From positions 15 through 64,014 of the forward strand of contig JBFXHR010000012.1 of assembly GCA_050176815.1 (NCBI GenBank): a stretch of DNA of 64,000 nucleotides. The letters run 5' to 3'. Each line of letters begins with the position of its first letter. The first letter of the stretch is position 1. The position numbers and the translations under genes were made by a program. The notes below the pieces were generated by a model. That model had not been told where the DNA came from, did no database searches, and was given only the letters and a program-made list of their open reading frames with translations. Source of the stretch: Kiritimatiellia bacterium. Lineage in GTDB: Bacteria; Verrucomicrobiota; Kiritimatiellia; CAIQIC01; Lenti-01. Below, piece by piece: positions 1 to 64,000 of this stretch.

Positions 1-1062
1 CTCCGGAATTCACAAGATAATCCAGAACCGCCTGCGCGCGTCTTGCGGTGAGCTGCTTGCTGTAGCTTTCCGCGGATCTCCGCGTCTTGTCCGTGTGCCC
101 TTCGATCCTGGCGATGAGCTGAGGATCCGTCTTCAATATTTCCACGATCTCGTCAAGTTGGGAATGCGTTTCGACGCCGATATCGGCCTTGTCGCTCTCA
201 AACGGGATATGCAGCTCAACGGTTTTGACGGTTTCGACAGAAGCAACCGGGATTTCGTTCGTTGAACTCGCCTCAACAGGTACCGGCAGTCTGGCCAATA
301 TCTCGCGCACAAGGGGATCCTTCTCGTTATGCAACCGTTTCATTATGTCCGGCGTTTGGAGATCCGGATCCTTTTCCACCATTGTCGCCACATACAGATG
401 CGCCCACCATTCGGACCGCTCGGCAAGAGACTGCAAGGCTGCCTTCGGATCGACTTTGAGCTTATCGGCAAGTTCCGTTTCGACGGCCTTGTCGCCGTAC
501 ACACGAGACATGGATAACACCGCCGCCTGTGAATTACGTCCGTACATGTAGCGAATGAGGCCTTGCGACGGATTCTGTTTCTTCTCACGCAAGACGCCTT
601 CGTACCGGCTAAAGTCTACACCGCCATTGGGAACATGGTCTGCACGGGTAAGCCAGTTAGTGGCGAGACCGCGCGTAGATTCGTCTTCGGAGTCAAGCAA
701 GGGGAGACAGACTTCAGCGAAAACAGCATTCGGGATAGCGAGTTGTTCAAGGATGAACCCAGGAAGCATGACTTGCTCCATGCCACTGGCATGGTCAGAA
801 AAGTAGAGCAACTGCAACACCATGCCTTTGTCTCCACCGGCCATTTTCTGAATATCGGCCAACTTTTGCCGCAATTCTTCCTCTGTCCCTGTGGAAAATA
901 GTATCTGTCGCTCCTGCACATTCGTCGAACTCAAGGCACGTAGAAACGATTGAACTTCTTCGCTCGGTTCGATGGGGATGTCCTTGGTTTGCTGTTGGGC
1001 GTTCGCAATGCCTAACAGGGATGCAAGAATGACCCCCGATAAAGTGATTCGACGGAACATGT
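1..1062 (-). CDS. OmpA-family outer-membrane/peptidoglycan-associated protein. 5' part with signal peptide is in the window; 3' end runs off the window start.
   Basis: Reverse-strand translation from ATG at 1062 reads MFRRITLSGVILASLLGIANAQQQTKD... without stops through position 1. It ends in an OmpA-like motif (...ARIEGHTDKTRRSAESYSKQLTARRAQAVLDYLVNSG). It is absent from the ORF track because no stop falls in the window. About 50% GC against about 70% for the rest. Confidence 0.6.
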
Positions 1063-1633
1063 GTAGTTACCTCCTCATACTATCTTGGCGCCGAAATAAT
1101 ACCATTTCTGATTTCGTTGATCGCAGGGGCATGTTCATCTATCTCCCCGTGCCGTATCGTCTGTCCGCCCGCATCAACATTAACTGCAGCAGGATCCCCG
1201 GGGGCAGGATCATTTATTGGCCCTCCATGAAAGGGGTCAGTTTCATATTTTAATACTTCGCAGCTTTCTCAATTCTTCATACCCCGGCGTTCCCGGGCGG
1301 CTGTCTTCCAATTTTATTCAGCAGCTCCGATAAGTTGGTGCCCGTGCCCATGTACAAACGGCGTTTGATCCAGCCCGTTTTTACGCTCGTCCTGTTTCGT
1401 GTTATCAGTTCTTTAAAATGAAGTTAACCGGTCGATGCATGGCTCATTCGGTCATTGGAACGGGAGGATGAGGGAGGTGGGAGATTATGGCAAGCCGGGA
1501 ACGAAGAGGTTAGCCTTGCCCCCCTGCGCGGGACGGAAGCCCCGCGCCACGAAACCCGGAAACCGCGCCGAGTGCAAACGCCCGATTTTAGACGTTTCCT
1601 TTCCGGGGGGTTTCCGCCAAAATGGATTTCCAT

Positions 1634-3971
1634 GGAAACAGCGACGCATGTCCCCGGCCCGCCGGCCCTGCCGGGCTACGAGATCCAGAGCCTGCTCGGC
1701 TCCGGCGGCACGTCCACCGTTTGGCTGGCCAAGCAACTCTCCCTCGACCGCGTCGTCGCCATCAAAATCCTGTCGCCGAAACTGCTGACCGATCCCGCCG
1801 CGCGCGAGCAGTTCCAGCAGGAAGCCCGCGCCGCCGCCCGCCTGGCCCATCCCGCCATGGTCGGCATCGTCGATTTCGGCGAACACGACGGCACGCCCTA
1901 CTACGTCATGGAATACGTGGCCGGGACCAATCTCGCCGGCTGGCTCGCCGAGAACCAGCGCATGGCCCACGGCCAGGTGCTCAAGCTGGCCGAGATCGTC
2001 GCCGGCGCCCTCGACGCCGTCTGGCGCGAAGCGTCGCTGATCCACTGCGACGTCAAGCCCGGCAACATTCTTCTCGGCGCCGACGGCGCCGTGAAGATCA
2101 CCGACCTCGGCCTGGCCCGCATCGCCGGGTCCGCCGCGACCCGCGAACCCTCCGCCTGCATCGAAGGCACCCCCACCTACATCGCCCCCGAGCAGATCGA
2201 AGGCCTCCAGCCCGATTGCCGCACCGACATCTATTCGCTCGGCCTGACCCTCTACCACCTCCTCACCGGCAAGCCCCCCTTCGAGGGCCGCTCCCTCGAC
2301 GCCATCCTCGAAGCCCAGCAAACCGATTTCCTTCCCGACCCCTGCGAAATCCTGCCGCACCTCCCCGTCTCCTACGGCTGGCTCCTCGCCAAAATGACCG
2401 CGAAGGATCCGGCGAAACGCCCCGCCTCCTGGGCCGACGTGCTCAGGGACATCCGCCAGATCAAGACCGGCAAATCGCCGCTGCCGCCCTTTCCCGCCGA
2501 CGACGAGAGCACCATCCTGCTCAATCCGCGCCACCGGCCCGGCGCGCGCGCCCACACCATCAATCTTTCCGCCGCCGCGAAAAAGGCCATCGCGCTCTCC
2601 GGCTCCGAGTCCCTCATTGGCAAGCAGAAACGCGGTTCCGCGGCCGCCGCCGCATCCTCCGGCGGCGGCGGATTCCTGCGTTTTCTCTTCTTCCTGCTTT
2701 TCCTCGGCGGCGTCTTCTACGCCATCTGGTTCTTCGGGTTCAAGGACCACCCCGAACGCATCGCGCAGCTCAAGGCCGGGCTCAAGGGAGAACGCATTCC
2801 GCCTCCCTCGCAAAAGCCCAACGTCGCCGTCGGCGGCACGTTCCGCAACGCCGGCGAAAAATCCTCCGCCGCGGTTCCGGCGCCGGAAACCTCCGCATCC
2901 GCCGCCGCCGAACTTTCCGCCTTGGCCACCGAGCCGGCGCCCTTCTCCGCCGGCACCCCGTCCGTGACTCCGGGGGCATGGAACCATCCCGGCTTCATCC
3001 AAGCCGCCAATCAATTCAACTCCGCCCTGGCCGCCTACCAAGCGCACCTCAAGAAGCCCGATCCGCAGGACCCCGCCCTCGTCGGCATCGTCTCCGACGC
3101 CCAATACGCCGCGCTCCTCTTCGAAACCATCCGGCCCGACGCCCCCGCCGACGTCCCCGTCACCCAATACGCCAACCAGTGCTACCAGCTCGTCAACGAC
3201 GCCCGCCGCGCCCGCCTCGACCGCGCCGCCAAGAAAAACCTCTTTGCCCTCGCCCCCAAAATGCGCAATGCCGCGCTCTGCCCCCATCCCACGCCCCCTC
3301 CCGATCCGACCGACGCCTTCGCGCCGCGCTTCATGCAGTTCGGCTACGCCTGGGAAACCCTCCCCGCCCCCGTCGACCGCCCCGAAACCGCGGAATTCGT
3401 CATGCTCCTCGCCACCGTCGCCGAAGCCGCCGCCGATGCTCGCGCACAGGCCGGCCTGTTCATCCACGGCCCTTTCACCTGGCTCATGCCGTTGACCAAC
3501 GCCTGCCGCGCCCTCGGCGTCAAGAAACCCGAACCCCGCATTCCCATCGAAGGCGCCCCTTTCCCCTACGGCGGGTTCTTCATGCATACCTTCAACGCCG
3601 GACGCTACGGCGCCCTCGGCCCCGGCCAGCCCCCCTATCCCACCCTCCGCCTCATCACCGACAGCGAGGACCAGCTCGTGGCCATCCAGCTCGTCGATGA
3701 AAAGCCCGCCCCGCCCCTCCAGAATTCGCCCATGACTTTCTCCACCGCCACCAAAATCCTGGATTTCGTCACCGGCCGCGCCATCTCGGAAAAAGGCGAC
3801 GTGCGCGTCGTCCACCGCACCCTCAAGGGCGAGGGCACCCTGCGCATCGACTCCGAAGCCGCCGACTTCATCGAAGGCCCCGACGGCGCGCCCCTTTTCC
3901 GCTCCGTCCTCCTCCTCCCCCAGACCGTCGCCAATTCCCTCCTCTACCACCTCCTCGGCTCCGCCAACTGA
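1634..3971 (+). CDS. Hanks-type Ser/Thr protein kinase with one TM segment and a long C-terminal domain
   Basis: YEIQSLLGSGGTSTVWLAK...AIKIL, HCDVKPGNILL, DLGLAR, GTPTYIAPEQ kinase subdomains. Hydrophobic FLRFLFFLLFLGGVFYAIWFF segment. Start chosen at METATHV (1634) rather than the ORF-track upstream M. Confidence 0.8.
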
Positions 3972-4067
3972 CGCCTGTCCGACCGCCCTCTCGCGCCATG
4001 TCGCAGGAGGGAACCGCTTGCAAAAAAACCGCCCGGCAAGGGCACCGGGCCTACAACTTGCGGTGCC

Positions 4068-4124
4068 CCGCGTGGGGGAAAATGCCTCTCGCTGTAGGCC
4101 GCGTGCCCCCACGCGGCGGGTTTT
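4068..4124 (+). terminator. Possible intrinsic terminator downstream of the kinase: 11-bp perfect inverted repeat ccgcgtggggg/cccccacgcgg plus a T-run
   Basis: Inverted repeat at 4068-4078 and 4106-4116, followed by cgggtttt. A second hairpin (gcccggcaagggcaccgggc, about 4030-4050) preceded by an A7 run would be a terminator on the opposite strand. Confidence 0.3.
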
Positions 4125-4329
4125 CCGACTTCTGCCAATGGACCGAGGGGCAAAAAATCCCGGGATTGCCCTCCATATTTCGTTGACCTTTCCCCGAATC
4201 CAAATCTTAATGCAATCGTAACAATCCGGCGCGGCAAAAGATCGCGATCGCTTGTTGTAAAATGGCGAGCGTGCAATTGCCGCGATAGAATAAAAGCAGG
4301 GAAAGCGCAGAGAGTTCCAGAGGCCCGTC

Positions 4330-5709
4330 ATGATTCAGGACCGTAAAACAACCACTGCGGCGCAAGAATCCTCCCCGAAACCCGGCCGGAGAAAATCCGC
4401 CGGGCCGAAAGCGCGCTACGCCGACCTCTTCAACCGGGCTCCCGCAGGATATTGCACTCTCGACGCAGACGGGCGGATCCTCGAGGCCAATCCCGCCCTC
4501 TCCTCCCTCCTCGGCGCCCCCCCCGCCGCGCTGCTCCGGGAATCTTTTTCCCAATTCGTTTTTCCGGAAGACCAGGCCATCTTCGACCGGCTTCGCCAGG
4601 AGCTCGCCGGCTCCGGCGACTTCCAGGCGTGCGAACTGCGCCTGGAAAAGAAAAACGGGACGGTTCTCTGGGCGCATCTGGCCGCGATCCTCGTCCCGGA
4701 AGCCGGCGGCGCGCCGACGTGCCGCATCGCCGCAAGCGACATTTCCCCGTTCGTGCAAATGGAGCGTTCCCTCCGGCGCCTCTACGTCGTCCTCGCCCAG
4801 ATCAACCAGGCCCTCGTCCACTTCCAGAAGCGCGACGAACTGCTTCGCGAAATCTGCCGCATCGCCGTCGGATTCGGCGGCTTTCGCATGGCCTGGATCG
4901 GGCTGGTGGACCCGGCGACCCGCCAGTTGAAACCGATCGCCCACGACGGCCACGAAGAGGGCTTCCTGAAATCGATCCACGTCAACGTCAACCCGGACAG
5001 CGCGTTCAGCCAAGGTCCCATCGGCCAGGCCTTCCTCCGGAACCAAGTCGTCGCCAGCAACGAATCCGATCCCTCCTTTCAACGCTCGCCGTGGCGGAAC
5101 GAAATGCTCAAGCGCGGCTACCGCGCCTTGGCCGCCGTGCCCTTCCGCCTGAACAACGAGGCGATCGGCACCTTGAACCTCTACCTCGACGCGCCGCGGG
5201 CCTTCTCCGAAGAGGAACGGGACGTGCTGAAGCGGATCGGCGGCACCCTTTCCTTCGCGCTGGATTGCCTCGAAATCGAAAAATCCCGCCAGCGCGCCGA
5301 AGCGGCCCTGCGGGAAAGCGAAGCGCAGAACCGCGCCTTCATCCACGCCATTCCCGATCTCGTTTTCATGAACAAGCGGGACGGCGAATATCTGGCCGTC
5401 CATGCGCCGGACCCCGGCCTGCTTGCCGCGCCCCCCGATGCCGTTCTCCACCGCAAGATCGGCGAGCTCCTGCCGAAATCCATCGCGGACCGTTGCCTCC
5501 ACGCCATCGCCGCCGCCCTGGATTCGCGCACGCTCCAGAAACTGACCTACGTGCTCCCGCTCGACGGCCGGAAACGGCGCTTCGAGGCCCGCATCGCCCC
5601 CTGCACTCCCGACACGGTCCTCACCATCGTACGCGACATCACCGAACTCCAGCCGATCGGAAAAGCGGCGCGTGGAAAAAAAACGCGCCGCCCGAACGCC
5701 CCCGCATAA
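4330..5709 (+). CDS. PAS-GAF-PAS sensor protein with no recognisable output domain
   Basis: Two PAS-like segments (NRAPAGYCTLDADGRILEANPA...; NRAFIHAIPDLVFMNKRDGEYL...) flank a GAF-like core (FRMAWIGLVDPATRQL...NLYLDAPRAFSEEE). No HisKA/HATPase motifs. Confidence 0.65.
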   Translation: MIQDRKTTTAAQESSPKPGRRKSAGPKARYADLFNRAPAGYCTLDADGRILEANPALSSLLGAPPAALLRESFSQFVFPEDQAIFDRLRQELAGSGDFQACELRLEKKNGTVLWAHLAAILVPEAGGAPTCRIAASDISPFVQMERSLRRLYVVLAQINQALVHFQKRDELLREICRIAVGFGGFRMAWIGLVDPATRQLKPIAHDGHEEGFLKSIHVNVNPDSAFSQGPIGQAFLRNQVVASNESDPSFQRSPWRNEMLKRGYRALAAVPFRLNNEAIGTLNLYLDAPRAFSEEERDVLKRIGGTLSFALDCLEIEKSRQRAEAALRESEAQNRAFIHAIPDLVFMNKRDGEYLAVHAPDPGLLAAPPDAVLHRKIGELLPKSIADRCLHAIAAALDSRTLQKLTYVLPLDGRKRRFEARIAPCTPDTVLTIVRDITELQPIGKAARGKKTRRPNAPA

Positions 5710-5734
5710 CTGGTTTTTACGTAAAACGCCGGGG

Positions 5735-7354
5735 TCACGGCGCCGGATCTTCCGCGGGCACGGCCCCCGGCGCGACAAGCGGCGGCATGGGCACGACGGG
5801 CTCCAATGCGGCGTTGCGGACGACGATGATTTCGTGCCCAGCGTACTCGGCGATGGAGCGGACCTCCAGGCCCTGCAGGAATTCCCGGCAGCCGCCGCCG
5901 ACGAGAACGCCGGCGTAGCTCGCGCCAGGCGCGACGGGCCGCTGCGAGAACAGCCGCAACTGCTCGCTGTTCCGGCGCGCGTAGAACATCAGCGAATTCA
6001 GCGGGTAGTGCCGGAAATTGACGATCATCGGCCCGGGCACGTCCCCGGCCGACGGCAGGAGCTCCGCGAGACGGCGCATCGGTTCCGAGTCCCGCGCGCG
6101 ATGCATGTTGACGTACGGATTGGCGACCGACAGCCCCCCGCCGGCCAAGGCCAGCGCCAGACCGACGGCGAAAACGCCGCCCCCCGTTCGCCGCAACTTC
6201 TCTCCGCGCGCCAGCCCCAGCGCGGCGGCGAGGATCGCGGCGGCCAGGACCCCCCCCGGGAGCGCCGGCGGCCCGGCGTAGACGCCCGGGAGAAACGTTC
6301 CCGCCGCCAGCAGGACGCACGGCGCCAGCCGCAGCGCCAAAGGAGCCCCGCCCTGGACCAGCCCGACCAAGATCCGCGCGGCGAACAGAGCCATGGGAAC
6401 GACGGCGGGCAGCATGTACCAGGGCATCTGCTGGCGCACCGTGGAGACCATCGCGAGCGGAACGAGCCCGACCAGCGCGATCAGAATCGCCTCGCGCCGG
6501 CCCGCCTTCGTTCCCGGCAAGCCCCACGCCAGGAACGGCGCGGCCGCGAGGAAGGGCGCCAGGGCGCCCCACGAGGCCCAGAGGTAGCGCAGCGACTTGA
6601 GGTAGAGCGCCGTGTCCCGCCACGAGTGCTTGAGGCGATAGCCCACCATGTCCTCGAAATGCGGCTTGAGAAAGATGTCGGTGTGCATGGCAAACTGGCT
6701 CCCGAACCAAACGCCGGCGACGACCGCCGCCCAACACAGCCCGGCATAAAACAGCGGATCGCGGAACGCCTTCCGGCGGACCGCCAGCAAATACAGCAGC
6801 GAGGCGGGGAGAATCGGGACCGCCCCCTCGCCTTTCGTCAACAGGGCCAACCCGCAGCACAGTCCCCATCCCAAGTAGCAGCGGGGGCGTTCCTCCGCGC
6901 GCAGCAGGAACCACGCGGCGCCCAGCGAGAACGCGATCATGGTCGTGTCCATCATGCCGACGCACGACTGCGAAGCCAGCGTCGGGTGGAGGGCCGCGAA
7001 CAGCGCGGCGACCAGGCCCGTCCAGGGATCGAAGACGCGCCGGCCCATGGCGTAGGCCAAGGCCAGCACGCACAGGAACAACGCCATCGAAGGCAGGCGC
7101 AGGGCCCATTCCCCCACGCCGAGGATCCGGTAGCCCGCCGCGACCAGCCAGTAGTACAGCGGCGGTTTGTGGACGTCCGGTTCCCCGTTCCAGTAGGGCG
7201 TCCAGCCGCGCCCCTGTTCCATCAGCCCCAGGGAGCGCAGCGCGGTCAGCGCCTCGTCGCCGGTGGCGATCCCGGGATGGAAGAGTTGGATGCAGCGCAG
7301 GCCCGCGCCCAGCAGCAGCAAGACCAGCAGAAAGAGAGGCAGTTTTTCCCGCAT
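5735..7354 (-). CDS. GT-C glycosyltransferase, ArnT/PMT_2 (GT83/GT39-like) family polytopic membrane protein
   Basis: MREKLPLFLLVLLLLGAGL..., then GDEALTALRSLGLMEQG...VHKPPLYYWLVAAGY, typical of undecaprenyl-phosphate-sugar-dependent GT-C transferases. Many TM helices. Confidence 0.75.
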   Translation of the reverse strand: MREKLPLFLLVLLLLGAGLRCIQLFHPGIATGDEALTALRSLGLMEQGRGWTPYWNGEPDVHKPPLYYWLVAAGYRILGVGEWALRLPSMALFLCVLALAYAMGRRVFDPWTGLVAALFAALHPTLASQSCVGMMDTTMIAFSLGAAWFLLRAEERPRCYLGWGLCCGLALLTKGEGAVPILPASLLYLLAVRRKAFRDPLFYAGLCWAAVVAGVWFGSQFAMHTDIFLKPHFEDMVGYRLKHSWRDTALYLKSLRYLWASWGALAPFLAAAPFLAWGLPGTKAGRREAILIALVGLVPLAMVSTVRQQMPWYMLPAVVPMALFAARILVGLVQGGAPLALRLAPCVLLAAGTFLPGVYAGPPALPGGVLAAAILAAALGLARGEKLRRTGGGVFAVGLALALAGGGLSVANPYVNMHRARDSEPMRRLAELLPSAGDVPGPMIVNFRHYPLNSLMFYARRNSEQLRLFSQRPVAPGASYAGVLVGGGCREFLQGLEVRSIAEYAGHEIIVVRNAALEPVVPMPPLVAPGAVPAEDPAP

Positions 7355-7361
7355 GGCGTTC

Positions 7362-9263
7362 CTAGAGATCCCACGGTTCCCCGCGGCGGACGAAATCGGC
7401 GCGCAGCACCCACAGTTCCGCGCGGCGGCCGACCACCACCGTCTCGACTTTGGACGCGGCCGGCAGCGAAAAGGCCACCCGCTGCGACCGCAGGGCGTAC
7501 GGACCGCAGCCGACGGGCTCGATGTCGGCCTCCGCGAGCGGAGGTTCCCGGCCGGCCAGCCGGACCTGCAGCGTGCCCCACGAATCCATTCCGCCGTCGT
7601 CCGGCGTCCGCGCGGCGAACAGGAAGACCGCCTCGTAGTCGCCGGGTTCCAGCTCGTTGGGCCACGCCGCGACCATCGGCTGGATCTTCCCGCGCGAAGA
7701 GCCCGCCCAGTGCCGCGTCGTGATCGGCAGTTCGGCGTTGGACAGGCCGGTCTTGGCGTATTCCGCCCCGGACAGCACGCGCCGCAGGGCATCGAGCACG
7801 AGGGAATTCGACGCGGGATCCGCGCCGCGTTTCAAGACGACGTTGATCCCGTCGAAAAACACCACGCCGAAGGTGCCGTCTTCCAGCCAGCCCCGGTATC
7901 CCATCCCCCGGTCGTCCACGTACTTCAATTCGCTGAACATGAGATCCACCCGGTGGCGCTGGGGATCGTAGTGGCGCCAGTCGACGACGTCCTTCCGGTT
8001 GGCGCAGAAGCCGGCCAAGCGGGCGGGACAGAGCAGCACGCCCTCGCGGGGTATGTGCCGGGCGGCGCGCAGGATGCGGAAGCCGGCCGCGTGCGGCCGG
8101 ACGTAGCAGGCCATCCGCTGGGCGGCGCCGGGCAAGAACCCCCGGGCCCAGCAGGACGCCGCCGTGATCAGCAAAAGGCCGATCGCCGCGGCCAGCGCCC
8201 CATGTCCAGAACCCGCGGCGCCGCGGTCTCCGCGGGCCTCGGCGGCGCGCGAGAGCGCTTCAAGCATCGCAACGGCCAGACAGGCCATGATCGGCGCCGC
8301 GTAGTGCAGGGCGAGCGAATATTGGTACTGCGTTCCGCCGCCCATCGCCTGGACCAGGGCCAGCGACGGAAAGACGAGCAGCGGGATCCAGCCCTTTTTC
8401 CAAACGAACGGCACCGCCGGCAGCGCGACCCAGCACAGCGCCCCCGCCCGGATGCGCAGGGTTTCCGGATTCAGCAGATGCGCGAGGGGATTGTCGCCCA
8501 GATCCGCGTGGCGGCGGGCCATGAGGCTCAGGCCGGTCAGCAGCGGATACAGCGTCGTCGTCGCCAAAACCACGTAGGCGATCGACAAGGCCGCATAGAC
8601 GTAGCCGGCCCGCCAGCGGTCCCGGATGGCGAAGTACAGCAGCAGGGGCAGCACCGCCGCCGCGGCGTCCTCGCGCATGCCGAGGACCAGCAGCCACGGC
8701 AGCCAGACCCACCGCCGGCGGAACTTCAGGCAGAGGTACAGCCACGGCACCAGCAGCAGGTAGAGGCTCACGCCGTGGAACTCGCTCAACAGCGTTTGCT
8801 GCGTGAAATGGTACCCGACGAAAAACGCCGCGACGGCGGCCGCCGCCGCCGGCGCAACGCGAAGCCGGACCGCCGTCCGGACCAGCACGCCCGCGCCCGC
8901 GACGAGGATCAGCCACTGCGCCGTCCAGAGCATGAACGGATGGTCCCATATGAAAAACAGGGGGCCCAGCAAGGCCAGCGTGAACGACAAGTGCGTGGCC
9001 AGATAGGAGCGGTCCAGCAGGCAGCGGAACAGGTCGCCGTGCCCGCTGTTCCAAATCATGTTCGTGTAGACCCCGTAGTCGAACATCGTGAACTTGCGCC
9101 ACGTGAACGCGGAGAATCCGGCATAGGCCAAACCGGCCAGGATCAGCACGGCCCACACGCCCCCCCCCCAGGTCGCGGCCGTCTGGACGCAATGGAAACG
9201 CGATCGGGGTCCGGGCGACGCGGCCGCAGGCCCGCCCCGGCCGGTCTGAATCAGCGCTTTCAT
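7362..9263 (-). CDS. Polytopic membrane protein (DUF2079-like / putative GT-C superfamily) with a C-terminal extracytoplasmic domain
   Basis: About 8-10 predicted TM helices in the N-terminal 400 aa, followed by a soluble domain of about 230 aa. 7-nt gap to the upstream gene. Confidence 0.55.
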   Translation of the reverse strand: MKALIQTGRGGPAAASPGPRSRFHCVQTAATWGGGVWAVLILAGLAYAGFSAFTWRKFTMFDYGVYTNMIWNSGHGDLFRCLLDRSYLATHLSFTLALLGPLFFIWDHPFMLWTAQWLILVAGAGVLVRTAVRLRVAPAAAAAVAAFFVGYHFTQQTLLSEFHGVSLYLLLVPWLYLCLKFRRRWVWLPWLLVLGMREDAAAAVLPLLLYFAIRDRWRAGYVYAALSIAYVVLATTTLYPLLTGLSLMARRHADLGDNPLAHLLNPETLRIRAGALCWVALPAVPFVWKKGWIPLLVFPSLALVQAMGGGTQYQYSLALHYAAPIMACLAVAMLEALSRAAEARGDRGAAGSGHGALAAAIGLLLITAASCWARGFLPGAAQRMACYVRPHAAGFRILRAARHIPREGVLLCPARLAGFCANRKDVVDWRHYDPQRHRVDLMFSELKYVDDRGMGYRGWLEDGTFGVVFFDGINVVLKRGADPASNSLVLDALRRVLSGAEYAKTGLSNAELPITTRHWAGSSRGKIQPMVAAWPNELEPGDYEAVFLFAARTPDDGGMDSWGTLQVRLAGREPPLAEADIEPVGCGPYALRSQRVAFSLPAASKVETVVVGRRAELWVLRADFVRRGEPWDL

Positions 9264-9347
9264 TGGGCCGAACAGTGCCGAAAGCGGACCGGAACCGCAA
9301 GAAAAACGTGCCCCGCCCGCCCCAGATATCCCGGTCCCGCGGCGGGA

Positions 9348-12347
9348 TCAGGGCACCACGGTCCACCGGCCGGGCCAGAGGGCGGCTCGGCGCTGGATGG
9401 CCGGCGCATCGCTGCGCCGGATTGGGACGCGGAATCCGCTTTGGGACTGGTAGAGGCCAACGGCGAGATCCAGCGGTCCGGGAGGCGTTCCGGCGGGAAT
9501 CGAGAGGCGGCGCGTCTCCGCGAGGCCTTCGCGGGCGACGGGCCGGAGAGAAGCGTCGCCCCACAGGAGAAACAAGCCCCGGTAGTCGTCCTGCGCCACG
9601 AGCGCGCCGCGGGAATCGCGCACGTGGATGAACGTGATTTCCTGCCCGGGCTCGAAGCCGGCGGCGGCGGACCAATGCAGGCGCACCTCGATTTCGCCTC
9701 CGGCCTTCGCGTCCACGGGCCCGGTCTCGACGCCTTCGAGCCAAATGCCGTTGGCGAATTCCGTCGCGCAGGGCTTTTCCGGAAGATCGGCGGACTCGCG
9801 GCGGACCTGGACGGCCCGCGCGCCGCCGAGCCGCGCGACGGTCTCTTCCGGCAGCGCGGCCAGCGCGGCGGGACGCCAGCGAACGACCTCCTCCAGCAGC
9901 GCTGGTTGCGTTTTGCCGGTCTCTTTTCCCGCGCAAAGGCGGCGAATCGCCTCGGCCGCGCGCGCGGAGGAGTTGCCCAGCAGCAGGGTTTCGCCCGTCC
10001 ATCGGACAGCGGGCGGCAGCCCCAGGCCATCGGCAGTCCATCCGCCGGCGTTCACGGAGAAGACGCACCACTTGTTCACCGTGTCGAACTGGAATTCCGC
10101 GCCGTGGGCCCCGAGGGCGTGGCGCATGGCGTCCTCGTAGCGGGGTTCCACGATGAACACGCCAGGCCGCTCCGCCGCCACGCTCCCGTCGCGCGCGACG
10201 TTTCCCGGAGGGAAAACCCGGGCGGCCAGGCCCGCGAGCCGCTCTTCGGGAACCCATCGGCCGGCGAGCAACTGGTTGGAAATCCAGCGCGGCGCATAGA
10301 CGGCGGTCTCCGGCGCGCGTTTGAGCAGCCATTTGCCCAGCGCCTCCACCGCCGCGCTCGTATGGCGCCGAAGCAGGCCCTCGGAGGAATCCAGCGCGAC
10401 GACTTCCGCGAGACGCCAGCCCAGGCTGCGTCCACTCGCCTGCGCGTCGAGCAAGGTGATGCGCAGCGCCTGCGCGCCGGCCGCTTCCAGGCGGAATTCC
10501 GGGCGCGCCAGGCCGGACGAAAAATAGAGGCGCGGGCCGGAGCCTTCCAGCGGATTGACCGGTTCGTCCGCGAGCAGCGTTCGCCATTCGCCGCCGATCT
10601 GGACTTCCACGCGGATGCGGAACGAAAAGGCGAACGGATCCTCCACGATCGAGTGGGCGAACGCGAGCTGGATGGAATGGACGTCCTGCGGCTGGACGAA
10701 GGTCCATTCCAACGGGACGGCCGGCGCGGCGCCGGGCGACCAGAACGTGTCGAGGTTGCGATCCATGAGCGCGGATCTCCAGTCCCGGCCCGCGCCGTCG
10801 CGAAGGCTTTCGGTGTTTTCGGCCGGAATCTCCCGCAGCGAGACCGGAGGCCGGCGCACGTTGTACAGCAGGCTCCGGCGGCCGACCGCGATGGATTCCC
10901 ATTGCGCGCCCTGCTGGACCAGGAAGGAACCCACGCCGTTGAAGTCGGACGAATACGCGGGGGCATCCGACAGCTCCGCGCGGCGCAGGATGGGTTCGTA
11001 GAATTTTTGCCGGCCGTTGGACACGGCGAAGCGCTCGTCCAGCGCGAAGTTCAGCGGGAACAGCTGGATGGGCGCCAGCAGGGCGTCCGCCCCGGCGCGG
11101 GCGAGCGCCTCGCCGATGTCGCGATAGCCCGCCAGCGTCGCCGCGGATTTATGCCCCGACGCCGCCAGGGACGAGAGCGCCAACGCCCCTTGCCCCGCCG
11201 CGAGGGCGACGAGCAGGCCCCACGCCGCCGCCCGAAACGCCCGGGATCCGGACGCCGCGCACGCCACCCCCGCCAGCACCGCCAGGGCCGGCACCAGCGG
11301 AACCCAGTAGCGCGCCGTGTGGGTCCGGGTGAAGCCGGACGTCGCGAAGACCAGCGCGAACAGCGCGCAAAAAAGGATTGCGCCGCTCCGCGCATAGTTT
11401 TCCGGAAGCGAAGCCCGGCGCCGGGAAGCCATCGCCCTAAAAACCCCGGCCCCGGCCAGCCCCAGCACGACCGCGGCCAAGACCAGCGGCAACCCCGATC
11501 CCGCCGCGTTCCGCCCCTGCTGCAGCAACAAAAAGCGGTTCCACGAGTTGGACAGCGCTTCGCGCAGCGGCGCGTGCCCGCCGATCTGCGACATCGCCAG
11601 CGACGCCCACCCGTGCCGCGCGTTCCACGCCAGCCACGGCGCGAAGCCCAGGGCGAAACCCGCCAGGCCGGACGCGATCCCCGCCGGATGCCGCCAGAAC
11701 TTCCCGCGCATGCCGTGCAGCAGCAGCAGCGCGGCCGCGCCCAGCGCCGGCGCCACGATCATGTTCGACCACGCCCCGATACCCGCCAGCAGGCCCAGCG
11801 CGAAATAGCGCCCCCCCCCGACCGCATGCCCCCCGCGCAGACGGGCCGCCATCCGCGCCGCCGCGAAAATCGCCAGCGCATCCACGAACAGCGCGACCAT
11901 GTAGCCGCCCCGCGGGGCCGCCTGGAACTGGAAATAGACCAGCGGGCCAAACAGCCCCGCCAGCACGGCCGCCAGCCCACCCCGCGGGCCGGCGGCGTCG
12001 CGCGCCCAGCGCCACAACAAGAACAGCGCCGCCGACGCGAACAGCGCCGGACCCAGATTCACCGCGAATCCGTTCGATCCCAGCAGGCCCACCATCAGCG
12101 CGCTGGCCATCGGCTCGAGGCTGCCCATATAGGCCTGGCCGTAGAAAAAGACCGGGAACTCCTTCAGCGCGGCCATGTGGCGGGCCATCAGCGCGACCAC
12201 CGTCGAATCCGGATCCCCGATGCCCCGCGCCGCCCACGCCCCCGCGACCCGGACGGCGACGCCCAGCAGCAGCAGCGCCGCCGCCAGCCGATCGGCCCAA
12301 TCCCCGCGCTTCGTCGTTTCCGTCGCGTCGCTCATCGGGTCGCTCAA
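9348..12347 (-). CDS. PMT_2/GT39-like GT-C membrane glycosyltransferase fused to a C-terminal discoidin (F5/8 type C)-like domain
   Basis: N-terminal HMAALKEFPVFFYGQAYMGSLEP... and multiple TM helices (PMT_2-like). C-terminal segment ALMDRNLDTFWSPGAAPAVPLEWTFVQPQDVHSIQLAFA resembles the discoidin NxDxxTxW motif. 999 aa. Confidence 0.65.
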   Translation of the reverse strand: MSDPMSDATETTKRGDWADRLAAALLLLGVAVRVAGAWAARGIGDPDSTVVALMARHMAALKEFPVFFYGQAYMGSLEPMASALMVGLLGSNGFAVNLGPALFASAALFLLWRWARDAAGPRGGLAAVLAGLFGPLVYFQFQAAPRGGYMVALFVDALAIFAAARMAARLRGGHAVGGGRYFALGLLAGIGAWSNMIVAPALGAAALLLLHGMRGKFWRHPAGIASGLAGFALGFAPWLAWNARHGWASLAMSQIGGHAPLREALSNSWNRFLLLQQGRNAAGSGLPLVLAAVVLGLAGAGVFRAMASRRRASLPENYARSGAILFCALFALVFATSGFTRTHTARYWVPLVPALAVLAGVACAASGSRAFRAAAWGLLVALAAGQGALALSSLAASGHKSAATLAGYRDIGEALARAGADALLAPIQLFPLNFALDERFAVSNGRQKFYEPILRRAELSDAPAYSSDFNGVGSFLVQQGAQWESIAVGRRSLLYNVRRPPVSLREIPAENTESLRDGAGRDWRSALMDRNLDTFWSPGAAPAVPLEWTFVQPQDVHSIQLAFAHSIVEDPFAFSFRIRVEVQIGGEWRTLLADEPVNPLEGSGPRLYFSSGLARPEFRLEAAGAQALRITLLDAQASGRSLGWRLAEVVALDSSEGLLRRHTSAAVEALGKWLLKRAPETAVYAPRWISNQLLAGRWVPEERLAGLAARVFPPGNVARDGSVAAERPGVFIVEPRYEDAMRHALGAHGAEFQFDTVNKWCVFSVNAGGWTADGLGLPPAVRWTGETLLLGNSSARAAEAIRRLCAGKETGKTQPALLEEVVRWRPAALAALPEETVARLGGARAVQVRRESADLPEKPCATEFANGIWLEGVETGPVDAKAGGEIEVRLHWSAAAGFEPGQEITFIHVRDSRGALVAQDDYRGLFLLWGDASLRPVAREGLAETRRLSIPAGTPPGPLDLAVGLYQSQSGFRVPIRRSDAPAIQRRAALWPGRWTVVP

Positions 12348-14455
12348 TGGTGGAACCGTCCGTCGAAATTGGGTTTCACCGGCGCCGCGGGCGGACGGTA
12401 TCCGATCTCCACGCGGCCGTGGCCGCCCGGCTGGACCGCGATGAACCGCAGGTTTTCATCCACGGCGAAGGGCCCGATGGAAGCGCCCGGCGTGCGGCAG
12501 AACAGCCCGTCGCGCCAGTTGTAGCGGATCACGACCCGGGGCGCCGACGGATCGGCGGGAAAGACCTCGATGCGATTCTCCCGGGCCTCGACCCGCCCGG
12601 TCCCTTCGAGGAAGCGCGTCGCCGGTTCGTCGCCAACCACCCGGTAGACCTCGAACTCGCGCCCCGGCATCCGCATCGATTTCACCCGTTCGAAGGCGCC
12701 GGGATGGGCCGCAAGAAAATCCTTCGCATGGGGCGACGACGCCACCCAGTGCGTAATGCCGTAGGCCCGGGAAAAGAACAGGTAGCCCTCGAGGGTGCGG
12801 CGGTAGAAGGCGGGCGGATAATTGTATTCAATCGTGCCGCGCGGAAAGCCGTAGTAGTCGTCGGCCATCATTTCGCGGCCGGCCAGGACAGGCAAATAGG
12901 CGATGTTGCCGCCGCCGTAGGAGTGGATGTTTCGCCCGGCGAAACCCAGCCGCCCTTCCACGGGCACTTCCGCGCGGATCCAGTCCGCGAACTCGCGGAT
13001 TTCGGCCGGCATCGTGCGCAGGGGCGCCGGGCCGTGGTTCGCATAGTGCATGTGCACGACGCGGAACCCGAACAGCACCGTCGCCAACGCGATGCCTTGC
13101 GCGGCGGCCCGCGCCCAGCGGCGGCCGCGCCCGGCGGCGCCCGGTTCCCCGCCGCCGAACAGGCGATCGCCCAGCGCCGCGGCCGGCAAGACCGCCGCCA
13201 CGGCCATGGGAATCGCCATGCGGTCGAGCTGGGAAAACGGCTTCCATTCGCGGCTCCAGCCGGCGATCGCGGCCAACACCCCGAACAGCGGCAGCATCCA
13301 GCGGCGCAAGCCGCGCGGGGCGGCCGCCAATCCCAGCAGGCCGAAAAACAGCAGCGCCGGATGCCATTCCTGGACGTCGATTCCCAGCCGCTTTGCGCCG
13401 TTCCACGCCAGGACGCCCCACCCCGGCCGTTCCAGCGCGGTGCCGACGTATTCCACCACGTTGCGGCAGGGGAACCACGTCGTCCAGAACCACGGCGCCA
13501 GCAAGGCCAGCGCCAGCGCCCCCGCCGCGAACACCCACCGGTTCGAGCGCCCCGACCCCGCGCGGACATTCCACAGCCAGCCCAGCGCAAGCCCCGCGGC
13601 GACGAATACGCCCGGCGTCCACAAGCACATCAGCCACGCCGAGATCCCCAGCGCCAGCGCCGTGCCGAACCCCCCGCGCCGCAACACCGCCAGCCGATAG
13701 CCCAGCGCCGCGACGGGCAACGCCGCCATCGCCGAAGCCATCGCCCCCACCGTGCCGAAATGCCACGTCCAGATGAAGGCCTCGCGGCTGGCGCCGCACA
13801 GCAGCAGGCCCGCGAACAGCGCGCCGGGCCACCCCACCCCCGCCGACCGGACCGCCGCCGCGCCGAGCCACGGAAAGGCGAACACAAACCAGAAAATGAG
13901 CGCCGCGCCATAGAACGCGTGCGGTTCCCACAGCTTCAGCAAGGGCCAAATCAGCACGCCGAACCCGTGCGCCCCGCTCGTCACGCCCACGAAATGCTCG
14001 ATGCCCGCGTTCCACCACGGGTTGTAGCCGCCGAGCGCGAACGGGAACAGATCGCCGAATTCCTTCAGGCGAAACATGAACGACGGGTGGTCGAAGCCCC
14101 ACGGCACCGTGCCGCCCGCGACGCCCCACGCCGCATGCGCAAAAACACACTGGCATCCCAGCCACAGCGCCGCCAGCACCGCCGGCCATCCCCGGCGCAG
14201 GCGCGCGCCGCCGACGAAAAACGCCGCCGCCAGCGCAACGGAAACCGCGATGAATTTGAGGCTCGTGGACGTCCACCACGGCGCCAGGAAAAACCAGGAG
14301 GGTCCCCGCTGCCCGTTCCACGCCAGCGTCTGCCCCATCCCCAGCACGTAGGCGCCCATCGCCGCCGCCAGCAGGGGCGGAATCCACCACCGGCCCGGAT
14401 TCGCTCCGCGTTCGCCCGCGATCGGTTGTCCGCCGTTCGACATGTCCCGCATCAT
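12344..14455 (-). CDS. Polytopic membrane protein (putative GT-C-like) with a C-terminal soluble domain
   Basis: 703-aa ORF. N-terminal 450 aa very hydrophobic (multiple TM). C-terminal about 230 aa soluble. The stop overlaps the downstream gene start (ATGA at 12344-12347), indicating an operon with 9348..12347. Confidence 0.55.
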   Translation of the reverse strand: MMRDMSNGGQPIAGERGANPGRWWIPPLLAAAMGAYVLGMGQTLAWNGQRGPSWFFLAPWWTSTSLKFIAVSVALAAAFFVGGARLRRGWPAVLAALWLGCQCVFAHAAWGVAGGTVPWGFDHPSFMFRLKEFGDLFPFALGGYNPWWNAGIEHFVGVTSGAHGFGVLIWPLLKLWEPHAFYGAALIFWFVFAFPWLGAAAVRSAGVGWPGALFAGLLLCGASREAFIWTWHFGTVGAMASAMAALPVAALGYRLAVLRRGGFGTALALGISAWLMCLWTPGVFVAAGLALGWLWNVRAGSGRSNRWVFAAGALALALLAPWFWTTWFPCRNVVEYVGTALERPGWGVLAWNGAKRLGIDVQEWHPALLFFGLLGLAAAPRGLRRWMLPLFGVLAAIAGWSREWKPFSQLDRMAIPMAVAAVLPAAALGDRLFGGGEPGAAGRGRRWARAAAQGIALATVLFGFRVVHMHYANHGPAPLRTMPAEIREFADWIRAEVPVEGRLGFAGRNIHSYGGGNIAYLPVLAGREMMADDYYGFPRGTIEYNYPPAFYRRTLEGYLFFSRAYGITHWVASSPHAKDFLAAHPGAFERVKSMRMPGREFEVYRVVGDEPATRFLEGTGRVEARENRIEVFPADPSAPRVVIRYNWRDGLFCRTPGASIGPFAVDENLRFIAVQPGGHGRVEIGYRPPAAPVKPNFDGRFHH

Positions 14456-14472
14456 AGCACGCCGCAGGCGCC

Positions 14473-16551
14473 CTACAATTCAAACGTGTCCACGGGGCAT
14501 TCCGGCAGCGACCGCAGGAAGACGCGCCCGTACCATTTGGCGAGGAGGCGCGAATCGAGCACCACCACGATGCCTTCGTCGGTCTGCGAGCGCAGCAGGC
14601 GCCCGAAGCCCTGCCGGAATTTCAGCACCGCCTCCGGCAACGAATAGTCCCGGAACGGGTCGCCGCCTTTTTCCTTGATGCGCTTCAGCCGCGCCGCCAC
14701 CACGGGATGGTCCGGCACGGCGAACGGCAGGCGCGTGAGAATCACGTTGCGGAGCGCGTCGCCGCGCACGTCCACGCCCATCCAGAAACTGTCCAGTCCG
14801 AACAGCACGAAGCCCTTGTCTTCCCGAAACGTCTCCAGCATCGTGCGCCGCCCCAACCCCTCGCCCTGCGCCAGCAGCGTCAATCCGGCTTTTTCCAGAG
14901 GCTCGCGCAGGGCCGCGGCCGTCCGCTTCAGCAGTTCGCCGCTGGTAAAAAGCGCGAAGGCGCGCCCGCGCGTCTTCAGCGACCAGCGCAGGACGCCTTT
15001 GGCGACGGCCTCGGCGAACGCCTCCTTGTCCTTCGGATCGGGCGCGTTGGACGCCACGTGCAGGCGCATCTGCCGCGCATGGTCGAACGGCGACCCCAGG
15101 CAAAGCAATCCGCACCCGTCCCCCGCGCCGAGCCGGTCCCGGACGTATTCCAAATGGCCGCCCACCGCCAGCGTGGCGCTGGTCAGGACCACGCAGGGCA
15201 TGGCCTCGAAGAGCGCCGCATGCAGGAGCGGCGCCACCTCGATCGGCGCCGAGTGCAACACCGGCTGGCGGCGCTTGCCCTCGCGTTCGATCCAGTACAC
15301 GTGGTCCGGCAGCGACTGCCCCAAAAACGCCGCCAGCTGGTCGCCCAGCTCCGCCCCCTGTCCCCGCAAGCCGCGCAGCTCGGTCCGCGATTCTTCGTCC
15401 TGGTCTTCCAGTTCCTCGATCAGCGTCCCGAGGCGTCCAGACAGTTCCCGCAGCAGGTCGGGCACGTCGGTTTCCACCGCCAGCGGCCCCGGCACCGTTT
15501 TCTGGTCGTCGCGCGGGCCCAGCCCCGCCGCGCGCGGCACCGCATGGAACAGTTCCGCCGCCGCGTCCCACAGGCGCGTCGCCGTCTGCGCCGCCGGTCC
15601 GGCGCGCAGATAGCCCAGCAACCCCTTGCCCGTATCCGGAGAGAACAGCCGCCGCAGCCAGTGTTCGAACGAGTGCGGCGAAAGCCGGATGCCCAGATGG
15701 TCGCTCGCGGTGTCCTCGACCGTATGCGCCTCGTCCAGCACCACGGCGGCCACGTCGGGCAAAAAGCCCGCGCCCGCGCGCCGCAGGGCCAGATCGGAAA
15801 AGAACAGGTGGTGGTTGGCCACCAGCAGGTCGGCATCGCGCATCTTGGCGCGCGCCCGCTGCAGGAAACACCGCTGCCGCTCCGGGCATTTCGTCCCCAT
15901 GCAGTTGCCGTGCTCGGCGCAGACCGCGCTCCAGGCCTCGGCCGACGGCGGCCGGCGCATTTCCTGCACGCTGCCGTCTTCCGTGCGGTCCGCCCAGGCG
16001 CGGATGCGTTCCAGTTCCTCGGCCAGGCCTTCGCCGAACAGGTCCCGCTGGTGGTGGCGGGCGCGCGCCAGCCGGCGCAGGCACAGGTAGTTCATGCGCC
16101 CCTTCACCAGCGTGGCCCGGAACGGCGTCCCCAGCCGTTCCTGCAGCAGCGGAAGATCCTTGCCGACGAGTTGTTCCTGCAGCGAAATCGTGTGCGTGGA
16201 CACCATCGCGCGCGTGCCGGAACGCTTGGCGTGCAGAATCAGCGGCACCAGATAGGCCAGGCTTTTCCCCACCCCCGTTCCCGCCTCCACGACCAGATGC
16301 CGGTGGGCATCGAGCGCGTCGGCCACCGCGCGCGCCATGTCGACCTGCTGGGGCCGCGCCTCGTATTCGAAATCCCCGATGGGGGCGTCCGCCAAGACGC
16401 CGCCGGGAGCGAACGCCGCGCAGGCGGCCTCGCGCAACGGAGGACCGACGGGCGCGGAAACGCCCTGGATCGGCGCAATCACGGAGGGGGCTTTCGGCGC
16501 CGCGGGACGGGAGCGCGGCGCTCTATTCTTCCGGCGCGGCAGCCGGCGCAT
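14473..16551 (-). CDS. dinG: DinG/Rad3-family ATP-dependent DNA helicase
   Basis: FEYEARPQQVDMARAV (Q motif), GTGVGKSLAYLVP (Walker A), VVLDEAHTVED (DEAH), 4-Cys cluster CAEHGNCMGTKCPERQRC (Fe-S). Start placed at MRRLPRR (16551). The ORF-track N-terminal basic extension is doubtful. Confidence 0.8.
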   Translation of the reverse strand: MRRLPRRKNRAPRSRPAAPKAPSVIAPIQGVSAPVGPPLREAACAAFAPGGVLADAPIGDFEYEARPQQVDMARAVADALDAHRHLVVEAGTGVGKSLAYLVPLILHAKRSGTRAMVSTHTISLQEQLVGKDLPLLQERLGTPFRATLVKGRMNYLCLRRLARARHHQRDLFGEGLAEELERIRAWADRTEDGSVQEMRRPPSAEAWSAVCAEHGNCMGTKCPERQRCFLQRARAKMRDADLLVANHHLFFSDLALRRAGAGFLPDVAAVVLDEAHTVEDTASDHLGIRLSPHSFEHWLRRLFSPDTGKGLLGYLRAGPAAQTATRLWDAAAELFHAVPRAAGLGPRDDQKTVPGPLAVETDVPDLLRELSGRLGTLIEELEDQDEESRTELRGLRGQGAELGDQLAAFLGQSLPDHVYWIEREGKRRQPVLHSAPIEVAPLLHAALFEAMPCVVLTSATLAVGGHLEYVRDRLGAGDGCGLLCLGSPFDHARQMRLHVASNAPDPKDKEAFAEAVAKGVLRWSLKTRGRAFALFTSGELLKRTAAALREPLEKAGLTLLAQGEGLGRRTMLETFREDKGFVLFGLDSFWMGVDVRGDALRNVILTRLPFAVPDHPVVAARLKRIKEKGGDPFRDYSLPEAVLKFRQGFGRLLRSQTDEGIVVVLDSRLLAKWYGRVFLRSLPECPVDTFEL

Positions 16552-17611
16552 CGGCCGCGGCTTCCGCGGGCGCCGTCTCCGGCGCGGCGGCTTTCGACGC
16601 GACCGATGGGGCGATTTCCGCCAGCGGACCGGCAAACTTGATGGTCGCCTTGTCCCGCAGTTCCCCGATGTAGTCGTTCACGATTTTCTGCTGGGCCTTG
16701 GCTTTCATCGAGGCTTCCAGCCGTCCCTTGACTTCGTCGAACGGAACGACTTTCTTTTCCTGCTCTCCCGTCGCCCGGATCACGTGGAAGCCCACGGGCG
16801 ACTCCACCACTTCGCCGATTTCGCCGATGTTCTGGCCGTAGACGGCGTCTTCGAACGCTTTGTCCTCGCGCCCCTTGGGAATCACGCCCAGCGCGCCCCC
16901 GCGGCTGCGGCTCATGCACTCCGACACCTCGCCGGCGAGTTTTCCGAAATCGGCGCCTTCCAGCAGCGCCTTGCGGATGCCTTCCGCCTTCGCGCGCAGA
17001 TCGGCCTTGGCCGCTTCGGCCGCGTCTTTCGGCACCCGGACGAGGATATGCGAAGCCAGGCGCCCTTCCGGCTGGGTGAACTCTTCCAGATGCGCATCGT
17101 AGTAGGCCTTGGCCGTTTCGTCCGTCACCTCGGCGAACGCCGATTCCAAGCGATCCCGCAGGACTTTGTTCTTGAACAGGTCCAGGCGGAGATTCATCTC
17201 CACCTCTTCCATCGGGACGTTCGCATTCGCCAGCAGCATCGTCAGCGAGCCGCCCGGCAGTCCCTTTTCGAGATCCTTCTTGCCCTGCTCGATTTCCTCC
17301 TGCGAGACCAGCACGCCCGAACGTTCCATTTCCGCCTTCACCAACTGGCGGATCACCAGGTTGTCCACCGCCTGCTGCAGCACCTTCGCCTGCGCCGCCG
17401 ACATCTGTTCCGCCGGCAGATCCTTCGGCACGCTCGCAAACAGCCGGCCGGCCTCCTGCTGGATCTGGCCGGTGGTCAAGCCCACCTGATCCACCCAGAC
17501 CGACACTTCCGAGGCCCCGCCCCGGGGCTGGACCACCTGCGCGTCCTTCTTCCCGCAGCCCGCCGCCAACACCAAAGCCGAAATCCCGATCCACCGAATG
17601 AACTGCGTCAT
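16523..17611 (-). CDS. Parvulin-type peptidyl-prolyl isomerase lipoprotein (SurA/PrsA-like)
   Basis: Signal peptide plus lipobox LAAGC. SurA-N-like chaperone region followed by a parvulin core (RLASHILVRV...GGALGVIPKGR...VVESPVGFHVIR). Confidence 0.75.
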   Translation of the reverse strand: MTQFIRWIGISALVLAAGCGKKDAQVVQPRGGASEVSVWVDQVGLTTGQIQQEAGRLFASVPKDLPAEQMSAAQAKVLQQAVDNLVIRQLVKAEMERSGVLVSQEEIEQGKKDLEKGLPGGSLTMLLANANVPMEEVEMNLRLDLFKNKVLRDRLESAFAEVTDETAKAYYDAHLEEFTQPEGRLASHILVRVPKDAAEAAKADLRAKAEGIRKALLEGADFGKLAGEVSECMSRSRGGALGVIPKGREDKAFEDAVYGQNIGEIGEVVESPVGFHVIRATGEQEKKVVPFDEVKGRLEASMKAKAQQKIVNDYIGELRDKATIKFAGPLAEIAPSVASKAAAPETAPAEAAADAPAAAPEE

Positions 17612-17792
17612 GTTCTTTTTCCTTTCGCGCTATCTAGGCAAATCTTGAAAACAGCGGCATTTTCGGCCAATCCCCTCGAAAAGCAAGCCTCAAACTGGAG
17701 GGAAGGAAAAACCGGACGCCCGAAAAATGGGGTTTCCTCCGCCGGCCAAACCTGTATGCTGCCCCCCCCAGCAACCATGGACCCCAAACGAC

Positions 17793-18503
17793 ATGGCCAC
17801 CACCCTATTCATCCCCACCCTGAACGAGCTCGAAGCCATGCGCGTCGTCCTGCCCCAGATCGACCGGTCGTGGGTGGACCAGATCCTGGTCGTCGACGGC
17901 TCGACCGACGGCACCGCCGACTACGCCCGCGAGCACGGCTGCGAGGTCGTGGTCCAAAAGGAAAAAGGCCTGCGCCATGCCTTCATCGAAGGCTTTCCCC
18001 ACGTGCGCGGCGACTGGGTCATTACGTTCAGCCCCGACGGAAATTCGCCCGTCCGCGCCATCCCTCTCCTCATCGAAGAAATGAAAAAGGGCTACGACAT
18101 GGTGATCGCGTCCCGCTACCTGCCCCCGGCCAGGAGCGACGACGACGATCCCATGACCGCCTTCGGCAACTGGCTGTTCACGCACGCGATCAACGTCCTG
18201 CATGGACACGCCTGGAACCGCCCCTACACCGACGCGATGGTGATGTACCGCATCTACCGCACGAAGCTCTTCTACGAGCTGGACCTGGACCAGGAAGAAA
18301 GCTACGCCCCGGAAAAATGGTTCGGCACCATCCTCGGCATCGAGCCGCTGCTGTCCATCCGCGCCGCCAAGAAAAGGGTCAAGATCGGGGAAATCCCGGA
18401 AGACGAGCCCGCGCGCATCGGCGGCAAGCGCAAGCTCCAGCCCTTCCGCTGGGGCGGCGCCTACATGAGCCAGGTCTGGCGCGAATTGTATTTCTGGAAA
18501 TAG
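17793..18503 (+). CDS. GT2-family glycosyltransferase (polyprenyl-phosphate sugar synthase-like)
   Basis: MATTLFIPTLNELEAM...ILVVDGSTDGTADYA...DMVIASRY. GT2 DxD-type nucleotide-sugar binding region. Start chosen at MATTLF rather than the ORF-track upstream M. Confidence 0.7.
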   Translation: MATTLFIPTLNELEAMRVVLPQIDRSWVDQILVVDGSTDGTADYAREHGCEVVVQKEKGLRHAFIEGFPHVRGDWVITFSPDGNSPVRAIPLLIEEMKKGYDMVIASRYLPPARSDDDDPMTAFGNWLFTHAINVLHGHAWNRPYTDAMVMYRIYRTKLFYELDLDQEESYAPEKWFGTILGIEPLLSIRAAKKRVKIGEIPEDEPARIGGKRKLQPFRWGGAYMSQVWRELYFWK

Positions 18504-18839
18504 CGCTTCGCCCATGGTCCGCGCGCCGACAACGCTTAGGCTGGCCGACCTGGTCCCCGCCCGCAATCCCGGAGAGCTTCGGCGTCGGGCGGTTGTCCAC
18601 AATCCGCACACGGCGTTTCGGCGCTTCGCGGAGAATTCCGGCGCCCAGGCATGGGGGGCCTTCGCGGACCCCGAAAGAGACGGGCCTCGGCGCATGGCTC
18701 GCCGCCGCCGTCCTCCGATTCTGGGCGCCGTCCGCCGGGCGGGGGATCGGATTGCTGACTTTTCCCTTTGCGCGGGGCGAGGATTCGGCAATACAAGAGG
18801 TTTTTCCATGAAGATCTTGTCCATAAAGGAATGCCCGAG

Positions 18840-19925
18840 ATGAAAATCCTGATCACCGGTGGGTGCGGCTTTGTCGGCTCCGTTCTGGCCCGCAGCCTGT
18901 TGGAAGCGCGCGCAGGCCTGGAGATCGTGGGGATGGACAACTTGATCCGCCCGGGAAGCGAGATCCATCGCAGGACCCTGAACGCCCTCGGCGTCCGGCT
19001 GGTGCATGGGGACATCCGCTCCGCAAGCGATTTCGAGGGGTTGCCAAAGCTCGATTACGTGATCGATGCCGCCGCCTTGCCCAGCGTGCTGGCCGGAGTG
19101 GATGGACAGACCAGCAGCCGGCAGCTGATGGAACACAACCTCTACGGAACGGTCAATATCCTGGAACGATGCAAACGGGATGGGGCCGGATACATCCTGT
19201 TCAATACGAGCCGCGTCTATTCGATCCCCCCCTTGGCGGCCCTGCCGCTCCAGGTAGACGCGGAGGCTTACGTTCCCGACTTCAACCTCGTCGAGATCGA
19301 GGGGATGAGCCATCGGGGACTCGACGAGCGGTTCTCGACGAACCCGCCGCTGTCCCTTTACGGGACGTCCAAGCTGACTTCGGAAATCATCGCCCTGGAA
19401 TATGGGTCGTCGTTCGGCTTCCCCGTTTGGAGCAATCGGTGCGGCGTATTGGCGGGGGGGGGGCAATTGGGCCGTCCAGACCAGGGCGTTTTTTCGTATT
19501 GGATCCACAGCTGGCGCGAACGGAAGCCGCTCCGGTACGTCGGCTTCGATGGACGCGGGCACCAGGTTCGGGATTGCCTCCATCCGCGCGACCTGGTCGA
19601 GCTGCTCTTGAAACAAATGGACTACTGCGGAAACGACAAACCCCGGGTGCAGAACCTGTCCGGCGGAATGGAATCCGCGACTTCTTTGGCGCAATTGAGC
19701 CGCTGGTGCGAAGGCCGTTTTGGAAAACACTCCGTGGGGAGCGATGCGGCCTCCCGCCCGCATGACGTGCCCTGGCTCGTCCTGGATTCCCGTCTGGCGA
19801 AAGCCCAGTGGGGGTGGGAACCGCACACGCCCAAAGAAGCCATTTTCGAAGAGATTGCCCGCCACGCGGAAGAGCATCCCGACTGGTTGTCCTTGTCCTC
19901 CACCCCCTCGAGCGGAGTCCCATGA
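18840..19925 (+). CDS. NAD-dependent epimerase/dehydratase (extended SDR)
   Basis: MKILITGGCGFVGSVLARSL Rossmann motif and a YxxxK-like catalytic region (LYGTSKL). Start at ATG 18840. Confidence 0.8.
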   Translation: MKILITGGCGFVGSVLARSLLEARAGLEIVGMDNLIRPGSEIHRRTLNALGVRLVHGDIRSASDFEGLPKLDYVIDAAALPSVLAGVDGQTSSRQLMEHNLYGTVNILERCKRDGAGYILFNTSRVYSIPPLAALPLQVDAEAYVPDFNLVEIEGMSHRGLDERFSTNPPLSLYGTSKLTSEIIALEYGSSFGFPVWSNRCGVLAGGGQLGRPDQGVFSYWIHSWRERKPLRYVGFDGRGHQVRDCLHPRDLVELLLKQMDYCGNDKPRVQNLSGGMESATSLAQLSRWCEGRFGKHSVGSDAASRPHDVPWLVLDSRLAKAQWGWEPHTPKEAIFEEIARHAEEHPDWLSLSSTPSSGVP

Positions 19926-20713
19926 AGGAGCCCCCCGCCCGCCCCGCCGCATCCGAGGAACCGCTCAAGCTCCTGTCGGTCGTCATCCCCGCGCAAGACG
20001 AGGAAGGATGCCTGGCCGAGACCCTCGGACATCTGCATTCCACCTTGACGCTCCATGGAATCCCCCATGAAATCATTGTCGTGGACGATGGCAGTGCGGA
20101 TTCGACCTGGAGCCTTCTGCAAGGATTGAGCCCCGCCCTGCCCGAACTCCGCCCGGTTCAAAACGGCGGGCCTCGTGGATTTGGATGCGCCATCCGCTGC
20201 GGGCTCGAGCAGGTGACCGGAGATGCCGTCGTCATCGTGATGGCGGACGAGTCGGACGATTGCCGAGATGTCGTGGCCTACTGGGAAACCTTGAAAAAAG
20301 GGTACGACTGCGTATTCGGCAGCCGCTTCATGAAAGGCGGCGGCACCCGGGATTATCCGCCCCTCAAATACGTGCTGAACCGCATGGCGAACGGATTCAT
20401 CCGGTTGCTCTTCGGGATCAAGCTGAATGATACCACCAATGCCTTCAAAGCCTATCGGACCCGCGTCATCCAGGGGTGCATGCCCTTGCTCTCCATGCAC
20501 TTCAACTTGACGGTCGAATTGCCGCTCAAGGCGATCTGCCGGGGATACTCCTGGACCACCATCCCCATCACCTGGCGGAATCGGCAGTCCGGGGTGGCCA
20601 AACTGAAAATCAAGGAAATGGGCAGTCGTTACTTCTTCATCGTCATGTACGTCTGGCTTGAAAAATACTTCGGCCGCAGGGAGTGCAAAATCCGGCCCGA
20701 CGAGCGGGGATAA
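19922..20713 (+). CDS. GT2 glycosyltransferase, dolichol/polyprenyl-phosphate mannosyltransferase (DPM1)-like
   Basis: LSVVIPAQDEE...IIVVDDGSADST...VVIVMADESDD...TNAFKAYRTRV, typical of Dpm1/ArnC-type polyprenyl-P-sugar synthases. ATGA overlap with the epimerase stop (19922-19925). Confidence 0.8.
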   Translation: MKEPPARPAASEEPLKLLSVVIPAQDEEGCLAETLGHLHSTLTLHGIPHEIIVVDDGSADSTWSLLQGLSPALPELRPVQNGGPRGFGCAIRCGLEQVTGDAVVIVMADESDDCRDVVAYWETLKKGYDCVFGSRFMKGGGTRDYPPLKYVLNRMANGFIRLLFGIKLNDTTNAFKAYRTRVIQGCMPLLSMHFNLTVELPLKAICRGYSWTTIPITWRNRQSGVAKLKIKEMGSRYFFIVMYVWLEKYFGRRECKIRPDERG

Positions 20714-20967
20714 AACCCGTTCGCGCCTTCCCGGCCTCGTCGCCCATCTCATGCTGCCGCGAGATCCCGTGCGGCACTTCTGCGCCTTGGGGATGCCTCG
20801 ACCGGCCGCGGCCGGCCCGGCTTTGCCGAGGACATAGCCGCCCCCACCTTGTTTTCCGCCGGATCCATATCCTCCGGGAAAAGACCATGGAGGTACGGCG
20901 ATCGCGCGACCATCCAATTTTGGCCTTGTCGAAATCCAGAAAGCCTTCCAGATTGGATGGAAACGAG

Positions 20968-21133
20968 CCTCCCCGATGGCCACCCCCCTTTTCATCCCCA
21001 CCCTGAACGAGCTCGAAGCCATGCGCGTCGTCCGGCCCCAGATCGACCGCTCGCGGGTGGACCGGATTCTGGGGGTGGGCGGTTCGACCGACGCCGCCGC
21101 CGGGCATGTCCGCGAGACCGGGTTCCGGAATTA
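20968..21133 (+). pseudogene. Duplicated 5' fragment of the GT2 gene at 17793 (54-codon remnant ORF) immediately upstream of a TMTC-like gene
   Basis: 20965-21080 is about 85-90% identical to 17790-17905 (MATPLFIPTLNELEAMRVVRPQIDR... versus MATTLFIPTLNELEAMRVVLPQIDR...), then diverges and stops at TAG 21131-21133. Confidence 0.5.
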
Positions 21134-21145
21134 GATTTCTCCGCC

Positions 21146-23212
21146 ATGCAAGCCCAGGTCGCATCCCAACCGCGGTCGGCGCCCCACCCCCCGGCCGGCC
21201 GACGGCGGGTTTGGTTGCTTCCGGCTCTGTTGGCGTTGGTTCTGTTTGCCCCGGCCGTCGGATTCGATTTCATCAACTACGACGACGACCGCTACGTCTA
21301 CGACAATCCCCGCGTCACGGGCGGACCGACCGTGGAGAATCTGCGATGGGCGTTCACGGCCGTCCACGAGGACTGGTGGCTGCCGGTCCTGTGGATTTCC
21401 TACATGCTCGATTCGGCCCTGCTGGGCAAGGCTCCGGGGGGCTATCACCTGGTGAACGTGCTGTTGCACGCCGCGAATGCGGGCCTGCTCGGCTGGACGC
21501 TCTATCGCCTGACCCGCGCCCGCTGGCGCAGTCTCGCGGTGGCCGCGCTGTGGGCCGCGCATCCGCTGCGCATCGAATCCGTCGCCTGGATCACCGAACG
21601 CAAGGACGTGCTGAGCGGACTGTTCTTCTTTCTCGCGCTGCTCGCCTACGTCCGCCACGTCGAACGACCGTCCGCCGTTCGTTTCGGCCTCGTGTTCGGC
21701 GCCATGCTTCTCGGCCTGGCATCCAAGGCCTCGGTCATCGTCCTGCCGATTCTCCTCCTGTTGCTGGATTTCTGGCCCCTGCGCCGCGCCGAGCTCCCGT
21801 GGACGTCCGGCGCGGGAAAACCGTGGCGGCGCCTCGTCGCGGAAAAAATCCCGCTGTTTGCGCTGGCCGCGGTCTTTGCGGCCATCAATCTGCGCACGCA
21901 CGCCGGCGGAACCGGGCTCGGGTTGGATTACTCTTGGAGCCAGCGGGTCGCGTTGATTCCCGGCAACGTCTGGACCTACCTGCGGCTCGTGGCCTGGCCC
22001 GCGCATCTTTCCGTCTTCTATCCCGAAAACGATGCCGTGCCGATCGGCTCCGCGCTGGTCGCCCTGGCGGGACTGGCCGGGCTGACCGGCTGGTTCGCCC
22101 GACAAGCCCGGCGGCGCCCCCATTGGCCGGTCGGCTGGCTTTGGTTTCTCGTCGCGCTCCTGCCGATTCTCCGCGGCGTCCGCCTCGGAAACGCGGCCTA
22201 TGCCGACCGCTTCACGTATCTCCCTTCCATCGGGTTGACCCTGGCCGTCGTCTGGCAAGCGATGGGCGGCGCGGAGCGGAGCGCCGCCGCCCGCAGGGCA
22301 GGAGCGGGAGTCCTCGCGCTCCTGCTGGCCGCGTGCGTGGGCCAGACGGCCGCGGTTCTGCCGGCGTGGCGCCATTCGATTGGGCTTTATGAATACGCCC
22401 TGCGCTCGGAACCGGCCAACCCCGTTCTGCTCAACAATCTCGGAACCGCCCTGATGCTGGAGCAACGCAACGAAGAGGCCCTCGATCATTTCCGGCGCTC
22501 CCTCGCCGCCAATCCGGCCTATCTGCCCGCCCGGGCCAACCAGGCGCTGGTCCTGCATCGACTCGGCCGCCTCGCGGAAAGCCGGGCCGCGGCGGACCAA
22601 GGCCTCGACTGGGAACAGAATTCGCCGCCCCTCAACCACATGCTGGCCTCGCTTCTGCTGGGCGAAACGCCGCCGGAACCTCGGGCCGCGTTGCCGGATT
22701 CCCTCTCCCCCCGGGATCTGGGCCGACTGCTGGAACGCGGCTCCCTTCCGGCCGTGCTGGAGTTCCGCGATCTCTACCGCCGGCCGGCGCCCGCGCTCCT
22801 CGCGGAAATCCGGTCCGTCCAACTGGACTACGTCCGGCTGTGGCGCAGCGGCCGGAAGGACCGGGCCTGGCGTTTTTTCCTCTTTGCGCTGGCCGCCAAT
22901 CCGCACGACGTGTCCCTGCTCAACGATGCCGCCTGGCTGCTGGCCACCGATTCCGCGCCGCCCGCCGATGCGCGGCGCGCCCTCCTCCTGGCCCGGCGGG
23001 CCCATCGCCTCGCCGCGCCCCATCTCCAGGCTTCCATCCTCGACACGCTCGCCGCCGCGCTCGCCGCCGCCGGCCACTTCGACGAAGCGCAACGTGCCGC
23101 GCAAGAGGCCATCGGCTTGGCCACGCAAGCCGGCGACGCCCGCGCCGCCGACCAGATTTCCGCGCGCCTCGAAACCTATCGCAACCGCAAACCGTGGCGA
23201 GACGCCCCGTGA
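21146..23212 (+). CDS. TPR-repeat protein with N-terminal GT-C (PMT/TMTC-like, DUF1736-type) membrane domain. Putative protein O-mannosyl/glycosyltransferase, paralog 1.
   Basis: N-terminus FDFINYDDDRYVYDNPRV...HLVNVLLHAANAGLL...WAAHPLRIESVAWITERKDVLSGLFF, a signature shared with eukaryotic TMTC and bacterial DUF1736 proteins. C-terminal half is TPR-like repeats. Confidence 0.75.
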   Translation: MQAQVASQPRSAPHPPAGRRRVWLLPALLALVLFAPAVGFDFINYDDDRYVYDNPRVTGGPTVENLRWAFTAVHEDWWLPVLWISYMLDSALLGKAPGGYHLVNVLLHAANAGLLGWTLYRLTRARWRSLAVAALWAAHPLRIESVAWITERKDVLSGLFFFLALLAYVRHVERPSAVRFGLVFGAMLLGLASKASVIVLPILLLLLDFWPLRRAELPWTSGAGKPWRRLVAEKIPLFALAAVFAAINLRTHAGGTGLGLDYSWSQRVALIPGNVWTYLRLVAWPAHLSVFYPENDAVPIGSALVALAGLAGLTGWFARQARRRPHWPVGWLWFLVALLPILRGVRLGNAAYADRFTYLPSIGLTLAVVWQAMGGAERSAAARRAGAGVLALLLAACVGQTAAVLPAWRHSIGLYEYALRSEPANPVLLNNLGTALMLEQRNEEALDHFRRSLAANPAYLPARANQALVLHRLGRLAESRAAADQGLDWEQNSPPLNHMLASLLLGETPPEPRAALPDSLSPRDLGRLLERGSLPAVLEFRDLYRRPAPALLAEIRSVQLDYVRLWRSGRKDRAWRFFLFALAANPHDVSLLNDAAWLLATDSAPPADARRALLLARRAHRLAAPHLQASILDTLAAALAAAGHFDEAQRAAQEAIGLATQAGDARAADQISARLETYRNRKPWRDAP

Positions 23213-23458
23213 GTCCCCGCGCCGGACTTTCCGCCCCCACGCCTTTTTCCGCCTTTTTCCAAGGCCGTGTTTTTCGCCGATCTTTCGGCGGACGCGGCAT
23301 TTCCGCCGCATTTCTTCGGGTAAAACGATGCTGATTTATTTTTCACTTTTTGCATTGCCAGACCTTGCGCACCCGTGGTAAAAACAAAACCAAGATTGGA
23401 AAGGGTTTTTTCTTTCCACCGACAGTTTAAAAAGAAACGAATACCAAAGGAGAACACG

Positions 23459-24184
23459 ATGAAGAAATTGGCAATTGGTTTGACGATCGCCCTGGTGGCG
23501 GGAATGGCCTCGGCCGCGATTCTCGGATCGGACGACTTTAGCTATACCGGCGCGTTGACCGCCAATGGCTGGGTCGCCTACAGCGGCACGGACGGCAGCG
23601 TCACCGCCAACGGCAGCGTGGCCGCGGTCGGTTCGGGCGCGGAAGACATCCGCATGACGGCGTTTGGCGATCAGGGCAGCGGGACGGTCTATGCGTCCTT
23701 CACCCTGAACCTGCTTTCGGCCGCCACGGGCAGCGCCTACACGTTCGGCTTCATCGATGGTGCGACCATGGAAAGCCGCTGGGGCTTCACCGCCACCGCC
23801 TCGGACTACAGCATGGCCTCCTACGGCACGGGCACCGCCGTTATCGGCAACTCGTCCGCGATGTCCTTCTCGACGGACTACCTGATCACGATGAGCTACA
23901 ACGCCACGACGTTCACCCACAGCCTGTGGATCAACTCCGACGGCACCGATGAAGCCACCCCCGACATGACCCTCTCCGCGGGGACCAACACGGGCATCGA
24001 CAGCTTCTTCATCCGCCAGGCGACTCCGTTCGGCGCGGGCAGCGCGTCCTACACGGTGGACAGCCTGGTGGTCGGCTCGACGTTCGCGGACGTTACTCCG
24101 GCCGCCGTTCCCGAGCCCGCCACGATGGGCCTCCTCGGCCTCGGCGCCCTCGCGATGGTCCTCCGCCGCAAGATGAGCAAGTAA
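23459..24184 (+). CDS. PEP-CTERM sorting-domain secreted protein
   Basis: Signal peptide MKKLAIGLTIALVAGMASA. C-terminus VPEPATMGLLGLGALAMVLRRKMSK (PEP motif, TM helix, basic tail). Ser/Thr/Gly/Asn-rich body. Shine-Dalgarno aaggag 7 nt upstream of the ATG. Confidence 0.8.
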   Translation: MKKLAIGLTIALVAGMASAAILGSDDFSYTGALTANGWVAYSGTDGSVTANGSVAAVGSGAEDIRMTAFGDQGSGTVYASFTLNLLSAATGSAYTFGFIDGATMESRWGFTATASDYSMASYGTGTAVIGNSSAMSFSTDYLITMSYNATTFTHSLWINSDGTDEATPDMTLSAGTNTGIDSFFIRQATPFGAGSASYTVDSLVVGSTFADVTPAAVPEPATMGLLGLGALAMVLRRKMSK

Positions 24185-24207
24185 TTCCGATCTGATCGGA
24201 AACAAAA

Positions 24208-24234
24208 CCGCCGGGTTCGCCCGGCGGTTTTTTC
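24208..24234 (+). terminator. Intrinsic terminator after the PEP-CTERM gene
   Basis: GC hairpin ccgccgggttcgcccggcgg followed by tttttt. Confidence 0.55.
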
Positions 24235-24246
24235 GTGCCCTCTCTT

Positions 24247-24330
24247 CGGCGGTTCAGGTAGGGACGGCTCTCCGAGCCGTCCGTTTTCTTGCATATTCGG
24301 ACATCTCTTAGAGATGTCCCTACCACATCG
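24247..24330. repeat. REP-like compound palindromic element (GGTAGGGACG...hairpin...hairpin...CGTCCCTACC), copy 1, at the 3' end of the RAYT gene
   Basis: ggtaggGACGGCTCtccGAGCCGTCcgttttcttgcatattcGGACATCTCttaGAGATGTCCctacc. Its GTAGGGAC arm overlaps the RAYT stop codon. Confidence 0.6.
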
Positions 24331-24781
24331 GCGTCGGGACCTCCCACACGTGCGGCCAGTCCTCTGCTCGTGCAGTCAGCCCTTTGCGCACCGGATTCTG
24401 CCGGACGTAAAACGCCTTCTCTTCGTATTCCGTCGCGTGGCGGATGCGATGGTCGAAGAAATCCCGCGGCCATTCGATTCCCAACGTCCGCGCCGTCCAG
24501 CGCTTCCATTCCCTCATCACGGCCTTCATGCCGGGATTTTCCGGGAAACTGGCCATCAGATGCACGTGGTCGGGCATAACCAGAAACAGGCGCACCCACC
24601 AGCGGCCGGCCTCCATTTGCCGGCGGGCGTTCTCCCACAGCCGCCGGGGGCAGTCCATTTCCAGCAAGGGCGAACCGCCGCGCGATTTCGCGTTCAGGGT
24701 AATGAAAAACACCGCGCCGGCGGCGACCCACGGCGGCACCTCGTGCGGCAATCGCTTCCGCTGTGGAAGGAAATCGTTCAT
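24320..24781 (-). CDS. REP-associated tyrosine transposase (RAYT; IS200/IS605 Y1-HUH family, TnpA_REP-like)
   Basis: 153-aa product from MNDFLPQRKRLPH... with HUH motif MPDHVHLM. Flanked on both sides by the same palindromic repeat family. The ORF-track upstream extension is rejected. Confidence 0.7.
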   Translation of the reverse strand: MNDFLPQRKRLPHEVPPWVAAGAVFFITLNAKSRGGSPLLEMDCPRRLWENARRQMEAGRWWVRLFLVMPDHVHLMASFPENPGMKAVMREWKRWTARTLGIEWPRDFFDHRIRHATEYEEKAFYVRQNPVRKGLTARAEDWPHVWEVPTPMW

Positions 24782-24839
24782 CGTCGAAAAACGTATTTCC
24801 CCTGCGCCCGGCGAGCCGAAAGCTTTGAAGGCTGTTTGG

Positions 24840-24915
24840 CCGGAAGGTAGGGACGCTTCCACGAAGCGTCCGCGCTCTTCCCCAAACGGACGCCTCGCAG
24901 AGGCGTCCCTACCAT
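24840..24915. repeat. REP-like compound palindromic element, copy 2, just upstream of the RAYT start
   Basis: ggtaggGACGCTTCcacGAAGCGTCcgcgctcttccccaaacGGACGCCTCgcaGAGGCGTCCctacc. Same architecture as copy 1. Confidence 0.6.
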
Positions 24916-27023
24916 CCCTCCCGGTAGGCCTTTCCCTCCCGATACAGCGCCAGCCGCTTTTCGATTTCCCGCGCCAGCGCTTCATCCTTCGCCAACGCCA
25001 GCGCCTGCTCGCCGGCTTCCACGGCGCCCGCGTAATCTCCGGCCGCCGCCCGCGCGACGCCCAGCGTGTCCAGCACCGTTCCGGATTTCCATTGCGTTGC
25101 TTCCACGGCCCGTTCGGCCAAGCCCACCGCCCGCGCGACGATGTCCGGCGGCGTGCGTTCGTCCGTCGCCGCCAGCCAAGCCACGTTGTTCAGCAACTGG
25201 ACGTTCTGGCCCCACTCCGATTCAAGCAACCGATCGAAGTACCGCCAGGCGTAGGCCCGACCGCCCATCTGCCATTGAACCACGTAGTGCGGAAACAGCG
25301 ATTCATAGGCGGGCTGAATCGTCCCGCCCGCCCGGCGCGCGGATTCCACCAGCCGCCGGGCCTCGCTGGAACGTCCGGCCTCCAGATAGGCCCGGAGAAG
25401 TTCGTTGAGAATCCTCGCGTCGGCCGGCCGTCGCCGCCGCGCATCCTGCAGATGCGGAATCGCCTCCCCCGGGCGGCCTTCATGGAGCAGGGACATTCCC
25501 CAGGCGGTGGGGACCATCCAATATGCAGAGGGATCGTTCTGCCAAGACCGCAACACTTCGCGCGCCTCCTCGGTCCGGCCTTGCAGGACTTGGACGTATC
25601 CCAGATTGCCGGCGCAAATCGAGCGCTCCGCCTGATTTTGCACCTGAAGATCCAGCACCCGCTCGAAATGGCTTTCCGCTTCCTCCACGTCCCCCCGGGA
25701 AAAATGCCAGACCCCGGAGTTCATCAAAGCAATCGGCTGCCCGGGCGAAATCGCCAGCGCCCGCTCCAGCAAAGCGCCCGAGTCTTTCCAGACCGGCAAT
25801 TGCCGACGGGTCCATCCGGCCGCCACCGCCAAGGACAATCCCCCCGCCACGATCCACGCCCGGGTCCGCCCTCCCGCCGTTGCCAGCCATCCGGCTACGG
25901 CCAAAGACAGACCCATGGCCGGCAAGTAGGCGTAGCGGTCCGCGCGGCTCTGCGCGCCAAACGCCACGATGCCGCTCACCGGCAGCAGCGCCAAGACGAA
26001 CCACAGCCAGCCGACCAGTCCGGCCGGCCGGGTCCGCCGTCCATGTCCAACCGCCCACGTCCCCGCCGCGATCAGCGCCGCCGCGACCGCCACGCGCGTG
26101 GCGGTCAGCCCCGCATCGGCATACAGCACCGCCAGATTCCGGGGAACCAGCGTCCGCCACAGGTAGAAAACGATGTGGAGCGGCACGCGCGCCAGCCGCG
26201 CGCCAAGGCTTTCCGGATGCAGGCTTCCGGCCGCTTCGTGTCCCAGCACCGACAAGGCCGCCGAGGCGGCGGCCAGCCCCCAGAACAGCCATTTTTCCGC
26301 GATCAGACCGGGCCACTTCCGCAGATCCTGAGCCGTCCACTTCACCCGGCCCAACGGCCAAACATCCAATAGGAGCAGCAAGCCCGGCACGACCATCAGG
26401 GTCGATTTAGACATCAGACCCAACGCGAGCAACCCCGCCGCAGCGTAGAACCAGCCCCGCGCGCGGCGCGTTCCCGAACGGCTTTGGACATAGGCTCCAA
26501 GGCACAGGAGAAAAAACAGGCCGCTCAGCACGTCCTTGCGGCAGGAAACCCACGCAACGGCCTCCACCCGCAACGGATGCCACGCCCAGAACAGCGCGGC
26601 CCAGCAGGCCGCCCAGCGGTTCCCGGTCCAGCGGCGCAGCAGCCCAAACAACAGCACGGCATTCAGGGCGTGCAGCAGAACGTTGGTGAAGTGAAACGGA
26701 AACGGCCGGCGCCCGCCCCATTCCACGTCCAGCGCGTAGGACAAGCCCGTCAGCGGAATCCACAGGTTTTCCTGCATCGTCCCGAAAATCGTCCGCACCC
26801 CTTCCCCCGTGAAGCCGTTGGCCACCGCGGGATTGTCGACGACGTAGCGGTCGTCGTCCAGCAAGACGAAGTCGTAGCCCGTCGCCGGCCAAAAGACCGC
26901 CAAGGTTGAAGCCAAAATCAACAGCCCCAGGAATACATCAACGTGGCGGCGGAAAAAGCCGGTTGGCAGCGGAGATTTCACGCTGGTCTTCCTAGCCGAT
27001 TGGCAAACCGAAAACCAGTTCAA
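24909..27023 (-). CDS. TPR-repeat / GT-C (TMTC/PMT-like) membrane glycosyltransferase, paralog 2
   Basis: YDFVLLDDDRYVVDNPAV...HFTNVLLHALNAVLL...WAWHPLRVEAVAWVSCRKDVLSGLFF. C-terminal TPR repeats. Same domain order as 21146..23212. Confidence 0.75.
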   Translation of the reverse strand: MNWFSVCQSARKTSVKSPLPTGFFRRHVDVFLGLLILASTLAVFWPATGYDFVLLDDDRYVVDNPAVANGFTGEGVRTIFGTMQENLWIPLTGLSYALDVEWGGRRPFPFHFTNVLLHALNAVLLFGLLRRWTGNRWAACWAALFWAWHPLRVEAVAWVSCRKDVLSGLFFLLCLGAYVQSRSGTRRARGWFYAAAGLLALGLMSKSTLMVVPGLLLLLDVWPLGRVKWTAQDLRKWPGLIAEKWLFWGLAAASAALSVLGHEAAGSLHPESLGARLARVPLHIVFYLWRTLVPRNLAVLYADAGLTATRVAVAAALIAAGTWAVGHGRRTRPAGLVGWLWFVLALLPVSGIVAFGAQSRADRYAYLPAMGLSLAVAGWLATAGGRTRAWIVAGGLSLAVAAGWTRRQLPVWKDSGALLERALAISPGQPIALMNSGVWHFSRGDVEEAESHFERVLDLQVQNQAERSICAGNLGYVQVLQGRTEEAREVLRSWQNDPSAYWMVPTAWGMSLLHEGRPGEAIPHLQDARRRRPADARILNELLRAYLEAGRSSEARRLVESARRAGGTIQPAYESLFPHYVVQWQMGGRAYAWRYFDRLLESEWGQNVQLLNNVAWLAATDERTPPDIVARAVGLAERAVEATQWKSGTVLDTLGVARAAAGDYAGAVEAGEQALALAKDEALAREIEKRLALYREGKAYREGW

Positions 27024-27051
27024 ATCCGGCGCCGGCCGTTTTCGCAGGCAA

Positions 27052-28878
27052 CTATTCGCGATAGGGCGTTCCGGATCGATACAGATCCAGACGCTTCCGG
27101 ATCGCTTTCGCCTCTACCGGATCCGTTGTCAACGCCAATGCTTGCTCGCCGGCTTCGACGGCCCCCGCGAAATCCCCGGCGGCCGCGCGGGCCACGCCCA
27201 AGGTGTCCAGCATCGGCGCGAATTTTCCGTGGGTCCAAGCCACCGCGCGCTCCGCGTGTTCGGTTGCGCGCGCGCCCACTTCCGGCGTCGCCTCCGGATC
27301 CGTGGCCAGCAACCAGGCCAGATTGTTCAAGGCCCGCGCGGACAGCAAATCTTCTGCAACCGCCGCTTGGTAATGCCGGACGGCCTCTTTCTTGCGCCCC
27401 GCCGCGACCAGGGCGTTGGCGAGATTGACGCGCGCCTTGTTGCGCTTGGGCTGGATTTCGAGACTGCGCTGCAGATGGATTTCGGCTTCCGGCCAGCGGC
27501 CCTGCTCCATGTACCACATCCCCAGATTCCCGTGGGCAAGCGCATTGCGCTCCACAACGGAAATCACCTGCTGGAACAGGGTCTCCGTCGTCCGCCACAC
27601 GGCCGTCTGCCCGCGCGAAACCACCGCCAGCGCAATCGCCAGTACCGTCGCGGATGCCAGGAGGTAGGGACGCCTCTCCGAGGCGTCCGTTGACCTGCTT
27701 TGCCGGACGCCTTGGCAAGGCGTCCCTACCTGCCGGTCCCGGATTTTCCCCGCCCCCCAAACCGCCGCCACGATCAAACCAATATGCGGCAAATAGGTGT
27801 AGCGATCCGCCCAGGCCTGGCTCCCCACCTGCACCAGCCCGATCATCGGCACCAGCGCCCCTAAAAACCAGAACCAACCCACGGTCAACCAAGGCCGGCG
27901 GCGGAACTGGCCGGCCGCCCCCGCCGTCAAAACGGCCACCAACGCCAGCGAAACAGCCATCCGAAGCAGGGAATGGCCTCCGATCGGATGGGGATAGAAG
28001 GCGGCCAGGCCCGTTGGCCAAACCAGCATCCGCACGTACTCCGAATAGGCCACGCCCGCGTGGACGATACGCGTGGCCAACGGCAACACGTCCAATGCGC
28101 CAACGGCTCCGCCTTTCCCCTGCGCCCAAACCGTCGCGGCGCACGACCCGGCCGCCAGCGCGAACAACGGCCATTTTTCCGCCGCCAGTTTCCGCCACGG
28201 TTCCGCCGGCCAACGGCCCAGCGGCCAGACGTCCAGCAGCAGCAGCAGAAACGGAAGCGTCACCCAGGTCGGCTTGGCCATCAGGCTCAAGGCAAAAAAC
28301 ACCGCCACCGGGCCAATTCGAAACGTTGTAGGCCGGGTGCCCCCACCCGGCGCATTCCGTCCATGCATCCCCACCGCCAGCAGTCCGAACAGCATCGCCA
28401 ACACGTCCTTGCGCTCCGAAATCCAGACGACCGATTCCACGCGCAGCGGATGCACCGCCCACAGCGCCGCCGCCATCCACGACAACCCCGCGCGTCGCGT
28501 CATCCGGCGCAATGCCCAAAACAGCAAGATCGCGTTGGCCGCGTGCAGCAGCAGGTTCGTGAGATGGTGCCCGGCCGGATTCAAGCCGTACAGTTCCACG
28601 TCCGCCATGTGCGACAGCCAGGCTAGCGGGTGCCAGTTGGAGGCATGCCCCGTCGTCAAGGCCCAGCGAACGGCGGCGATCGTCAGCCCCTGCGCCACCT
28701 GCGGATTCTCGGTCACGTACACGTCGTCGTCGAACCGCACGAATCCGCATTCCAGCGCCCCGCCGAACGCGAAGAACACCAGCGCCGCCAGGCCCGCGGC
28801 GGCGACGGCCCCCCGCGCCCGCCGGGCCCTTTCCGGGAACGCCGTTTCCCCCAGCATCTCCTCGTTTCTTGCCGCCAT
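27052..28878 (-). CDS. TPR-repeat / GT-C (TMTC/PMT-like) membrane glycosyltransferase, paralog 3, carrying an in-frame REP insertion
   Basis: FVRFDDDVYVTENPQV...HLTNLLLHAANAILL...WAVHPLRVESVVWISERKDVLAMLF. C-terminal TPR repeats. Contains the extra loop segment ...VGTPCQGVRQSRSTDASERRPY... encoded by a REP element. Confidence 0.7.
   Translation of the reverse strand: MAARNEEMLGETAFPERARRARGAVAAAGLAALVFFAFGGALECGFVRFDDDVYVTENPQVAQGLTIAAVRWALTTGHASNWHPLAWLSHMADVELYGLNPAGHHLTNLLLHAANAILLFWALRRMTRRAGLSWMAAALWAVHPLRVESVVWISERKDVLAMLFGLLAVGMHGRNAPGGGTRPTTFRIGPVAVFFALSLMAKPTWVTLPFLLLLLDVWPLGRWPAEPWRKLAAEKWPLFALAAGSCAATVWAQGKGGAVGALDVLPLATRIVHAGVAYSEYVRMLVWPTGLAAFYPHPIGGHSLLRMAVSLALVAVLTAGAAGQFRRRPWLTVGWFWFLGALVPMIGLVQVGSQAWADRYTYLPHIGLIVAAVWGAGKIRDRQVGTPCQGVRQSRSTDASERRPYLLASATVLAIALAVVSRGQTAVWRTTETLFQQVISVVERNALAHGNLGMWYMEQGRWPEAEIHLQRSLEIQPKRNKARVNLANALVAAGRKKEAVRHYQAAVAEDLLSARALNNLAWLLATDPEATPEVGARATEHAERAVAWTHGKFAPMLDTLGVARAAAGDFAGAVEAGEQALALTTDPVEAKAIRKRLDLYRSGTPYRE
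27660..27728. repeat. REP-like compound palindromic element, copy 3, located inside CDS 27052..28878 and translated in-frame
   Basis: ggtaggGACGCCTCtccGAGGCGTCcgttgacctgctttgccGGACGCCTTGgcaAGGCGTCCctacc. The reverse complement translates in the gene frame as QVGTPCQGVRQSRSTDASERRPYLL. Confidence 0.6.
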
Positions 28879-29055
28879 GCCCCCTATTGATGGCAGGAGC
28901 GCCAGCCGGATGCAAGTCCCGCCCGGCCCGGGCGCCCCCGCCGGTCCACGGACGTCGCCTTCGGGAATGGCGCGCCCGGAACCCGAAACGAGCCCTTGAC
29001 TTTTTAATCCAATGTTGTACTATCCGATATCGAATCATTGATTGGACCCCACGAG

Positions 29056-29553
29056 ATGACCCAGCCCAAGCCCCATCCCGATCCGCGGTTTCGCCGCGAC
29101 TGCGCCCATCTGGACCGCGTGCCCGCCGGCAGCATGCTGCCGTTGTGGCGGCGCGTCCACCAGGAGCTGATGATCCGCGGCCAGAAATGGAAGCTGCCCG
29201 CCAACGTGGCCCTGGTTCTCGTCCATCTGCATCTCCATCCCGAGGATTCCGAGCCGGCCTCCATGGCCGCCGCCAACTATTTTCCCCGCCAAACCATCAC
29301 CTTCATCCTCGACGCCCTGGAACGGGAAGGCCTGGCCACCCGCCAACCCCACCCCAACGACCGGCGCCGCAAACTCGTCGCGCTGACGCCCAAGGGTAAG
29401 AAAAAGGCCGAGGAGATGGTCCAAGACATGATCCGCTTCGAGTCCGCCGCCCTCCGCACCATCGAAGACGTGGATATCCCGCGCCTCCAATCCTTCCTCG
29501 CCCGCTATGCCGACGCCTTGGCCGCCCAAAACGACCGCGATTTCAAGCCTTGA
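29056..29553 (+). CDS. MarR-family transcriptional regulator
   Basis: Winged-helix region LPANVALVLVHLHLHPEDSEPASMAAANYFPRQTITFILDALEREGLATRQPHPNDRRRKLVALTPKG. The stop overlaps the next gene start. Confidence 0.7.
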   Translation: MTQPKPHPDPRFRRDCAHLDRVPAGSMLPLWRRVHQELMIRGQKWKLPANVALVLVHLHLHPEDSEPASMAAANYFPRQTITFILDALEREGLATRQPHPNDRRRKLVALTPKGKKKAEEMVQDMIRFESAALRTIEDVDIPRLQSFLARYADALAAQNDRDFKP

Positions 29554-30947
29554 AAGGAATGTCCATGCGTTTTCCCTCCATCGTCCTTCCGGCCGCCGGC
29601 CTGCTTCTGTCCGGATGGCTGGCGTCCGGCTGCCGCAGCTTCGAGCCGGAGCGCGCCCGCCGCGAGCAAACCGAGGCGTTCGCCTCGAATCTCGCCGTCC
29701 TCGCCGAGGCCGAACTGGCCAAGCCCCTCTCGCTCGACGACTGCATCCGCATCGCCATGACCAACAACTACGCGGTGCGCAAGGCCGACCTCGACCGCGA
29801 ACTCTACCGCATCGGCAAAAACGTCGCCTTCACCGCCTTCCTGCCGAACGTCGCCGTTTCCGCCGGATATAGTTCCTACGACAAGGAAGTGCCGCAGCAG
29901 CACGAAAAACGGTTTGGCACCGCCGACCTCGCGGCCAGCATGCCGATTTTCATGCCGTCCACCTGGTTCCTCTACGCGGCCGCCCGCCACGGCTACGCCG
30001 CCGCCGGCGTCGCCGCCCACTACGTGCGCCAAGGCATCGTCCTGCAAACCAGCATCGATTACTACAACGTCCTCGTCCAGCGGGACACCATCGCCGCGCT
30101 GGAAAGCCAGCTCGAAGCCGCGCGCGAAACCGCCGGCCGCGTGTCCGGCCTCGCCGACGAAGGTCTCGTGGCGAAGTGGGAGGGCGACCAGGCGGTCTTC
30201 GCCGCCGAACTGCGCGAAACCGAGCTGAACCGCGCCCGCCGCCAGCTCGCCGTCCTCCGCGGCGAACTGCTCCAGGGCCTGGGCCTCTCCCCCGACGCTC
30301 CCCTCGAGCTGTCCGGCGAAAGCGGCGAAAAATCCATGCCCGAAGGCTCCGTCGAGGATCTCGTCTTGAAGGCCCTCGAAATCCATCCCGAACTGGCCAT
30401 CGCCGACCGGCAGGTCGTCATCCAGGACCACCAGGTGCGACAGGCGTTCTGCAACTTCCTGCCGACGATCTCCCTCTTCTCCACCGGCTCGTGGACGGGA
30501 AACGACCTGGCCACCCACGCCGAAAACTGGGTCTCCGGATTCAGCGGCGCGTGGACGCTCTTCGACGGCCTCGCCAACGTCGCGCGCTACCGGGCCGCCA
30601 AGGTCGAACGGCAGCAGACGAAGCTCGAACGCGAGAACGCCTTTCTCTCCGTCATGGTCGGCGTCGTCGCCGCCGAGGCCGCCGCGCGCGACGCCGCCGA
30701 AGGCGCCCGCGTCCGCCGGCGCGCCTACGACGTCGCCGCCGCCAAATGGGCGGACTACGACGCCAAGGCCCGCGAAGGCCTCATTCCCCTTGGCGACGCG
30801 CTCGACGCGCGCGGCGCCATGGACCTCGCGCAGGTCGCGCTCGTCCAAAGCCGATATCAGGAAAAAATCGCCATCGCCAACCTCGAACTGGCCATGGGCC
30901 TCACCCTCGTCCCCGAACCCCGGAATGCAACGAAAGCAGAGAAGTAA
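29550..30947 (+). CDS. TolC-like outer-membrane efflux factor lipoprotein
   Basis: Signal peptide plus lipobox LASGC. Two-repeat OEP architecture with coiled-coil segments. 465 aa. Confidence 0.7.
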   Translation: MKGMSMRFPSIVLPAAGLLLSGWLASGCRSFEPERARREQTEAFASNLAVLAEAELAKPLSLDDCIRIAMTNNYAVRKADLDRELYRIGKNVAFTAFLPNVAVSAGYSSYDKEVPQQHEKRFGTADLAASMPIFMPSTWFLYAAARHGYAAAGVAAHYVRQGIVLQTSIDYYNVLVQRDTIAALESQLEAARETAGRVSGLADEGLVAKWEGDQAVFAAELRETELNRARRQLAVLRGELLQGLGLSPDAPLELSGESGEKSMPEGSVEDLVLKALEIHPELAIADRQVVIQDHQVRQAFCNFLPTISLFSTGSWTGNDLATHAENWVSGFSGAWTLFDGLANVARYRAAKVERQQTKLERENAFLSVMVGVVAAEAAARDAAEGARVRRRAYDVAAAKWADYDAKAREGLIPLGDALDARGAMDLAQVALVQSRYQEKIAIANLELAMGLTLVPEPRNATKAEK

Positions 30948-30948
30948 C

Positions 30949-32118
30949 ATGAAACCCAACCGCATCGCCCTTGCCCTCCTCGCCGCCGCGCTGTCCGCCG
31001 CCGTCCTCGCGGCCGGCTGCGGAAAAACGGAATCCGCCGCCGCAACGGAAGAAACCGTCCGCGCCCTGGCCGTCCGCGCCCAAGCCGTCGCCCCGCGCGA
31101 TTTCGAGCGCCGATTGACCGTGCAGGGCACGCTCGAAGCCGAAAACTTCGCCCACGTGGCTTCCCGCGCCGACGGCAACCTCGACGCCATCTGGGTGGAC
31201 GAAGGCGACGCCGTCGTCGCCGGCGAGACCGCCCTCTTCCAGGTCGATGCCGCCAACCGCGAAAACGCCGTGGCCATCGCCCGGCAGGATCTCGCCGTCG
31301 CCCAGGCTTCCCTCGCGGTCTCCCAGGCCTCCGCCGCCAAGGTCGAAGCCGAATCCCGCAAGGCCACGCTCGATTTCGAGCGCTACGAACGCCTGCACAA
31401 GGACGGCAAAGTCAGTCCCAACGAATTCGAAGCCGCCCAAGTCGCCCGCGCCCAGGCCCAGGCCGGCATCGCCGTCGCCGAGGCGCAGGTGGATCTCGCC
31501 GAGCGCCAGGTCAAGCAGGCCGAGGCCTCCCTGGCCATCGCGGAGAAAAACCTCGCCGACACGAAGATCGTTGCGCCGATCTCGGGCGTGGTCAGCTCCC
31601 GCACCGCCGAGCCCGGCGAGCAGATGTCCGTCGGCAAGGTCCTCCTGCGCATCGACGATCTCGCCAGGGTCGAAGCCGCCGCCTACCTCCCCGCGCAATA
31701 CTATCCCGACGTGGCGCCCGGCCAAACCATGTTCCGCCTCGGCGTCGGCGGCCGCGAAGCCGGCACGCACGTGGTCACCTACCGCAGCCCCACCATCGAC
31801 CCCACCCTGCGCACCTTCGAAATCAAAGGGCTCGTCGAAAACGCCGGCGGCCTCGCCGTCCCCGGCCAAATGGCCGACGTGACCCTCGTCTTCGAAACCC
31901 GCAAGGGCCTGGCCGTGCCGTCCGCCGCCGTCCTCGTCCGCGCCGGCCAAACGGTCGCCTTCGTCGCGCAAGACGGCCGGGCCGTCGCCCGCCCCGTCGA
32001 AACCGGCCTCCAAAACGACGGCTGGACCGAAATCCGTTCGGGCCTCGAACCCGGCGAAACCGTCGTCGTCGAAGGCCAAACCCAGCTGCACGACGGCATG
32101 GCCGTCGACGTGCTTTGA
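30949..32118 (+). CDS. RND efflux membrane fusion protein (periplasmic adaptor, AcrA/HlyD family)
   Basis: Lipoprotein signal LAAGC. Coiled-coil hairpin (LAVAQASLAVSQASAAKVEAE...), lipoyl and beta-barrel domains. Start at ATG 30949. Confidence 0.8.
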   Translation: MKPNRIALALLAAALSAAVLAAGCGKTESAAATEETVRALAVRAQAVAPRDFERRLTVQGTLEAENFAHVASRADGNLDAIWVDEGDAVVAGETALFQVDAANRENAVAIARQDLAVAQASLAVSQASAAKVEAESRKATLDFERYERLHKDGKVSPNEFEAAQVARAQAQAGIAVAEAQVDLAERQVKQAEASLAIAEKNLADTKIVAPISGVVSSRTAEPGEQMSVGKVLLRIDDLARVEAAAYLPAQYYPDVAPGQTMFRLGVGGREAGTHVVTYRSPTIDPTLRTFEIKGLVENAGGLAVPGQMADVTLVFETRKGLAVPSAAVLVRAGQTVAFVAQDGRAVARPVETGLQNDGWTEIRSGLEPGETVVVEGQTQLHDGMAVDVL

Positions 32119-32287
32119 GAAAACTGCCATGAACAGCCATTCCTCTCACGGAGATGCACAGAGGTTCACGGAGGAGGGCATCTTGTCGGCTTCGCTCCGT
32201 AAACCTCTGTGGTCCTCTGCGAGAGAAAACTCTTTGGGCGGTTTGTTTTTTGATTTTGCCGCCATCCATTAATTAGGAGCCCCCCCC

Positions 32288-35200
32288 ATGTTCCTCGCCA
32301 ACGCCTCCACCAAACGCCCGATCGCGATGGGCTGCCTGCTCATCGCCCTCATCGGGCTCGGCCTCAATTCGTTCCGCAAGATTCCCATCGAAAACATGCC
32401 CGCGGTGGACATCCCCTACGTCGCCGTCGTCACCACCTGGGTCGGCGCCTCGCCCGAGGACGTCGAAAAGGACGTCACCAAGCCCATCGAAGACGCCGTC
32501 TCCGGCATCGACGGCCTCAAGCACATCGAATCGTCCAGCATGGACAACGTCTCGCAGGTCGTCCTCGAGTTCAACCTCGCGGTCGACGTCGACGTCGCCG
32601 CGCAGGACGTCCGCGAAAAAATCGATTTCGTCCTCAGCAAGCTGCCGGAAGACGCGGACCGCCCGGCGATCATGAAAATCAACATCAACGCGTCGCCCAT
32701 CGCCAACGTGTTCCTCTCCGGCGATGCGCCCCTCGACGATTTGTACGACTACGCCGACAACGTCGTCGCCGACCGCTTCGCCACCGTGCCCGGCGTGGGC
32801 GAAGTCCAGATCATCGGCGGCAACGAGCGCGAGGTGTGGGTCGAGCTCGACCGCGACGCCCTCGGCGCCGCCGGCCTGACCACCGCCGACGTCGTCGGCG
32901 CGCTCCAGGGCGGCATCCTCAACCTCCCCGGCGGCCGCATCCGCGAAGCCGGCAGCGAATATTTCATCCGCTTCGACGCCGAATACGAAAACGCCGCCGA
33001 CATCGCCGATCTCGAAGTCGCCAACCGCGACGGCGCCCGCCGCCGCCTCGGCGACCTGGGCACCGTCCGTTTCGCCACCGAAGAAGTCCGCCAGCGCGCC
33101 ATCCTCGACGGCCAGCAGGGCATCGTGCTCAAGATCGTCAAGAAAGCCGACGCCAACATCGTCGCGCTCGTCCGCGAAATCCAAAAGCGCTACGAAGACA
33201 TCCGCCCCACCCTGCCCGGCGGCATGGAACTGACGTGGATCTCCGACGAATCGGCCACCATCCGCGAATCGGTGGCTTCCGCCGTCTCCGCGGTCTGGCA
33301 GGCCGTGCTGATCTGCGCCATCGTCCTGTTCGTGTTCCTCGTCAACGTCCGCACCACCATCATCGTGGCCATCACGATGCCGGTCACCATCGTCGTCAGC
33401 CTCTTCTTCATGCAGCTCGCCGGCCAGACCCTGAACATGCCCACCCTGATGGCCATCGGGCTGTCCACCGGCGTGCTGGTGTCCAACTCCATCGTCGTGC
33501 TGGAAAACATCGTCGAAAAATTCGAGACGATGGACAACCACTGGGAGGCCGCGCGCATCGGCACGTCCGAAGTCGCCGTGGCCGTGCTGGCCTCCGCCGG
33601 CACCAACGTCATCGTGATGTTCCCCATCGCCATGATGTCCAGCCTCGCCGGCCGCATGCTGGCGCCCTTCGCCATCGCCACGCTCATCGTCAATGCCGTC
33701 TCCATTTTGACCAGCTTCACCCTCACCCCCATCCTCGCCGCCCTGCTGCTCGAGCCCGCCTCCCGGCGCCGCGACAACGCCTTCGTCCGCTTCGGCCGGC
33801 GCTGGAGCGGCGGCTTCGACCGCTTCGGCCGCGGCTTCACCGGCGTCATGCGCCGCATCGCCGCCCATAAGCGCTACAACCTCCCCGTCGTCCTCGGCTT
33901 CGTCGCCCTCTTCTTCTTCACCATGAAAGTCGGCGGCGGCCGCCTCGGCTTCAGCTTCTTCGAAACCGCCGACGAAGGACGCGTCTTCATCCGCGTCGAA
34001 CTCCCGCCCTACTACGACCTGGAGCAGACCGTCGCGCGCATCGAAAAGATCCAGGCGCGCCTCGGGGAATTTTCCGACATCGAGCACGTCCTTACCACCG
34101 CCGGCAAAGCCGAATCCATGAGCGGCCAGGCCAGCGAAGGCGTCTACATGGGCCAGATCGAGCTGATGTTCAAATCCAAGCTCGAGCGCGACTGGAAGAT
34201 CCAGGACCGCCTGTCCGAAATCCGCGCGCTCCTGAGCGACGAGACCGACTGCATGATTTCCGCCTCCGTCCCCGGCCACATGGGCGGGCAGTCGTTCCAG
34301 ATCGACCAGAACCTCGTCGGCGAAGATCTCGACGTGCTCGACGCCACCGCGCTGGCCATCCAGGCCGCGGCCCGCGACATCCCCGGCGTGGACCAGCTCC
34401 AAACCACCGTGCGCGACACCAAGCCCGAAATCCGCGTGGTGCCCAAGCGCACCGTGCTCTCCGATCTCGGCCTGCCGGCCGCCCGCCTCGCCGCCATCGT
34501 CCGCGGCAACGTCGAAGGCATCGAAGCCGCCGACTTCAAGCGCGGCGACCGCACCTACGACGTCCGCGTCAAGCTCGCCGAACGGCCCGGCAAGGACCAG
34601 ATCCGCCAGTTCCTCCTGCCCGGCGCCGACGGCCGCCCCATTCCGCTGGAAACCGTCGCCGACGTCGTGGACGACCGCGCCAAGATCCAGATCTACCGCG
34701 TGGACAAGCAGCGCACCGTCAAGATCCTCGGCGACATCCAGGAAGGCTACACCATGTCCGGCATCGGCAACGAAATCGAGCGCGCCATCGCCGACCAGGC
34801 GCTCCTGCCCGCCGGCTACACCTTCACAAGTTCCGGCATGAGCGAAATGCTCGGCGAAGTCGTCGCCGACTTCGGCGAGGCCATCCTGCTGGCCACCTTC
34901 CTCACCCTGTTGACCCTCTCCGCCATCCTCGAATCGTGGAGCCGTCCCGGCTTCGTGCTGCTCACCCTGCCCATGGCCCTGATCGGCGTCGTCGGGGCCT
35001 TGGCCATCGGCCAGTTCGCCCTGACCATTTTCGCCCTGCTCGGCATCCTGATGCTGATCGGCATCGTCGTGAACCCCGCCATTCTCATCGTGGACAAGAT
35101 GGCCCAGCACATCCGCGAAGGCACCTGCCGCCGCGAGGCCATGCTGACCGCCATGGCCGAGCAGTTCCGCCCCGTCCTGATGGTGATCCTGGCCTCCGGT

Positions 35201-35395
35201 CTCGGCATGCTGCCGATGGCCATCAGCCGCGGCATCGGCTCCGAAAACCGCGCCGGCATCGGCACCGCCTCCGTCGCCGGCGTCCTCGTCGCCGGCGCCC
35301 TCACCATGCTCGTCCTGCCGCTGATCTACACCCTCTTCACCGGCAAACCCAAAGCCACCCGACCGGACGACGCCAAGGAACCTTGCAAAGATTGA
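32288..35395 (+). CDS. RND-family efflux transporter permease (HAE1/AcrB-like)
   Basis: 1035 aa, 12-TM plus two large periplasmic loops. Conserved N-terminus MFLANASTKRPIAMGCLLIALIGLGLNSF typical of AcrB/CzcA-type pumps. Confidence 0.9.
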   Translation: MFLANASTKRPIAMGCLLIALIGLGLNSFRKIPIENMPAVDIPYVAVVTTWVGASPEDVEKDVTKPIEDAVSGIDGLKHIESSSMDNVSQVVLEFNLAVDVDVAAQDVREKIDFVLSKLPEDADRPAIMKININASPIANVFLSGDAPLDDLYDYADNVVADRFATVPGVGEVQIIGGNEREVWVELDRDALGAAGLTTADVVGALQGGILNLPGGRIREAGSEYFIRFDAEYENAADIADLEVANRDGARRRLGDLGTVRFATEEVRQRAILDGQQGIVLKIVKKADANIVALVREIQKRYEDIRPTLPGGMELTWISDESATIRESVASAVSAVWQAVLICAIVLFVFLVNVRTTIIVAITMPVTIVVSLFFMQLAGQTLNMPTLMAIGLSTGVLVSNSIVVLENIVEKFETMDNHWEAARIGTSEVAVAVLASAGTNVIVMFPIAMMSSLAGRMLAPFAIATLIVNAVSILTSFTLTPILAALLLEPASRRRDNAFVRFGRRWSGGFDRFGRGFTGVMRRIAAHKRYNLPVVLGFVALFFFTMKVGGGRLGFSFFETADEGRVFIRVELPPYYDLEQTVARIEKIQARLGEFSDIEHVLTTAGKAESMSGQASEGVYMGQIELMFKSKLERDWKIQDRLSEIRALLSDETDCMISASVPGHMGGQSFQIDQNLVGEDLDVLDATALAIQAAARDIPGVDQLQTTVRDTKPEIRVVPKRTVLSDLGLPAARLAAIVRGNVEGIEAADFKRGDRTYDVRVKLAERPGKDQIRQFLLPGADGRPIPLETVADVVDDRAKIQIYRVDKQRTVKILGDIQEGYTMSGIGNEIERAIADQALLPAGYTFTSSGMSEMLGEVVADFGEAILLATFLTLLTLSAILESWSRPGFVLLTLPMALIGVVGALAIGQFALTIFALLGILMLIGIVVNPAILIVDKMAQHIREGTCRREAMLTAMAEQFRPVLMVILASGLGMLPMAISRGIGSENRAGIGTASVAGVLVAGALTMLVLPLIYTLFTGKPKATRPDDAKEPCKD

Positions 35396-35417
35396 ATCCC
35401 GGCATATTCTACCTCCC

Positions 35418-36563
35418 ATGCGCATCCTGCATCTCGTCAGCAACTTCCGGTGGACTGAACGCATCGAGCCTGCGGCCGATCTGGCGATTGCCCAACGCCA
35501 GCTCGGCCACGACGTGCGCTACGCCTGCGGACACAACAAGGGCGCGCCGCCCGAGGACTGCATCCAGGGCCGCGCCGCCCGCAAGGGACTCGTTTTCGAC
35601 GACCGCTTCGTTTTCGACAAGCACTTCCGCCCCCTGTCGGCATGGAAGGACCTGGCCCGGCTTAACCAGTACATCGCCGATTTCAGGCCCGACGTCGTCC
35701 ATTGCCATCTGCCCAACGACCACATGCTCGCGGCCCTGGCCATCCGCCACACGTCGCCCCGGCCGCTCCTCGTGCGGACGCTCTACGAGCCGGACGGCCC
35801 GCAGTGGCCCCTGCGGTACAAATTCATCAGCAGCCCGCCCACGGACGGCCTGATCCTCGTGACGGAGCAAACCCGCCCCCGGACGGGCCCGCGCTTTGCC
35901 GAACGTCCGGATCGCGTCGCGGTTCTGGTGCCCGGCATCGACGTCGACGAATTCGACGGACGCCGCGACCTGGGCAAGCTGGACCACGTCGCGGGGCCGG
36001 CCGGCTCGTTCGTCGCCGGCATGGTTACCTCGATCAACCAGCGCCGGCGCGTGGATCTGGCGCTGGAGGCCGTCGCCCTGCTGGCGCCCCGCCATCCCCG
36101 CCTGCGCCTGCTCATCGCCGGCCGCGGCAAAGTCGACGTCTTCGTTTGGGAACCCGCCCGCCGCCTCGGCATCGCCGACCGGATCCTTCTCCCCGGCTAT
36201 TGCCGGAACGACGACCTCGTCAGGGCCTACCACACGATGGATGCCCTCCTCTATCCCTTCCACGGCACCGACCAGTCCTGCCGGACCGTGCGCGAAGCGT
36301 TGGCGTCCGGCTTTCCCGTCGTCGCCTCGGCCCTCGGCATCGTGCCGGATCTCGTGAAAGACGGCGAAACGGGATTCCTGTCCGAATTCAACGCCCCCGC
36401 CCTGGCCGGCGCGCTGGAAAAACTGCTGCGTCTCGATCCCGCGCGGCGGGCCCGAATGGCCGCGCAGGCCACCGCCGACGCCCGCGCGCGGTTCAGCCGA
36501 ACCACGCAAGCCCGGTTGGTTCTCGAGTTCTACGAAAGGCTGCGCCGGTTGAGAACCGCCTGA
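35418..36563 (+). CDS. GT4-family glycosyltransferase (glycosyl transferase group 1)
   Basis: MRILHLVSNFRWTERIEP... N-terminal GT-B domain. C-terminal EX7E-like region (LYPFHGTDQSCRTVREALASGFPVVASALGIVPDLVKDGETGFL). Confidence 0.7.
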   Translation: MRILHLVSNFRWTERIEPAADLAIAQRQLGHDVRYACGHNKGAPPEDCIQGRAARKGLVFDDRFVFDKHFRPLSAWKDLARLNQYIADFRPDVVHCHLPNDHMLAALAIRHTSPRPLLVRTLYEPDGPQWPLRYKFISSPPTDGLILVTEQTRPRTGPRFAERPDRVAVLVPGIDVDEFDGRRDLGKLDHVAGPAGSFVAGMVTSINQRRRVDLALEAVALLAPRHPRLRLLIAGRGKVDVFVWEPARRLGIADRILLPGYCRNDDLVRAYHTMDALLYPFHGTDQSCRTVREALASGFPVVASALGIVPDLVKDGETGFLSEFNAPALAGALEKLLRLDPARRARMAAQATADARARFSRTTQARLVLEFYERLRRLRTA

Positions 36564-36580
36564 CCGGACCGGATGCCTCC

Positions 36581-37135
36581 ATGATCCGCACGACGGTTCC
36601 CGTTGCCGCACTGGCCTTGTTGCTGAATGCCGCTCCGGCGGCGGCCGCGCGAACATGGTTCGCCGAGGACGATCCGCCCCTCCTTTCCCTCGGCATCGGC
36701 GCCGCCCAGATTTTCGACGGCCACCAGGAAATCTTCTGGGGTGTCGAATACCGCCCCGCCTTCCGGTTTTTCCACGTCGGTCCCTGGTTCCTGTTCGGCA
36801 CCGGCAAAAACGACGAATTTTACGCGGCCGTCGGCATGCTGGCGGACGTTGAACTCGGCCGCGGCTGGGTGCTCACGCCAAGCTTCGGCGCCGGCTACTA
36901 CAACGCCTCCAGCGGCCTCGATCTGGGGTTCAACGCCGAATTCCGAACCGCCATCGAAATCGCCAGGCGCTTTGGCCACGGCCAGCGGATCGGCCTTTGC
37001 TTCGCCCATCTCTCCAACGGTTCGCTCAGCGACAAGAATCCCGGCACTGAAACCCTGGGAATCTCCTACTCGTTCCCAATCGATTTTTTGTTCCGCCGCG
37101 CGCCGACCGCCGCCATCCCGAACCGGACGGAATGA
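36581..37135 (+). CDS. PagL-like lipid A 3-O-deacylase family outer-membrane protein
   Basis: Signal peptide. Small beta-barrel size (184 aa). Conserved His/Ser segment GLCFAHLSNGSL matching the PagL HxSN catalytic motif. Terminal aromatic-rich strands. Confidence 0.55.
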   Translation: MIRTTVPVAALALLLNAAPAAAARTWFAEDDPPLLSLGIGAAQIFDGHQEIFWGVEYRPAFRFFHVGPWFLFGTGKNDEFYAAVGMLADVELGRGWVLTPSFGAGYYNASSGLDLGFNAEFRTAIEIARRFGHGQRIGLCFAHLSNGSLSDKNPGTETLGISYSFPIDFLFRRAPTAAIPNRTE

Positions 37136-37183
37136 ACGGACGGCTTTGCCTCGACGGGCGGACCGGGGTATAGTGGGCGTCTC

Positions 37184-38125
37184 ATGGTGTTCTTCTTCCA
37201 GATTCTCTGCGTGCTCGGCCTCGTCGGCGCGGGCTTCTTCGCGCGGCGCCGCGGCATGCTCTCCGCGCACGGCACCAACGACCTCGCCCACGTCGCCTTG
37301 TCCCTCGTCTATCCCGCGCTCATCTTTGTCTCGATCCTCGAGCTGTCCTTCGCCGACCTGCGCGCGAACCTGGCGCTGCCGCTCCTCGTGATGGCCATCG
37401 CGCTCGTCGGTTTCGGCCTCGGCCTGCTGGCCGTCCGGTTCCTCGGCCACGTCCCGCCGGAAACCTCCCGCGCGTTCCTCTTCCACTGCCTCATCAACAA
37501 CTACTCGTTCCTGCCCCTGCCCCTCGTCCTCTTCCGCTACGGCGACGCCGGCGTCGCCCTGCTCGTCTTTTCCTCCGTCGGCTACGAGCTCCTGCTGTGG
37601 TCGCTCGGCGTCATGCTCTTCACCCGCGCCGAACGCAAGCGCGACCGCCTCAAATCCCTCTTCAGCCCCCCGTTCGTCACGCTGCTGGCCAGCCTCGCCT
37701 TCGTCGCCGCGCGCGATCTGCTGCCCTGGCCCGAACCGCCGCCTTGGCTGGCGCAGGCGGCCGGCACGTTCCGCGGCGGCCTCAAGACCCTCGGCGCCGC
37801 CACCATCGCCCTCTCGATGCTCGTCGCCGGCAGCCGCTTCGCCACGCTGAAATTCGAAACCATGCTGGGCTGGCGCATCTGGTTCGTCTCCGTCCTCCGT
37901 TTGGTCGCCGTCCCCCTCGTCATGATTCCGATCTTCGGCCTGATTCCCATGGACCCCGTCGCCCGCGGCATCCTCTACATCGTCTCCGTCATGCCCTCCG
38001 CCATGGTCAGCGTCCTCTTCTCCGAACGCTACGGCGGCGACACGGATTTCATCGCCGGCGCCCTGTTGCTCACCCACCTCTGGGCGCTTGTCACCGTCCC
38101 CCTCTTCCTCGCCTGGGCGTTCTGA
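37184..38125 (+). CDS. AEC-family (auxin efflux carrier-like) membrane transporter
   Basis: 313 aa, about 10 TM helices in two homologous halves, typical of the AEC/malate permease family. Confidence 0.65.
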   Translation: MVFFFQILCVLGLVGAGFFARRRGMLSAHGTNDLAHVALSLVYPALIFVSILELSFADLRANLALPLLVMAIALVGFGLGLLAVRFLGHVPPETSRAFLFHCLINNYSFLPLPLVLFRYGDAGVALLVFSSVGYELLLWSLGVMLFTRAERKRDRLKSLFSPPFVTLLASLAFVAARDLLPWPEPPPWLAQAAGTFRGGLKTLGAATIALSMLVAGSRFATLKFETMLGWRIWFVSVLRLVAVPLVMIPIFGLIPMDPVARGILYIVSVMPSAMVSVLFSERYGGDTDFIAGALLLTHLWALVTVPLFLAWAF

Positions 38126-38147
38126 TCCGCCCCGGCGGCCTTGCGGT

Positions 38148-39122
38148 TCAATACAAGTGGCACCAGACGCGATGGCCGTCCACCTCGCGGCAGGCGGGCG
38201 CTTCCTTGCGGCAAATGGGCAGGGCGTTCGGACAGCGCGGATGGAACGGACATCCCGGCGGCGGGTTCGCCGCCGACGGCGGCTCGCCGGGCAACGCCTT
38301 GCGCTTCCGCTTCACGCCCGGCATCGGCACGGCCGCCACCAGCGCCTGGGCGTAGGGATGCTTCGGGGCCTCCACCATGGCCTCCGCCGGTCCCACCTCC
38401 GCCAGCCGACCCAGATACATCACCGCGATGCGGTGCGACACGTGGCGCAGCACGCTCAAGTCGTGGGCGATCATCAGGTACGCCAGCCCGCGCTTCTTCC
38501 GAAGGTCCACCAGCAAGTTGATCACCTGCGCCTGCACGCTGACGTCGAGCGCGCTGACCACCTCGTCGCCAACCACGATATCCGGATCCAGCGACAGGGC
38601 GCGGGCGATGCAAATGCGCTGCCGCTGGCCGCCCGAAAACTCGAACGGATATTTCCAGAGCGCGGATTCGTCCAGCCCCACTTCCCCCAGCAGGCGCGCC
38701 GCGACCGCCTCGCGCGGCTCGCCCCGCAGCAGGCGATGCTCGGCCATTCCCTCCGTCAGCAGGTCGCAGATGGCCATGCGCGGATTCAACGACGCCATCG
38801 GATCCTGGAAGACCATCTGGATGCGGCGGCGCTGGTCCTTCGTCGGCGGCTTGCGGCGCGTCGGCGAAAACAGGATTTCGCCGTCCATTTTCACGGTTCC
38901 CGCCGTCGGCTTTTCCAACCCCGCCAGCACGCGGCCCAGCGTCGTCTTGCCGCAACCGGACTCTCCCGCCAGCCCCAGCGTTTCCCCGCGCGCGACGTCC
39001 AGCGACACCCCGCCGACGGCGTGGACAAAGCCTTTCGTCCGCGCCAGCACCCCGCGCCGGATCGGAAAGCGCACCTCCACCCCTTCCATCGAAATCCATG
39101 GCGTTGCCGGAGTCCCAGTCAT
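38148..39122 (-). CDS. Oligopeptide/dipeptide ABC transporter ATP-binding protein (OppF/DppF-type)
   Basis: Walker A GESGCGKTT, signature FSGGQRQR, Walker B IVVGDEVVSALD, and a C-terminal oligopeptide-ABC Cys-rich tail (GCPFHPRCPNALPICRKEAPACRE). Confidence 0.8.
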   Translation of the reverse strand: MTGTPATPWISMEGVEVRFPIRRGVLARTKGFVHAVGGVSLDVARGETLGLAGESGCGKTTLGRVLAGLEKPTAGTVKMDGEILFSPTRRKPPTKDQRRRIQMVFQDPMASLNPRMAICDLLTEGMAEHRLLRGEPREAVAARLLGEVGLDESALWKYPFEFSGGQRQRICIARALSLDPDIVVGDEVVSALDVSVQAQVINLLVDLRKKRGLAYLMIAHDLSVLRHVSHRIAVMYLGRLAEVGPAEAMVEAPKHPYAQALVAAVPMPGVKRKRKALPGEPPSAANPPPGCPFHPRCPNALPICRKEAPACREVDGHRVWCHLY

Positions 39123-39141
39123 GCCCGCACCCTACCCGGAT

Positions 39142-40011
39142 TCACGGCGAAAGAAAATCGCGCAGTTGGTCCGCGCAGGCGGCCGCGTCGGCATAGCCGT
39201 TCCGGTAGAGGCGCTCGAGTTCCGCGCGATCTTGGCTGTAGCGCCCCACGGCCAAAGGCTTCGAAGGCCGGACGACCCGCAGCCTTCCGGCGGCCTCTTC
39301 CGCTTCCAGTTCGCCGATTTCCCGGTTGTAGGTCTCGTGCTGGCGCAGCACCGCTTCGGCCAACGCCGGGAAATGCCGGTACTTCAGCCGGATCGCCGCG
39401 CGCATCGCGGCGCGGGGCGCATGCTTGCGGAATCCCTGGTTGCGCGTCAGCACCACGACGCGCCGCGGATATCCGTCCGCCGCCGCCTGACCGAACGGGA
39501 TGGGATCCGAAATGCCCCCGTCGAGGTAGAGCCGCCCGTTCACCCGCGCCATCCGCCCCACCATCGGCAGCGACGAACTCGCGATCAGGGCCTCCGTCAT
39601 CGGGGCGTCGGCCTTGTCGAAGAAAACCGCCCGGCCCGTCCGGCAATCCGTCGCGCCGATCCGGAACCGGACCGGAGAGGCCTGGAACGCGGCGAAATCG
39701 AACGGCACGTACGCCGGAATTTCCCGGTAGATGAAATCCATGCCGAACGGATTGCCCTTCCGCGGCCAGTTCCGCCACGAGAAGTAGCGCGGATCGCCCG
39801 CGAACCGCGTGAAAACCTCCCGGTTGCGCCCGTACTGTCCCGCCACGTACGACGCCGCGTTGCTGATGCCCGCCGACACTCCGATCACGTACGGAAAGCG
39901 AAGGCCGGCCTTCAAAAAGAAATCCATCGCCCCCGACGCGTATTGCGCGCGCATGCCGCCGCCTTCCAGCACCAGCGCCGCGTCGTTCCGAACTCGGGAG
40001 ACCGCCGTCAC
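39142..40011 (-). CDS. Patatin-like phospholipase
   Basis: GGGMRAQY oxyanion motif, GVSAGI (GxSxG nucleophile) and DGG catalytic Asp motif. Confidence 0.75.
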   Translation of the reverse strand: MTAVSRVRNDAALVLEGGGMRAQYASGAMDFFLKAGLRFPYVIGVSAGISNAASYVAGQYGRNREVFTRFAGDPRYFSWRNWPRKGNPFGMDFIYREIPAYVPFDFAAFQASPVRFRIGATDCRTGRAVFFDKADAPMTEALIASSSLPMVGRMARVNGRLYLDGGISDPIPFGQAAADGYPRRVVVLTRNQGFRKHAPRAAMRAAIRLKYRHFPALAEAVLRQHETYNREIGELEAEEAAGRLRVVRPSKPLAVGRYSQDRAELERLYRNGYADAAACADQLRDFLSP

Positions 40012-40018
40012 GCGGGCC

Positions 40019-40648
40019 TCACAGCGCGTTCACGTAGCCGCCCGTCTTGCCTGCTTCGCGGACGAATCCGTTCCGGGAAAAATATCTCGGCTGGGAGGGA
40101 TGCCGCGCCACCGCGTGGAAGCGCTTGATGCCCTGCTCCTTGAAAAACATCCGCTTGGTCCGGTAGAGATAGCGCCCCGCCTTGAAATCGCGGTATTCCG
40201 GGATCATGAAATCGATGACGATATCCGCGTCCGGCCCCGCCGGCCGGTACGAGAACAGGCCCACCGGCAGCATGTTCCGGAACAAGATGCACGTGTGCGC
40301 CTCCAGCAGGTCTTCGAGCGTCAGTCCCGGAGCGAATTTCAACAGCTCCCGTTCGTTGAACAGGAAAAACCGCTTGAGATATTCCGGCCCCAGGCTCGAC
40401 GCCGGCGCCAAATCGTAGAACGCGCTGTAGCGCATCGATCGCAGCAGGTACCACCCGTCGATCCCCACGATCACCAGATTGATCAGGCATACCGGCCACG
40501 ATCCGATGAGCCATCCGTACCCGCTGAACAGGATCGACCCGCCCAGATTGATCAACCGCAGCCGAAACACGTTGGTCATCAGCAGCGAAACCAGAATGAT
40601 CAGCGACGCCGCGTAGCCGATCCCTTCCTTTGCCAAATCGAAATTCAT
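40019..40648 (-). CDS. Hypothetical membrane-anchored protein (2-3 N-terminal TM helices plus a cytoplasmic domain)
   Basis: 209-aa ORF tightly packed between fmt and the patatin gene (7-17 nt gaps). No confident family assignment. Confidence 0.4.
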   Translation of the reverse strand: MNFDLAKEGIGYAASLIILVSLLMTNVFRLRLINLGGSILFSGYGWLIGSWPVCLINLVIVGIDGWYLLRSMRYSAFYDLAPASSLGPEYLKRFFLFNERELLKFAPGLTLEDLLEAHTCILFRNMLPVGLFSYRPAGPDADIVIDFMIPEYRDFKAGRYLYRTKRMFFKEQGIKRFHAVARHPSQPRYFSRNGFVREAGKTGGYVNAL

Positions 40649-40664
40649 GCCGTTTCCTTTGGGT

Positions 40665-41609
40665 TCATGCGCCCAGCCGTTCGCCGACGCGCAGCCGGTG
40701 TCCGCACAGGAACGCCGCGCCGGACATCGACTTTTTGCCCGCCGGTTGCACCTGCGTCAACCGCAAGGCGCCCCCGCCCGTCGCCACCAGCGGGCCGGCG
40801 CCCGCCGCTTCCAAAACCGTCCCCGGCGCCGCCGGCGCGCCGACTTCCGCGTTCGCTTCGTGGATTTTCAGCGACCATCCTCCCGGCAAAAACGTAAAAG
40901 CCCCCGGCCACGGCGCAAATCCCCGCAGTCGGTTCCGAATCGCCTCCGCCGGCAAGCTCCAATCCACAAGACCGTCTTCCTTGGCCAGCTTCCGCGCAAA
41001 GGTCGCTTGCGACTCGTCCTGCGGAATTCCCCGCGTTTTCCCCGCGCGGAAATCGTCCAAGGTCCGCACCAGCAGCGCCGCGCCCCGCGCCGCCAATTTC
41101 GGCTCCAGCGTGCATGCGGTGTCCTCCGGCGCAACCGGGACGCTCTCCTGCGCCAAGAGATCCCCCGCATCCATCTTCGGCGTCACGTAGAGCACGCTCA
41201 CCCCCGTTTCCGTTTCGCCGTTCGCCAGCGCCCACTGGATGGGGCTCGCGCCCCGATACTTCGGCAGCAGCGACGGATGCACGTTGATCGTCCCCAGCCG
41301 AGGCACCGCCAGCAGATGGGCCTTCAGGAACTGCCCGAAACACGCCACCACGACCACGTCCGGCGCCAGCGCCGCCAGTTGCGAAACGAACCCCTCTTCG
41401 CTCGCGTCTTCGGGCGCGAACGTCGGCAAACCGCGTTCCCGCGCCAACGTCTTCAGCGCGCAGGGCATGCATTGCAGTCCCCGCCCGCCGGCCCGGTCCG
41501 GCTGCGTAGCCACGGCCACGAGATCGTCCCGCCCCGCCGCGAGAATGCCCTCCAGCAGCGGACATGCCAGCGCGCCCGACCCCATCAAAATGACCTTCAA
41601 CCTGTCCAC
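40665..41609 (-). CDS. fmt: Methionyl-tRNA formyltransferase
   Basis: LKVILMGSGALACPLLEGI...NVHPSLLPKYRGASPIQWALANGETETGVSV (formyltransferase SLLP motif) plus a C-terminal Fmt domain. Confidence 0.85.
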   Translation of the reverse strand: MDRLKVILMGSGALACPLLEGILAAGRDDLVAVATQPDRAGGRGLQCMPCALKTLARERGLPTFAPEDASEEGFVSQLAALAPDVVVVACFGQFLKAHLLAVPRLGTINVHPSLLPKYRGASPIQWALANGETETGVSVLYVTPKMDAGDLLAQESVPVAPEDTACTLEPKLAARGAALLVRTLDDFRAGKTRGIPQDESQATFARKLAKEDGLVDWSLPAEAIRNRLRGFAPWPGAFTFLPGGWSLKIHEANAEVGAPAAPGTVLEAAGAGPLVATGGGALRLTQVQPAGKKSMSGAAFLCGHRLRVGERLGA

Positions 41610-41773
41610 GCCCGTACGCTAGAGTTCCGCCCCCCCGCCGTCAAAGCAAAACCCGCGCCGCCCGCCCGCGAATTCGGACCGATCGCAGATTGGGCTTTCC
41701 TTTTCCGGGCGGTATGGAAAAATCCACCCCGCATTTTCCGCCGTGTGGAAAAAACCAGATCAGGAGCCTTTTC

Positions 41774-44413
41774 ATGATGACCTCGTCCGAAATCCGCCAG
41801 TCGTTCCTCGACTTTTTCGCCTCGAAAGGGCACGAGATCGTCCCCTCGTCCCCCGTCGTCCTCCCGACCGACCCCACCCTCCTCTTCGCCAACGCCGGCA
41901 TGAACCAGTTCAAGGAAATCTTCCTCGGCGCCCGCAAGTCGTCCTACCGCCGCGTCGCCGACACCCAGAAGTGCATCCGCGTCTCCGGCAAGCACAACGA
42001 CCTCGAGGAAGTCGGCCGCGACACCTACCACCACACCTTCTTCGAAATGCTCGGCAACTGGTCCTTCGGCGACTACTACAAGCGCGAGGCCATTTCCTGG
42101 GCCTGGGAACTGCTCACCGACGTCTGGAAGCTCCCCAAGAACCGCCTCTGGGTCACCGTCTATACCACCGACGACGAAGCCGCCGAGATCTGGCGCACCT
42201 GCACCGACGTCGATCCGAACCATATCCTGCGCTTCGGCGAAAAGGACAACTTCTGGGAAATGGGCGAAACCGGCCCGTGCGGCCCCTGCTCGGAAATCCA
42301 TTTCGACCTCACCCCCAACGGCTGCACGCCGGACCTGGTCAACGCCGGCACCCCCCAGGTCATCGAGATCTGGAACAACGTCTTCATGCAGTACAACCGC
42401 AAGTCCGACGGCACCCTCGACGACCTGCCGGCCAAGTGCGTGGACACGGGCATGGGCTTCGAACGCGTCGTCGCCGTCATCCAGGGCAAGACGTCCAACT
42501 ACGACACCGACGTCTTCATGCCGCTCATCGAAGCCGTCGCCAAGCTTTCCGGCAAGCCGTACGTCGAGGACGAAACCGCCGTCGCCATGCGGGTCATCGC
42601 CGACCACCTGCGCGCGCTGTCCTTCGCCATCGCCGACGGCGTCATGCCCTCCAACGACGGCCGCGGCTACGTCCTGCGCCGCCTGCTGCGCCGCGCCGCC
42701 CGCTACGGCCGCAACATCGGCCTCGTGAAGCCCTTCCTCTGCAAGCTCTTCCCCGTCCTCGAAAAGCAGATGGGCGGCTTCTTCCCCGAGCTGACCGCCC
42801 GGCGCGAGGAAATCATCCGCGCCCTGCGCGCCGAAGAAGAATCCTTCGCCGCCACCCTCGATCGCGGCATCGCCCACTTCGACGCCACCGTCGCCGAACT
42901 CAAGAAGACCGACGCCACCGTCTTCCCCGGCGACCAAGCCTTTAAGCTCTACGACACCTACGGCTTCCCGCTCGACCTCACCGTCCTCATGGCCGCCGAG
43001 AAGAGCCTCGACGTCGACCAGCCCGCGTTCGACCGCTGCATGGACGAGCAGCGCGCCCGCGCGCGCGCCGCCCGCAAGGACGGCTCCGGCGCCGAAAACG
43101 ACCTCGTCGCCCATTTCATCGAACAAGGCCTCCAATCCACGTTCACCGGCTATGCGTCGCTATCCACCGGCACCGAAATCCTCGCCATTCTTTCCAGCGG
43201 CCAACTCGTCGACTCGCTCGCCGAGGGCCAGAGCGGAGAAATCCTGCTGAAACAAACGCCCTTCTACGCCGAGTCCGGCGGCCAAGTCGGCGACACCGGC
43301 ATCCTCACGACCGACTCCGGTGCGCGGTTCGAAGTGCAGGACACCCAGAAGCCCGCGCAGGGCATCCTCCTCCACAAGGGCAAGCTCGCGCAAGGTGCGC
43401 TGGCCAAAGGCGCCGCCGTCGTCGCGTCCGTGGACGCTGCCCGCCGCGCCGCCATCCGCCGCCACCACACCGCCACGCATCTGCTCAACGCCGCGCTGCG
43501 CAAGGTGCTCGGCACCGATTCCATCAAGCAGGCCGGCTCCTACGTCTCCCCCGACCGCCTGCGCTTCGACTTCACCTGGTTCGAGGCCCTCACCGCCGAG
43601 CAACTCGCCGCCATCGAACGCCTCGTCACCGAGTACGTCGTCGCCAACGTGCCCGTCCAGACCTACGAGATGGCCCTCAAGGACGTCCCCGGCTCCGGCA
43701 TCATCGCCGTCTTCGACGAGAAATACGGCGATACGGTGCGCGTCGTGGACACCGAAGGCATCTCGCGCGAGCTCTGCGGCGGCACCCACGTTTCCCGCAG
43801 CGGCGACATCGGTCCTTTCCGCATCCTCGCCGAAACCTCCATCGCCGCCGGCGTCCGGCGCATCGAGGCCCAGACCGGCCTCGTCGCCTGCGACCACACC
43901 GCGCAGGAACACGCCATCCTGGCTTCCCTCGCCCAACGCCTGTCCATCGGTTCCGAAGCCCTCCCCGCGCGCATCGAAGCCCTGCTCGAGCAAACCCAGA
44001 AGCTGGAGAAGGAACTCAAGGCCGCCGCCGAGAAGAGCGCCCTTGAAAAAGGCGCGGCGCTGGCCGGAAAATTCGCGCCGATCGGCGGCCTCCCCGTCCT
44101 GATCGAATCCGTCGGCGAATTGGCCGCCGACCCCCTGCGCGCCCTCGTTGAAAGCCTGCGCAAGCAGACCCCCGAGAGCGTGATTCTGTTGGCGGCCGTC
44201 GCGGACGGCAAGATCACCTTTATTTTGAACGCCGGCCCCGCGGCGCAGGCCAAGGGCATCCACGCCGGCAAGCTCGTCGGCGCCATCGCCAAGCTCGCGG
44301 GCGGCGGCGGCGGCGGCAAGTCCGACAAGGCCCAGGCCGGCGGCAAGGATCCCGACAAGCTGCCCGACGCCCTCGCCGCCGCGCGCGAGATGCTGGCCAA
44401 GGCTCTGGCTTGA
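41774..44413 (+). CDS. alaS: Alanine--tRNA ligase
   Basis: MMTSSEIRQSFLDFFASKGHEIVPSSP..., catalytic core, HxxxH-type editing motif region (HTATHLLNAAL), and a C-terminal DHHA1-like tail. 879 aa from the MMTSS start. Confidence 0.9.
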   Translation: MMTSSEIRQSFLDFFASKGHEIVPSSPVVLPTDPTLLFANAGMNQFKEIFLGARKSSYRRVADTQKCIRVSGKHNDLEEVGRDTYHHTFFEMLGNWSFGDYYKREAISWAWELLTDVWKLPKNRLWVTVYTTDDEAAEIWRTCTDVDPNHILRFGEKDNFWEMGETGPCGPCSEIHFDLTPNGCTPDLVNAGTPQVIEIWNNVFMQYNRKSDGTLDDLPAKCVDTGMGFERVVAVIQGKTSNYDTDVFMPLIEAVAKLSGKPYVEDETAVAMRVIADHLRALSFAIADGVMPSNDGRGYVLRRLLRRAARYGRNIGLVKPFLCKLFPVLEKQMGGFFPELTARREEIIRALRAEEESFAATLDRGIAHFDATVAELKKTDATVFPGDQAFKLYDTYGFPLDLTVLMAAEKSLDVDQPAFDRCMDEQRARARAARKDGSGAENDLVAHFIEQGLQSTFTGYASLSTGTEILAILSSGQLVDSLAEGQSGEILLKQTPFYAESGGQVGDTGILTTDSGARFEVQDTQKPAQGILLHKGKLAQGALAKGAAVVASVDAARRAAIRRHHTATHLLNAALRKVLGTDSIKQAGSYVSPDRLRFDFTWFEALTAEQLAAIERLVTEYVVANVPVQTYEMALKDVPGSGIIAVFDEKYGDTVRVVDTEGISRELCGGTHVSRSGDIGPFRILAETSIAAGVRRIEAQTGLVACDHTAQEHAILASLAQRLSIGSEALPARIEALLEQTQKLEKELKAAAEKSALEKGAALAGKFAPIGGLPVLIESVGELAADPLRALVESLRKQTPESVILLAAVADGKITFILNAGPAAQAKGIHAGKLVGAIAKLAGGGGGGKSDKAQAGGKDPDKLPDALAAAREMLAKALA

Positions 44414-44438
44414 TATTCGAACGCCCGGCCGCCGCAGG

Positions 44439-46412
44439 TCAGGGCGCGGGCGGGGACGAAGCGGCCGCCGCCGCTTCCTTGGCCAATTTGCGTTCCAGCG
44501 ACCGGATGTTCAGCGCGCTGACCCCGCCGGCAACCTTGTCTTCCACGTTCTTCCGGAAAATGTCCAGCGCTTCTGGATCGCGCCCCATTTGGCGCAACTG
44601 GACGCCCAGTTGCTCCCGATAGAAAACGTGCCGGTGCTGATAGGTCGCCGCGCGCCGGAAATGTTCCAGCGCCCCGTCCCGGTCGCCCATCGCGTTGAGC
44701 GCCCGCGCCCAGCCGAATTCGATTTCCATGTCGCGGGAATTCCTCGCCTTCGCCTCCCGGAAATGCCCCGCCGCTTCCTCCGCCAGCCGCTTCCGGATTT
44801 CCTTCTCCGCCGCCGGATCCGGATCCCGGAGCCACACGGCTTGCGTCGCCTTCAGATTGCCCAAGCCCAAATGCGGCTTCCAGTTCCACCCGTCCCAGCG
44901 AATGGCTTTTCGGTAGGCGCGCTCGACCTTTTCGTAATCCATCTTTTCCCGCGCCATTTCGGCTTTCAGATTCCAGCCGTAGGACATGCCGCCCGACAGC
45001 GCGAGCCATGCGCCGATTCCGCACGCCGCCGCCCCCGCCGCGGAAATCCCCAGGCGGACCCGGCGGGCGCGGCCTTCGGGAATATCCCGCCCCTGCTCCC
45101 GGGCGAACCAAACGCCCCAAGCCGCCCCGCCCATCCAAACCAACGCGTGCGGATTGGGAAAGATGTGGAAATTGAAATCGAAAACCGCGTGGACCAGCGA
45201 GGCCGCCAAAGCCCCGCCCGCGCCGGCCAGCAGAAACGCGCCCTCCCGGGAGCGGGACCGCAACACGCCCCGCGCCAGGCCCCAGGCGACGGCCAGCAGC
45301 CCCGCCAGCGCCAAGGTCCCTCCGAACGCGCCGTATTCCAGCAGGATCTGGATGTACTCGTTGTGGGGATAATCGTAGTTCAGGTGCTCGTCCACGTAGG
45401 CCTGGTAAGGCGGATAGACCCAAACGTAGGATCCGCCGCCGAATCCCCGCCAGGGGCGGTCTCGAAACATGGCCGGCGCATCGCGCCACATCGCCAGCCG
45501 AACGCCGCCGGCCTTGACCGGATCCTCCCAAACCACCCCGAACCGGGCCTTGACCGCCGGAAGGGTATGCCACGCCGTCCAGCCGATGGCGGCCGCCAGC
45601 AGCGGCAGCGCCACCAGGGCCGCCAGCAGCCCGGCGCGGCTTCGGCGCCACGCCAGCAGCAGCGCGGACGTTCCCAGCCCGGCCATGGCCCCCATCCAGC
45701 CGCTGCGCGACTGCGTCCAGTACAACACGGGCGCCGACACCCCGAGAAAGTAGAGCGACATCAGCCGCAGCGGGAATCCGGCCTCCGGCAACAGCGCCAG
45801 CACCACGGCCACGGGAAACGCCATGGCCAGCACGTTGGCGAAATGATTGGGGCAAAGATAGGTCCCGCTGGCGCGCAGGCCGTATTGCGCCGGGCGCGCC
45901 AACCAGAGAACGCGGGGCGATCCGTTCACCTGCTGGACGATCGCATACAGGCTGTCCAGCGTCGCGACCAGCAACAGGACGCCCAGCAGCCATTTCCAGC
46001 GGTGGGCGCGCATCCCCGCCTGCGTCCATGCGAAAGCCGCCGCCAGCAGGCAAACCCACTTCAGCGCTTCCCATCTCGCCGCGTAGGGAACGGCCGCCCC
46101 GGAAACGCCGGCCACGACGTAGGCCGTTAAAAGGGCGAAAACCCAGAATCCGGACGGAACGCGCCAGCGCGGAGTGGACGGGAAAACCAGCGGCCGCGCC
46201 AGCACCAGCATGGACCCCAGAAAGGAGAGAACCAGACCGAAAGCGTATCCCCACGTGCGGGTGGACCCCAGCAGCCACATGCCCCCGGTCGCCGGCCACG
46301 CCAAGGCCAGCAGGGACAGGCCGTCGTAGAACCGTTCGGACCGGGATACCCGTTCGGCGCCCTCTCCGCCCCAATCGTCTCGGAATCGCATGGGGCCCCC
46401 GGCGCCTACCAC
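44439..46412 (-). CDS. O-antigen ligase/polymerase-like (Wzy_C/WaaL family) membrane protein with a C-terminal TPR-like domain
   Basis: Polytopic N-terminus with the Wzy_C-type loop (LYWTQSRSGWMGAMAGLG...). C-terminal soluble helical repeat region. Start position uncertain. Confidence 0.65.
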   Translation of the reverse strand: MVGAGGPMRFRDDWGGEGAERVSRSERFYDGLSLLALAWPATGGMWLLGSTRTWGYAFGLVLSFLGSMLVLARPLVFPSTPRWRVPSGFWVFALLTAYVVAGVSGAAVPYAARWEALKWVCLLAAAFAWTQAGMRAHRWKWLLGVLLLVATLDSLYAIVQQVNGSPRVLWLARPAQYGLRASGTYLCPNHFANVLAMAFPVAVVLALLPEAGFPLRLMSLYFLGVSAPVLYWTQSRSGWMGAMAGLGTSALLLAWRRSRAGLLAALVALPLLAAAIGWTAWHTLPAVKARFGVVWEDPVKAGGVRLAMWRDAPAMFRDRPWRGFGGGSYVWVYPPYQAYVDEHLNYDYPHNEYIQILLEYGAFGGTLALAGLLAVAWGLARGVLRSRSREGAFLLAGAGGALAASLVHAVFDFNFHIFPNPHALVWMGGAAWGVWFAREQGRDIPEGRARRVRLGISAAGAAACGIGAWLALSGGMSYGWNLKAEMAREKMDYEKVERAYRKAIRWDGWNWKPHLGLGNLKATQAVWLRDPDPAAEKEIRKRLAEEAAGHFREAKARNSRDMEIEFGWARALNAMGDRDGALEHFRRAATYQHRHVFYREQLGVQLRQMGRDPEALDIFRKNVEDKVAGGVSALNIRSLERKLAKEAAAAASSPPAP

Positions 46413-47344
46413 AAGCTCCGCTTCACCTCGATGATGTCATCCGGCTCCAGCAGGATGTCATCTTCCGGCGTTCGCTCCAGCCGCCGCGCATTCCGGATGG
46501 TCTTGGCGATTTTCCCGCCCCGCTTGACCACCACTTGTCCGCTGGCAAATTCGCTGTAGCCGCCCGCCCCGGCGATGGCCTGCGACACCCGCATCGCGGC
46601 AATCAACTGGAACCGGCCCGGTGCGCGGACTTCGCCCTGGACGAAATAGGAGCGCATCGGCACGACGACGTTCACGGAGATGTTCTGGTAGATGCCTTGC
46701 TCCAGATAGATGCTCCGGATGCTCCGGGCCAGCTCGGACGCCGTCAGTCCGGACGCCATGACCTCGTTGATGAACGGCAGGGACACCCGGCCGTTCTCGT
46801 CGACGACGGCTTCGATGATTTCGGCGTTGGGAATGCCCCGCAAGAAAATCTGCACCGCGTCGCTCGGCTTGAGCACGTAGGCGACTCCGTCGGAAGAAGG
46901 CGGCGCTTCGGAATCCGGAACCGGAATCCCCGCCGGCGGCGGAAGCTCGGCGGGCCGCGGAACGGCAGGCGTTGAAACGCGGGCGGCGGGGGCCGACGGT
47001 GGGGGCGCGGACGGAGGAACGGCCGCGGGCCGTGCGGCCGGAGCGGCCGCCGGGGGGGGCATCACCTTCACCGGGGCGGGGGTGGCGGGCGCGCGCGGCT
47101 CCGCCGGAATCGCCCGCGCGGAAGGGCGCGCCACGGGGGCGGCCGGTTGGGCCATCGGCGTCTGCGGGGCCGTCGCGGCCGCCGCCGTCGGCGCCGGTTT
47201 GAATTCCGCCGCCCGGCTCCGCTGGGCCACCAACTCCGCATAGCGGTCGTAGACCTTCCGGTTCCGCGGCGCCGGCGACATGCAGCCCGCCAGCAGGCCC
47301 GCCGCCAAGACCGCCGTCCATCCCAACTGAATTGCCTTAACCAT
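46406..47344 (-). CDS. Polysaccharide export outer-membrane lipoprotein (Wza-like, SLBB domain)
   Basis: Lipobox LLAGC. Pro/Ala-rich linker, then PES/SLBB-like region (YVLKPSDAVQIFLRG...VVVPMRSYFVQGEVRAPGRFQL...). 312 aa. Start at ATG 47344. Confidence 0.7.
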   Translation of the reverse strand: MVKAIQLGWTAVLAAGLLAGCMSPAPRNRKVYDRYAELVAQRSRAAEFKPAPTAAAATAPQTPMAQPAAPVARPSARAIPAEPRAPATPAPVKVMPPPAAAPAARPAAVPPSAPPPSAPAARVSTPAVPRPAELPPPAGIPVPDSEAPPSSDGVAYVLKPSDAVQIFLRGIPNAEIIEAVVDENGRVSLPFINEVMASGLTASELARSIRSIYLEQGIYQNISVNVVVPMRSYFVQGEVRAPGRFQLIAAMRVSQAIAGAGGYSEFASGQVVVKRGGKIAKTIRNARRLERTPEDDILLEPDDIIEVKRSLW

Positions 47345-47349
47345 CGATT

Positions 47350-49470
47350 TCACGTTTGGGCTTCCGCCGCGTCCTCGTCTTTTTCGTGACGGGTGCTTCC
47401 GTAATATTTCTTGGTCGTGTAGTGGTAGTAGTAGTAGTAGTCGTCGCGCATGATGTTGATGTTGTTGAGCACGGCGCCCATCAGATGCCCGCCGGCGTTT
47501 TCGATCATGCGCTTCGCGCGCAGGGAAATGATCTTCGGATATTTCCGGTATTGCACCACCAGCAGAACGCCGTCGGCCTCGCCGGCCAGGATGGCCGCGT
47601 CCGTCACGCCGAGAATCGGGGGGGAATCCAGCAGGATGTAGTCGAACTTCTCCTTCAGGGTATCCAGGACCGCCCGCAGGCGCGGGCTGTTCATGATGCC
47701 CAGCGATCCCCGGCGCAGGCGCCCGCTGGCCATCATCCACAGGTTCGGCACGCCGGTTTCCTGGATGGCCGCGTCGACCGTCAGCTCGCCGGTCAGCACG
47801 TTGACCAGTCCCGTGCGGTTGGCCAGCCCCACCATCTTGTGCTGCACCGGCCGGCGAAGGTCCGAGTCGATGATCAGCACCTTGCTGCCTTGCTCCGCGC
47901 ACACGTAGGCCAAATTGAACAGCGTGGTGGACTTGCCCTCGCCGACGCCGCCGCTGATCACGGTGAACGACTTCTGCTTGCCTTCGCGCGCCAGCAGCGC
48001 CAAGCTCGTGCGCAGGGCCCGGTAGGCCTCGCCCTGCCCGCTCGACTGTCCCGCTTCGGTCAGCGGACGGGACTGCTGGGGGATCACCGCCAGCACCGGC
48101 AACCCGAGATACTTCTCGACTTCGTCCACCGTCTTGATCGAAACGTCCAGATACTCCACGAAGAACGCCAGCCCGACGCCGGCCAGCAGGCCCAGCACCA
48201 CGCTCAGGAAAATGTTCAGCACCACCAGGGGGCTCGACGGGCGGTCCGCCGGCTCGGCTTCTTCGACGATCTCCACGGTCGTGCGCGGCACTTCCACTTC
48301 GATGCCGGTCTGCGTGATGCGCGCCCGCAGCGCCGTCAGGATGTCCCGCTGGACGGCCACGTTCCGTTCCGCGCGGTCGAACGGCAGGTAGTTTTCCCCT
48401 TCCGATTCGATGTCCAGCGCCTTGATTTTCGCCAGTTCCTCGTCGAGGGCCTCGTACTTCTGAAGAGCCACCTGGTAGTCCGCGCGCAAGCCGGCCTTGA
48501 GCCCGTCCAGCGCCGAATTCAATTGGCGGCGCAATTCCTCCACGGCGCCCTTCAGCCGCAGCACGTCGGGATGGTTTTCCCCGTACACGCCGTTTTTCAG
48601 CATGAGCTGCAGGCTGACTTCGCTGTCGATCAGCTGCTGGCGGATGCCCAGCAAGGTCGCGTCCGTCACGATGTAGGCCGCCGCGTCCATCAGCCGGTCG
48701 CCTTCCAGCCCCTCCAGCTGGTCCAGCCGGGCCTTGCGCACCAGCATTTCCACGCGGGCGGAGCTGCGTTCGCCTTCCAGCATGTTCAGGCGCGTGGCCT
48801 CCACGCGGATGCTCATGCCGCCCCGCCCGATGAGGGAAATGCCCCGCTCCTGGCGGATTTTCTCCAGCTCGGCCTCGGCCTCTTCGACCCGCTCCTGCTG
48901 CTTGCGCACCTGGTTGCTCATCGCGTCGATGGCCCGCTGAATCTCCCGCCGCTTGGCGTTCAGCCGCCGGTCGCGGTACACGTTGGCGATTTCGTTCGCG
49001 ATTTCCGCCGACCGCTTCGGGTCTTCGCTGACCACGCTGACGTTCATCAGCGTCGTGTCCCGGTCCTGCTCCACGCGCAGGCTCCGCGACAGGATTTGCA
49101 GCGCCAGTTCGGGCGTCACGGGCGATTTGTCCTCGTTGAGTTCCACGCCCCAGGTCCGCTGCAGGTTCAGGTTGCGGATCACCTCCATGAGCACGGGGCG
49201 CGACCGCATGATCTTTTCCTGCGTCATCAGGAAGAAGGGATTGTAGCCCATGCGGCTCGACTGGCGCTCGTAGAACGGATCCACGTCCATCGCGTCCTCG
49301 CGCACCTCCAGCTGCGTCGTCGCCGTGAATTTCTTCGGCATCATCAGCGTGTAGGCCGTCCCCGTCACGATGGTCAGCAGCGCCACCGCCAGGATGACCT
49401 CCTTGCGATCGCGGATCACCCGCCAATAGTCGAGAAAATGGAGGGCGCTGCTTTGGGATTCTTCTGCCAT
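47350..49470 (-). CDS. Polysaccharide co-polymerase / tyrosine autokinase (Wzc/EpsB/GumC family)
   Basis: N-terminal Wzz-like TM, periplasmic coiled coil and second TM. C-terminal BY-kinase with Walker A GGVGEGKST, DSDLRRP, and a terminal Tyr cluster DYYYYYHYTTKKYY. Confidence 0.8.
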   Translation of the reverse strand: MAEESQSSALHFLDYWRVIRDRKEVILAVALLTIVTGTAYTLMMPKKFTATTQLEVREDAMDVDPFYERQSSRMGYNPFFLMTQEKIMRSRPVLMEVIRNLNLQRTWGVELNEDKSPVTPELALQILSRSLRVEQDRDTTLMNVSVVSEDPKRSAEIANEIANVYRDRRLNAKRREIQRAIDAMSNQVRKQQERVEEAEAELEKIRQERGISLIGRGGMSIRVEATRLNMLEGERSSARVEMLVRKARLDQLEGLEGDRLMDAAAYIVTDATLLGIRQQLIDSEVSLQLMLKNGVYGENHPDVLRLKGAVEELRRQLNSALDGLKAGLRADYQVALQKYEALDEELAKIKALDIESEGENYLPFDRAERNVAVQRDILTALRARITQTGIEVEVPRTTVEIVEEAEPADRPSSPLVVLNIFLSVVLGLLAGVGLAFFVEYLDVSIKTVDEVEKYLGLPVLAVIPQQSRPLTEAGQSSGQGEAYRALRTSLALLAREGKQKSFTVISGGVGEGKSTTLFNLAYVCAEQGSKVLIIDSDLRRPVQHKMVGLANRTGLVNVLTGELTVDAAIQETGVPNLWMMASGRLRRGSLGIMNSPRLRAVLDTLKEKFDYILLDSPPILGVTDAAILAGEADGVLLVVQYRKYPKIISLRAKRMIENAGGHLMGAVLNNINIMRDDYYYYYHYTTKKYYGSTRHEKDEDAAEAQT

Positions 49471-49583
49471 GGGTTTTCGTCCTGAAATTCCGGCGGGGCC
49501 GTTTCAACCCCGCCGGTTGCGCTTAGCCTCGCCCGGCAGGCAAAAGGCGGCCGTTGCCGGTCGCCTTCCCGCCCGCCGCCGGA

Positions 49584-50771
49584 CTAGAAGAGCTGGATCT
49601 TCCAGCCAACGTCGATCCGGTTGCGCTCGTAGCTTTCGCGGCCCGAGACGTCGCTGTCGAACATGACGTACTGGTAGCCGGCTTCGATCCAGTTGATGCG
49701 GTTCACGCGATAGGTCGCGCGCGCGCTGACCAGATAGGACGTCTCGTCGGCGTCTTCCAGCCCCTCGTCCAGCGCGTAGTCCGCCTCGTAGGCGTTGAAG
49801 GCGAATCCGCTGCTGAGGTAGACGCTCAGCTTCGTCGTGAAGTCGTGGGCGAAGCTCAGGGACAGGTAGGTCCGGTTGGCGCTCAGGTATTCCGCGACGT
49901 CCGATTCGTAGATCGAGTAGGACGCCGCCCCCGTGATCCGGGTGGCCGGGGTCGGCAGGAAGGTCATCGACAGCTCGCCGTAGGGCTGGGCGTTGTCGTC
50001 GTAGTAGTCGTCGTCGTACGTCCGGTTTTCCACGCCGGCGCGCAGGCTGCCGATCAGCTGCGGGCTGAACGTCTGCTCCAGGCCGAGGCCCGCGAACAGC
50101 GTTTCCGCGTCGCGGTTGTGCTCGTCGTCCGCGTCGTTGTAGACCAGCGTCTGGTAGCGGCCGTCGGCCATGACGGTCGTGCGGCTGGCCAGCTGCTGGC
50201 GCAGCGTCAACCCGCCGACCACGCTGTAGTAGTTGTTGTTGTCGTTCTCGTCCTCGTTGTAGGCCAGCATGATGTGGCGGCCCGACACGTCGATGCGCGT
50301 CTCCGGGCGAAGGTTGTAGGACAGCGTTCCGATCGCCGAATTGTAGACGTTGTCGTCTTCCTGGCGGACGATGTAGCCGTCGTCCTGCAGCTCGGGCAAT
50401 TGGCCCGCCCGCAGGGTGTCGTTGAGCGACAGCGACAGGACCGGGCTGAAGGTGTGGATGAAGTTCAAGTCCAGGTCGTGCAACACGTCGGTGTCGTCCG
50501 GCTCGCGGTCCTGGTACCAGAGCAGGGACGGCCGGTAGCGCAGGCCCAGATAGGTCCGTTCCATGTTCAGGTTCGCCAGCACTTCGATTTCCTCGACGAT
50601 GCGCGTGCTGCTGTCGGGATCGTGGTCGCTGTCTTCCTGGTAGACGTTGTCGTCGTAGCCCAGGCGCAGGCGGTTGTTCATGTGGAGGGGCGACGAGGCG
50701 GACGCCGCCATGGCGGGAACCGCCAGCGCGAGCAACAGCCCGGCAACGATGAAAAGACGAATGTGTTTCAT
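49584..50771 (-). CDS. Outer-membrane beta-barrel protein (possibly EPS/PEP-CTERM-locus associated)
   Basis: Signal peptide MKHIRLFIVAGLLLALAVPAMA. Alternating amphipathic strands. C-terminal ...VGWKIQLF ending in Phe. Asp/Asn-rich loops. Confidence 0.5.
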   Translation of the reverse strand: MKHIRLFIVAGLLLALAVPAMAASASSPLHMNNRLRLGYDDNVYQEDSDHDPDSSTRIVEEIEVLANLNMERTYLGLRYRPSLLWYQDREPDDTDVLHDLDLNFIHTFSPVLSLSLNDTLRAGQLPELQDDGYIVRQEDDNVYNSAIGTLSYNLRPETRIDVSGRHIMLAYNEDENDNNNYYSVVGGLTLRQQLASRTTVMADGRYQTLVYNDADDEHNRDAETLFAGLGLEQTFSPQLIGSLRAGVENRTYDDDYYDDNAQPYGELSMTFLPTPATRITGAASYSIYESDVAEYLSANRTYLSLSFAHDFTTKLSVYLSSGFAFNAYEADYALDEGLEDADETSYLVSARATYRVNRINWIEAGYQYVMFDSDVSGRESYERNRIDVGWKIQLF

Positions 50772-50817
50772 GCTTGTTTTCCTCTGTGTGTGGTCGTTCC
50801 TGTCCGTTGCTAAATCG

Positions 50818-51411
50818 TCAATGGGGCGTCGGGGGGATCGGCTGGAACTCGCCGCTGATCATTTCGATCTCGCTGAACACCCGGGTCACCATGTCCAGAT
50901 CCACGGTGTACTGGACGCTGTCCGACGTCGCGAAAGCCACTTCGTAGATCAGCGGGTCGGTCGACTGCATCGTCGCGTCCTGGCCCATCGCTTCCGGCAA
51001 GGCCTCCACCGACTGGACCGTCTCGCTCAGGCGGTCGAGGGAAATGCCCAGTTCCTTCAGCACGTTGATCCACGCCTGCGGATCGTTCGGGTTTTCCACC
51101 TGGTCTTCCTTGCGCAGCGCCTGCACGATCACGCGCGACAAGTCCGCCTTCGTCACCACCGCGTCCAGCTTCCAGCCGTCCTGCGGGCTGATGCCGTTCT
51201 GCATCAGCACGTCGAACATCTGCTGGGCCGACGGGGCGTTGGGCAGAAACCGCACCAGCCCCAGCGCCTTGACCATGATCTCGGCCAGCTGGGCATGCGT
51301 CACCGGCTGGGACGCCTGGGACTTCTTGGACGACTCCTTGCCTCCCTGGGCCAAGGCGACCGGCGCGGCTATCATCAGCCCCATCAATGCGAACGCGAGG
51401 ATTCTCTTCAT
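50818..51411 (-). CDS. Secreted hypothetical protein
   Basis: 197 aa with a cleavable signal peptide (MKRILAFALMGLMIAAPVALAQG). No recognisable domain. Confidence 0.45.
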   Translation of the reverse strand: MKRILAFALMGLMIAAPVALAQGGKESSKKSQASQPVTHAQLAEIMVKALGLVRFLPNAPSAQQMFDVLMQNGISPQDGWKLDAVVTKADLSRVIVQALRKEDQVENPNDPQAWINVLKELGISLDRLSETVQSVEALPEAMGQDATMQSTDPLIYEVAFATSDSVQYTVDLDMVTRVFSEIEMISGEFQPIPPTPH

Positions 51412-51628
51412 GATCTGATCTCCTTGCCCGAAGGCGACGAACTACCGACACCATGGCCCATCCAAAGGACCATTTTTCAACTGGGCGGAATAATGCTTCA
51501 CTTGCCCTCCGGCGTCAACAGAAAATCTCCGGCGAATTGCGGCATCTTTAGGGTTGCCTTTCTCCCCCCGCCGGGGCAAGATGATTTTCCATATTGACGG
51601 TGTCATCAAAGGGAAACGGAGAGCTTCC

Positions 51629-52123
51629 ATGGCCAAACTCATCGGCATGTCCGGCGACTTCAAAGGTCGCGAATACCCCATCGAACAGGGCGAAACCTCC
51701 ATCGGGCGCAAGGCCGACAACGCGATTCTCCTCGACAATCCCACCATTTCCAGCCACCACTGCCTCATCGCGCGCAGCGGCGACAACTGCGTCCTGCGCG
51801 ACTTGGATTCCACCAACGGCACCCGCGTGAACTCGCGCGACGCCAAGGAATCCGCCCTCCGCCACAAGGATTTGATCCAGCTCGGATCCATCGAGTTCCT
51901 GTTCGACGCCCCCGAACTGGCCTCCGCCGGCGCCCGGTACACCGATGCCGACGCCGAAATGGCCACCGGCGCCATGTCCGCCCCCCAGGATTTCGCCAGC
52001 ATCTCGCCCTTCGGCGCCCCGCCCAAGGAACGGCGCGGCACCTGGTATTTCGTCCTCGCCATCACCGGCGCCGTGGCCTTGCTGGCCGTCTTCTTCTTCT
52101 TTTTCCTCCTGTTGAGCGCATAA
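51629..52123 (+). CDS. FHA-domain protein with a C-terminal TM anchor
   Basis: FHA core GR..DNAILLDNPTISSHHCLIARSGDNCVLRDLDSTNGTRVN. C-terminal hydrophobic tail WYFVLAITGAVALLAVFFFFFLLL. Start at MAKLIGM with ggaga upstream. Confidence 0.7.
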   Translation: MAKLIGMSGDFKGREYPIEQGETSIGRKADNAILLDNPTISSHHCLIARSGDNCVLRDLDSTNGTRVNSRDAKESALRHKDLIQLGSIEFLFDAPELASAGARYTDADAEMATGAMSAPQDFASISPFGAPPKERRGTWYFVLAITGAVALLAVFFFFFLLLSA

Positions 52124-52150
52124 CCCCGCGCCCCCTCCGGCCGCTCTCCC

Positions 52151-52864
52151 ATGCATCCGGCCCCCGCCAAAATCCGATGCGCCGGGTTCACGCTCGTGGA
52201 ATTGCTCCTCGCGCTGGTCTTGGGCGCGCTCGTGGCCGCCATCCTGGCCCTCCTCGCGCACGGACTTCTTTTCGCCGGCGAAGCCCAATCCCGGCGGCTC
52301 CAAGGACCCTTCGCCGCCCGCGCCGCCCTCCGCGCCATGTCCCGCGAACTGGCCTGCGCCTTTCCCCCGCCCGTCGCCGATCTCGTCCCCCTGCAGCTGG
52401 CCACCTCCACGGAACCCGGGCAGCCGGACGTCTGGCTCTCCTTCTACGCCCCCGTCCCCGCCGAACCGCGCTCCGCGCGCTTTTACGACGTCGAGCAGGT
52501 GTCCTACGCCGTCCGCGCCGACGGACAAGGCGTCCGCGAACTCCTGCGCGTCTCCGCCCCCTGCTCCGGGCCCCGCACCAATGCCCCCGCCACCAACCTT
52601 CTGCTGCGCGGACGCTTCACCCTGGCCGTCGAAGCCCTCGCCGGCGGCGTCGCCCTCCCGGAATGGCCGCCGCCAATCTCCGGCGACGATAAACCCGGCC
52701 TGCCCACCTCCGTCCGCCTCTCGCTGGCTTTCCCCGGCGAAGACCCCATCCGGACCGAAACCCTCGTCCAAGCCGCCTCCGGCATCCGTTCCCCCATCGA
52801 GCGCGAACCCGCCGGACCCAACGAATCCGGCCCTCCGCCGCCCCCGCCCCATCCCCCGTTGTAA
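52151..52864 (+). CDS. Prepilin-type N-terminal cleavage/methylation domain protein (type II secretion/type IV pseudopilin-like)
   Basis: N-terminus ...AGFTLVELLLALVLGALVAA (class III signal with G/F/T-L-x-E). Pro-rich C-terminus. Confidence 0.65.
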   Translation: MHPAPAKIRCAGFTLVELLLALVLGALVAAILALLAHGLLFAGEAQSRRLQGPFAARAALRAMSRELACAFPPPVADLVPLQLATSTEPGQPDVWLSFYAPVPAEPRSARFYDVEQVSYAVRADGQGVRELLRVSAPCSGPRTNAPATNLLLRGRFTLAVEALAGGVALPEWPPPISGDDKPGLPTSVRLSLAFPGEDPIRTETLVQAASGIRSPIEREPAGPNESGPPPPPPHPPL

Positions 52865-52959
52865 GTTCCGTTGCAAGTTCCGCCGAAAACGCTTGCGGCC
52901 CCCGCGGCCGATGGCGTATCTTCCACGCCCATCGACCACGAGGTCATCCCTCTCCCGGT

Positions 52960-53043
<84 letters not shown>

Positions 53044-53063
53044 TTTCCGAACCGTTCGGCGGC

Positions 53064-55502
53064 TCAGTAGGTGTAGCCGATCGAGAAGCTGAAGCGGCCG
53101 CCGTCGCCCAGCAGGTCGTCCGTGTTGACCGGCCAGGCGTAGTCGAGCTGGATCGGGAACTGCGGGAAATCGAAGCGGATGCCCAGGCCGTAGCCGTCGT
53201 ACAGTTCCCCGTCGCCCACGATGACGTCTTCTTCCTCGCCTTCGGGATAGACGGAACCCTTTTCGTACAGGTCTTCCCACACGATGCCCGCGTCGTAGAA
53301 GAACGCCAGGCGCACCCGTTCCACCAGCGGAATCGTGTATTCGGCCGTCGCCGTCGCCGCGGAACGGCCGCCCAGCGGCTCCTTGTCGTCGTTTTTCGGC
53401 CCGACCTTGCGGTACTTGAACGCGCGCACGTTCCGCGGCCCGCCGAGGAACAGGCGGTCGAAAATCGGCACCCAATCCGAATCGCCGTATTCCTCGACCA
53501 TCGACGTCCAGCCCCGCAGGCACAGCACGTGGTCGAACCACAGCGGGACGTATTGCGCCAGGCGCAGGTTGAACTGGTACGTGTCGGTTTCCCCGCCGAA
53601 CGGCCCGCCCGCCAGCGTGGCCGAGGCCGATCCGCGGAATCCGCGCGTCGCCACGAACGTGCTGTTGCGCGTATCGCGGATCAGCTCCATCGTCCCGTGG
53701 CTTTTCAGGCGCGCGCCGTCCCCCGTCTGGACCCACGCGTTGGTCGTGGCCAACACCCGTTCGCCGTCTTCGTTCTCGACCCACTCCTCGACGCCGGTCT
53801 CCCAAGTCTGCCCCGCCTCGCGGTGGATCCAGTCGCTGGCGTCGTCGTCCACGTCGCGGATTTCGATGTTCTCCAGCCCGTAGATCCAGTTGACGCGGTT
53901 GAAGGCGAAGAACGGCTTGCCCAGCGTGAGCGTTCCGCCCGTGTCCACCTGGTCGTAGTCGCTGCTCAGGTTCTTCACGTCGTGCCGGAACAGGTCCAGC
54001 CCCAGCGAGAGGCGCCGGTTCAGGAACCACGGCTCGATCAGCGACATTTCCATGTCCGTGCGCGATTCGCCGACCGTCGCGCGCAGCTTCAGCTTCTGGC
54101 CGCCGCCGGTCAGGTGCGGCCATCCGAACAGGTCGAAATTGCCCTGCGTCAGCTCCACGAACCCGAGGACGTTGTCCACGCTCGAGAAGCCCGCGCCGAC
54201 CATGAACTGGCCCGTCCGCTGCTCTTCCACGTCGAAGACCACGTTGTACCGGTTGGAAACCGCCGTCGACTCCGGATAGGTGCCGACGTAGGAAAAGTAG
54301 TTCAGGTTGCGCACGCGGTTTTCGCTGGAGCGCACGCGAACCTCGTTGTAGACCTCGCCCGGCGCCACGCCGATCTCGCGGCGGATCACCTTGTCCTTCG
54401 TCTGCGAGTTGCCGCGGATTTCGACGTTCTGGATGTAGGCCAGCGTGCCCTCGGCCACGCGGTAGGCCACCTTCGCCGTCGCCGCGTTCGTGTCCAGCGA
54501 AACGACCGGCTCGACGTCCGTGTGGATGTAGCCGCGCGAGCCGTAGAAATCGCCCACGTTCTGCGCGCCGCGCCGGATGGCTTCCAGGCCCGCCGTCTGG
54601 CCCGACGCCGCCACCACGCCGCGCGCCGCCTCGTTGGTCGGAAACGCCGACATGCCCTCGATCCGCCAGTCGGCCAGCGTGTAGAGCGGACCCTCGACCA
54701 CGTCGAACGCCACGTCGATCTTCTTGCGCCCCACGTAGGCGTAGGTCGGCTCGCCCACCTCGGCGCCGAGATAGCCCTGGTCCATGAACGCCTTGCGGAT
54801 CGCCTCGCGGTCGGCCAGCAGGTTGCCCGGCTCGTAGACGCCGTCGTTGTTCATCCAGCTCAGCCACGACGACTGCTTCTGCGCCATGACCTTGCGCAAA
54901 TCCTTGGCGCGCACGTGGCGGTTGCCCTTGAACGTGATCCGGCGGACGACCGCCCGCCGCCCCTCTTCCACCTGGATGTCCACGTCGGCGAACGCCGGAT
55001 CGTCCGCCACCGGCCGGAAGTTCCACGCCAGTTTCGCCTCGGGGAAAAAGTCCTTGCGGTAGTGGTCGCGGACCTTCTGGGCCTTCTCCCCCAGCACGGC
55101 CGCGTCCGCCCGGTCGCCGGAACCGATTTCCAGCAGCGTGCGGATTTTCTTGTTCCCGAGATACTCCGCCCCCGACACCGACAGATTGCGGATTTTGGGC
55201 CGGCCGGCCACGCGGATCCACAGGATTACCCCGCCGTCCGCCTGCGGCTCCAGCCGCGTTTCCGCGTACGAATAGGCCCCGGACCGCTGCAGGGCGCGGA
55301 CGTCCTCCGACAGCGCCGCGCGGTCCAGCTCCCGGCCCACCTTCGCGCCGATCTGCGCCAGCACCTGCTCGGCGCTGACCGGCACGTCGCCGATGGGCGC
55401 CACGCGGACGTCGCGGACCGTCGCCGCCCCCGCGGAGGCCGCGAAAAACGCCGCCGCCGCTCCCAGAATCCACCGCTTGGCCATGGCCGCCCTCCCGCTC
55501 AT
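53064..55502 (-). CDS. bamA: Outer-membrane protein assembly factor BamA (Omp85/D15)
   Basis: Signal peptide, five POTRA-like repeats, C-terminal 16-strand barrel ending ...[10 protein letters not shown] (aromatic terminal motif). Start [11 protein letters not shown] overlaps the dnaB stop (ATGA). Confidence 0.85.
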
Positions 55503-56911
55503 TTCTCTTCCCCGGAATCCATTCCTTCTTTCCGGCTGTCGAACCGGGTGAACCGCCCGTCGAAATCCAGCCGGACCTCGCCCGTCGGCCCGTTGCGGTG
55601 CTTGGCGATGTCCAGGATCGCCAGCCGCAGGTCCTCGTGCTCCTTGTCGTCCTTGTACATGCACGGGCGCCGCAGCAGCATCACCACGTCCGCGTCCTGC
55701 TCGATCGCGCCCGAGTCGCGCAGGTCCGACAGCTTCGGCACCGCGGTCTTTTCGCGCGTTTCCGGCGCGCGGCTCAACTGGCTCAGCACCAGCACCGGCA
55801 CCTTCAGCTCCTTCGCCATGGCCTTCAGCGACTGGGAGATCGCCGCCGTTTCGCGCTGGCGGTTTTCGCCCGCGAACTTCGAAAAATTCATCAGCTGCAG
55901 ATAGTCCACCACGACGAACTGCACGTCGTATTTGCGCTTCAGCCGGCGCGCCCGCGCCCGCAAATCCATCGCCTCCAGGCTCGCCGTGTCGTCCACGAAG
56001 ATCGGCGCGGCGCGCAGCGCGTCCGCCGCCGAAATCAGCTTCCGGTGCTCCGCCTGGCCCACGAGGCCCGACGACAGGCTCTGCGCCGACACTTCCGCGC
56101 GGCAGCAGATCATGCGGCGCACGAGCGATTCCGCCGACATTTCCAGGCTGAAGACCGCCACGGGCCGGGACGGCTGGCCCCGCGCCCCCATCGCCACGTG
56201 CTCCGCGATGTTGAGCGCCAGCGAGGTTTTGCCCATCGACGGCCGCGCCGCCAGCACGATCAAATCCCCCCCCTGCATCCCCAGCAGCATCCGGTCGATG
56301 TCCGCATATCCCGTCGATACGCCCGTGATGCCCTTCTTTTCGGAAATCAGCGTTTCGACTTCCTTCATTTCCGCGTTGACCAGGCTGCCCCAGGTCCGCT
56401 CGGACGCGATCCGCTGTTCGCTGAGCGCGTAGAAGGCTTCCTCGGCGGCGCCGAGCTGCGACTCCGGCTCCACGTCCCCCTTGTAGCAGTTTTCCGTCAC
56501 CCCGCGGGCGGCCTCGATGATGCGCCGCAGCAGGTGGTTTTCGTAGACGCGCTGCACGTAGTATTCGGCGTGCGCCGTGGTCGGCGTCCCGTCGATCAGC
56601 CGCGCCAATTCCTCTTCGCCCCCCACGCCGTCGAGCAGCTGCGTCTCGCGCAGGCGGTCGACCACCGTCACGAAATCGACCGGCTTGCGCTCCGCGTGCA
56701 GCGCCAGCATCGTCTCGTAGAGGCACTGGTGCCGCTGGACGTAGAACGACTCGGGCGAAATCTGCCGCTCGATGCACAGGTCCAGGATGCGGGCCGCGTC
56801 CTGCAGCGCGCAGCCCAGCACGGCCCGCTCGGCGTCTTCGCTGTGCGGCGGGACGCGCTCGCCGGAACGGAGCGCCCGGGCGCCCGGACCCGACTCACCC
56901 GTTCCGGCCAT
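55499..56911 (-). CDS. dnaB: Replicative DNA helicase DnaB
   Basis: N-terminal DnaB domain (HSEDAERAVLGCAL...), Walker A ARPSMGKTSLALNIA, Walker B FVVVDYLQLM, RecA-fold arginine finger region. Confidence 0.9.
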   Translation of the reverse strand: MAGTGESGPGARALRSGERVPPHSEDAERAVLGCALQDAARILDLCIERQISPESFYVQRHQCLYETMLALHAERKPVDFVTVVDRLRETQLLDGVGGEEELARLIDGTPTTAHAEYYVQRVYENHLLRRIIEAARGVTENCYKGDVEPESQLGAAEEAFYALSEQRIASERTWGSLVNAEMKEVETLISEKKGITGVSTGYADIDRMLLGMQGGDLIVLAARPSMGKTSLALNIAEHVAMGARGQPSRPVAVFSLEMSAESLVRRMICCRAEVSAQSLSSGLVGQAEHRKLISAADALRAAPIFVDDTASLEAMDLRARARRLKRKYDVQFVVVDYLQLMNFSKFAGENRQRETAAISQSLKAMAKELKVPVLVLSQLSRAPETREKTAVPKLSDLRDSGAIEQDADVVMLLRRPCMYKDDKEHEDLRLAILDIAKHRNGPTGEVRLDFDGRFTRFDSRKEGMDSGEEK

Positions 56912-56921
56912 GGCCCGCCCC

Positions 56922-57410
56922 CTACTCCGCGTCCGCGGACGCCCCGGCCATCTTCTCCGCCACGACCTTCACCTTCAGCCGGCCCTTCACCTCGGGATGG
57001 AGGTGCAGCGCCGCCTCGTGGTCGCCCAGCGCCTTGAAGGCCTCGTACATCGCCAGCTGCTTCTTCGGCAGCGCGATCCCGTGGTCCGCCGCCAGCTTCG
57101 CCAGCACGTCCGCCGCGCTCACGGAGCCGAACAGCCGCCCGTCGGCGTTCGCCTTCACGGAGCAGACCACCGTCAGCTTCTCGAGCTTCTGCAGCAGGAC
57201 GTCGGCTTCGTCCTTTTCCTTCGCCAGGCGGATCGCCGCCTCGGCGCGCTTCTTCTCGATCAGCCGCTTGGTCCCGGCCGTCATCGTGACGGCGAGTTTC
57301 TTCGGGAAAAGGAAATTGCGCGCGTAGCCCGAGCGCACGCGGCAAGCGTCGCCGGAGCGGCCCAGCTCCGGAACGTCGTCCAGCAAAATCACTTCAATGG
57401 ATTTACCCAT
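56922..57410 (-). CDS. rplI: 50S ribosomal protein L9
   Basis: MGKSIEVILLDDVPELGRSGDACRVRSGYARNFLFPKKLA... canonical L9 N-domain. Confidence 0.85.
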   Translation of the reverse strand: MGKSIEVILLDDVPELGRSGDACRVRSGYARNFLFPKKLAVTMTAGTKRLIEKKRAEAAIRLAKEKDEADVLLQKLEKLTVVCSVKANADGRLFGSVSAADVLAKLAADHGIALPKKQLAMYEAFKALGDHEAALHLHPEVKGRLKVKVVAEKMAGASADAE

Positions 57411-57432
57411 GGCACACCTGTCTTTCCGCCGC

Positions 57433-57675
57433 CTACGGCAGCAATCCCATCGTCCGCGCCCGCCGCACGGCCCGTTTCACCTGGCGCTGCTGTTTCGAGT
57501 TCGCGCCCGTGATGCGGCCCGGCAGGATCTTGCCGCGTTCCGTCATGAACTTGCGCAGGAACTCGTAGTCCCGGTAGTCCACCACCTGGTCGGCCTTCAG
57601 CAGGCGCGTGCGCGTCCGCGCCAATTCGTCCGTCTTGTCGCGGCGGGGCGCCCGTTTCGTCTTTTTCTTGATCAT
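57433..57675 (-). CDS. rpsR: 30S ribosomal protein S18
   Basis: ...DYRDYEFLRKFMTERGKILPGRITGANSKQQRQVKRAVRRARTMGLLP. Confidence 0.9.
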   Translation of the reverse strand: MIKKKTKRAPRRDKTDELARTRTRLLKADQVVDYRDYEFLRKFMTERGKILPGRITGANSKQQRQVKRAVRRARTMGLLP

Positions 57676-57693
57676 ATGCTTGTTGCTCCGTGT

Positions 57694-58146
57694 TTAAAAG
57701 GGAATTTCCTCGTCGTCCGCCGGTTTCGACAGCGGCTCATCGAACGCCGCGGGGGCGGCGGCCGCCGCCGCGGGCCCCGGCGCCGCCGCGTCGCGCACCG
57801 CGCCGTCGCGGCGCGGGCCGCTCAGGAACTGGACGCGGTCCGCGCGCACCTTCAGGCGCGAGCGCTTCTGGCCGGTTTCCTTGTCGTCCCACTGGTCCAT
57901 TTGCAGGCGGCCTTCCACGAAGACCGGCGAGCCCTTGGAGAGGTACTGCTGGCAGGTTTCCGCCTGGCGGTCCCACACGTCCACGTCGAGGAACACCGTC
58001 CGTTCCACGCGTTCGCCGCTCTTGTTCTGGAACGACTCGCTCACCGCCAGCCGCAGCGTGGAGACCGCCGTGCCCGACGGAATCCGGCGCAGCTCGGGAT
58101 CCTGGGTCAGGTTCCCGATCAGCAGCACTTTATTCAGCGACGCCAT
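57694..58146 (-). CDS. ssb: Single-stranded DNA-binding protein
   Basis: MASLNKVLLIGNLTQDPELRRIPSGTAVSTLRLAVSE... OB fold. Acidic tail ...DDEEIPF. Confidence 0.9.
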   Translation of the reverse strand: MASLNKVLLIGNLTQDPELRRIPSGTAVSTLRLAVSESFQNKSGERVERTVFLDVDVWDRQAETCQQYLSKGSPVFVEGRLQMDQWDDKETGQKRSRLKVRADRVQFLSGPRRDGAVRDAAAPGPAAAAAAPAAFDEPLSKPADDEEIPF

Positions 58147-58465
58147 CGCCCGTTCCCTTCTTCTTCGCCAGGGGCACCACGGCCGGGGCCGAGACCACCT
58201 GCACGCGGAACACCTGGTCGTTCAGCTTCAGCCGCGCCAGCAGCGCCGCCACCTTGTCGCCCGCCAGCTGGAAGGCCACCAGGCCGTAGTGCCCGCTGGT
58301 CTGCTTCTGCATCGGCCGCGCGAACTCCCGCTTGCCCAGCCGCGTGCTGCTCGTCATCTTGCCGTCCAGCTTCTCGATTTCCGCGCGGACCGCCTCGACG
58401 GCGCCGTCCCATTCCGTATCCTTCAGGGATTCCCGAAAGATGACCATTGCCTCGTATTTATTCAC
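58130..58465 (-). CDS. rpsF: 30S ribosomal protein S6, GTG start
   Basis: MNKYEAMVIFRES... aligns to the S6 N-terminus (MRHYEIVFMV...). GTG start preceded by aggagg at a 6-nt spacing. The 3' end overlaps the ssb start by 17 nt. Confidence 0.75.
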   Translation of the reverse strand: MNKYEAMVIFRESLKDTEWDGAVEAVRAEIEKLDGKMTSSTRLGKREFARPMQKQTSGHYGLVAFQLAGDKVAALLARLKLNDQVFRVQVVSAPAVVPLAKKKGTGDGVAE

Positions 58466-58476
58466 CTCATGCCTCC

Positions 58477-59040
58477 TCAATTGTATTCGTTCATCGCGAC
58501 GTCCACGCCGCGGACCAGAACGCACTCCAGGGCATCCGCCGCCCGCGCCGCCGCTTCCGCCAGCGCCCGGCGATCCCCGGAATCCATCCGCTCCAGCACG
58601 TGATCTTTCAAACTCTTTCCTTCTTCCTGCTCTCCGACGCCCACGCGGACCCGGACGAACGCTTCGGACCCGATCCGCTCGATCACCGACTTCAGCCCGT
58701 TGTGGCCGCCCGCGCCGCCCTGGGCGCGGATCCGCAACTTGCCCAGCGGCAGGTTGACGTCGTCGGCCACGACGATCAAGTCCTTTGCGGCCAGCCCCGC
58801 GGGGCGCATCAGCGCCGGCAGGACGTTCCCGCTCAGGTTCATGTACGTCGTCGGCTTCGCCAGCAGCAGGTTTCCGGCGCCGTCCAGCGCGGCCTTGGCG
58901 GTCTGGACCGGGCGGCACCACGAGCGGCGGAACGCCGCCCCGCGGCGCCGCGCAAACTCGTCGAGGACCTGCCACCCGGCATTGTGCCGGGTATGCTCGT
59001 AGGCCCGTCCGGGATTGCCCAGTCCCACCACCAGTTTCAT
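58477..59040 (-). CDS. pth: Peptidyl-tRNA hydrolase
   Basis: MKLVVGLGNPGRAYEHTRHNAGW...VVADDVNLPLGKLRIRAQGGAGGHNGLKS. Confidence 0.9.
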   Translation of the reverse strand: MKLVVGLGNPGRAYEHTRHNAGWQVLDEFARRRGAAFRRSWCRPVQTAKAALDGAGNLLLAKPTTYMNLSGNVLPALMRPAGLAAKDLIVVADDVNLPLGKLRIRAQGGAGGHNGLKSVIERIGSEAFVRVRVGVGEQEEGKSLKDHVLERMDSGDRRALAEAAARAADALECVLVRGVDVAMNEYN

Positions 59041-59072
59041 GCGCGCAACGCGTCTCCCGCCGCTTCAGGCGG

Positions 59073-59822
59073 CTACTTCTTCTCCTTCTTCTTCTCTTCC
59101 TTGGCGGCTTCCTTGGCGGCCGGGGCGCCCTTGGCTTCCTTGCCCTTCTCCGCGCCCTCCGCGCCTTCTTCCTCTTCCTTCTTCTCCGTCAGCACTTCCG
59201 GTCCGCCGGCGGCGGTCGCGGCCTCGGCGTCCGTCTCGGCCTTCTCTTCTTCCTCCGTGCGCGGCGCGGCGACGGCGGCGACCACCTGGTCGGGGTCGTC
59301 CTTCACCTTGTACTTCTCCGCGTCGATCGGCACGTCGCGCACGCGCAGCGTCTTGCCGATGGAGAGGCCGGACACGTCCAGGGCCACTTCCTCGATCAGG
59401 TCGGCCGGCAGGCACTGCACCGTCAGGGCGCGCAGCACGTGTTCCAGGATGCCGCCTTCGTTGGCGACGCCCGTCGGAATGCCCGTGAGCTTGACCGGCA
59501 CTTCGATCTCGATCTTGCGGGTCATGGAAATCTCGTAGAAGTCCACGTGGATGACCCGGCCCGTGATCGGGTGGTGCTGCATCGCCTTGAGCATGACCTT
59601 GTAGGGTTTCTCCGCGCCTTCCACCGCCAGATCCACGATCATGTTCTCGCTGCGGTGGCTCCGCAGCATCATCACGAAATCGTGCTCGTTGAGCTGGATG
59701 TCCAGGCCGGGGCGCCCTTCGCCGTACACCACCGCCGGGAAAAACCCCGTGCGGCGGAGGCGTCCCGCCGCCGAGCTGCCCTTGCAGGCGCGGGTCTGGG
59801 CTGTCAGTTTCGTCTCTTTCAT
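59073..59822 (-). CDS. rplY: 50S ribosomal protein L25 / general stress protein Ctc form
   Basis: MKETKLTAQTR...GFFPAVVYGEG...HPITGRVIHVDFYEI, with a Lys/Glu-rich acidic/basic tail. Start at ATG 59822. Confidence 0.85.
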   Translation of the reverse strand: MKETKLTAQTRACKGSSAAGRLRRTGFFPAVVYGEGRPGLDIQLNEHDFVMMLRSHRSENMIVDLAVEGAEKPYKVMLKAMQHHPITGRVIHVDFYEISMTRKIEIEVPVKLTGIPTGVANEGGILEHVLRALTVQCLPADLIEEVALDVSGLSIGKTLRVRDVPIDAEKYKVKDDPDQVVAAVAAPRTEEEEKAETDAEAATAAGGPEVLTEKKEEEEGAEGAEKGKEAKGAPAAKEAAKEEKKKEKK

Positions 59823-60781
59823 TGCGTTCTCCCTTGATGAATCTCGAACAGCTTGGAGACCGATTCGTCCCCGTAAATCCTTTTGATCGCGTCCCCGAGC
59901 AGGTCCGCCACCGTCAGCACCGTCAGCGGATATCCGTCCCAGCCCGGCTGCGGCGGAATCGTGTCCGTCGTGATCAGCTCTTCGATGGCCGATTCCTTCA
60001 GCCGCTGGATGCCCAGCGCGGTGATCGGGCAATGGCTCACCACCGCCCGCACCGATCTCGCCCCGTGGTCCTTCGCCATCTTGGCCGCCGCGCACAGCGT
60101 CCCCGCCGTCGTCGTCATGTCGTCGGTCAGGACGCAATCCTTCCCCTTCACGTCGCCCACCAGTTCGATCGCCTCGACTTCCGTCGCGGACGTCCGGTGT
60201 TTGCCCGCCAGCGCCAGCCCCGCGTCCAGCATCTGGGAATAGGAATAGGCCATTTTGAGCCCGCCCGGATCCGGCGCCACCACCACGCGGTTTTTCGCCG
60301 GCAGTTTTCCGCGCAGGTAGCGCACGATCAGCGGCGCCGCGTAGAGATGGTCCACGGGAATGTCGAAAAAGCCCTGGATCTGGGGCGAATGCAAATCGAT
60401 CGTCAGGACGCGGTTCACCCCCGCCGCCACCAGGAGGTTGGCCACCAGTTTCGCGGAAATCGGCACGCGGGAGCGGTCCTTGCGGTCCTGCCGCGCGTAC
60501 GCGAAGAACGGCATCACCGCCGTGATCCGCTTGGCCGACGCCCGCCGCGCCGCGTCCGCCATGATCAGCAGTTCCATCAGGAATTCGTTCGGCTGCATCC
60601 CCGTCGGCTGCACGATGAACACGTCGCGCCCCCGCACCGTTTCCTCGTAGGTCACGGAAATCTCGCCGTCGGGGAACCGCCCGATGCTCGCCACGCTCAA
60701 CGGAATGCCGACCCGCGCCGCGATCTTCTCCGCCAGCGGCCGGTTCGCATTTCCCGCGAAAATCTTGATGTGGTTTTCCAT
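59819..60781 (-). CDS. prs: Ribose-phosphate pyrophosphokinase
   Basis: MENHIKIFAGNANRPLAEKIA...GEISV...DLHSPQIQGFFDIPVDHL...VLTDDMTTTAGTL (PRPP-binding loop). Start at ATG 60781. 4-nt overlap with the rplY start. Confidence 0.9.
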   Translation of the reverse strand: MENHIKIFAGNANRPLAEKIAARVGIPLSVASIGRFPDGEISVTYEETVRGRDVFIVQPTGMQPNEFLMELLIMADAARRASAKRITAVMPFFAYARQDRKDRSRVPISAKLVANLLVAAGVNRVLTIDLHSPQIQGFFDIPVDHLYAAPLIVRYLRGKLPAKNRVVVAPDPGGLKMAYSYSQMLDAGLALAGKHRTSATEVEAIELVGDVKGKDCVLTDDMTTTAGTLCAAAKMAKDHGARSVRAVVSHCPITALGIQRLKESAIEELITTDTIPPQPGWDGYPLTVLTVADLLGDAIKRIYGDESVSKLFEIHQGRTQ

Positions 60782-60819
60782 GTTCGTCCAGCTCCGTCCG
60801 TTTCTTCTCTCCGGCGCAA

Positions 60820-60893
60820 TGGTTGCCCGACAAGGATTCGAACCTTGACTCTGGCCTCCAAAGGGCCGTGTGCTGCCATTACACCATCGGGCA
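60820..60893 (-). tRNA. tRNA-Gln (anticodon TTG)
   Basis: Reverse complement TGCCCGA-TG-GTGT-AATGGCA-GCAC-A-CGGCC-CTTTGGA-GGCCA-GAGTC-AAGG-TTCGAAT-CCTTG-TCGGGCA-A-CCA. Cloverleaf with anticodon loop cuUUGga. Sits directly upstream of prs. Confidence 0.7.
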
Positions 60894-61099
60894 ATGCGTT
60901 CGATGGCATTCCTCGATCGCGCGACGGCAGCCCCACCGGGCGCCGCGCCCGACCGCGACAAAGATCAAAACGGTTCCGCCCCTCGGCGGATTCCTTCCAA
61001 AAACCCGCGCACCATACCCATCCCCCTTTTAAAAGTCAACCCCCCCGTTCCCGCCGACCAAAACGAACGGCGCATCGGTTCCCCGGAGGGAAGCCATCC

Positions 61100-61182
61100 G
61101 GATTCATGGCAGGGACGGATCTCCGAGCCGTCCGGGCTGTTGGATTGGATTCGGACGCCTCGGAGAGGCATCCCTACCTGTA
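61100..61182. repeat. Degenerate copy of the REP-like palindromic element family
   Basis: ggcaggGACGGATCtccGAGCCGTCCgggctgttggattggattcGGACGCCTCggaGAGGCATCCctacc. Same two-hairpin architecture with a few mismatches. Confidence 0.45.
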
Positions 61183-61414
61183 AATCCAGTCCGGGCGGGA
61201 CGACCTCATGCGATTCGGCGCCATTCCGGAACTGGAGGGGCAACCTCCGTGTTGCCCGCCTGGGAACCGGCCGCCCCCCGTACGTAGTCCACGCTTTAGC
61301 GTGCGGCTCAAAACGCCAGCGGCGGCCCGAAACCGGCCGCCCGCCAGTTTTCTCTTGCTCCCCGCCGCGGACCGACTATAGTCCCCCTGTTTTGTCGCCT
61401 AAGGCGGACGAGAC

Positions 61415-61491
61415 CGGGGCGTGGCTCAGCCTGGTAGAGCGCTTGGTTCGGGACCAAGAAGTCGCTGGTTCAAATCCAGTCGCCCCGACCA
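61415..61491 (+). tRNA. tRNA-Pro (anticodon CGG), CCA encoded
   Basis: CGGGGCG acceptor, GCTCAGCCTGGTAGAGC D-arm, anticodon arm CTTGG-TTCGGGA-CCAAG (anticodon CGG), T-arm GCTGG-TTCAAAT-CCAGT. Closely resembles E. coli proK. Confidence 0.85.
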
Positions 61492-61702
61492 TTTTTCCGA
61501 ACGCGGAATTATGGCCCACATTTTCCACGGGCCGATGAATTCCACTCGCAGGCGCGGCGGCAGGTTTCCTCTATTGCTCACCCGATGCGGCCACCACTTT
61601 TCCACGGCGGACAGATCGGGGGCGGCGCTCCTGCCTTTGGCTGGGCAAGCGGTTTCGGGCGCGGCGCGACGGATGCGGGCGGCGCGATTTGTGCGGCTGG
61701 CG

Positions 61703-61848
61703 TCCAACGAGTTGCAAAACGGCGCACCCCTACGGATTTCCGAGGTCGGCGGCGGGGTCGGGAGGTCGGCGCGAGCGGCAAGGCCGCCGCGCCGAGCGGC
61801 AGGGTCGGCTTTCTGGCCCGCTGGTTCCAAAGGGGGGGGCATCTCTGC
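61703..61848. repeat. Left copy of an inverted repeat of at least 140 bp (partner at 63858..64000)
   Basis: The reverse complement of 61703-61848 matches 63858-64000 with about 1 mismatch. The peptide MPPPLEPAGQKADPAARRGGLAARADLPTPPPTSEIRRGAPF is encoded by both copies on opposite strands. Confidence 0.7.
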
Positions 61849-62154
61849 GCGCTTCGCTTGCCGCCGTCGGTAGCGTCAAAGCCGCCCCACTTCCCGCCCT
61901 TGGCGTTCGTTCCTCACACGCGGGCGGGAGCGGTGCTGACCTTGCCGCCTTCCCTGATCTACTCATAAAAATGGGCGGAATGATGCAGCATAAAGGCATC
62001 TTTGAATAAGCCCCAAATGATTCCACCCATTTTTACCGGGGGCGCGACGATTCCAGCGCATCTGCGTCGTTGCGAAAGGCTCGCAGTAGTGATCTACAGC
62101 ATCGCTTTCGACGCCTCGCATCTACGCCGGACTTATCGCGTGCCTAGATCAGGG

Positions 62155-62412
62155 CTAAAAGCCCGCTTCCCTGATTACATCGCTGGCGCGACACCCCAGG
62201 GCTTCCCCGAATCTGGCGACCATTTCCACCGTTACATTGTATTCCCCGCGCTCGACGAGGCCGACATAGTTGCGGTGACAGTCGATTTTCTCGGCCAGCT
62301 CTTCTTGTGAAAACCCGAGGGCTTCCCGCTTCTTGCGCAGGGCCATGCCTAGCTTGAGCCGATGGGCTTTGTTTGCCTTGGTGGTTTTCACACTTGCAAG
62401 AACAGCATACAT
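62155..62412 (-). CDS. XRE-family helix-turn-helix transcriptional regulator (Cro/CI-like)
   Basis: LKLGMALRKKREALGFSQEELAEKIDCHRNYVGLVERGEYNVTVEMVARFGEALG, a canonical HTH_XRE. Divergent from the recombinase gene with a 48-bp AT-richer spacer. Confidence 0.7.
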   Translation of the reverse strand: MYAVLASVKTTKANKAHRLKLGMALRKKREALGFSQEELAEKIDCHRNYVGLVERGEYNVTVEMVARFGEALGCRASDVIREAGF

Positions 62413-62460
62413 GTGCGCAAATATCTACATAGTATTCATGTGCTCACAAGAGGGGTGAAA

Positions 62461-64000
62461 ATGAAAGTGTTTCTTTACGCGCGGAAAAGCACGGACGACG
62501 AAGAGCGGCAGATCCTTTCGATTGATGCGCAGCGAAACGAACTGCGCGAATACGCCGCCAAGCAGGGGCTTGAAATCGTCTTTGAATTCGTGGAATCCAT
62601 GACCGCCAAGGAGCCGGGGCGACCGATCTTCAACGATATGCTTTCGAGGGTGGAGAAGGGCGAAGCGGAGGCACTTTTGGCGTGGCATCCCGACCGCCTC
62701 GCGCGCAATAGCGTGGACGGCGGGAAAATCATCTGGCTGGTGGACACGGGCAAACTGACGGCTCTAAAATTTCCCGCGTTTTGGTTTGAGAATACGCCGC
62801 AGGGAAAATTTGTTCTCAATATGGCGTTCGGTCAGTCGAAATATTATGTGGATGCGCTCTCGGAGAATGTGCGGCGCGGCATGCGGGAAAAGATACGGCG
62901 GGGCGTCTATCCGCACAAGCCACCCCTGGGCTATGTGAACGAGCCGCGCCTGCGTACCATCGAAATCCACCAGCAGAAAGCCCCGCTGGTCCGGCGAATG
63001 TTCGAGACCTACGCGACGGGACGGCAAAACTTCGACCAGATGACCGACCTTGCCGCGCAGTGGGGGCTTTTAAGCCATCAGGAAAGGCCGCTGGCCCGCA
63101 GCATGATTCCGATTATTCTCTCGGATCGGTTTTACATCGGGTTTTTCAAGTGGCGGGGCGACGAATACGAAGGGAAGCACGAGCCCTTGGTTTCCGTGGA
63201 TCTGTTCGAGCGCGTGCAACGGGTTTTGGGGGATCGGGGCCGGGGCCGCTACAAAACCAAGGATGTCCCGCGCGAATTGGCCTTCATGGGCTTTGTGCGT
63301 TGCGACGAATGCGGCGCCAGCGTGACGGCGGAGCGGCAGAAGGGACTGCATTACTACCGCTGCACCAAGAAACTCGGTGCCTGCAGGCTTACGGGGTATA
63401 TCCGCGAGGAATATCTTGCGGGACTGATGCGCGAGAAAATCCGCACGGTCGCCATTTCCGACGAGTGGGCCGAGTTGATGCTGGCTCAAATCGAAGTTTG
63501 GCAGCGCGAGGGTGCCGACCGCGTTGCAGTGGCGGGGCAACGCCACCGCAACCGCCTTGCAGAGATTGAAACGAAGGTCAAACGCCTGCTGGATGTATTC
63601 CTGGAGGGGACCATCACGCGGGAGGATTATGCCGCGCGAAAGGCCGAATTTTTCACCGAGAAAGCCGTTTTGCGCGAAAAAATCGCTCAAATCGAGTCCA
63701 CGGGAGGGTTCTGGCTCGAACCTCTCGAAAATTTCGTGAAAACCGCGAATTTGGCCGAAAAAACGGCATTTTCGGACGATTTTTCAAAAATTCGCGCGTT
63801 TTTTGAAAAAATCGGCTCGAACCTCTTCCTCTACCAGCCGAAAACGGACGAAAACGAAGCCGAAAACCGGATGCCCCCCCCTTTGGAACCAGCGGGCCAG
63901 AAAGCCGACCCTGCCGCTCGGCGCGGCGGCCTTGCCGCACGCGCCGACCTCCCGACCCCGCCGCCGACCTCGGAAATCCGTAGGGGTGCGCCGTTTTGCA
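62461..64000 (+). CDS. Large serine recombinase (resolvase/invertase N-domain, recombinase domain, zinc-ribbon). 3' end is beyond the window.
   Basis: MKVFLYARKSTDDEERQILSIDAQRNEL... (catalytic Ser in YARKST), ...LLAWHPDRLARN (conserved R), recombinase-domain and Cys cluster CDECGASVTAERQKGLHYYRCTKKLGAC. The open frame continues to position 64000. It is not in the ORF track because no stop falls in the window. Confidence 0.85.
   Translation, partial: MKVFLYARKSTDDEERQILSIDAQRNELREYAAKQGLEIVFEFVESMTAKEPGRPIFNDMLSRVEKGEAEALLAWHPDRLARNSVDGGKIIWLVDTGKLTALKFPAFWFENTPQGKFVLNMAFGQSKYYVDALSENVRRGMREKIRRGVYPHKPPLGYVNEPRLRTIEIHQQKAPLVRRMFETYATGRQNFDQMTDLAAQWGLLSHQERPLARSMIPIILSDRFYIGFFKWRGDEYEGKHEPLVSVDLFERVQRVLGDRGRGRYKTKDVPRELAFMGFVRCDECGASVTAERQKGLHYYRCTKKLGACRLTGYIREEYLAGLMREKIRTVAISDEWAELMLAQIEVWQREGADRVAVAGQRHRNRLAEIETKVKRLLDVFLEGTITREDYAARKAEFFTEKAVLREKIAQIESTGGFWLEPLENFVKTANLAEKTAFSDDFSKIRAFFEKIGSNLFLYQPKTDENEAENRMPPPLEPAGQKADPAARRGGLAARADLPTPPPTSEIRRGAPFC
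63858..64000. repeat. Right copy of the inverted repeat of at least 140 bp (partner 61703..61848). Lies inside the recombinase 3' coding region and reaches the window edge.
   Basis: See the left copy. The repeat may extend beyond the window. Confidence 0.7.

Follow-up and report, generated by a model that had tools for sequence, protein, structure and literature searches.

Two conserved gene pairs for putative GT-C membrane proteins and their possible role in envelope glycosylation in a Kiritimatiellia bacterium

A 64,000-nucleotide stretch of DNA from a Kiritimatiellia bacterium (hereafter the window) carries four consecutive genes for polytopic membrane proteins. Do these genes form one operon of extracytoplasmic glycosyltransferases, and what would their products glycosylate?

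Gene arrangement and conservation

The four genes, the co-directional genes upstream of them and the putative end of the transcription unit are as follows.
G1: 12344..14455, minus strand, 703-aa polytopic membrane protein with a predicted GT-C fold
G2: 9348..12347, minus strand, 995/999-aa distant PMT_2/GT39-like GT-C membrane protein
G3: 7362..9263, minus strand, 633-aa DUF2079 polytopic membrane protein
G4: 5735..7354, minus strand, 539-aa ArnT/PMT_2-type GT-C glycosyltransferase
DinG-like helicase: 14473-16635, minus strand, 17 nt upstream of G1 (Pfam)
SurA-like PPIase (rotamase): 16523-17611, minus strand, upstream (Pfam)
Terminator-like hairpin with T-run: 5685..5699, minus strand, just 3' of G4 and shared with a convergent PAS-GAF gene

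Open reading frames were found at exactly the coordinates of the original prediction. GC content at third codon positions is 0.86-0.89 in all four, compared with about 0.5-0.7 at the first two codon positions (genome GC, 67%), and this bias identifies them as real coding genes. The predicted tight spacing also holds. G1 and G2 overlap by 4 nt if G2 starts at TTG 12347, or lie 8 nt apart if it starts at ATG 12335, the start used by NCBI for its 995-aa version (100% identical), while the G2/G3 and G3/G4 gaps are 84 and 7 nt. Within each of the pairs G1-G2 and G3-G4, the genes are tightly or translationally coupled. As anticipated for polytopic proteins with a C-terminal domain, many hydrophobic segments precede a C-terminal stretch of 128-603 aa that is not hydrophobic in each protein. 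As modelled by AlphaFold, G1 and G2 have about 11-13 membrane helices, after which come folded domains rich in beta structure. The motifs KPPLYYW (G4 residues 63-69), YGQAYMG (G2 residues 65-71) and NLDTFW (G2 residues 527-532) are present as reported. The hairpin is the sole terminator-like site of the region outside coding sequence and likely marks the end of the transcription unit.

The proposal of a single four-gene operon has to be revised. The unit consists of two conserved, independently mobile two-gene modules, G1-G2 and G3-G4, which relatives carry either together or alone. The order helicase-G1-G2-G3-G4 recurs in an independent metagenome contig with 75-88% protein identity, and this identical gene order shows that the arrangement is not due to chance. 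G2 directly follows G1 in 26-27 related loci, and one locus carries a tandem duplication of the whole pair. G3 lies directly upstream of G4 wherever this is visible, namely in the window, the metagenome contig and six further loci. The rotamase and helicase genes precede G1-G2 or G3-G4 in 12 related loci; they are conserved synteny partners that mark a "slot" where the GT-C pairs insert, and they are probably co-transcribed with the GT-C genes.

Enzyme class of the four proteins

All four proteins had been proposed to be GT-C-like. Fold, Pfam and profile evidence bears this out for G1, G2 and G4, whereas G3 showed no significant link by profiles. The absence of acidic residues from loop 1 had been set beforehand as evidence against the proposal; since an invariant Asp follows a membrane helix in the first extracytoplasmic loop of every one of the four proteins (G1 D122, G2 D43, G3 D62, G4 D33), this objection falls.

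The sequence of G4 clearly places it among the GT-C enzymes of the ArnT/PMT_2 type, and it ends in a periplasmic tail of roughly 128 aa. It matches Pfam PMT_2 (93 bits), STT3 (44 bits) and PMT (35 bits), and ArnT (5ezm) is the only solved structure that its family profile reaches with good coverage (E 3.2e-7). In this alignment the G4/ArnT motifs GDEAL/PDEGR, HKPP/EKPP, MxDTT/LDMT and LTKG/LTKG coincide, and the catalytic residues of ArnT are retained as D33/E34, K63, D136 and K174. The ArnT model is also the best NCBIfam match of G4; an assignment as ArnT orthologue was rejected, because the score of 42 bits compares with a cut-off of 567 bits.

A GT-C-like nature of G2 is supported by Pfam, profile-profile comparison and fold. 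PMT_2 is matched just above its cut-off (27.1 against 26.1 bits), the G2 and G4 families align in hhalign (E 3.1e-11) with D43 of G2 opposite D33 of G4, and the NCBI entry of identical sequence is labelled "glycosyltransferase family 39 protein". In the AF2 model (pLDDT 88.8) the membrane domain (residues about 13-414) is followed by a periplasmic region of roughly 580 aa with four folded domains, and Foldseek retrieved EmbA (1.6e-8), EmbC (8.3e-8) and ArnT (1.7e-7). One of the periplasmic domains is the discoidin-like lectin module of the original prediction, which proved real at the level of fold.
CBM32/discoidin-fold beta-sandwich in G2: 10386..10847, minus strand, residues about 497-650, including NLDTFW
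Its predicted structure superimposes on the CBM32 domain 4a42 (TM 0.72, rmsd 3.2 A), and Foldseek also matched it to APC10 and other CBM32 domains. Against PDB sequences, the family profile found 4a42 (E 1.4e-4) and the discoidin domains of chitosanase/glucanase (E 1e-3); the Pfam F5/8 type C model (F5_F8_type_C) scored 15.3 bits, below its cut-off of 28.2. D525 is invariant in the family.

G1 belongs to a large family (987 clusters) that has never been annotated. It has no match in Pfam or NCBIfam, and even at E<=10 an STT3 Pfam signal was absent from 41 of the 41 family members searched. Its AF2 model (pLDDT 89, pTM 0.89) was matched by Foldseek in the PDB to AglB (6.7e-7), STT3A (1.2e-6) and ArnT (1.5e-6), and further to AftD, DPY19, PglB and AftA, with moderate TM-scores of 0.41-0.44; matches to proteins of other classes began at E 1.4e-2 and had TM-scores of about 0.1. 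Together with a weak profile link to the G2 family (hhalign, E 6.5e-6), the predicted fold supports a GT-C-like protein; G1 is a distant paralogue of G2. D122 lies in the invariant loop motif GFDHPSF (nt 14078-14098). Further motifs are NPWWNAG (nt 14003-14023) and, in the C-terminal periplasmic domain, the nearly invariant DDYYG (residues 532-536, nt 12848-12862).

G3 matches Pfam DUF2079 (102.8 bits), as do all of its 105 homologues, and has a C-terminal domain of 260 aa. Comparison with the profiles of G1, G2 and G4 and with solved structures gave no significant link, and a literature search for DUF2079 found no mention. The invariant D62 is part of an MFDYG loop that follows membrane helix 1.

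Donor supply and proposed function

Three genes 3-6 kb upstream of G1-G4, transcribed divergently from them, represent a candidate donor-synthesis cluster (17727..20713, plus strand).
GT2a: 17727-18503, plus strand, matching DPMS (5mlz, 2.6e-11) and ArnC (4e-7), without membrane helices
CDP-tyvelose-2-epimerase-like SDR: 18768-19925, plus strand (match 1.5e-24)
GT2b: 19922-20713, plus strand, matching DPMS (7.1e-21), ArnC (2e-10) and the GtrB-type sll0501 (2.7e-9)
Polyprenyl-phosphate glycosyltransferases are closest to both GT2 proteins, and the two DPM1/ArnC-like enzymes could, with the epimerase-like enzyme, make lipid-linked donors. A homologous GT2 gene occurs near G1-G2 in five related loci, and in a further one an ArnC-like GT2 (1e-61) lies directly upstream of G1. 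Among the neighbours scanned there was no flippase candidate (GtrA, MATE, SMR/ArnEF), and the window showed no homologues of ArnA, ArnB or ArnD. Elsewhere it holds many genes related to envelope glycans (GT4, Wzy_C-TPR, Wzz/BY-kinase, a PEP-CTERM protein). The PEP-CTERM gene lies within 15 kb, as do genes for three polytopic proteins with TPRs.

The reading that we consider reasonably probable is that two pairs of extracytoplasmic, lipid-phosphate-sugar-dependent GT-C enzymes glycosylate an envelope glycan in the periplasm, perhaps as paired complexes. In the cytoplasm, the SDR enzyme would tailor a nucleotide sugar, which one or both GT2 enzymes would load onto undecaprenyl phosphate. After transfer of the lipid-linked sugar to the periplasmic face by a flippase, the GT-C enzymes, presumably including G1 and G3 as active catalysts, would move it to the acceptor, with the invariant first-loop Asp as the putative catalytic base. 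By analogy with EmbA/B/C, AftD and GT136 ORF12, the periplasmic part of G2 with its CBM32-fold module would most likely bind the acceptor glycan. We therefore favour a polysaccharide of the cell envelope or an LPS/EPS side chain as acceptor and regard a protein as less likely. Within a pair, both proteins would probably work together as a heteromer, similar to Pmt1-Pmt2 or EmbA-EmbB, or in consecutive steps. Several observations count against this reading: the neighbours scanned include no flippase candidate, the GT2 genes are divergent and their products in the window have no membrane helices, G3 shows no relation to the other three proteins or to solved structures, and the assignment of G1 depends on a predicted structure with moderate TM-scores, without membership in a sequence family.

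Alternative interpretations

The targets could instead be proteins: a PMT- or OST-like system, in which G1 would be a divergent OST-like enzyme, would glycosylate secreted or periplasmic proteins or PEP-CTERM surface proteins during their emergence. Bacterial protein O-mannosyltransferases belong to the PMT_2 family, NF058602 (PrMnsylTfPmt) was hit weakly, and in many genomes the GT-C genes follow the gene of a SurA-like periplasmic chaperone; the PEP-CTERM and TPR-bearing proteins nearby would fit as well. A CBM32 fold is compatible with a protein acceptor, because protein-binding modules such as APC10 share it. G1 is matched best in fold by AglB and STT3, the catalytic subunits of OSTs, and its DDYYG motif, at the start of the periplasmic domain, presumably resembles the WWDYG motif of OSTs, which we take as a lead. 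However, the AglB, STT3 and ArnT scores of G1 lie within one order of magnitude, so that its fold does not single out OSTs, and the family lacks the STT3 signal. The closest overall matches of G2 are the polysaccharide-building Emb enzymes, and in the loci examined no conserved candidate acceptor protein is encoded beside the pairs. Protein glycosylation thus appears unlikely.

Two other readings divide the four proteins differently. G1 and/or G3 might lack catalytic activity and serve G2 and G4, the actual transferases, as membrane partners that act as a scaffold, resemble a flippase or present the acceptor. Neither belongs to a family with demonstrated activity, each is always encoded beside a recognisable or probable GT-C partner, and one partner could serve as the flippase, since none was found among the neighbours. 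Yet both have the invariant Asp and several invariant polar or aromatic loop-1 residues, like catalytic GT-C enzymes, and the fold matches of G1 span the membrane and periplasmic domains of active enzymes, which makes this division of labour improbable. Alternatively, G4, with or without G3, might be an ArnT-type modifier of lipid A or LPS core that adds a cationic or neutral sugar, with G1-G2 as an unrelated pair sharing the insertion site. The ArnT match with its retained residues, the independent occurrence of the pairs and the ArnC-like GT2 enzymes nearby would agree with this. Its probability is nonetheless low: G4 scores far below the ArnT equivalog cut-off and carries His in place of ArnT E84, ArnA, ArnB and ArnD are missing from the window, and the Arn pathway contains nothing that corresponds to the obligate DUF2079 partner. 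Paired transfer to an envelope glycan remains the preferred interpretation.

Comparison with known systems

ArnT uses undecaprenyl-phosphate sugar donors. G4 resembles this GT83 enzyme over ~390 aligned residues, including the loop-1 DE, KPP, the second Asp and LTKG, and G2 is a distant relative of the same ArnT/PMT_2/GT39 family; both share its many membrane helices and periplasmic C-terminal domain. In contrast to ArnT, G4 falls far short of the orthologue threshold and lacks accompanying Arn pathway genes. The additional ~580 periplasmic residues of G2 and the constant presence of a second polytopic partner beside G2 and G4 also set these proteins apart. The GT66 enzymes AglB, PglB and STT3 share with G1 an Asp in the first external loop and a periplasmic domain at the C-terminus and are its top fold matches, although ArnT and AftD match almost equally well. 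G1 differs from them by the missing STT3 signal, by DDYYG instead of WWDYG, and, in the AF2 model, by two additional helices at the N-terminus that precede the catalytic loop.

In the protein O-mannosyltransferase heterodimer Pmt1-Pmt2 (GT39), paralogous GT-C enzymes form an obligate complex. G1 and G2, distant paralogues from overlapping genes, are comparable as a paralogous pair but lack MIR domains. EmbA-EmbB is likewise a heterodimer of paralogues (PDB 7bvc title). The mycobacterial arabinosyltransferases EmbA, EmbB, EmbC and AftD (GT53 and related) come closest to G2 in whole-chain fold comparison, with low TM-scores (about 0.27) because the domain arrangement differs, and no sequence-level relationship between G2 and these enzymes was detected. 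Like G2, they combine a GT-C membrane domain with periplasmic carbohydrate-binding beta-sandwich domains, which in Emb and AftD hold the polysaccharide acceptor; the G2 module is of the CBM32 type, and the host is a diderm PVC bacterium without arabinogalactan. CBMs of the GT-C enzymes EmbC, AftD and GT136 ORF12 bind the glycan acceptor, and in the ORF12 system of Citrobacter youngae it is the C-terminal CBM that binds the glycan (PMC11127046). In three-component periplasmic glycosylation, a polyprenyl-phosphate sugar synthase, a flippase and a GT-C transferase modify a finished extracytoplasmic glycan, and an auxiliary epimerase can diversify the sugar (Gtr-type; GT136 ORF12) (PMC11127046). 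The window differs from such systems by its divergently transcribed GT2 genes, by the lack of a flippase gene among the neighbours and by GT-C components that are paired instead of single; it resembles them in the GT2 synthase-like and SDR genes nearby and, in one relative, in the ArnC-like GT2 gene directly before G1. The locus adds a new family to an established class of enzymes and does not represent a novel type of system.

Gene calls and transcription unit

The four adjacent minus-strand genes for large polytopic membrane proteins contained in the original prediction are present as ORFs at precisely these positions:

12344-14455, minus strand: G1
9348-12347, minus strand: G2
7362-9263, minus strand: G3
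5735-7354, minus strand: G4

The GC content of the window is ~67% over 64 kb and many long ORFs in such GC-rich sequence are spurious; codon-position GC was therefore used as a filter. The GC3 of G1-G4 is 0.86-0.89, with lower GC at codon positions 1 and 2, a pattern shared with the genuine genes elsewhere in the window. G2 overlaps G1 by 4 nt if a TTG start is used, or lies 8 nt from it with the ATG chosen by NCBI, and the gaps between G2 and G3 and between G3 and G4 are 84 and 7 nt. Because a DinG-like helicase gene ends only 17 nt before G1 and is itself preceded by a gene for a SurA-like PPIase (the rotamase), and because the sole terminator-like hairpin outside coding sequence (5685-5699) directly follows G4, the transcription unit probably comprises six genes rather than four. 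A sigma-70 promoter scan returned zero sites, and no tRNA or Rfam elements were found in or near the region.

Between positions 5400 and 18000, 28 matches to a terminator-like hairpin plus T-run were counted, compared with 11 in shuffled sequence (2.5x). Nearly all lie within the coding sequence of the membrane-protein genes and, except for the hairpin after G4, they were rejected as composition artefacts; they probably are a by-product of GC-rich codons beside Phe/Leu-rich stretches and not real terminators. An Arg/Pro-rich stretch of ~50-90 aa extends the N terminus of the helicase ORF (14473-16635, minus strand) if it is read from its first start, a TTG. As the helicase orthologues have 669 aa, the true start probably is located ~50 codons downstream of this TTG.

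Two conserved gene pairs

Related loci in other genomes and metagenome contigs were labelled with local HMMs and compared with the window. A G2-type gene immediately follows G1 in 26-27 loci, and G4 is immediately preceded by G3 in the window, in L005 and L007, and in five metagenome contigs. Both pairs occur together in the window and L005, G1-G2 occurs alone in L001 and many other loci, and G3-G4 occurs alone in L007. The proposed operon of four genes thus stands with respect to adjacency and common direction, but it is composed of two conserved pairs juxtaposed at a recurrent insertion slot, because the modules are found together or singly and in all three arrangements are preceded by the same rotamase-helicase pair. 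A DinG-like DNA helicase is an odd constant upstream neighbour for pairs of envelope glycosyltransferases. In L015 (5444-15105) the whole G1-G2 pair is tandemly duplicated in the order helicase-G1-G2-G1-G2, and the first G2 copy is a short form of ~790 aa.

In Lentisphaerales-type loci G2 is replaced either by a 10-helix protein or by a Pfam-less 13-helix protein of ~760 aa (GX). The GX proteins form a second Pfam-less family (13 helices, ~730-790 aa) encoded directly beside G1 homologues in Lentisphaerales-type MAGs:

L023, 7665-9947: GX
L027, 3366-5747: GX
L030, 1545-3833: GX
L031, 7614-9893: GX
L036, 7597-9783: GX
L043, 10077-12251: GX

The profile resemblance of GX to the GT-C core of G2 is weak (E 1.2e-3), and the neighbours of G1 in the Lentisphaerales loci are housekeeping genes that give no functional clue. 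In three relatives, a trio of genes for VTC-domain, DUF4956, and CotH-kinase proteins adjoins the G1-G2 or G3-G4 modules; it is absent from the corresponding part of the window:

L004, 16067-20646: VTC/DUF4956/CotH-kinase trio
L006, 3625-7986: VTC/DUF4956/CotH-kinase trio
L007, 13545-14950: VTC/DUF4956/CotH-kinase trio

Family assignment of G2, G3, and G4

Judged by sequence, G2, G3, and G4 fall into families that are known, although little characterised. The Pfam profiles place G4 (539 aa) unambiguously among the PMT_2 proteins (PF13231; 93.1 bits, gathering threshold 26.1), with weaker matches to STT3 and PMT. A profile of seven G4 orthologues matched ArnT (5ezm, E 3.2e-7) and also STT3B among the PDB sequences. 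In the alignment of G4 with ArnT, GDEAL corresponds to PDEGR, HKPP to EKPP, MxDTT to LDMT, and LTKG to LTKG, and all of these G4 residues are invariant. An ArnT orthologue was nevertheless ruled out, as G4 reaches 42.4 bits against the ArnT equivalog NF009784 (NCBIfam), whose cut-off is 567.

NCBI lists a protein with 100% identity to the product of G2 (995/999 aa) under the public name 'glycosyltransferase family 39 protein'. G2 passes the PMT_2 cut-off marginally (27.1 vs 26.1 bits in Pfam), and a precomputed PF13231 match exists for about half of the G2 homologues. In profile-profile comparison the G2 and G4 families match with E 3.1e-11, whereby the invariant D43 of G2 aligns with D33 of G4. 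The confident AlphaFold model of G2 (pLDDT 88.8, pTM 0.83) matches EmbA, EmbB, and EmbC (best E 1.6e-8), ArnT (1.7e-7), STT3, AglB, PglB, and ALG12/9 in the PDB. A discoidin-like domain had been postulated from the motif NLDTFW, which corresponds to G2 residues 527-532. Judged by the Pfam score alone this claim would fail, because the F5/8 type C profile (PF00754) yields 15.3 bits (E 0.023), under its gathering threshold of 28.2. Despite this score, the domain is borne out by the G2 family profile, which matches the CBM32 4a42 (E 1.4e-4) and chitosanase discoidin domains (~1e-3) among PDB sequences, and by the modelled fold. A predicted beta-sandwich at residues ~497-650 superimposes on 4a42 with a TM(target) of 0.72 and an rmsd of 3.2 Å (E 4.4e-4) and also matches 5zu6, 3nng, and APC10. 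The domain is kept across the G2 family, with D525 invariant. On the strength of the profile matches, the superposition on 4a42, and this conservation, G2 is a GT-C enzyme that carries a CBM32-fold module and three further periplasmic domains. The discoidin/CBM32 fold includes protein binders such as APC10.

G3 (633 aa) scores 102.8 bits against DUF2079 (PF09852; gathering threshold 28.2), the match spanning positions 8-420 of the 459 in the profile, and gives no match to PMT_2. The DUF2079 match also occurs in all 39 aligned homologues, and the relatives of G3 are named DUF2079 proteins in public annotation. DUF2079 presumably belongs to the GT-C clan of Pfam. Comparisons of G3 with the G1, G2, and G4 families by hhalign were non-significant, the G3 family profile found nothing meaningful among PDB sequences, and no secondary GT-C Pfam matches appeared among the 39 family members at lenient E-values. 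As to function, DUF2079 yielded a single hint, a weak match of three of the 39 homologues (best E 6e-4) to NF046093 of NCBIfam, the 'AZOBR_p60025 family cell surface glycopolymer formation protein'. Among the papers searched, none mentions DUF2079 or AZOBR_p60025, and nothing useful was found on PF09852.

The acidic loop-1 residues on which the GT-C reading had been made to depend are present, as each of the four families has an invariant Asp soon after a membrane helix. These are D122 of G1, in the motif GFDHPSF (41 sequences); D43 of G2, accompanied by an invariant E74 (39 sequences); D62 of G3, in MFDYG (39 sequences); and D33 of G4, in an invariant D33/E34 (seven sequences). D33 of G4 is also aligned with the loop-1 Asp of ArnT. 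Since the D122 loop comes after the third predicted helix, G1 has two more helices at its N terminus than canonical GT-C enzymes do.

G1, a family without annotation

G1 (703 aa) has no match in Pfam or NCBIfam, and 41 aligned relatives gave zero Pfam matches, STT3 included, even at E<=10. Structure prediction, however, places G1 firmly among the GT-C enzymes. The AlphaFold model is confident (pLDDT 89, pTM 0.89), and its best 20 PDB chains are all GT-C enzymes (E<=4.4e-3, TM 0.35-0.44), among them AglB (6.7e-7), STT3A (1.2e-6), and ArnT (1.5e-6) as well as AftD, DPY19, PglB, and AftA. The first non-GT-C matches, BetP and others, follow at E>=1.4e-2 with TM about 0.1. A transporter was rejected, as the matches to BetP, BetT, and a pyrophosphatase have TM about 0.1 and probabilities <=0.2. 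With E 6.5e-6 and 85% probability, profile-profile comparison adds a weak but real link between the G1 family and the PMT_2 core of G2. The hhalign comparison of G1 with G4 was non-significant, and the G1 family profile found nothing meaningful among PDB sequences. The STT3 signature is absent from G1, where the corresponding conserved motif reads DDYYG, which may resemble the WWDYG of oligosaccharyltransferases.

The homologues of G1 (94 in 90% clusters) and the 43 loci detected among GTDB species representatives all stem from uncultured PVC-group MAGs labelled Kiritimatiellia, Lentisphaerae, or "Verrucomicrobia". Against 1.84 billion cluster representatives, the G1 profile had 987 matches at E<=1e-3 and 480 at <=1e-30; all 10 distant matches that were checked lack Pfam domains and are named only "hypothetical protein". 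The family is sizeable and has been wholly missed by sequence annotation. A far-reaching and rather doubtful reading is that G1 founds a new PVC-restricted GT-C family (~1000 clusters at 50% identity, lacking any Pfam or NCBIfam model or named member) whose members would act only as obligate heteromers with a variable GT-C-like partner (G2-type in Kiritimatiellia, GX in Lentisphaerales). The pair would then build or decorate a glycan or glycoprotein of the envelope that is peculiar to these bacteria. Taken furthest, this reading would make G1 a divergent oligosaccharyltransferase-like enzyme with DDYYG in place of WWDYG.

Donor supply and wider gene neighbourhood

A three-gene cluster, GT2a-SDR-GT2b, is divergent from the rotamase gene:

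17727-18503, plus strand: GT2a, nearest solved relatives dolichol-phosphate mannose synthase and ArnC
18768-19925, plus strand: SDR, nearest CDP-tyvelose 2-epimerase (E 1.5e-24)
19922-20713, plus strand: GT2b, matching DPMS (7e-21), ArnC (2e-10), and GtrB-type enzymes (3e-9)

GT2b overlaps the SDR stop by 4 nt, and its GC3 of 0.75 is under the filter of GC3>0.78. On the strand opposite to G1, GT2a and GT2b are 3.3 and 5.5 kb away from it, and homologous GT2 genes are syntenic in at least six loci. In L004 the GT2 gene at a distance of 3 nt upstream from G1 encodes a strong homologue of ArnC (1e-61); in L003 a DegT aminotransferase occupies this place. The observation behind the original prediction is confirmed and its interpretation in part, with the anatomy now consisting of two pairs and a candidate donor cluster.

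Other genes of the window are:

1455-3971, plus strand: Ser/Thr protein kinase, C-terminal ~500 aa without Pfam match
4330-5709, plus strand: PAS-GAF-PAS protein without output domain
20849-23212, plus strand: TPR membrane protein
23375-24184, plus strand: PEP-CTERM-anchored secreted protein (Pfam 31.6 bits), adjoining one TPR membrane protein
24909-27023, minus strand: TPR membrane protein
27052-28878, minus strand: TPR membrane protein
35418-36563: GT4 glycosyltransferase
44439-46412: Wzy_C (O-antigen ligase/polymerase-like) fused to TPR
47350-49470: Wzz/GNVR/BY-kinase chain-length regulator

The kinase and PAS-GAF-PAS genes lie just beyond the 3' end of G4, on the other strand, and converge with it. 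The three large TPR membrane proteins consist of a polytopic N-terminal domain of ~430 aa, in which the first helix is followed by a conserved motif, F/L-x-DDD-x-Y-V, and of C-terminal TPR repeats, an architecture reminiscent of the TMTC-type GT-C O-mannosyltransferases. A weak PMT match (E 0.057) makes their likeness to PMT_2 proteins a lead, the hhalign scores being non-significant; if confirmed, the window would total seven GT-C-like genes. The PEP-CTERM protein possibly is a glycosylation substrate or a marker of an exosortase system, and a literature search combining Kiritimatiellota, PEP-CTERM, and glycosyltransferase gave no useful result. The GT4, Wzy_C, and Wzz genes are further envelope-polysaccharide genes, and the surroundings as a whole have the look of an exopolysaccharide region.

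Proposed function and alternatives

In the proposed mechanism, the nearby GT2 enzymes would load sugars on undecaprenyl phosphate, the lipid-linked sugars would be flipped to the periplasmic face, and the two GT-C pairs, using the loop-1 Asp as catalytic base, would pass them to an acceptor in the envelope. The nearby DPMS/ArnC-like GT2 genes are circumstantial evidence for a sugar donor linked to polyprenyl phosphate. That the pairs may act as heteromeric complexes is suggested by the tight coupling within them, by G1 and G2 being distant paralogues, and by the precedents of Pmt1-Pmt2 and EmbA-EmbB. We infer catalytic activity for G1 and G3; either may possibly be a non-catalytic partner.

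A glycan, including LPS, is the somewhat favoured acceptor, because G2 has the CBM32-fold module and an Emb-like overall match. Glycosylation of a protein is a distinctly less probable alternative, and the remaining probability falls to other acceptors. The top fold matches of G1 are OST-like, but ArnT and AftD fit the model about as well, and the likeness of DDYYG to WWDYG contrasts with the absence of an STT3 sequence signal from the 41 members of the G1 family. The SurA-like neighbour and the nearby PEP-CTERM protein would also agree with a protein acceptor. Lipid A could possibly be modified by G4 in the manner of ArnT. However, G4 is far from the ArnT orthologues (42 vs 567 bits), and no accompanying Arn genes were found among the window genes scanned.

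GT-C enzymes build or decorate cell envelopes in arabinogalactan synthesis, lipid A modification, and N- and O-glycosylation, and CAZy families still are founded from single characterised members, such as GT136 in 2024. G1-G4 offer concrete handles on the little-known envelope chemistry of the Kiritimatiellia and Lentisphaerae, which degrade polysaccharides and abound in guts, digesters, and sediments. The added value lies in G1, whose large, PVC-restricted family lacks annotation and has a predicted GT-C fold and an apparently obligate polytopic partner. Judging from this strict pairing, heteromeric GT-C machines may be common among PVC bacteria. In practice the gain is modest, comprising improved annotation and a testable two-pair model that is of use for the glycobiology of the PVC envelope; as the enzyme class is well known, the finding holds little surprise for the specialist and no new biological principle.

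Comparison with known systems

The Gtr, Arn, and GT136 "three-component" systems differ from the loci described here in the flippase, as no gene of the GtrA, MATE, or SMR type was found among the window genes scanned (1.4-49 kb) or in the Pfam tables of L001-L007. Like these systems, the loci encode GT2 polyprenyl-phosphate glycosyltransferase-like proteins near the GT-C genes (PMC11127046). In Emb, AftD, and the GT136 enzyme ORF12, which share the architecture of G2, the glycan acceptor is bound by the CBMs (PMC11127046).

Follow-up and report, generated by a model that had tools for sequence, protein, structure and literature searches.

Genes of the locus

The window (the whole stretch of 64,000 nucleotides analyzed, from a Kiritimatiellia bacterium) contains an intact gene for a 236-aa family 2 glycosyltransferase, GT2a (17793 to 18503, plus strand), which resembles polyprenyl-phosphate sugar synthases. 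The GT-A GT2 catalytic domain is present (PF00535, E = 4e-17; 63 bits, cut-off 23.3), and there are sub-threshold NCBIfam matches to AglJ, dolichyl-P-hexose transferase, and ArnC, with no equivalog-level match to AglJ, DPM, or ArnC (best NCBIfam score 90.5 bits vs a cut-off of 325). Similarity to the DPMS structure 5mlz in the PDB (E = 5e-11) spans residues 3 to 113 only, and orthologs in loci L001 to L005 and L035 are 89 to 93% identical. GT2a is followed by a spacer (18504 to 18839) that has no coding GC3 signal; its 109-aa ORF lacks a Pfam match, and the spacer shows no homology to any locus, nor to the PMT_2-like gene located after GT2a in L001, L002, and L007.

Beyond the spacer is a portable two-gene module, consisting of an NAD-dependent epimerase/dehydratase gene (18840 to 19925, plus strand; PF01370, E = 2e-27) and a second GT2 gene, GT2b (19922 to 20713, plus strand; PF00535, E = 1.5e-19), whose product is dolichol-phosphate mannosyltransferase-like. 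The two overlap by 4 nt (ATGA), as they do in P0002/L102, to which the epimerase is 85% identical at the amino acid level and GT2b 83% identical, and a GT2b-type gene adjoins an epimerase gene in L103 to L105 too. DNA homology to L102 covers 18838 to 20706 only, i.e., the two coding sequences, and epimerase-GT2b is a self-contained pair that occurs in other contexts. Marks of insertion of an IS, transposon, or MITE were sought, and the insert has no bounding repeats except the GT2a repeat described below and no transposase-like ORF, both of its genes having sugar-metabolism domains. The 5' part of the right spacer (20714 to 20917) has no homology, Rfam match, or promoter-like or terminator-like site.

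The gene further downstream, T1 (21146 to 23212, plus strand), codes for a 688-aa protein with a probable multi-pass membrane domain and TPR repeats, and was labeled TMTC-like paralog 1 in the initial annotation. Its paralogs T2 (24909 to 27023) and T3 (27052 to 28878) are both on the minus strand and are 38 to 42% identical. The TPR region is confirmed (TPR_2, E = 9e-10), and the first 400 residues are hydrophobic, appearing as helices in an AlphaFold model of such low confidence (pLDDT 43) as to be unusable. TPR families give the only Pfam matches at E ≤ 1, with none to DUF1736, PMT, or PMT_2 (T2 matches PMT at E = 0.14), and PDB profile matches are likewise to TPR only, with no sequence match to the putative T1 membrane domain. 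In the eukaryotic O-mannosyltransferases TMTC1-4 (PMC7801869) a multi-pass membrane domain precedes the TPR repeats, an order that T1 would share if its N-terminal region is such a domain, and there is an invariant acidic pair near the first loop, the counterpart in T1 being D46 and D47, which are invariant in 18 homologs. T1 also adjoins GT2 enzymes resembling polyprenyl-phosphate sugar synthases, which are the expected donors for GT-C enzymes. However, human TMTCs match DUF1736 at E < 1e-30, a match that T1 lacks.

A repeat of the GT2a 5' end upstream of T1

Directly upstream of T1 is an ORF of 52 codons plus a stop (20976 to 21134), referred to here as the stub. Pairwise alignment within the window matches 17793 to 17938 with 20976 to 21121 over 146 nt without gaps and with 86% identity (125/146); the repeat starts at the ATG of the intact GT2a, and its longest exact run is 43 nt (17808 to 17850, identical to 20991 to 21033). 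BLAST returns 127 nt at 89% identity (E = 3e-36), and BLASTP of the stub against GT2a returns 75.5% identity over 49 aa (E = 2e-20). The repeat is real and far above chance, and its sequence is not low complexity. The initial annotation is thus borne out in describing a repeated GT2 5' coding segment that includes the ATG, as well as in the peptides that the two copies encode (MATTLFIPTLNELEAMRVVLPQIDR vs MATPLFIPTLNELEAMRVVRPQIDR). Its measurements require adjustment: the ATG of the copy is at 20976 rather than 20968, the similarity runs for 141 to 146 nt rather than about 115, the ORF has 52 codons rather than 54, and the gap to the T1 ATG is 11 nt rather than 12.

A longer gene in another frame was looked for, and none that is real lies over the copy. 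The coding GC3 pattern is absent there from minus-strand ORFs and from the frame continuous with T1, and the stub's own frame retains a GT2a-like GC3 of 0.80 to 0.84. The T1 frame is stop-free back to 20849, with an ATG at 20957, and the T1 frame is offset by -1 from that of the stub, so that an N-terminal extension of T1 or a stub-T1 frameshift fusion can be envisaged, but either is hardly credible: T1-frame GC3 is 0.42 to 0.52 over 20925 to 21075, resembling a second codon position, and reaches 0.8 only from 21150; the DD motif lies 30 to 45 residues from the start of homologs, which agrees with a T1 start at 21146; and the 751-aa form corresponds to no protein on record.

The stub as a probable internally deleted GT2a

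The 5' part of the stub (20976 to 21116) corresponds to GT2a codons 1 to 47 and is identical to the intact copy at 122 of 141 positions. It ends in CGCGAG (21111 to 21116), the same hexamer as at both sites in full-length genes, and continues into an 18-nt tail (21117 to 21134), ACC GGG TTC CGG AAT TAG, corresponding to GT2a codons 232 to 236 and the stop. In the intact GT2a the 5' microhomology site, as read from the sequence, is CGCGAG at codons 46 and 47 (17928 to 17933), and the 3' site is CGCGAA at codons 230 and 231 (18480 to 18485), the latter being CGCGAG in L003, L004, and L038. With the register fixed by CGCGAG, the tail matches GT2a 3' ends at 10 to 13 of 18 positions, and a 13/18 match is reached by only 7 of the 62,784 18-mers in the window; after 97 other CGCGAR sites, the following 18 nt match at 10 positions at most and 5.3 on average. 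The stub stop (21132 to 21134) is separated from the T1 ATG at 21146 by an 11-nt spacer, ATTTCTCCGCC (21135 to 21145), and the sequence TCCGCC-ATG-C at the start of T1 is identical to the junction between GT2a and the TPR gene in L004.

Both ends of the stub are homologous to GT2a, codons 48 to 231 are absent, and the 52-codon length is an exact fit to a deletion of 184 of the 236 codons. Since the tail corresponds to the end of GT2a, and the spacer and ATG resemble the GT2a-TPR junction of a relative, the ORF at 20976 to 21134 is very probably a GT2a pseudogene formed by in-frame loss of codons 48 to 231 (552 nt) between the CGCGAG/CGCGAA short repeats. The stub has no match in Pfam or NCBIfam and yields no enzyme. 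The initial annotation saw a 5' copy that then diverges, but the stub retains the last five codons of GT2a, its stop, and its native junction, and is better described as a whole copy that was internally deleted. A simple recent intragenomic duplication of the GT2a 5' end only, followed by drift into unrelated sequence, is very unlikely. It is contradicted by the final 18 nt, stop, and junction of the stub, which are homologous to the 3' end of GT2a and to the GT2a-TPR junction; sequence upstream of the stub and its divergence also bear on it, as described below.

A divided intergenic region

The PPIase-proximal part of the PPIase/GT2a intergenic region (17612 to 17692) is conserved with relatives, aligning with the first 81 nt of the 160-nt intergenic region of L003 (score 59) and being 88 to 92% identical to L001. 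The GT2a-proximal part (17693 to 17792, plus strand), termed type A, carries the motif CCAAACCTGTATGCTGCC, which by eye is common to L004, L101, L001, and L035; neither L003 nor the region upstream of the stub has it. Upstream of the stub there is instead a type B block (20918 to 20955, plus strand; 20 to 58 nt before the stub ATG), which matches L003 intergenic positions 99 to 137 at about 31 of 38 positions and at an equal distance from the ATG; its alignment score of 39 is reached by none of 3,000 shuffles and none of 1,015 pieces of related loci. The distinction between types A and B is based on blocks of 18 to 38 nt. Because the stub upstream is L003-like and that of the intact copy differs, the single intergenic region of L003 is split here around about 3.2 kb (17693 to 20917). 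The upstream flank of the stub thus matches L003 rather than the intact copy, which speaks against a recent tandem or segmental duplication and against duplication of the 5' end only. The insert is absent from relatives and interrupts otherwise contiguous ancestral sequence, as a cassette insertion would.

Related loci point the same way. A TPR gene follows GT2a directly, or within about 65 to 190 nt, in six loci (L003, L004, L005, L026, L037, and L100), an adjacency taken as ancestral. None of the 105 related loci has epimerase-GT2b between GT2a and the TPR gene, and none has a counterpart of this stub; the only other stub (in L033) is at an unrelated position. The epimerase-GT2b pair at this position and the stub are lineage specific. 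For the left block (helicase, PPIase, GT2a) the nearest loci are L001, L004, and L101, and for the right block (a PEP-CTERM gene and T2) orthologs occur in L003 only. The proposal of a scar between two glycosylation cassettes is upheld by the GT2a-TPR adjacency of relatives, the lineage-specific epimerase-GT2b, and the L003-like region upstream of the stub.

The L003-like block upstream of the stub and the split intergenic region together suggest a join of two cassettes and then deletion of the redundant copy. A cassette with an intact GT2a and epimerase-GT2b would have been joined upstream of a resident GT2a-T1 operon, most simply by one homologous and one illegitimate crossover, and the resident GT2a, now redundant, would then have been internally deleted. 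The first ~75 nt of the stub may later have been homogenized with the intact copy by gene conversion. This order of events is inferred, because genome, metagenome, and protein-context searches found no donor arrangement (GT2a then epimerase-GT2b), and no genome in the intermediate state, with two intact GT2a copies, was found.

Decay and age of the stub

Comparison of the stub with the intact GT2a gives a dN/dS of 0.52, whereas values between orthologs at similar dS are 0.04 to 0.08 (0.20 for L003). There are 12 replacements in the 47 codons, among them D35G at a position that is Asp in 11 of 11 orthologs, and the stub is decaying under relaxed selection. The rearrangement is not recent, contrary to the initial annotation: the stub differs from the intact copy by a dS of about 0.23, which is close to the values separating related species (0.27 to 0.38), and this too disfavors a recent duplication of the 5' end. 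What such a duplication does account for is the affinity of the stub's coding sequence, which matches the genome's own GT2a best (125/146, vs 113/146 for L003) and shares with it two states unique to the pair (G at nt 4 and C at nt 63). Under the two-cassette history, this closeness calls for an extra assumption, either gene conversion or duplication within the lineage. Differences from the intact copy are unevenly distributed, with 4 in the first 75 nt and 15 in nt 76 to 141 (Fisher P = 0.003).

The window is from a metagenome-assembled contig, and the 43-nt exact core could in principle have been misresolved in a de Bruijn graph, with the stub properly behind the PPIase gene and a separate 3.18-kb repeat unit, or with two strains forming a chimera. 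An independent Logan contig, L106, ends inside the core on both sides, so the assembly graph branches there. The same contig is 100% identical to window positions 17821 to 21020 (its gene call at 1020 to 2105 being 18840 to 19925 of the window) and confirms the interior arrangement. An artefact is nonetheless highly improbable, as typical reads are longer than 43 nt and both copies lie on the one 64-kb contig, misjoining cannot make a stub that is deleted, decayed, and equipped with its own upstream block, and in the assembled order every degenerate change is in the stub, the intact gene having none.

A possible leader role

Descent from GT2a is compatible with a further reading, that the stub is maintained rather than drifting, having been selected as a translated leader ORF from which T1 is expressed by termination-reinitiation (translational coupling) after operon remodeling. 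Any ribosome translating the stub would terminate 11 nt ahead of the T1 ATG. The start, the 52-codon frame, and the stop are intact despite 24 substitutions, the 552-nt deletion is in frame, the junction is common to L004, and the conserved 38-nt upstream block is kept. This intactness is weak evidence, because in 24% of simulations the start, frame, and stop survive 24 random substitutions. The better conservation of the first 75 nt also favors maintenance, but it is explained equally by gene conversion, since the shared states are specific to this genome's two copies. The stub-T1 junction has no significant hairpin (-24.9 kcal/mol, z = -0.92, 34 of 200 shuffles folding equally well), and the 467-nt region folds with z = +0.6; from GT2b to the T1 start there are no terminator-like sites, no Rfam family or promoter-like site was found, and inspection by eye shows no Shine-Dalgarno-like sequence before either ATG. 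Exact-sequence look-ups of the 52-aa stub product and of the T1 product gave no match. In favor of the reading is a second GT2a stub, of independent origin and 48 codons long, in Chthoniobacter (L033, 8737 to 8883), which overlaps the stop of the upstream gene (ATGA) and ends about 10 nt before the next gene's candidate ATG; that no relative among the related loci carries the stub of the window is against it. Overall, selection as a leader is plausible but rather unlikely, and although the stub could act as a leader or in coupling, such a role lacks support.

Leader ORFs and translational coupling within operons are well known, for instance in termination-reinitiation of the trpE-trpD style. 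The stub resembles these systems as a short ORF ending 11 nt before the next start, at a junction inherited from gene pairs 10 to 15 nt apart in relatives (14 nt in L004, and 13 nt in L001 to its next gene), but it lacks the start-masking structure, cross-genome conservation, and amino-acid-sensing logic of coupling and attenuation leaders. As the stub begins and ends where GT2a did, T1 may keep the old expression context. A more general proposition, that in-frame GT2a stubs are repeatedly kept as translated "adapter" ORFs on operon remodeling, so that whichever gene comes next takes over the old upstream region, translation start, and stop-to-ATG junction, is rather unlikely. Two independent cases support it: the stub before T1 and the Chthoniobacter L033 stub before the candidate start of a methyltransferase gene.

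Comparison with known systems and implications

Pseudogene remnants in bacteria can arise by deletion between short direct repeats, whether by RecA-independent slippage or by microhomology-mediated events, as in lacI-type deletion studies. The stub conforms to this pattern in that a 6-nt repeat, which could reach 9 nt in an L003-like parent, flanks its deletion, a single copy of that repeat persists at the junction, and decay with raised dN/dS followed. It departs from the pattern in that the deletion is in frame and spares the gene ends and the junction with the next gene, which is not required and could reflect a selective filter.

[quoted passage not shown] 2002, and Meier & Wackernagel 2003). 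In those arrays, as here, a new module comes in beside a conserved anchor and pushes the residents downstream, and orphaned fragments of the gene that was displaced record the event. However, the orphans there are 3' ends and immunity genes, whereas the resident GT2a retains both of its ends together with its upstream block and would have lost its middle in a separate step, and the organism here has no known donor or competence.

In annotation, the label GT2a pseudogene fragment is recommended for 20976 to 21134, in preference to leaving the interval blank or fusing it with T1. The type of scar is ordinary and will not surprise specialists, nor does it open a long-standing question, but its legibility is unusual. 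The stub is a legible record of the rebuilding of a glycosylation locus in a Verrucomicrobiota/Kiritimatiellia lineage, and it adds one more case to the question of whether intra-operon deletions are filtered to be non-polar, i.e., in frame and with the junction preserved.

Locus organization and related loci

The gene order of the locus, derived from third-position G+C and domain scans in a window of 66% G+C, starts with two minus-strand genes, a helicase (14473-16635) and a SurA-like PPIase (16523-17611). These are followed by a plus-strand family 2 glycosyltransferase gene (GT2a, 17793-18503), whose 236-aa product contains PF00535 and resembles polyprenyl-phosphate sugar synthases. A 336-nt left spacer without coding signal separates GT2a from an NAD-dependent epimerase gene (18840-19925), which shares an ATGA overlap with a second glycosyltransferase gene (GT2b, 19922-20713), and a further 262-nt spacer leads to a short open reading frame (the stub, 20976-21134). 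Next are T1 (21146-23212), coding for a membrane domain and TPR repeats, a PEP-CTERM protein gene (23375-24184), and, on the minus strand, the T1 paralogs T2 (24909-27023) and T3 (27052-28878).

The locus was compared with 105 related loci from GT2a scans of a genome collection and metagenomes and from context look-ups of GT2b homologs, excluding L106, a Logan contig of the window's own sequence. The closest relatives in the collection are labeled Verrucomicrobiota or Opitutia. The helicase-PPIase-GT2a order is kept in L001 to L004, L007, L035, and L101. A TPR membrane gene directly follows GT2a in L004 (14-nt spacer), L003, L005 (63 nt), L026, L037, and L100, and in L001, L002, L007, and L035 a PMT_2-like membrane gene follows GT2a, with three TPR genes beyond it. 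None of the 105 loci has an epimerase or GT2b gene between GT2a and a TPR gene, and none has a counterpart of the stub. Exact-sequence look-ups for the products of GT2a, the stub, and T1, the last also in an extended 751-aa form, returned no record.

The epimerase and GT2b genes form a self-contained pair in unrelated neighborhoods (L102 to L105 and L016/L053), with the 4-nt overlap present in the window, L102, and L103. The closest copy, in L102, has 85% nucleotide identity, and its homology to the window is limited to 18838-20706, exactly the two coding sequences; the L102 flanks have no homology to the window spacers, similarity ending at the coding-sequence limits. This unit (18840-20713 in the window, 5405-7284 in L102, and also in L103 to L105 and L016/L053) spans very different neighborhoods and phyla, and GT2b is ∼70 to 75% identical in Geobacter, Chloracidobacterium, Planctomycetota, and others.

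The stub as an internally deleted GT2a copy

Positions 17793-17938 and 20976-21121 align over 146 nt, ungapped, with 86% identity from the ATG onward (by BLAST, 127 nt at 89%, E = 3e-36). The repeat noted in the initial annotation is real, although its boundaries need adjustment: the second ATG is at 20976, the frame has 52 codons rather than 54, and 11 nt separate it from T1. The copy was also thought to diverge after ∼115 nt; its tail instead corresponds to a GT2a 3′ end and a native junction. CGCGAG at GT2a codons 46 and 47 is present in both the intact gene and the stub, and in the stub it is followed by ACC GGG TTC CGG AAT TAG. GT2a genes end in codons for (W/V)RE-L-(W/G/Y)-F-W-K-stop, as in L003 (CGCGAG CTC TGG TTC TGG AAA TAG) and L004 (CGCGAG TTG GGG TTC TGG AAG TAA). 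In the register set by CGCGAG, the stub tail equals GT2a 3′ ends at 10 to 13 of 18 positions; just 7 of the 62,784 18-mers in the window attain a score of 13, and sequences following 97 other CGCGAR sites score at most 10 (mean, 5.3). TCCGCC-ATG-C after the stub stop is identical to the L004 junction from GT2a stop to TPR-gene start, and the codon count is exact (236 - 184 = 52). The tail homology, the L004-like junction, and the codon arithmetic together argue that the stub is a whole GT2a copy from which codons 48 to 231, an in-frame 552 nt, were lost between a pair of 6-nt repeats that in the intact gene lie at 17928-17933 and 18480-18485. A deletion bounded by short repeats is what slippage or a microhomology-mediated event typically produces.

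GC3 in the stub's own frame is GT2a-like (0.80 to 0.84). The T1 frame is open back to 20849, but its composition there is of the second-position type, and the stub is thus no piece of a longer gene. GC3 by frame likewise shows no longer gene in any other frame; such a gene is what the initial annotation had named as a refutation. Both an N-terminal extension of T1 and a -1 frameshift fusion of the stub with T1 were ruled out by GC3 and the start positions of homologs.

Proposed origin from two cassettes

The 60 nt preceding the stub are unlike the upstream region of the intact GT2a (type A), which by eye is common to the window, L004, L101, L001, and L035. They align with L003, in the part of its PPIase-GT2a intergenic region next to GT2a (type B): ∼31 of 38 nt agree, at equal distance from the ATG, and the score of 39 is matched by none of 3,000 shuffles and none of 1,015 related-locus pieces. 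The PPIase-proximal 81 nt of the same L003 region align with window positions 17612-17692 (score, 59). A single 160-nt intergenic region in L003 thus corresponds to two separate parts in the window, split around 17693-20917, an interval that contains the type A upstream region, the intact GT2a, the left spacer, the epimerase gene, GT2b, and 204 nt of unassigned origin.

By sequence similarity, the left-block genes are closer to L001, L004, and L101 (helicase, 82 to 84%; PPIase, 68 to 73%; GT2a, 89 to 93%) than to L003 (79%, 63%, and 89%, respectively). Orthologs of the PEP-CTERM gene and of T2 occur in L003 only (61% and 70%), and these flanking-gene similarities agree with two cassettes. Rather than simple duplication, the simplest reading is that a resident operon, GT2a-T1, acquired on its upstream side a cassette bearing a GT2a of its own and the epimerase-GT2b pair, after which the resident GT2a, made redundant, lost its interior. 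This supports and sharpens the proposal of a recombination scar between glycosylation cassettes: the copy is deleted internally, has an upstream block of its own, and keeps the native junction. For module displacement at T6SS and Rhs loci, a join by one homologous plus one illegitimate crossover has been proposed (PMC5361080), an analogy with the cassette joining rather than a demonstration of it. No mobile-element repeats were found around the insert, and no relics of the PMT_2-like gene that follows GT2a in L001, L002, and L007 were found in the left spacer.

At 18504-18524, an ATG lies ten nt past the intact GT2a stop in a C-rich context (cgcttcgccc-ATG-g) that resembles the starts of GT2a-following genes in relatives. 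The frame starting there runs for 109 codons and shows neither a coding signature nor a Pfam match; the ATG may be left over from the start of an earlier downstream gene.

The assembly also bears on this arrangement. L106 is 100% identical to 17821-21020 and in sequence confirms the interior of the arrangement; it breaks within a 43-nt exact core at both ends, and the assembly graph evidently branches at the repeat. Wrong resolution of the graph there is possible but unlikely, because misjoining cannot create the deletion, the decay, and the separate upstream block of the stub.

Divergence and decay of the stub

The coding part of the stub is nearest to the intact GT2a of the same genome, with 125 of 146 positions matching, compared with 118 for L001 and 113 for L003, and nt 4 G and nt 63 C are states found only in the stub and that intact copy. 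Differences from the intact copy are uneven, with 4 in nt 1 to 75 and 15 in nt 76 to 141 (Fisher P = 0.003). We attribute this to gene conversion, in which the intact GT2a would have converted the first ∼75 nt of the stub; selection on the translation-initiation region of the stub is an alternative explanation of the same pattern.

Between the stub and the intact GT2a, dS is 0.23 and dN is 0.12 (dN/dS, 0.52), whereas intact orthologs at dS of 0.27 to 0.38 have dN/dS of 0.04 to 0.08 (0.20 for L003). With dS approaching that of orthologs, the description of the rearrangement as recent is unsupported. The stub differs from the intact copy at 12 of 47 residues, including D35G within the VVDGS motif, where Asp is kept in all 11 orthologs examined, and its 52-aa product matches no Pfam or NCBIfam model. 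The product cannot be an enzyme, and the stub is decaying.

The downstream TPR membrane genes

In T1, the N-terminal domain is hydrophobic and carries an invariant DD pair, and TPR repeats are present; there is no match to DUF1736, PMT, or PMT_2, whereas human TMTCs match DUF1736 at E < 1e-30 (PMC7801869). The earlier name TMTC-like holds for the architecture of T1 only, membrane domain plus TPR. No PDB entry matched T1 outside the TPR region, a profile search with 18 homologs was TPR-dominated, and an AlphaFold model of the membrane domain from a shallow three-sequence alignment was unusable (pLDDT, 43). The N-terminal region is 58 to 64% identical to many TPR genes of relatives, the best being the GT2a-adjacent gene of L004.

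In L003 (= L036), the TPR membrane gene right after GT2a (3070-3696) is a pseudogene: ∼95 aa are deleted internally, and the frame contains a stop (LPAL*LSF). The window shows the reverse, a decayed GT2a copy and an intact TPR gene. Paralogous TPR membrane genes, 33 to 54% identical to each other and adjoining PEP-CTERM genes, occur in arrays of two to four at 21146-29038 and in L001, L002, L007, L035, and L040 to L043; the order and orientation of these genes vary among close relatives, and the family turns over fast. A 69-nt palindromic element (AGGTAGGGACG...CGTCCCTACC) that looks REP- or MITE-like is present in three copies (0 expected by chance) at 24256-24324, 24845-24913, and 27662-27730: one is intergenic, one lies over the T2 stop codon, and one is an in-frame 23-codon insert within the T3 coding sequence.

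A possible role for the stub

Scans of 17400-24400 against Rfam at the E-value threshold gave one chance miRNA match (E = 0.95), no promoter-like sites were found in a sigma-70 scan, and terminator-like sites were at chance level. Neither the right spacer together with the stub (z = +0.6) nor any of five stop-to-start junctions folds better than shuffles, the stub-T1 junction giving z = -0.92. Nothing in these searches speaks for a regulatory element. A literature search on gene remnants used for translational coupling found nothing directly comparable.

The deletion is in-frame, and the stub has kept its start, frame, and stop, all of which survive 24 random substitutions in 24% of simulations; its intactness therefore hints only weakly at maintenance. 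Another, independent GT2a N-terminal stub, 48 codons long, occurs in Chthoniobacter (L033 8737-8883; L095 carries the identical sequence). This stub has 52% identity to residues 1 to 45 of the window GT2a and is not a recent copy of the 41%-identical GT2 gene at 10001 on its own contig. It overlaps the stop of a preceding 684-aa membrane gene by ATGA, and its double stop lies ∼10 nt before the candidate ATG of a Methyltransf_24 gene. This parallel keeps alive the idea that GT2a stubs might act as adapter ORFs, which we regard as rather unlikely. The stub itself is a fresh instance of a well-known kind of feature.

Follow-up and report, generated by a model that had tools for sequence, protein, structure and literature searches.

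The animal TMTCs have 11 transmembrane (TM) helices; their N-terminus is cytoplasmic, their C-terminal TPR domain lies on the opposite side of the membrane, and a DD pair opens the first exoplasmic loop (PMC7801869; PMC11292533). [quoted passage not shown] The S. mutans Pgf operon comprises PgfS (GT-A), PgfE (epimerase) and PgfM1/PgfM2 (GT-C), and its acceptors are sorting-signal-bearing surface proteins (adhesins) encoded in the same cluster (PMC12041528). In the ArnC/ArnT and GtrB/GtrC pairs, a GT2 loads undecaprenyl phosphate with a sugar that a GT-C enzyme then passes on at the periplasmic face, the acceptors being lipid A or O-antigen.

The locus investigated here, positions 17793-28878 of a 64-kb stretch of DNA (the window), encodes two soluble GT2s, an SDR epimerase, three GT-C/TPR paralogs (A, B and C) and one PEP-CTERM ORF (Table 1). 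GC3 frame analysis and translation recovered the genes and coordinates listed in a preliminary description of this DNA. From homology and gene context, genomic throughout, we read the locus as a putative periplasmic protein O-glycosylation cluster dependent on undecaprenyl-phosphate sugars, with the PEP-CTERM protein as its likely acceptor, and give this reading an even chance of being correct. Upstream, four more large membrane proteins (5735-14455; two PMT_2, one DUF2079) could equally use the lipid-linked donors of this locus. The window also carries a Wzy_C+TPR protein, a Wzz/BY-kinase and an EpsL-like porin; neither a flippase nor an exosortase is present in its 64 kb.

Table 1 Features of the candidate glycosylation cluster and its flank (window positions).
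Feature	Coordinates	Strand	Evidence
PpiC/SurA-like periplasmic prolyl isomerase, lipoprotein-type N-terminus (LAAGC)	16523..17611	-	Pfam Rotamase, 75 bits
GT2a, soluble 236-aa GT2, predicted polyprenyl-phosphate sugar synthase (DPM1/ArnC/GtrB type)	17793..18503	+	Pfam Glycos_transf_2, 63 bits
SDR nucleotide-sugar epimerase, CDP-tyvelose 2-epimerase-like	18831..19925	+	Pfam Epimerase, 97 bits
GT2b, soluble 263-aa GT2, predicted polyprenyl-phosphate sugar synthase	19922..20713	+	Pfam, 71 bits
Truncated GT2a copy (first ~50 codons), directly 5' of gene A	20976..21134	+	Nucleotide identity to GT2a
GT-C/TPR paralog A, 688 aa	21146..23212	+	Paralogy to B/C, motifs, Pfam TPR matches
Small secreted PEP-CTERM protein, 241 aa, signal peptide; candidate acceptor	23459..24184	+	Pfam PF07589, 31.8 bits (cut-off 20.7 bits)
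Intrinsic terminator-like hairpin and T-run, 3' of the PEP-CTERM gene	24204..24233	+	Sequence AAAACCGCCGGGTTCGCCCGGCGGTTTTTT, read directly
GT-C/TPR paralog B, 704 aa	24909..27023	-	Paralogy to A/C, motifs, Pfam TPR matches
GT-C/TPR paralog C, 608 aa, modelled member	27052..28878	-	

A, B and C proved to be true paralogs, as first described, with pairwise identities of 38-42% over nearly their full length (E 1e-84 to 1e-90). All three carry the motifs [YLF]DDD.YV (residues 45/55/49 in A/B/C), H..N.LLHA (101/111/105) and HPLR.E[SA]V (139/149/143), and further motifs (E/C)RKDVL, D.WPL and ADR[YF].Y. Two family alignments (41 and 35 members) show no substitution at D50, D51, H143, P144, R156, K157, K202, D216, W218, P219, D358 and R359 (C numbering); the DD, RKD and DR(Y) motifs are thus kept throughout. 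Each protein is predicted to start with an Arg-rich N-terminus, to cross the membrane with ~11 TM helices and to end in a TPR domain, whose repeats Pfam places C-terminally in each paralog. AF2 models reached pLDDT values of 90 and 89, and Foldseek searches with the membrane domain alone returned, at high probability, GT-C enzymes only (STT3, ArnT, AglB, Pmt4, PglB, Pmt1/2 and DPY19; TM-score ≤0.55). These models support the assignment of A/B/C as predicted GT-C-fold enzymes with TMTC architecture and a periplasmic DD motif, and their use of polyprenyl-phosphate sugars is highly probable.

The likeness to animal TMTC1-4, drawn from descriptions and motifs, covers TM number, DD and TPR layout. 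Counterparts of the TMTC motifs (A/B/C sequence first) are M1 (DD), M2 (NWHPL vs SHKSYRPL), M3 (RKD vs RxD), the M4 Lys (K202), M6 (P344) and M7 (DRYxY vs ERxxY). In contrast, the M4 Glu and M5 Asp-Trp metal ligands of TMTCs are replaced by K-P/A/S and F-Y-P, several paralogs stand in tandem, and the carrier would be undecaprenyl rather than dolichyl. The loop signature DUF1736, the Pfam marker of TMTCs, was found in 0/35 GT-C/TPR family members, so the "TMTC-like" label of the preliminary description stands for architecture (GT-C fold, ~11 TM helices, DD, C-terminal TPR) and motifs rather than for family membership. Pfam searches of A/B/C gave no DUF1736 or PMT_2 match and nothing reaching a PMT threshold (paralog B matched PMT weakly, E 0.048); JGI annotation calls several family members "protein O-mannosyl-transferase". 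Relative to the fungal and actinobacterial PMT O-mannosyltransferases (GT39), A/B/C lack the MIR domain, carry a C-terminal TPR domain instead, and are 11% identical to yeast Pmt4 (9e61). The best NCBIfam match of their TPR cap is PrsT, the XrtA/PEP-CTERM TPR lipoprotein (TIGR02917; E 3e-15 to 5e-19), over model positions 783-872 for A and B and 740-869, the same end region, for C. These matches score 55-68 bits, far short of a cut-off of 312 bits; PrsT lacks a GT-C domain, and the likeness may be generic to TPR caps.

TfpW, likened here by description, shares the bacterial GT-C and TPR architecture with A/B/C but differs in its substrate (a type IV pilin, not exosortase cargo), its sugar (D-Araf) and its occurrence as a single gene with no paralog array. 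The Pgf operon, again by description (PMC12041528), has the same parts and logic (GT2, epimerase, GT-C, clustered acceptor); it differs in being Gram-positive and serving sortase/LPXTG rather than exosortase/PEP-CTERM cargo, and the description consulted mentions no TPR domain in its GT-C enzymes. The pathway logic has precedents in the Pgf operon and in pilA-tfpW, which work alike.

Since the structures most like A/B/C include ArnT and the matches of the GT2s include ArnC, the sugar might instead go to a glycolipid or a polysaccharide (lipid A/LPS core, exopolysaccharide or peptidoglycan), in the manner of ArnC/ArnT. The TPR domain would then be a scaffold, and a PEP-CTERM gene would lie nearby only through the clustering of exosortase cargo genes with genes for envelope polysaccharides; exosortases do sit in EPS loci (PMC12188702), and the PMT_2/ArnT-like, Wzy_C+TPR, Wzz/BY-kinase and EpsL-like porin genes of the window fit this account. 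Against it, proteins are the acceptors of most of the structural matches (STT3, PglB, AglB, PMT and DPY19), and TfpW, one characterised bacterial enzyme of exactly this architecture, glycosylates a protein encoded beside it. The GT-C/TPR and PEP-CTERM pair is moreover kept in contexts where no EPS genes are visible (SAM synthetase/PTS, tRNA synthetases, LepA and MarR/RND). ArnC, GtrB and ArnT recur among the matches of GT2a/GT2b or the GT-C/TPR proteins, but ArnT and GtrC have no TPR domain, and the C-terminal TM helices of ArnC and GtrB are missing from GT2a and GT2b. We consider a non-protein acceptor quite improbable, and a protein acceptor the somewhat better bet overall.

On the donor side, GT2a and GT2b matched nothing but polyprenyl-phosphate glycosyltransferases, both in solved structures and in the leading NCBIfam models, consistent with the synthase-like role first proposed for both; no TM segment was predicted in either. 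The best NCBIfam matches of GT2a were AglJ, Dol-P-hexose transferase, ArnC and PpgS; in the PDB it came closest to 5mlz, the Dol-P-Man synthase of P. furiosus (E 5e-11), and to ArnC. GT2b matched 5mlz (E 7e-21, residues 18-234), then ArnC and GtrB, and the NCBIfam PgfS model (E 5e-13); matches to this model are far under its 500-bit cut-off. The top PDB match of the epimerase, TaTyvE (9rl0, E 1.3e-24, residues 4-335), supports a nucleotide-sugar epimerase of the SDR type; the stop of the epimerase gene overlaps the GT2b start by 4 bp. The truncated GT2a copy is identical to 17793-17942 at 127/150 nt (95% across the first 60 nt); together with a RAYT transposase and REP elements inside the cluster, it marks a recent rearrangement.

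That rearrangement would suit unrelated envelope genes brought together by chance and sharing no pathway, as would the distribution of the epimerase-GT2b module. Relatives of GT2b at 65-73% identity occur in more than 535 metagenome loci, many of the longer ones with an epimerase directly 5'; this widespread, conserved module mostly lacks GT-C/TPR or PEP-CTERM neighbours, and no PEP-CTERM ORF was found across 80 such loci. At one locus (L001) genes for two other membrane proteins, one a PMT_2 protein, take the place of GT2-epimerase-GT2. GT2a orthologs, however, are 62-93% identical across phyla and head an operon directly 5' of five GT-C/TPR genes (L171) or lie among such genes (L172 and L167), and L130 is a tight operon of GT-C/TPR, epimerase and GT2b genes. 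Together with the PEP-CTERM linkage described below (10/10 related contigs; permutation P ~2e-4), these synteny data make chance juxtaposition very remote.

The PEP-CTERM ORF is the only one in the 64 kb; its product is Ser/Thr/Gly-rich (core Ser+Thr 29%) and the most divergent of its group (core identity 17-23%). Each of the 10 Kiritimatiellia-type contigs contains a single PEP-CTERM ORF, placed 0-2.6 kb from a GT-C/TPR gene; small PEP-CTERM genes homologous to that of the window adjoin GT-C/TPR genes in all related contigs, which span at least 5 different genomic contexts with otherwise changing neighbours. Orthologs of paralog A occur at L164, L165, L168 and L171, and those of B adjoin those of C at L001, L164 and L165. 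As the ten loci are related by descent, they attest conservation rather than independent association. Among 80 loci from other phyla, 7/11 PEP-CTERM ORFs lay less than 600 bp from a GT-C/TPR gene vs 1.7 expected (permutation P ~2e-4). The PEP-CTERM proteins adjoining GT-C/TPR genes have signal peptides and 19-33% Ser+Thr, and those from different phyla have non-homologous cores. These results support the pairing as a conserved linkage and no accident of one contig. Outside the clade it is no general rule, since 70/80 loci there lack a PEP-CTERM gene at distances up to 10 kb.

The GT-C/TPR family is moreover very large (72,967 clusters at 50% identity, E ≤1e-3), so PEP-CTERM proteins cannot be its general substrate. 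With arrays reaching 5-7 paralogs, A/B/C might be general or otherwise-targeted periplasmic protein glycosyltransferases (acting, for example, on a PpiC-type isomerase, pilins or outer-membrane proteins), the PEP-CTERM protein being one client or an unmodified co-regulated component. Next to several arrays stands a prolyl isomerase (PpiC in the window and at L001, where the ortholog is 71% identical and in the same position; cyclophilin at L166) or a signal peptidase (S26 peptidase, L165/L166), and in streptococci a GT-A/GT-C pathway modifies PrsA, a PpiC-type protein (PMC12041528). The prolyl isomerase of the window is a possible alternative acceptor or helper, but its Ala/Pro-rich C-terminal tail has just three Ser/Thr. 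One PEP-CTERM gene per array despite changing neighbours, and the cross-phylum enrichment, also speak against a general or different target, which we hold to be unlikely but worth reckoning with. That the PEP-CTERM protein is an acceptor of A/B/C we put slightly below evens.

In the preferred, PEP-CTERM-directed scheme, the TyvE-like SDR would epimerise a nucleotide-hexose on the cytoplasmic side, GT2a and GT2b would each load a sugar onto undecaprenyl phosphate, as their homologies suggest, and the lipid-linked sugars would then be flipped into the periplasm. There, judging from fold and motifs, A/B/C would move the sugar to protein Ser/Thr, with the acceptor held by the periplasmic TPR domain. 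The invariant Asp-Asp opens the first periplasmic loop, and the conserved Lys202 and Asp358-Arg359 sit where the TMTC phosphate-binding motifs are. The preferred acceptor, as the linkage suggests, would be the PEP-CTERM protein encoded among A/B/C, which would receive its sugar once exported by Sec, either ahead of exosortase processing or in the course of it. Mannose as the transferred sugar is a guess, and a doubtful one.

A literature search found no published description of the GT-C/TPR and PEP-CTERM pairing, in agreement with its presentation as previously undescribed. The pairing makes the GT-C/TPR proteins the first concrete candidates for glycosyltransferases acting on PEP-CTERM proteins.

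The window comes from a Kiritimatiellia metagenome-assembled genome. Because the DNA is 63–70% G+C, we chose genes by codon-position GC and then translated them. The gene coordinates that the preliminary description had assigned within 17793-28878 proved correct, as did its proposal that the three GT-C/TPR proteins (A, B and C) are paralogs (38–42% identity), and all of the motifs it had quoted were found in A, B and C. The cluster contains no Rfam family, riboswitches included, and scans for sigma-70 promoters and terminators were uninformative, with a result at the chance-expected level. BamA and the three tRNA genes form an ordinary housekeeping context.

Features of the window and of related contigs (L001, L002, L164-L170, nine contigs with homologs of C)
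Feature	Contig	Position	Strand	Remark
Four large polytopic membrane proteins in a row	window	5735-14455	-	
PpiC/SurA-like isomerase	window	16523-17611	-	lipoprotein-type N-terminus
PpiC/SurA-like isomerase	L001	18660-19778		lipoprotein-type N-terminus
GT2a	window	17793-18503	+	Pfam Glycos_transf_2
SDR epimerase	window	18831-19925	+	Pfam Epimerase
GT2b	window	19922-20713	+	Pfam Glycos_transf_2; 4-bp overlap with epimerase stop
GT2a 5' remnant	window	20976-21134	+	159 bp; first ~50 codons, ends in stop; directly upstream of A
GT-C/TPR A	window	21146-23212	+	many TPR families in Pfam
PEP-CTERM protein	window	23459-24184	+	Pfam PF07589
REP-associated tyrosine transposase-like gene	window	24320-24778	-	Y1_Tnp 24.1 bits vs 23 cut-off; HUH motif VMPDHVHLM
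GT-C/TPR B	window	24909-27023	-	many TPR families in Pfam
GT-C/TPR C	window	27052-28878	-	many TPR families in Pfam
Wzy_C (O-antigen-ligase-like) with C-terminal TPR; Wzz/BY-kinase (EpsF/EpsG-like); EpsL-like beta-barrel porin	window	44439-51411	-	
BamA (Omp85 + POTRA)	window	53064-55478	-	skipped by simple ORF list (longer ORF overlaps)
Three tRNA genes	window	52960-53040, 60823-60893, 61415-61488		
Cyclophilin-type isomerase	L166	14604-16037		
Signal peptidase I	L165	7075-8193		
Signal peptidase I	L166	8851-9975		
~660-710-aa family	L001	3773-5833, 7784-9862		
~660-710-aa family	L165	15163-17295		
~660-710-aa family	L166	15868-19961		
Flanks: MarR/RND efflux	window, L164			
Flanks: PpiC/DinG	window, L001			
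Flanks: LepA/signal peptidase	L165, L166			
Flanks: SAM synthetase/PTS	L167			
Flanks: Phe-tRNA synthetase	L168			
Flanks: MnmA/UvrD	L002, L169			
Flanks: EF-G-like	L170			

In the full-length AF2 model of C (pLDDT 90.1, pTM 0.89), about 11 long membrane helices precede a TPR solenoid. When the membrane domain was modelled alone (pLDDT 89.2), the only high-probability Foldseek matches were GT-C enzymes (STT3, ArnT, AglB, Pmt4, PglB, Pmt1/Pmt2, AftD and DPY19), placing the GT-C/TPR proteins by multi-span membrane fold with the solved members of this superfamily. Sequence searches revealed little: phmmer of C against PDB sequences matched the TPR part only, and an HMM built from 35 membrane domains returned zero matches there. 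The preliminary description had named the absence of acidic catalytic residues as an argument against its proposal; the acidic DD pair of the first extracytoplasmic loop (Asp50-Asp51, directly past TM1) is present in A, B and C and invariant in both the 41-member and the 35-member family alignments, as are H143-P144, R156-K157, K202, D216/W218/P219 and D358-R359.

With 11 TM helices (AF2), an Arg-rich N-terminus and TPR Pfam matches at residues 430-600, these proteins have the architecture of the TMTC family (CAZy GT105); we infer the sidedness. DUF1736, the TM7-TM8 loop signature of TMTC, was not detected on A, B or C at E ≤ 10, nor on any of 35 family members at E ≤ 1. The label TMTC-like therefore refers to architecture and to motif resemblance; membership of the TMTC family proper failed the DUF1736 Pfam test. 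Compared by eye with the seven TMTC motifs published by Eisenhaber et al. (PMC7801869), the family has conserved counterparts of M1 (DD), M3 (RxD), the M4 lysine, M6 and M7 (ERxxY versus DRYxY here), and a similar NWHPL in place of M2 SHKSYRPL, whereas the glutamate of M4 and the Asp-Trp of M5, which belongs to the DUF1736 loop, are unconserved, in line with the lack of DUF1736 matches among the 35 members. PMT (GT39) hallmarks were missing from A, B and C: Pfam searches found neither PMT_2 on the membrane domains (E ≤ 10) nor a MIR domain, and the sole Pfam match to these membrane domains was PMT on B (E 0.048); PMT_2 matches did occur in 12 of the 35 family members. By predicted fold, topology and catalytic motif, A, B and C would act like TMTC, PMT or TfpW enzymes.

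Searches with the membrane domain alone retrieved 72,967 clusters at 50% identity at E ≤ 1e-3, 42,993 at E ≤ 1e-10 and 15,945 at E ≤ 1e-30, from Verrucomicrobiota, Planctomycetota, Acidobacteriota, Desulfobacterota, Gemmatimonadota, Nitrospinota and other phyla. Members are usually labelled merely "tetratricopeptide repeat protein".

A pattern scan of the 64 kb found a single PEP-CTERM ORF, and it lies inside the cluster; its PEP motif, hydrophobic helix and basic tail score above cut-off (PF07589 31.8 bits vs 20.7; TIGR02595 25.2 vs 16). We then surveyed about 20 kb on each of nine related contigs carrying homologs 47-64% identical to C. Exactly one PEP-CTERM ORF was present on 9/9, a count that speaks for conservation and not for independent association, since these Kiritimatiellia loci share descent; the distances between PEP-CTERM and GT-C/TPR genes, window included, were 1, 98, 112, 152, 173, 188, 361, 1683, 2374 and 2602 bp. 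The encoded proteins are small (205-255 aa) and all above the TIGR02595 cut-off, the eight syntenic homologs at 24-27 bits vs 16. Those of the window, L001, L002 and L164-L166 are mutually homologous and fast-evolving (pairwise identity 25-39%, n = 6) with near-identical tails, PEPATM(G/S)LLGLGALAMVLRRK, the window's copy being the most divergent.

Outside this clade, we analysed 80 loci from other phyla, altogether 1.32 Mb of one-genome-per-species contigs. Among them were 11 PEP-CTERM ORFs, encoding small proteins with signal peptides and 19-33% Ser+Thr; 7 of the 11 lay less than 600 bp from a GT-C/TPR gene, with 1.7 expected from permuting positions locus by locus (P about 2e-4). At 70 of the 80 loci there was no PEP-CTERM gene nearby, so PEP-CTERM proteins would be clients of a subset of GT-C/TPR proteins at most. 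One conserved "substrate family" across phyla was rejected, as BLAST of the PEP-CTERM proteins revealed no common core domain.

Several further features accompany the PEP-CTERM genes. The transposase-like gene separates the PEP-CTERM gene from B, flanked by two composite palindromes of ~68-76 bp at 24257-24324 and 24842-24917 (GGTAGGGACG...CGTCCCTACC), and may explain the inverted orientation of the PEP-CTERM gene relative to B and C; in L167, too, a Y1_Tnp gene directly follows the PEP-CTERM gene. A third copy of this REP-like palindrome (27657-27736) lies in frame within the coding sequence of C, where it encodes the TM10-TM11 loop (residues ~381-407; pLDDT <50 at 387-396). The ~660-710-aa protein family, which has no Pfam match, occurs in related GT-C/TPR and PEP-CTERM clusters and is absent from the window. 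In L001, L164 and L168, the PEP-CTERM gene has a neighbour that encodes an unannotated protein of ~500 aa, and a 686-aa spermine-synthase-like protein with TPR lies between the PEP-CTERM and GT-C/TPR genes in L002 (7566-9626) and L169 (7742-9802).

For GT2a and GT2b, the only PDB sequence matches below E 1e-6 were 5mlz, ArnC and GtrB, and their GT-A domains are nearest to known polyprenyl-phosphate glycosyltransferases. Of these, 5mlz is the Dol-P-Man synthase of P. furiosus (E 5e-11 for GT2a, 7e-21 for GT2b). Neither protein has a TM segment, which agrees with their earlier description as DPM1-like. Their top NCBIfam matches (AglJ, Dol-P-hexose transferase, ArnC, PpgS and PgfS) all scored far below the curated equivalog cut-offs, AglJ giving 90.5 bits for GT2a and 59.8 for GT2b vs 325, so the assignment stops at the level of the enzyme group. 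The SDR protein encoded between them is a putative TyvE-like enzyme by full-length similarity, nearest to CDP-tyvelose 2-epimerase (9rl0, E 1.3e-24, residues 4-335; 1orr, E 8e-20). CDP-tyvelose 2-epimerase converts CDP-glucose and CDP-mannose into each other (PMC7851689, PMC13098431), which may offer a lead, rather than a result, as to the sugar of the cluster.

The two GT2 genes differ in their genomic company. GT2b orthologs 65-73% identical occur in more than 535 metagenome loci, many of the longer ones with an epimerase (49-60% identical) directly upstream. Among 80 GT2b loci, a TMTC-like gene adjoins GT2b in L130 only, where the genes form a tight operon; in L094 it is 6 kb off. No PEP-CTERM ORF was found anywhere in these loci (0/80). 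Because it mostly lacks GT-C/TPR or PEP-CTERM neighbours, epimerase-GT2b is a widespread donor module, unspecific to this system. This strongly conserved two-gene module (window 18831-20713; L084-L163) occurs on numerous metagenome contigs from soil and fresh water, frequently with a second SDR upstream, and its function appears to be without earlier description. Neighbour clustering gave no universal partner of GT2b beyond the epimerase and the second SDR, returning mostly antisense-ORF artefacts of high-GC DNA.

GT2a, unlike GT2b, is tied to GT-C/TPR transferases. Its orthologs are 62-93% identical: in L171 one (79%) lies 6 bp ahead of five GT-C/TPR paralogs, in L172 one stands amid GT-C/TPR and amino-sugar-modifying genes, and in L167 one (74%) lies 9.5 kb from a GT-C/PEP-CTERM pair; in L173 (Elusimicrobia) the ortholog belongs to a nucleotide-sugar cluster that lacks GT-C/TPR genes. 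In the window, the GT2a remnant ahead of A is 95% identical to GT2a over 60 nt and 85% over 150 nt; together with the order in L171, where an intact GT2a precedes five GT-C/TPR genes, it fits an ancestral GT2a-A arrangement. The adjacency of GT2a and GT2b and the L171 operon suggest, as gene context, a polyprenyl-phosphate-linked donor for the GT-C/TPR proteins.

Large membrane proteins of putative GT-C type are unusually frequent in this neighbourhood. The four at 5735-14455 comprise a PMT_2 protein (true start probably near MREKLPLF), a DUF2079 protein (633 aa), a second PMT_2 protein (999 aa, large C-terminal domain) and a protein of 703 aa that has no annotation; they may use the same lipid-linked donors, and they are not homologous to the unannotated ~690-aa proteins of related clusters. 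The genes at 44439-51411 belong to an export apparatus of the exopolysaccharide or PEP-CTERM-system type; the annotated genes of the window include no exosortase. Protein-maturation genes recur next to GT-C/TPR arrays.

Taken from homology and gene context, the best-supported reading is a classical two-step lipid-linked pathway. Cytoplasmic GT2 enzymes would load undecaprenyl phosphate with sugars, a flippase (none was found in the window) would carry the lipid-linked sugars across the membrane, and the periplasmic GT-C enzymes would pass them to Ser/Thr of a TPR-held protein. The acceptor would most likely be the co-conserved PEP-CTERM protein; an alternative is the PpiC-type isomerase, a syntenic neighbour whose streptococcal counterpart, PrsA, is glycosylated by a pathway of the GT-A/GT-C type (PMC12041528).

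The lipid-linked pathway with a dedicated acceptor is not a new principle, since two experimentally studied systems share its design. P. aeruginosa TfpW has a DDX motif and 11 TM helices, with its TPR domain in the periplasm; tfpW adjoins its substrate gene pilA, and loss of TfpW abolishes pilin glycosylation (bioRxiv 10.1101/2020.04.19.049825). The S. mutans Pgf operon (PMC12041528) encodes the GT-A enzyme PgfS, the epimerase PgfE and the GT-C enzymes PgfM1/PgfM2, and clusters with genes for sortase-anchored adhesin substrates. We found no paper tying GT-C enzymes to PEP-CTERM proteins, so it is the pairing that would be previously undescribed, and not the TfpW/Pgf logic, which was already known. 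Literature searches on TMTC homologs and DUF1736 among bacteria, and on O-glycosylation in Verrucomicrobia, likewise returned no relevant work.

PEP-CTERM proteins are widespread proteins of surfaces and biofilms. Their glycosylation is still treated as conjecture in recent work, and we know of no transferase named for them so far; the linkage described here turns this suspicion into a testable gene pair. Among prokaryotes, the GT-C/TPR family is the nearest architectural counterpart of the human TMTC enzymes, for which structures and the mode of acceptor recognition are, to our knowledge, still unsolved, and the cluster provides a first functional handle on a bacterial membrane-enzyme family among the largest unannotated (~43,000 50%-identity clusters, E ≤ 1e-10). 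We consider it possible, if rather doubtful, that the TMTC-like GT-C/TPR proteins form a very large family, so far unrecognised, of periplasmic protein O-glycosyltransferases that are each dedicated to their substrates, and that some paralogs (in Kiritimatiellia, part of Verrucomicrobiota, Planctomycetota and Acidobacteriota) serve exosortase cargo as dedicated enzymes and bind the PEP-CTERM protein by a PrsT-like TPR cap, with glycosylation obligatory and coupled to exosortase sorting. If such TPR-cap-guided, sorting-coupled glycosylation were true, the long-suspected PEP-CTERM glycosylation machinery would get its name.
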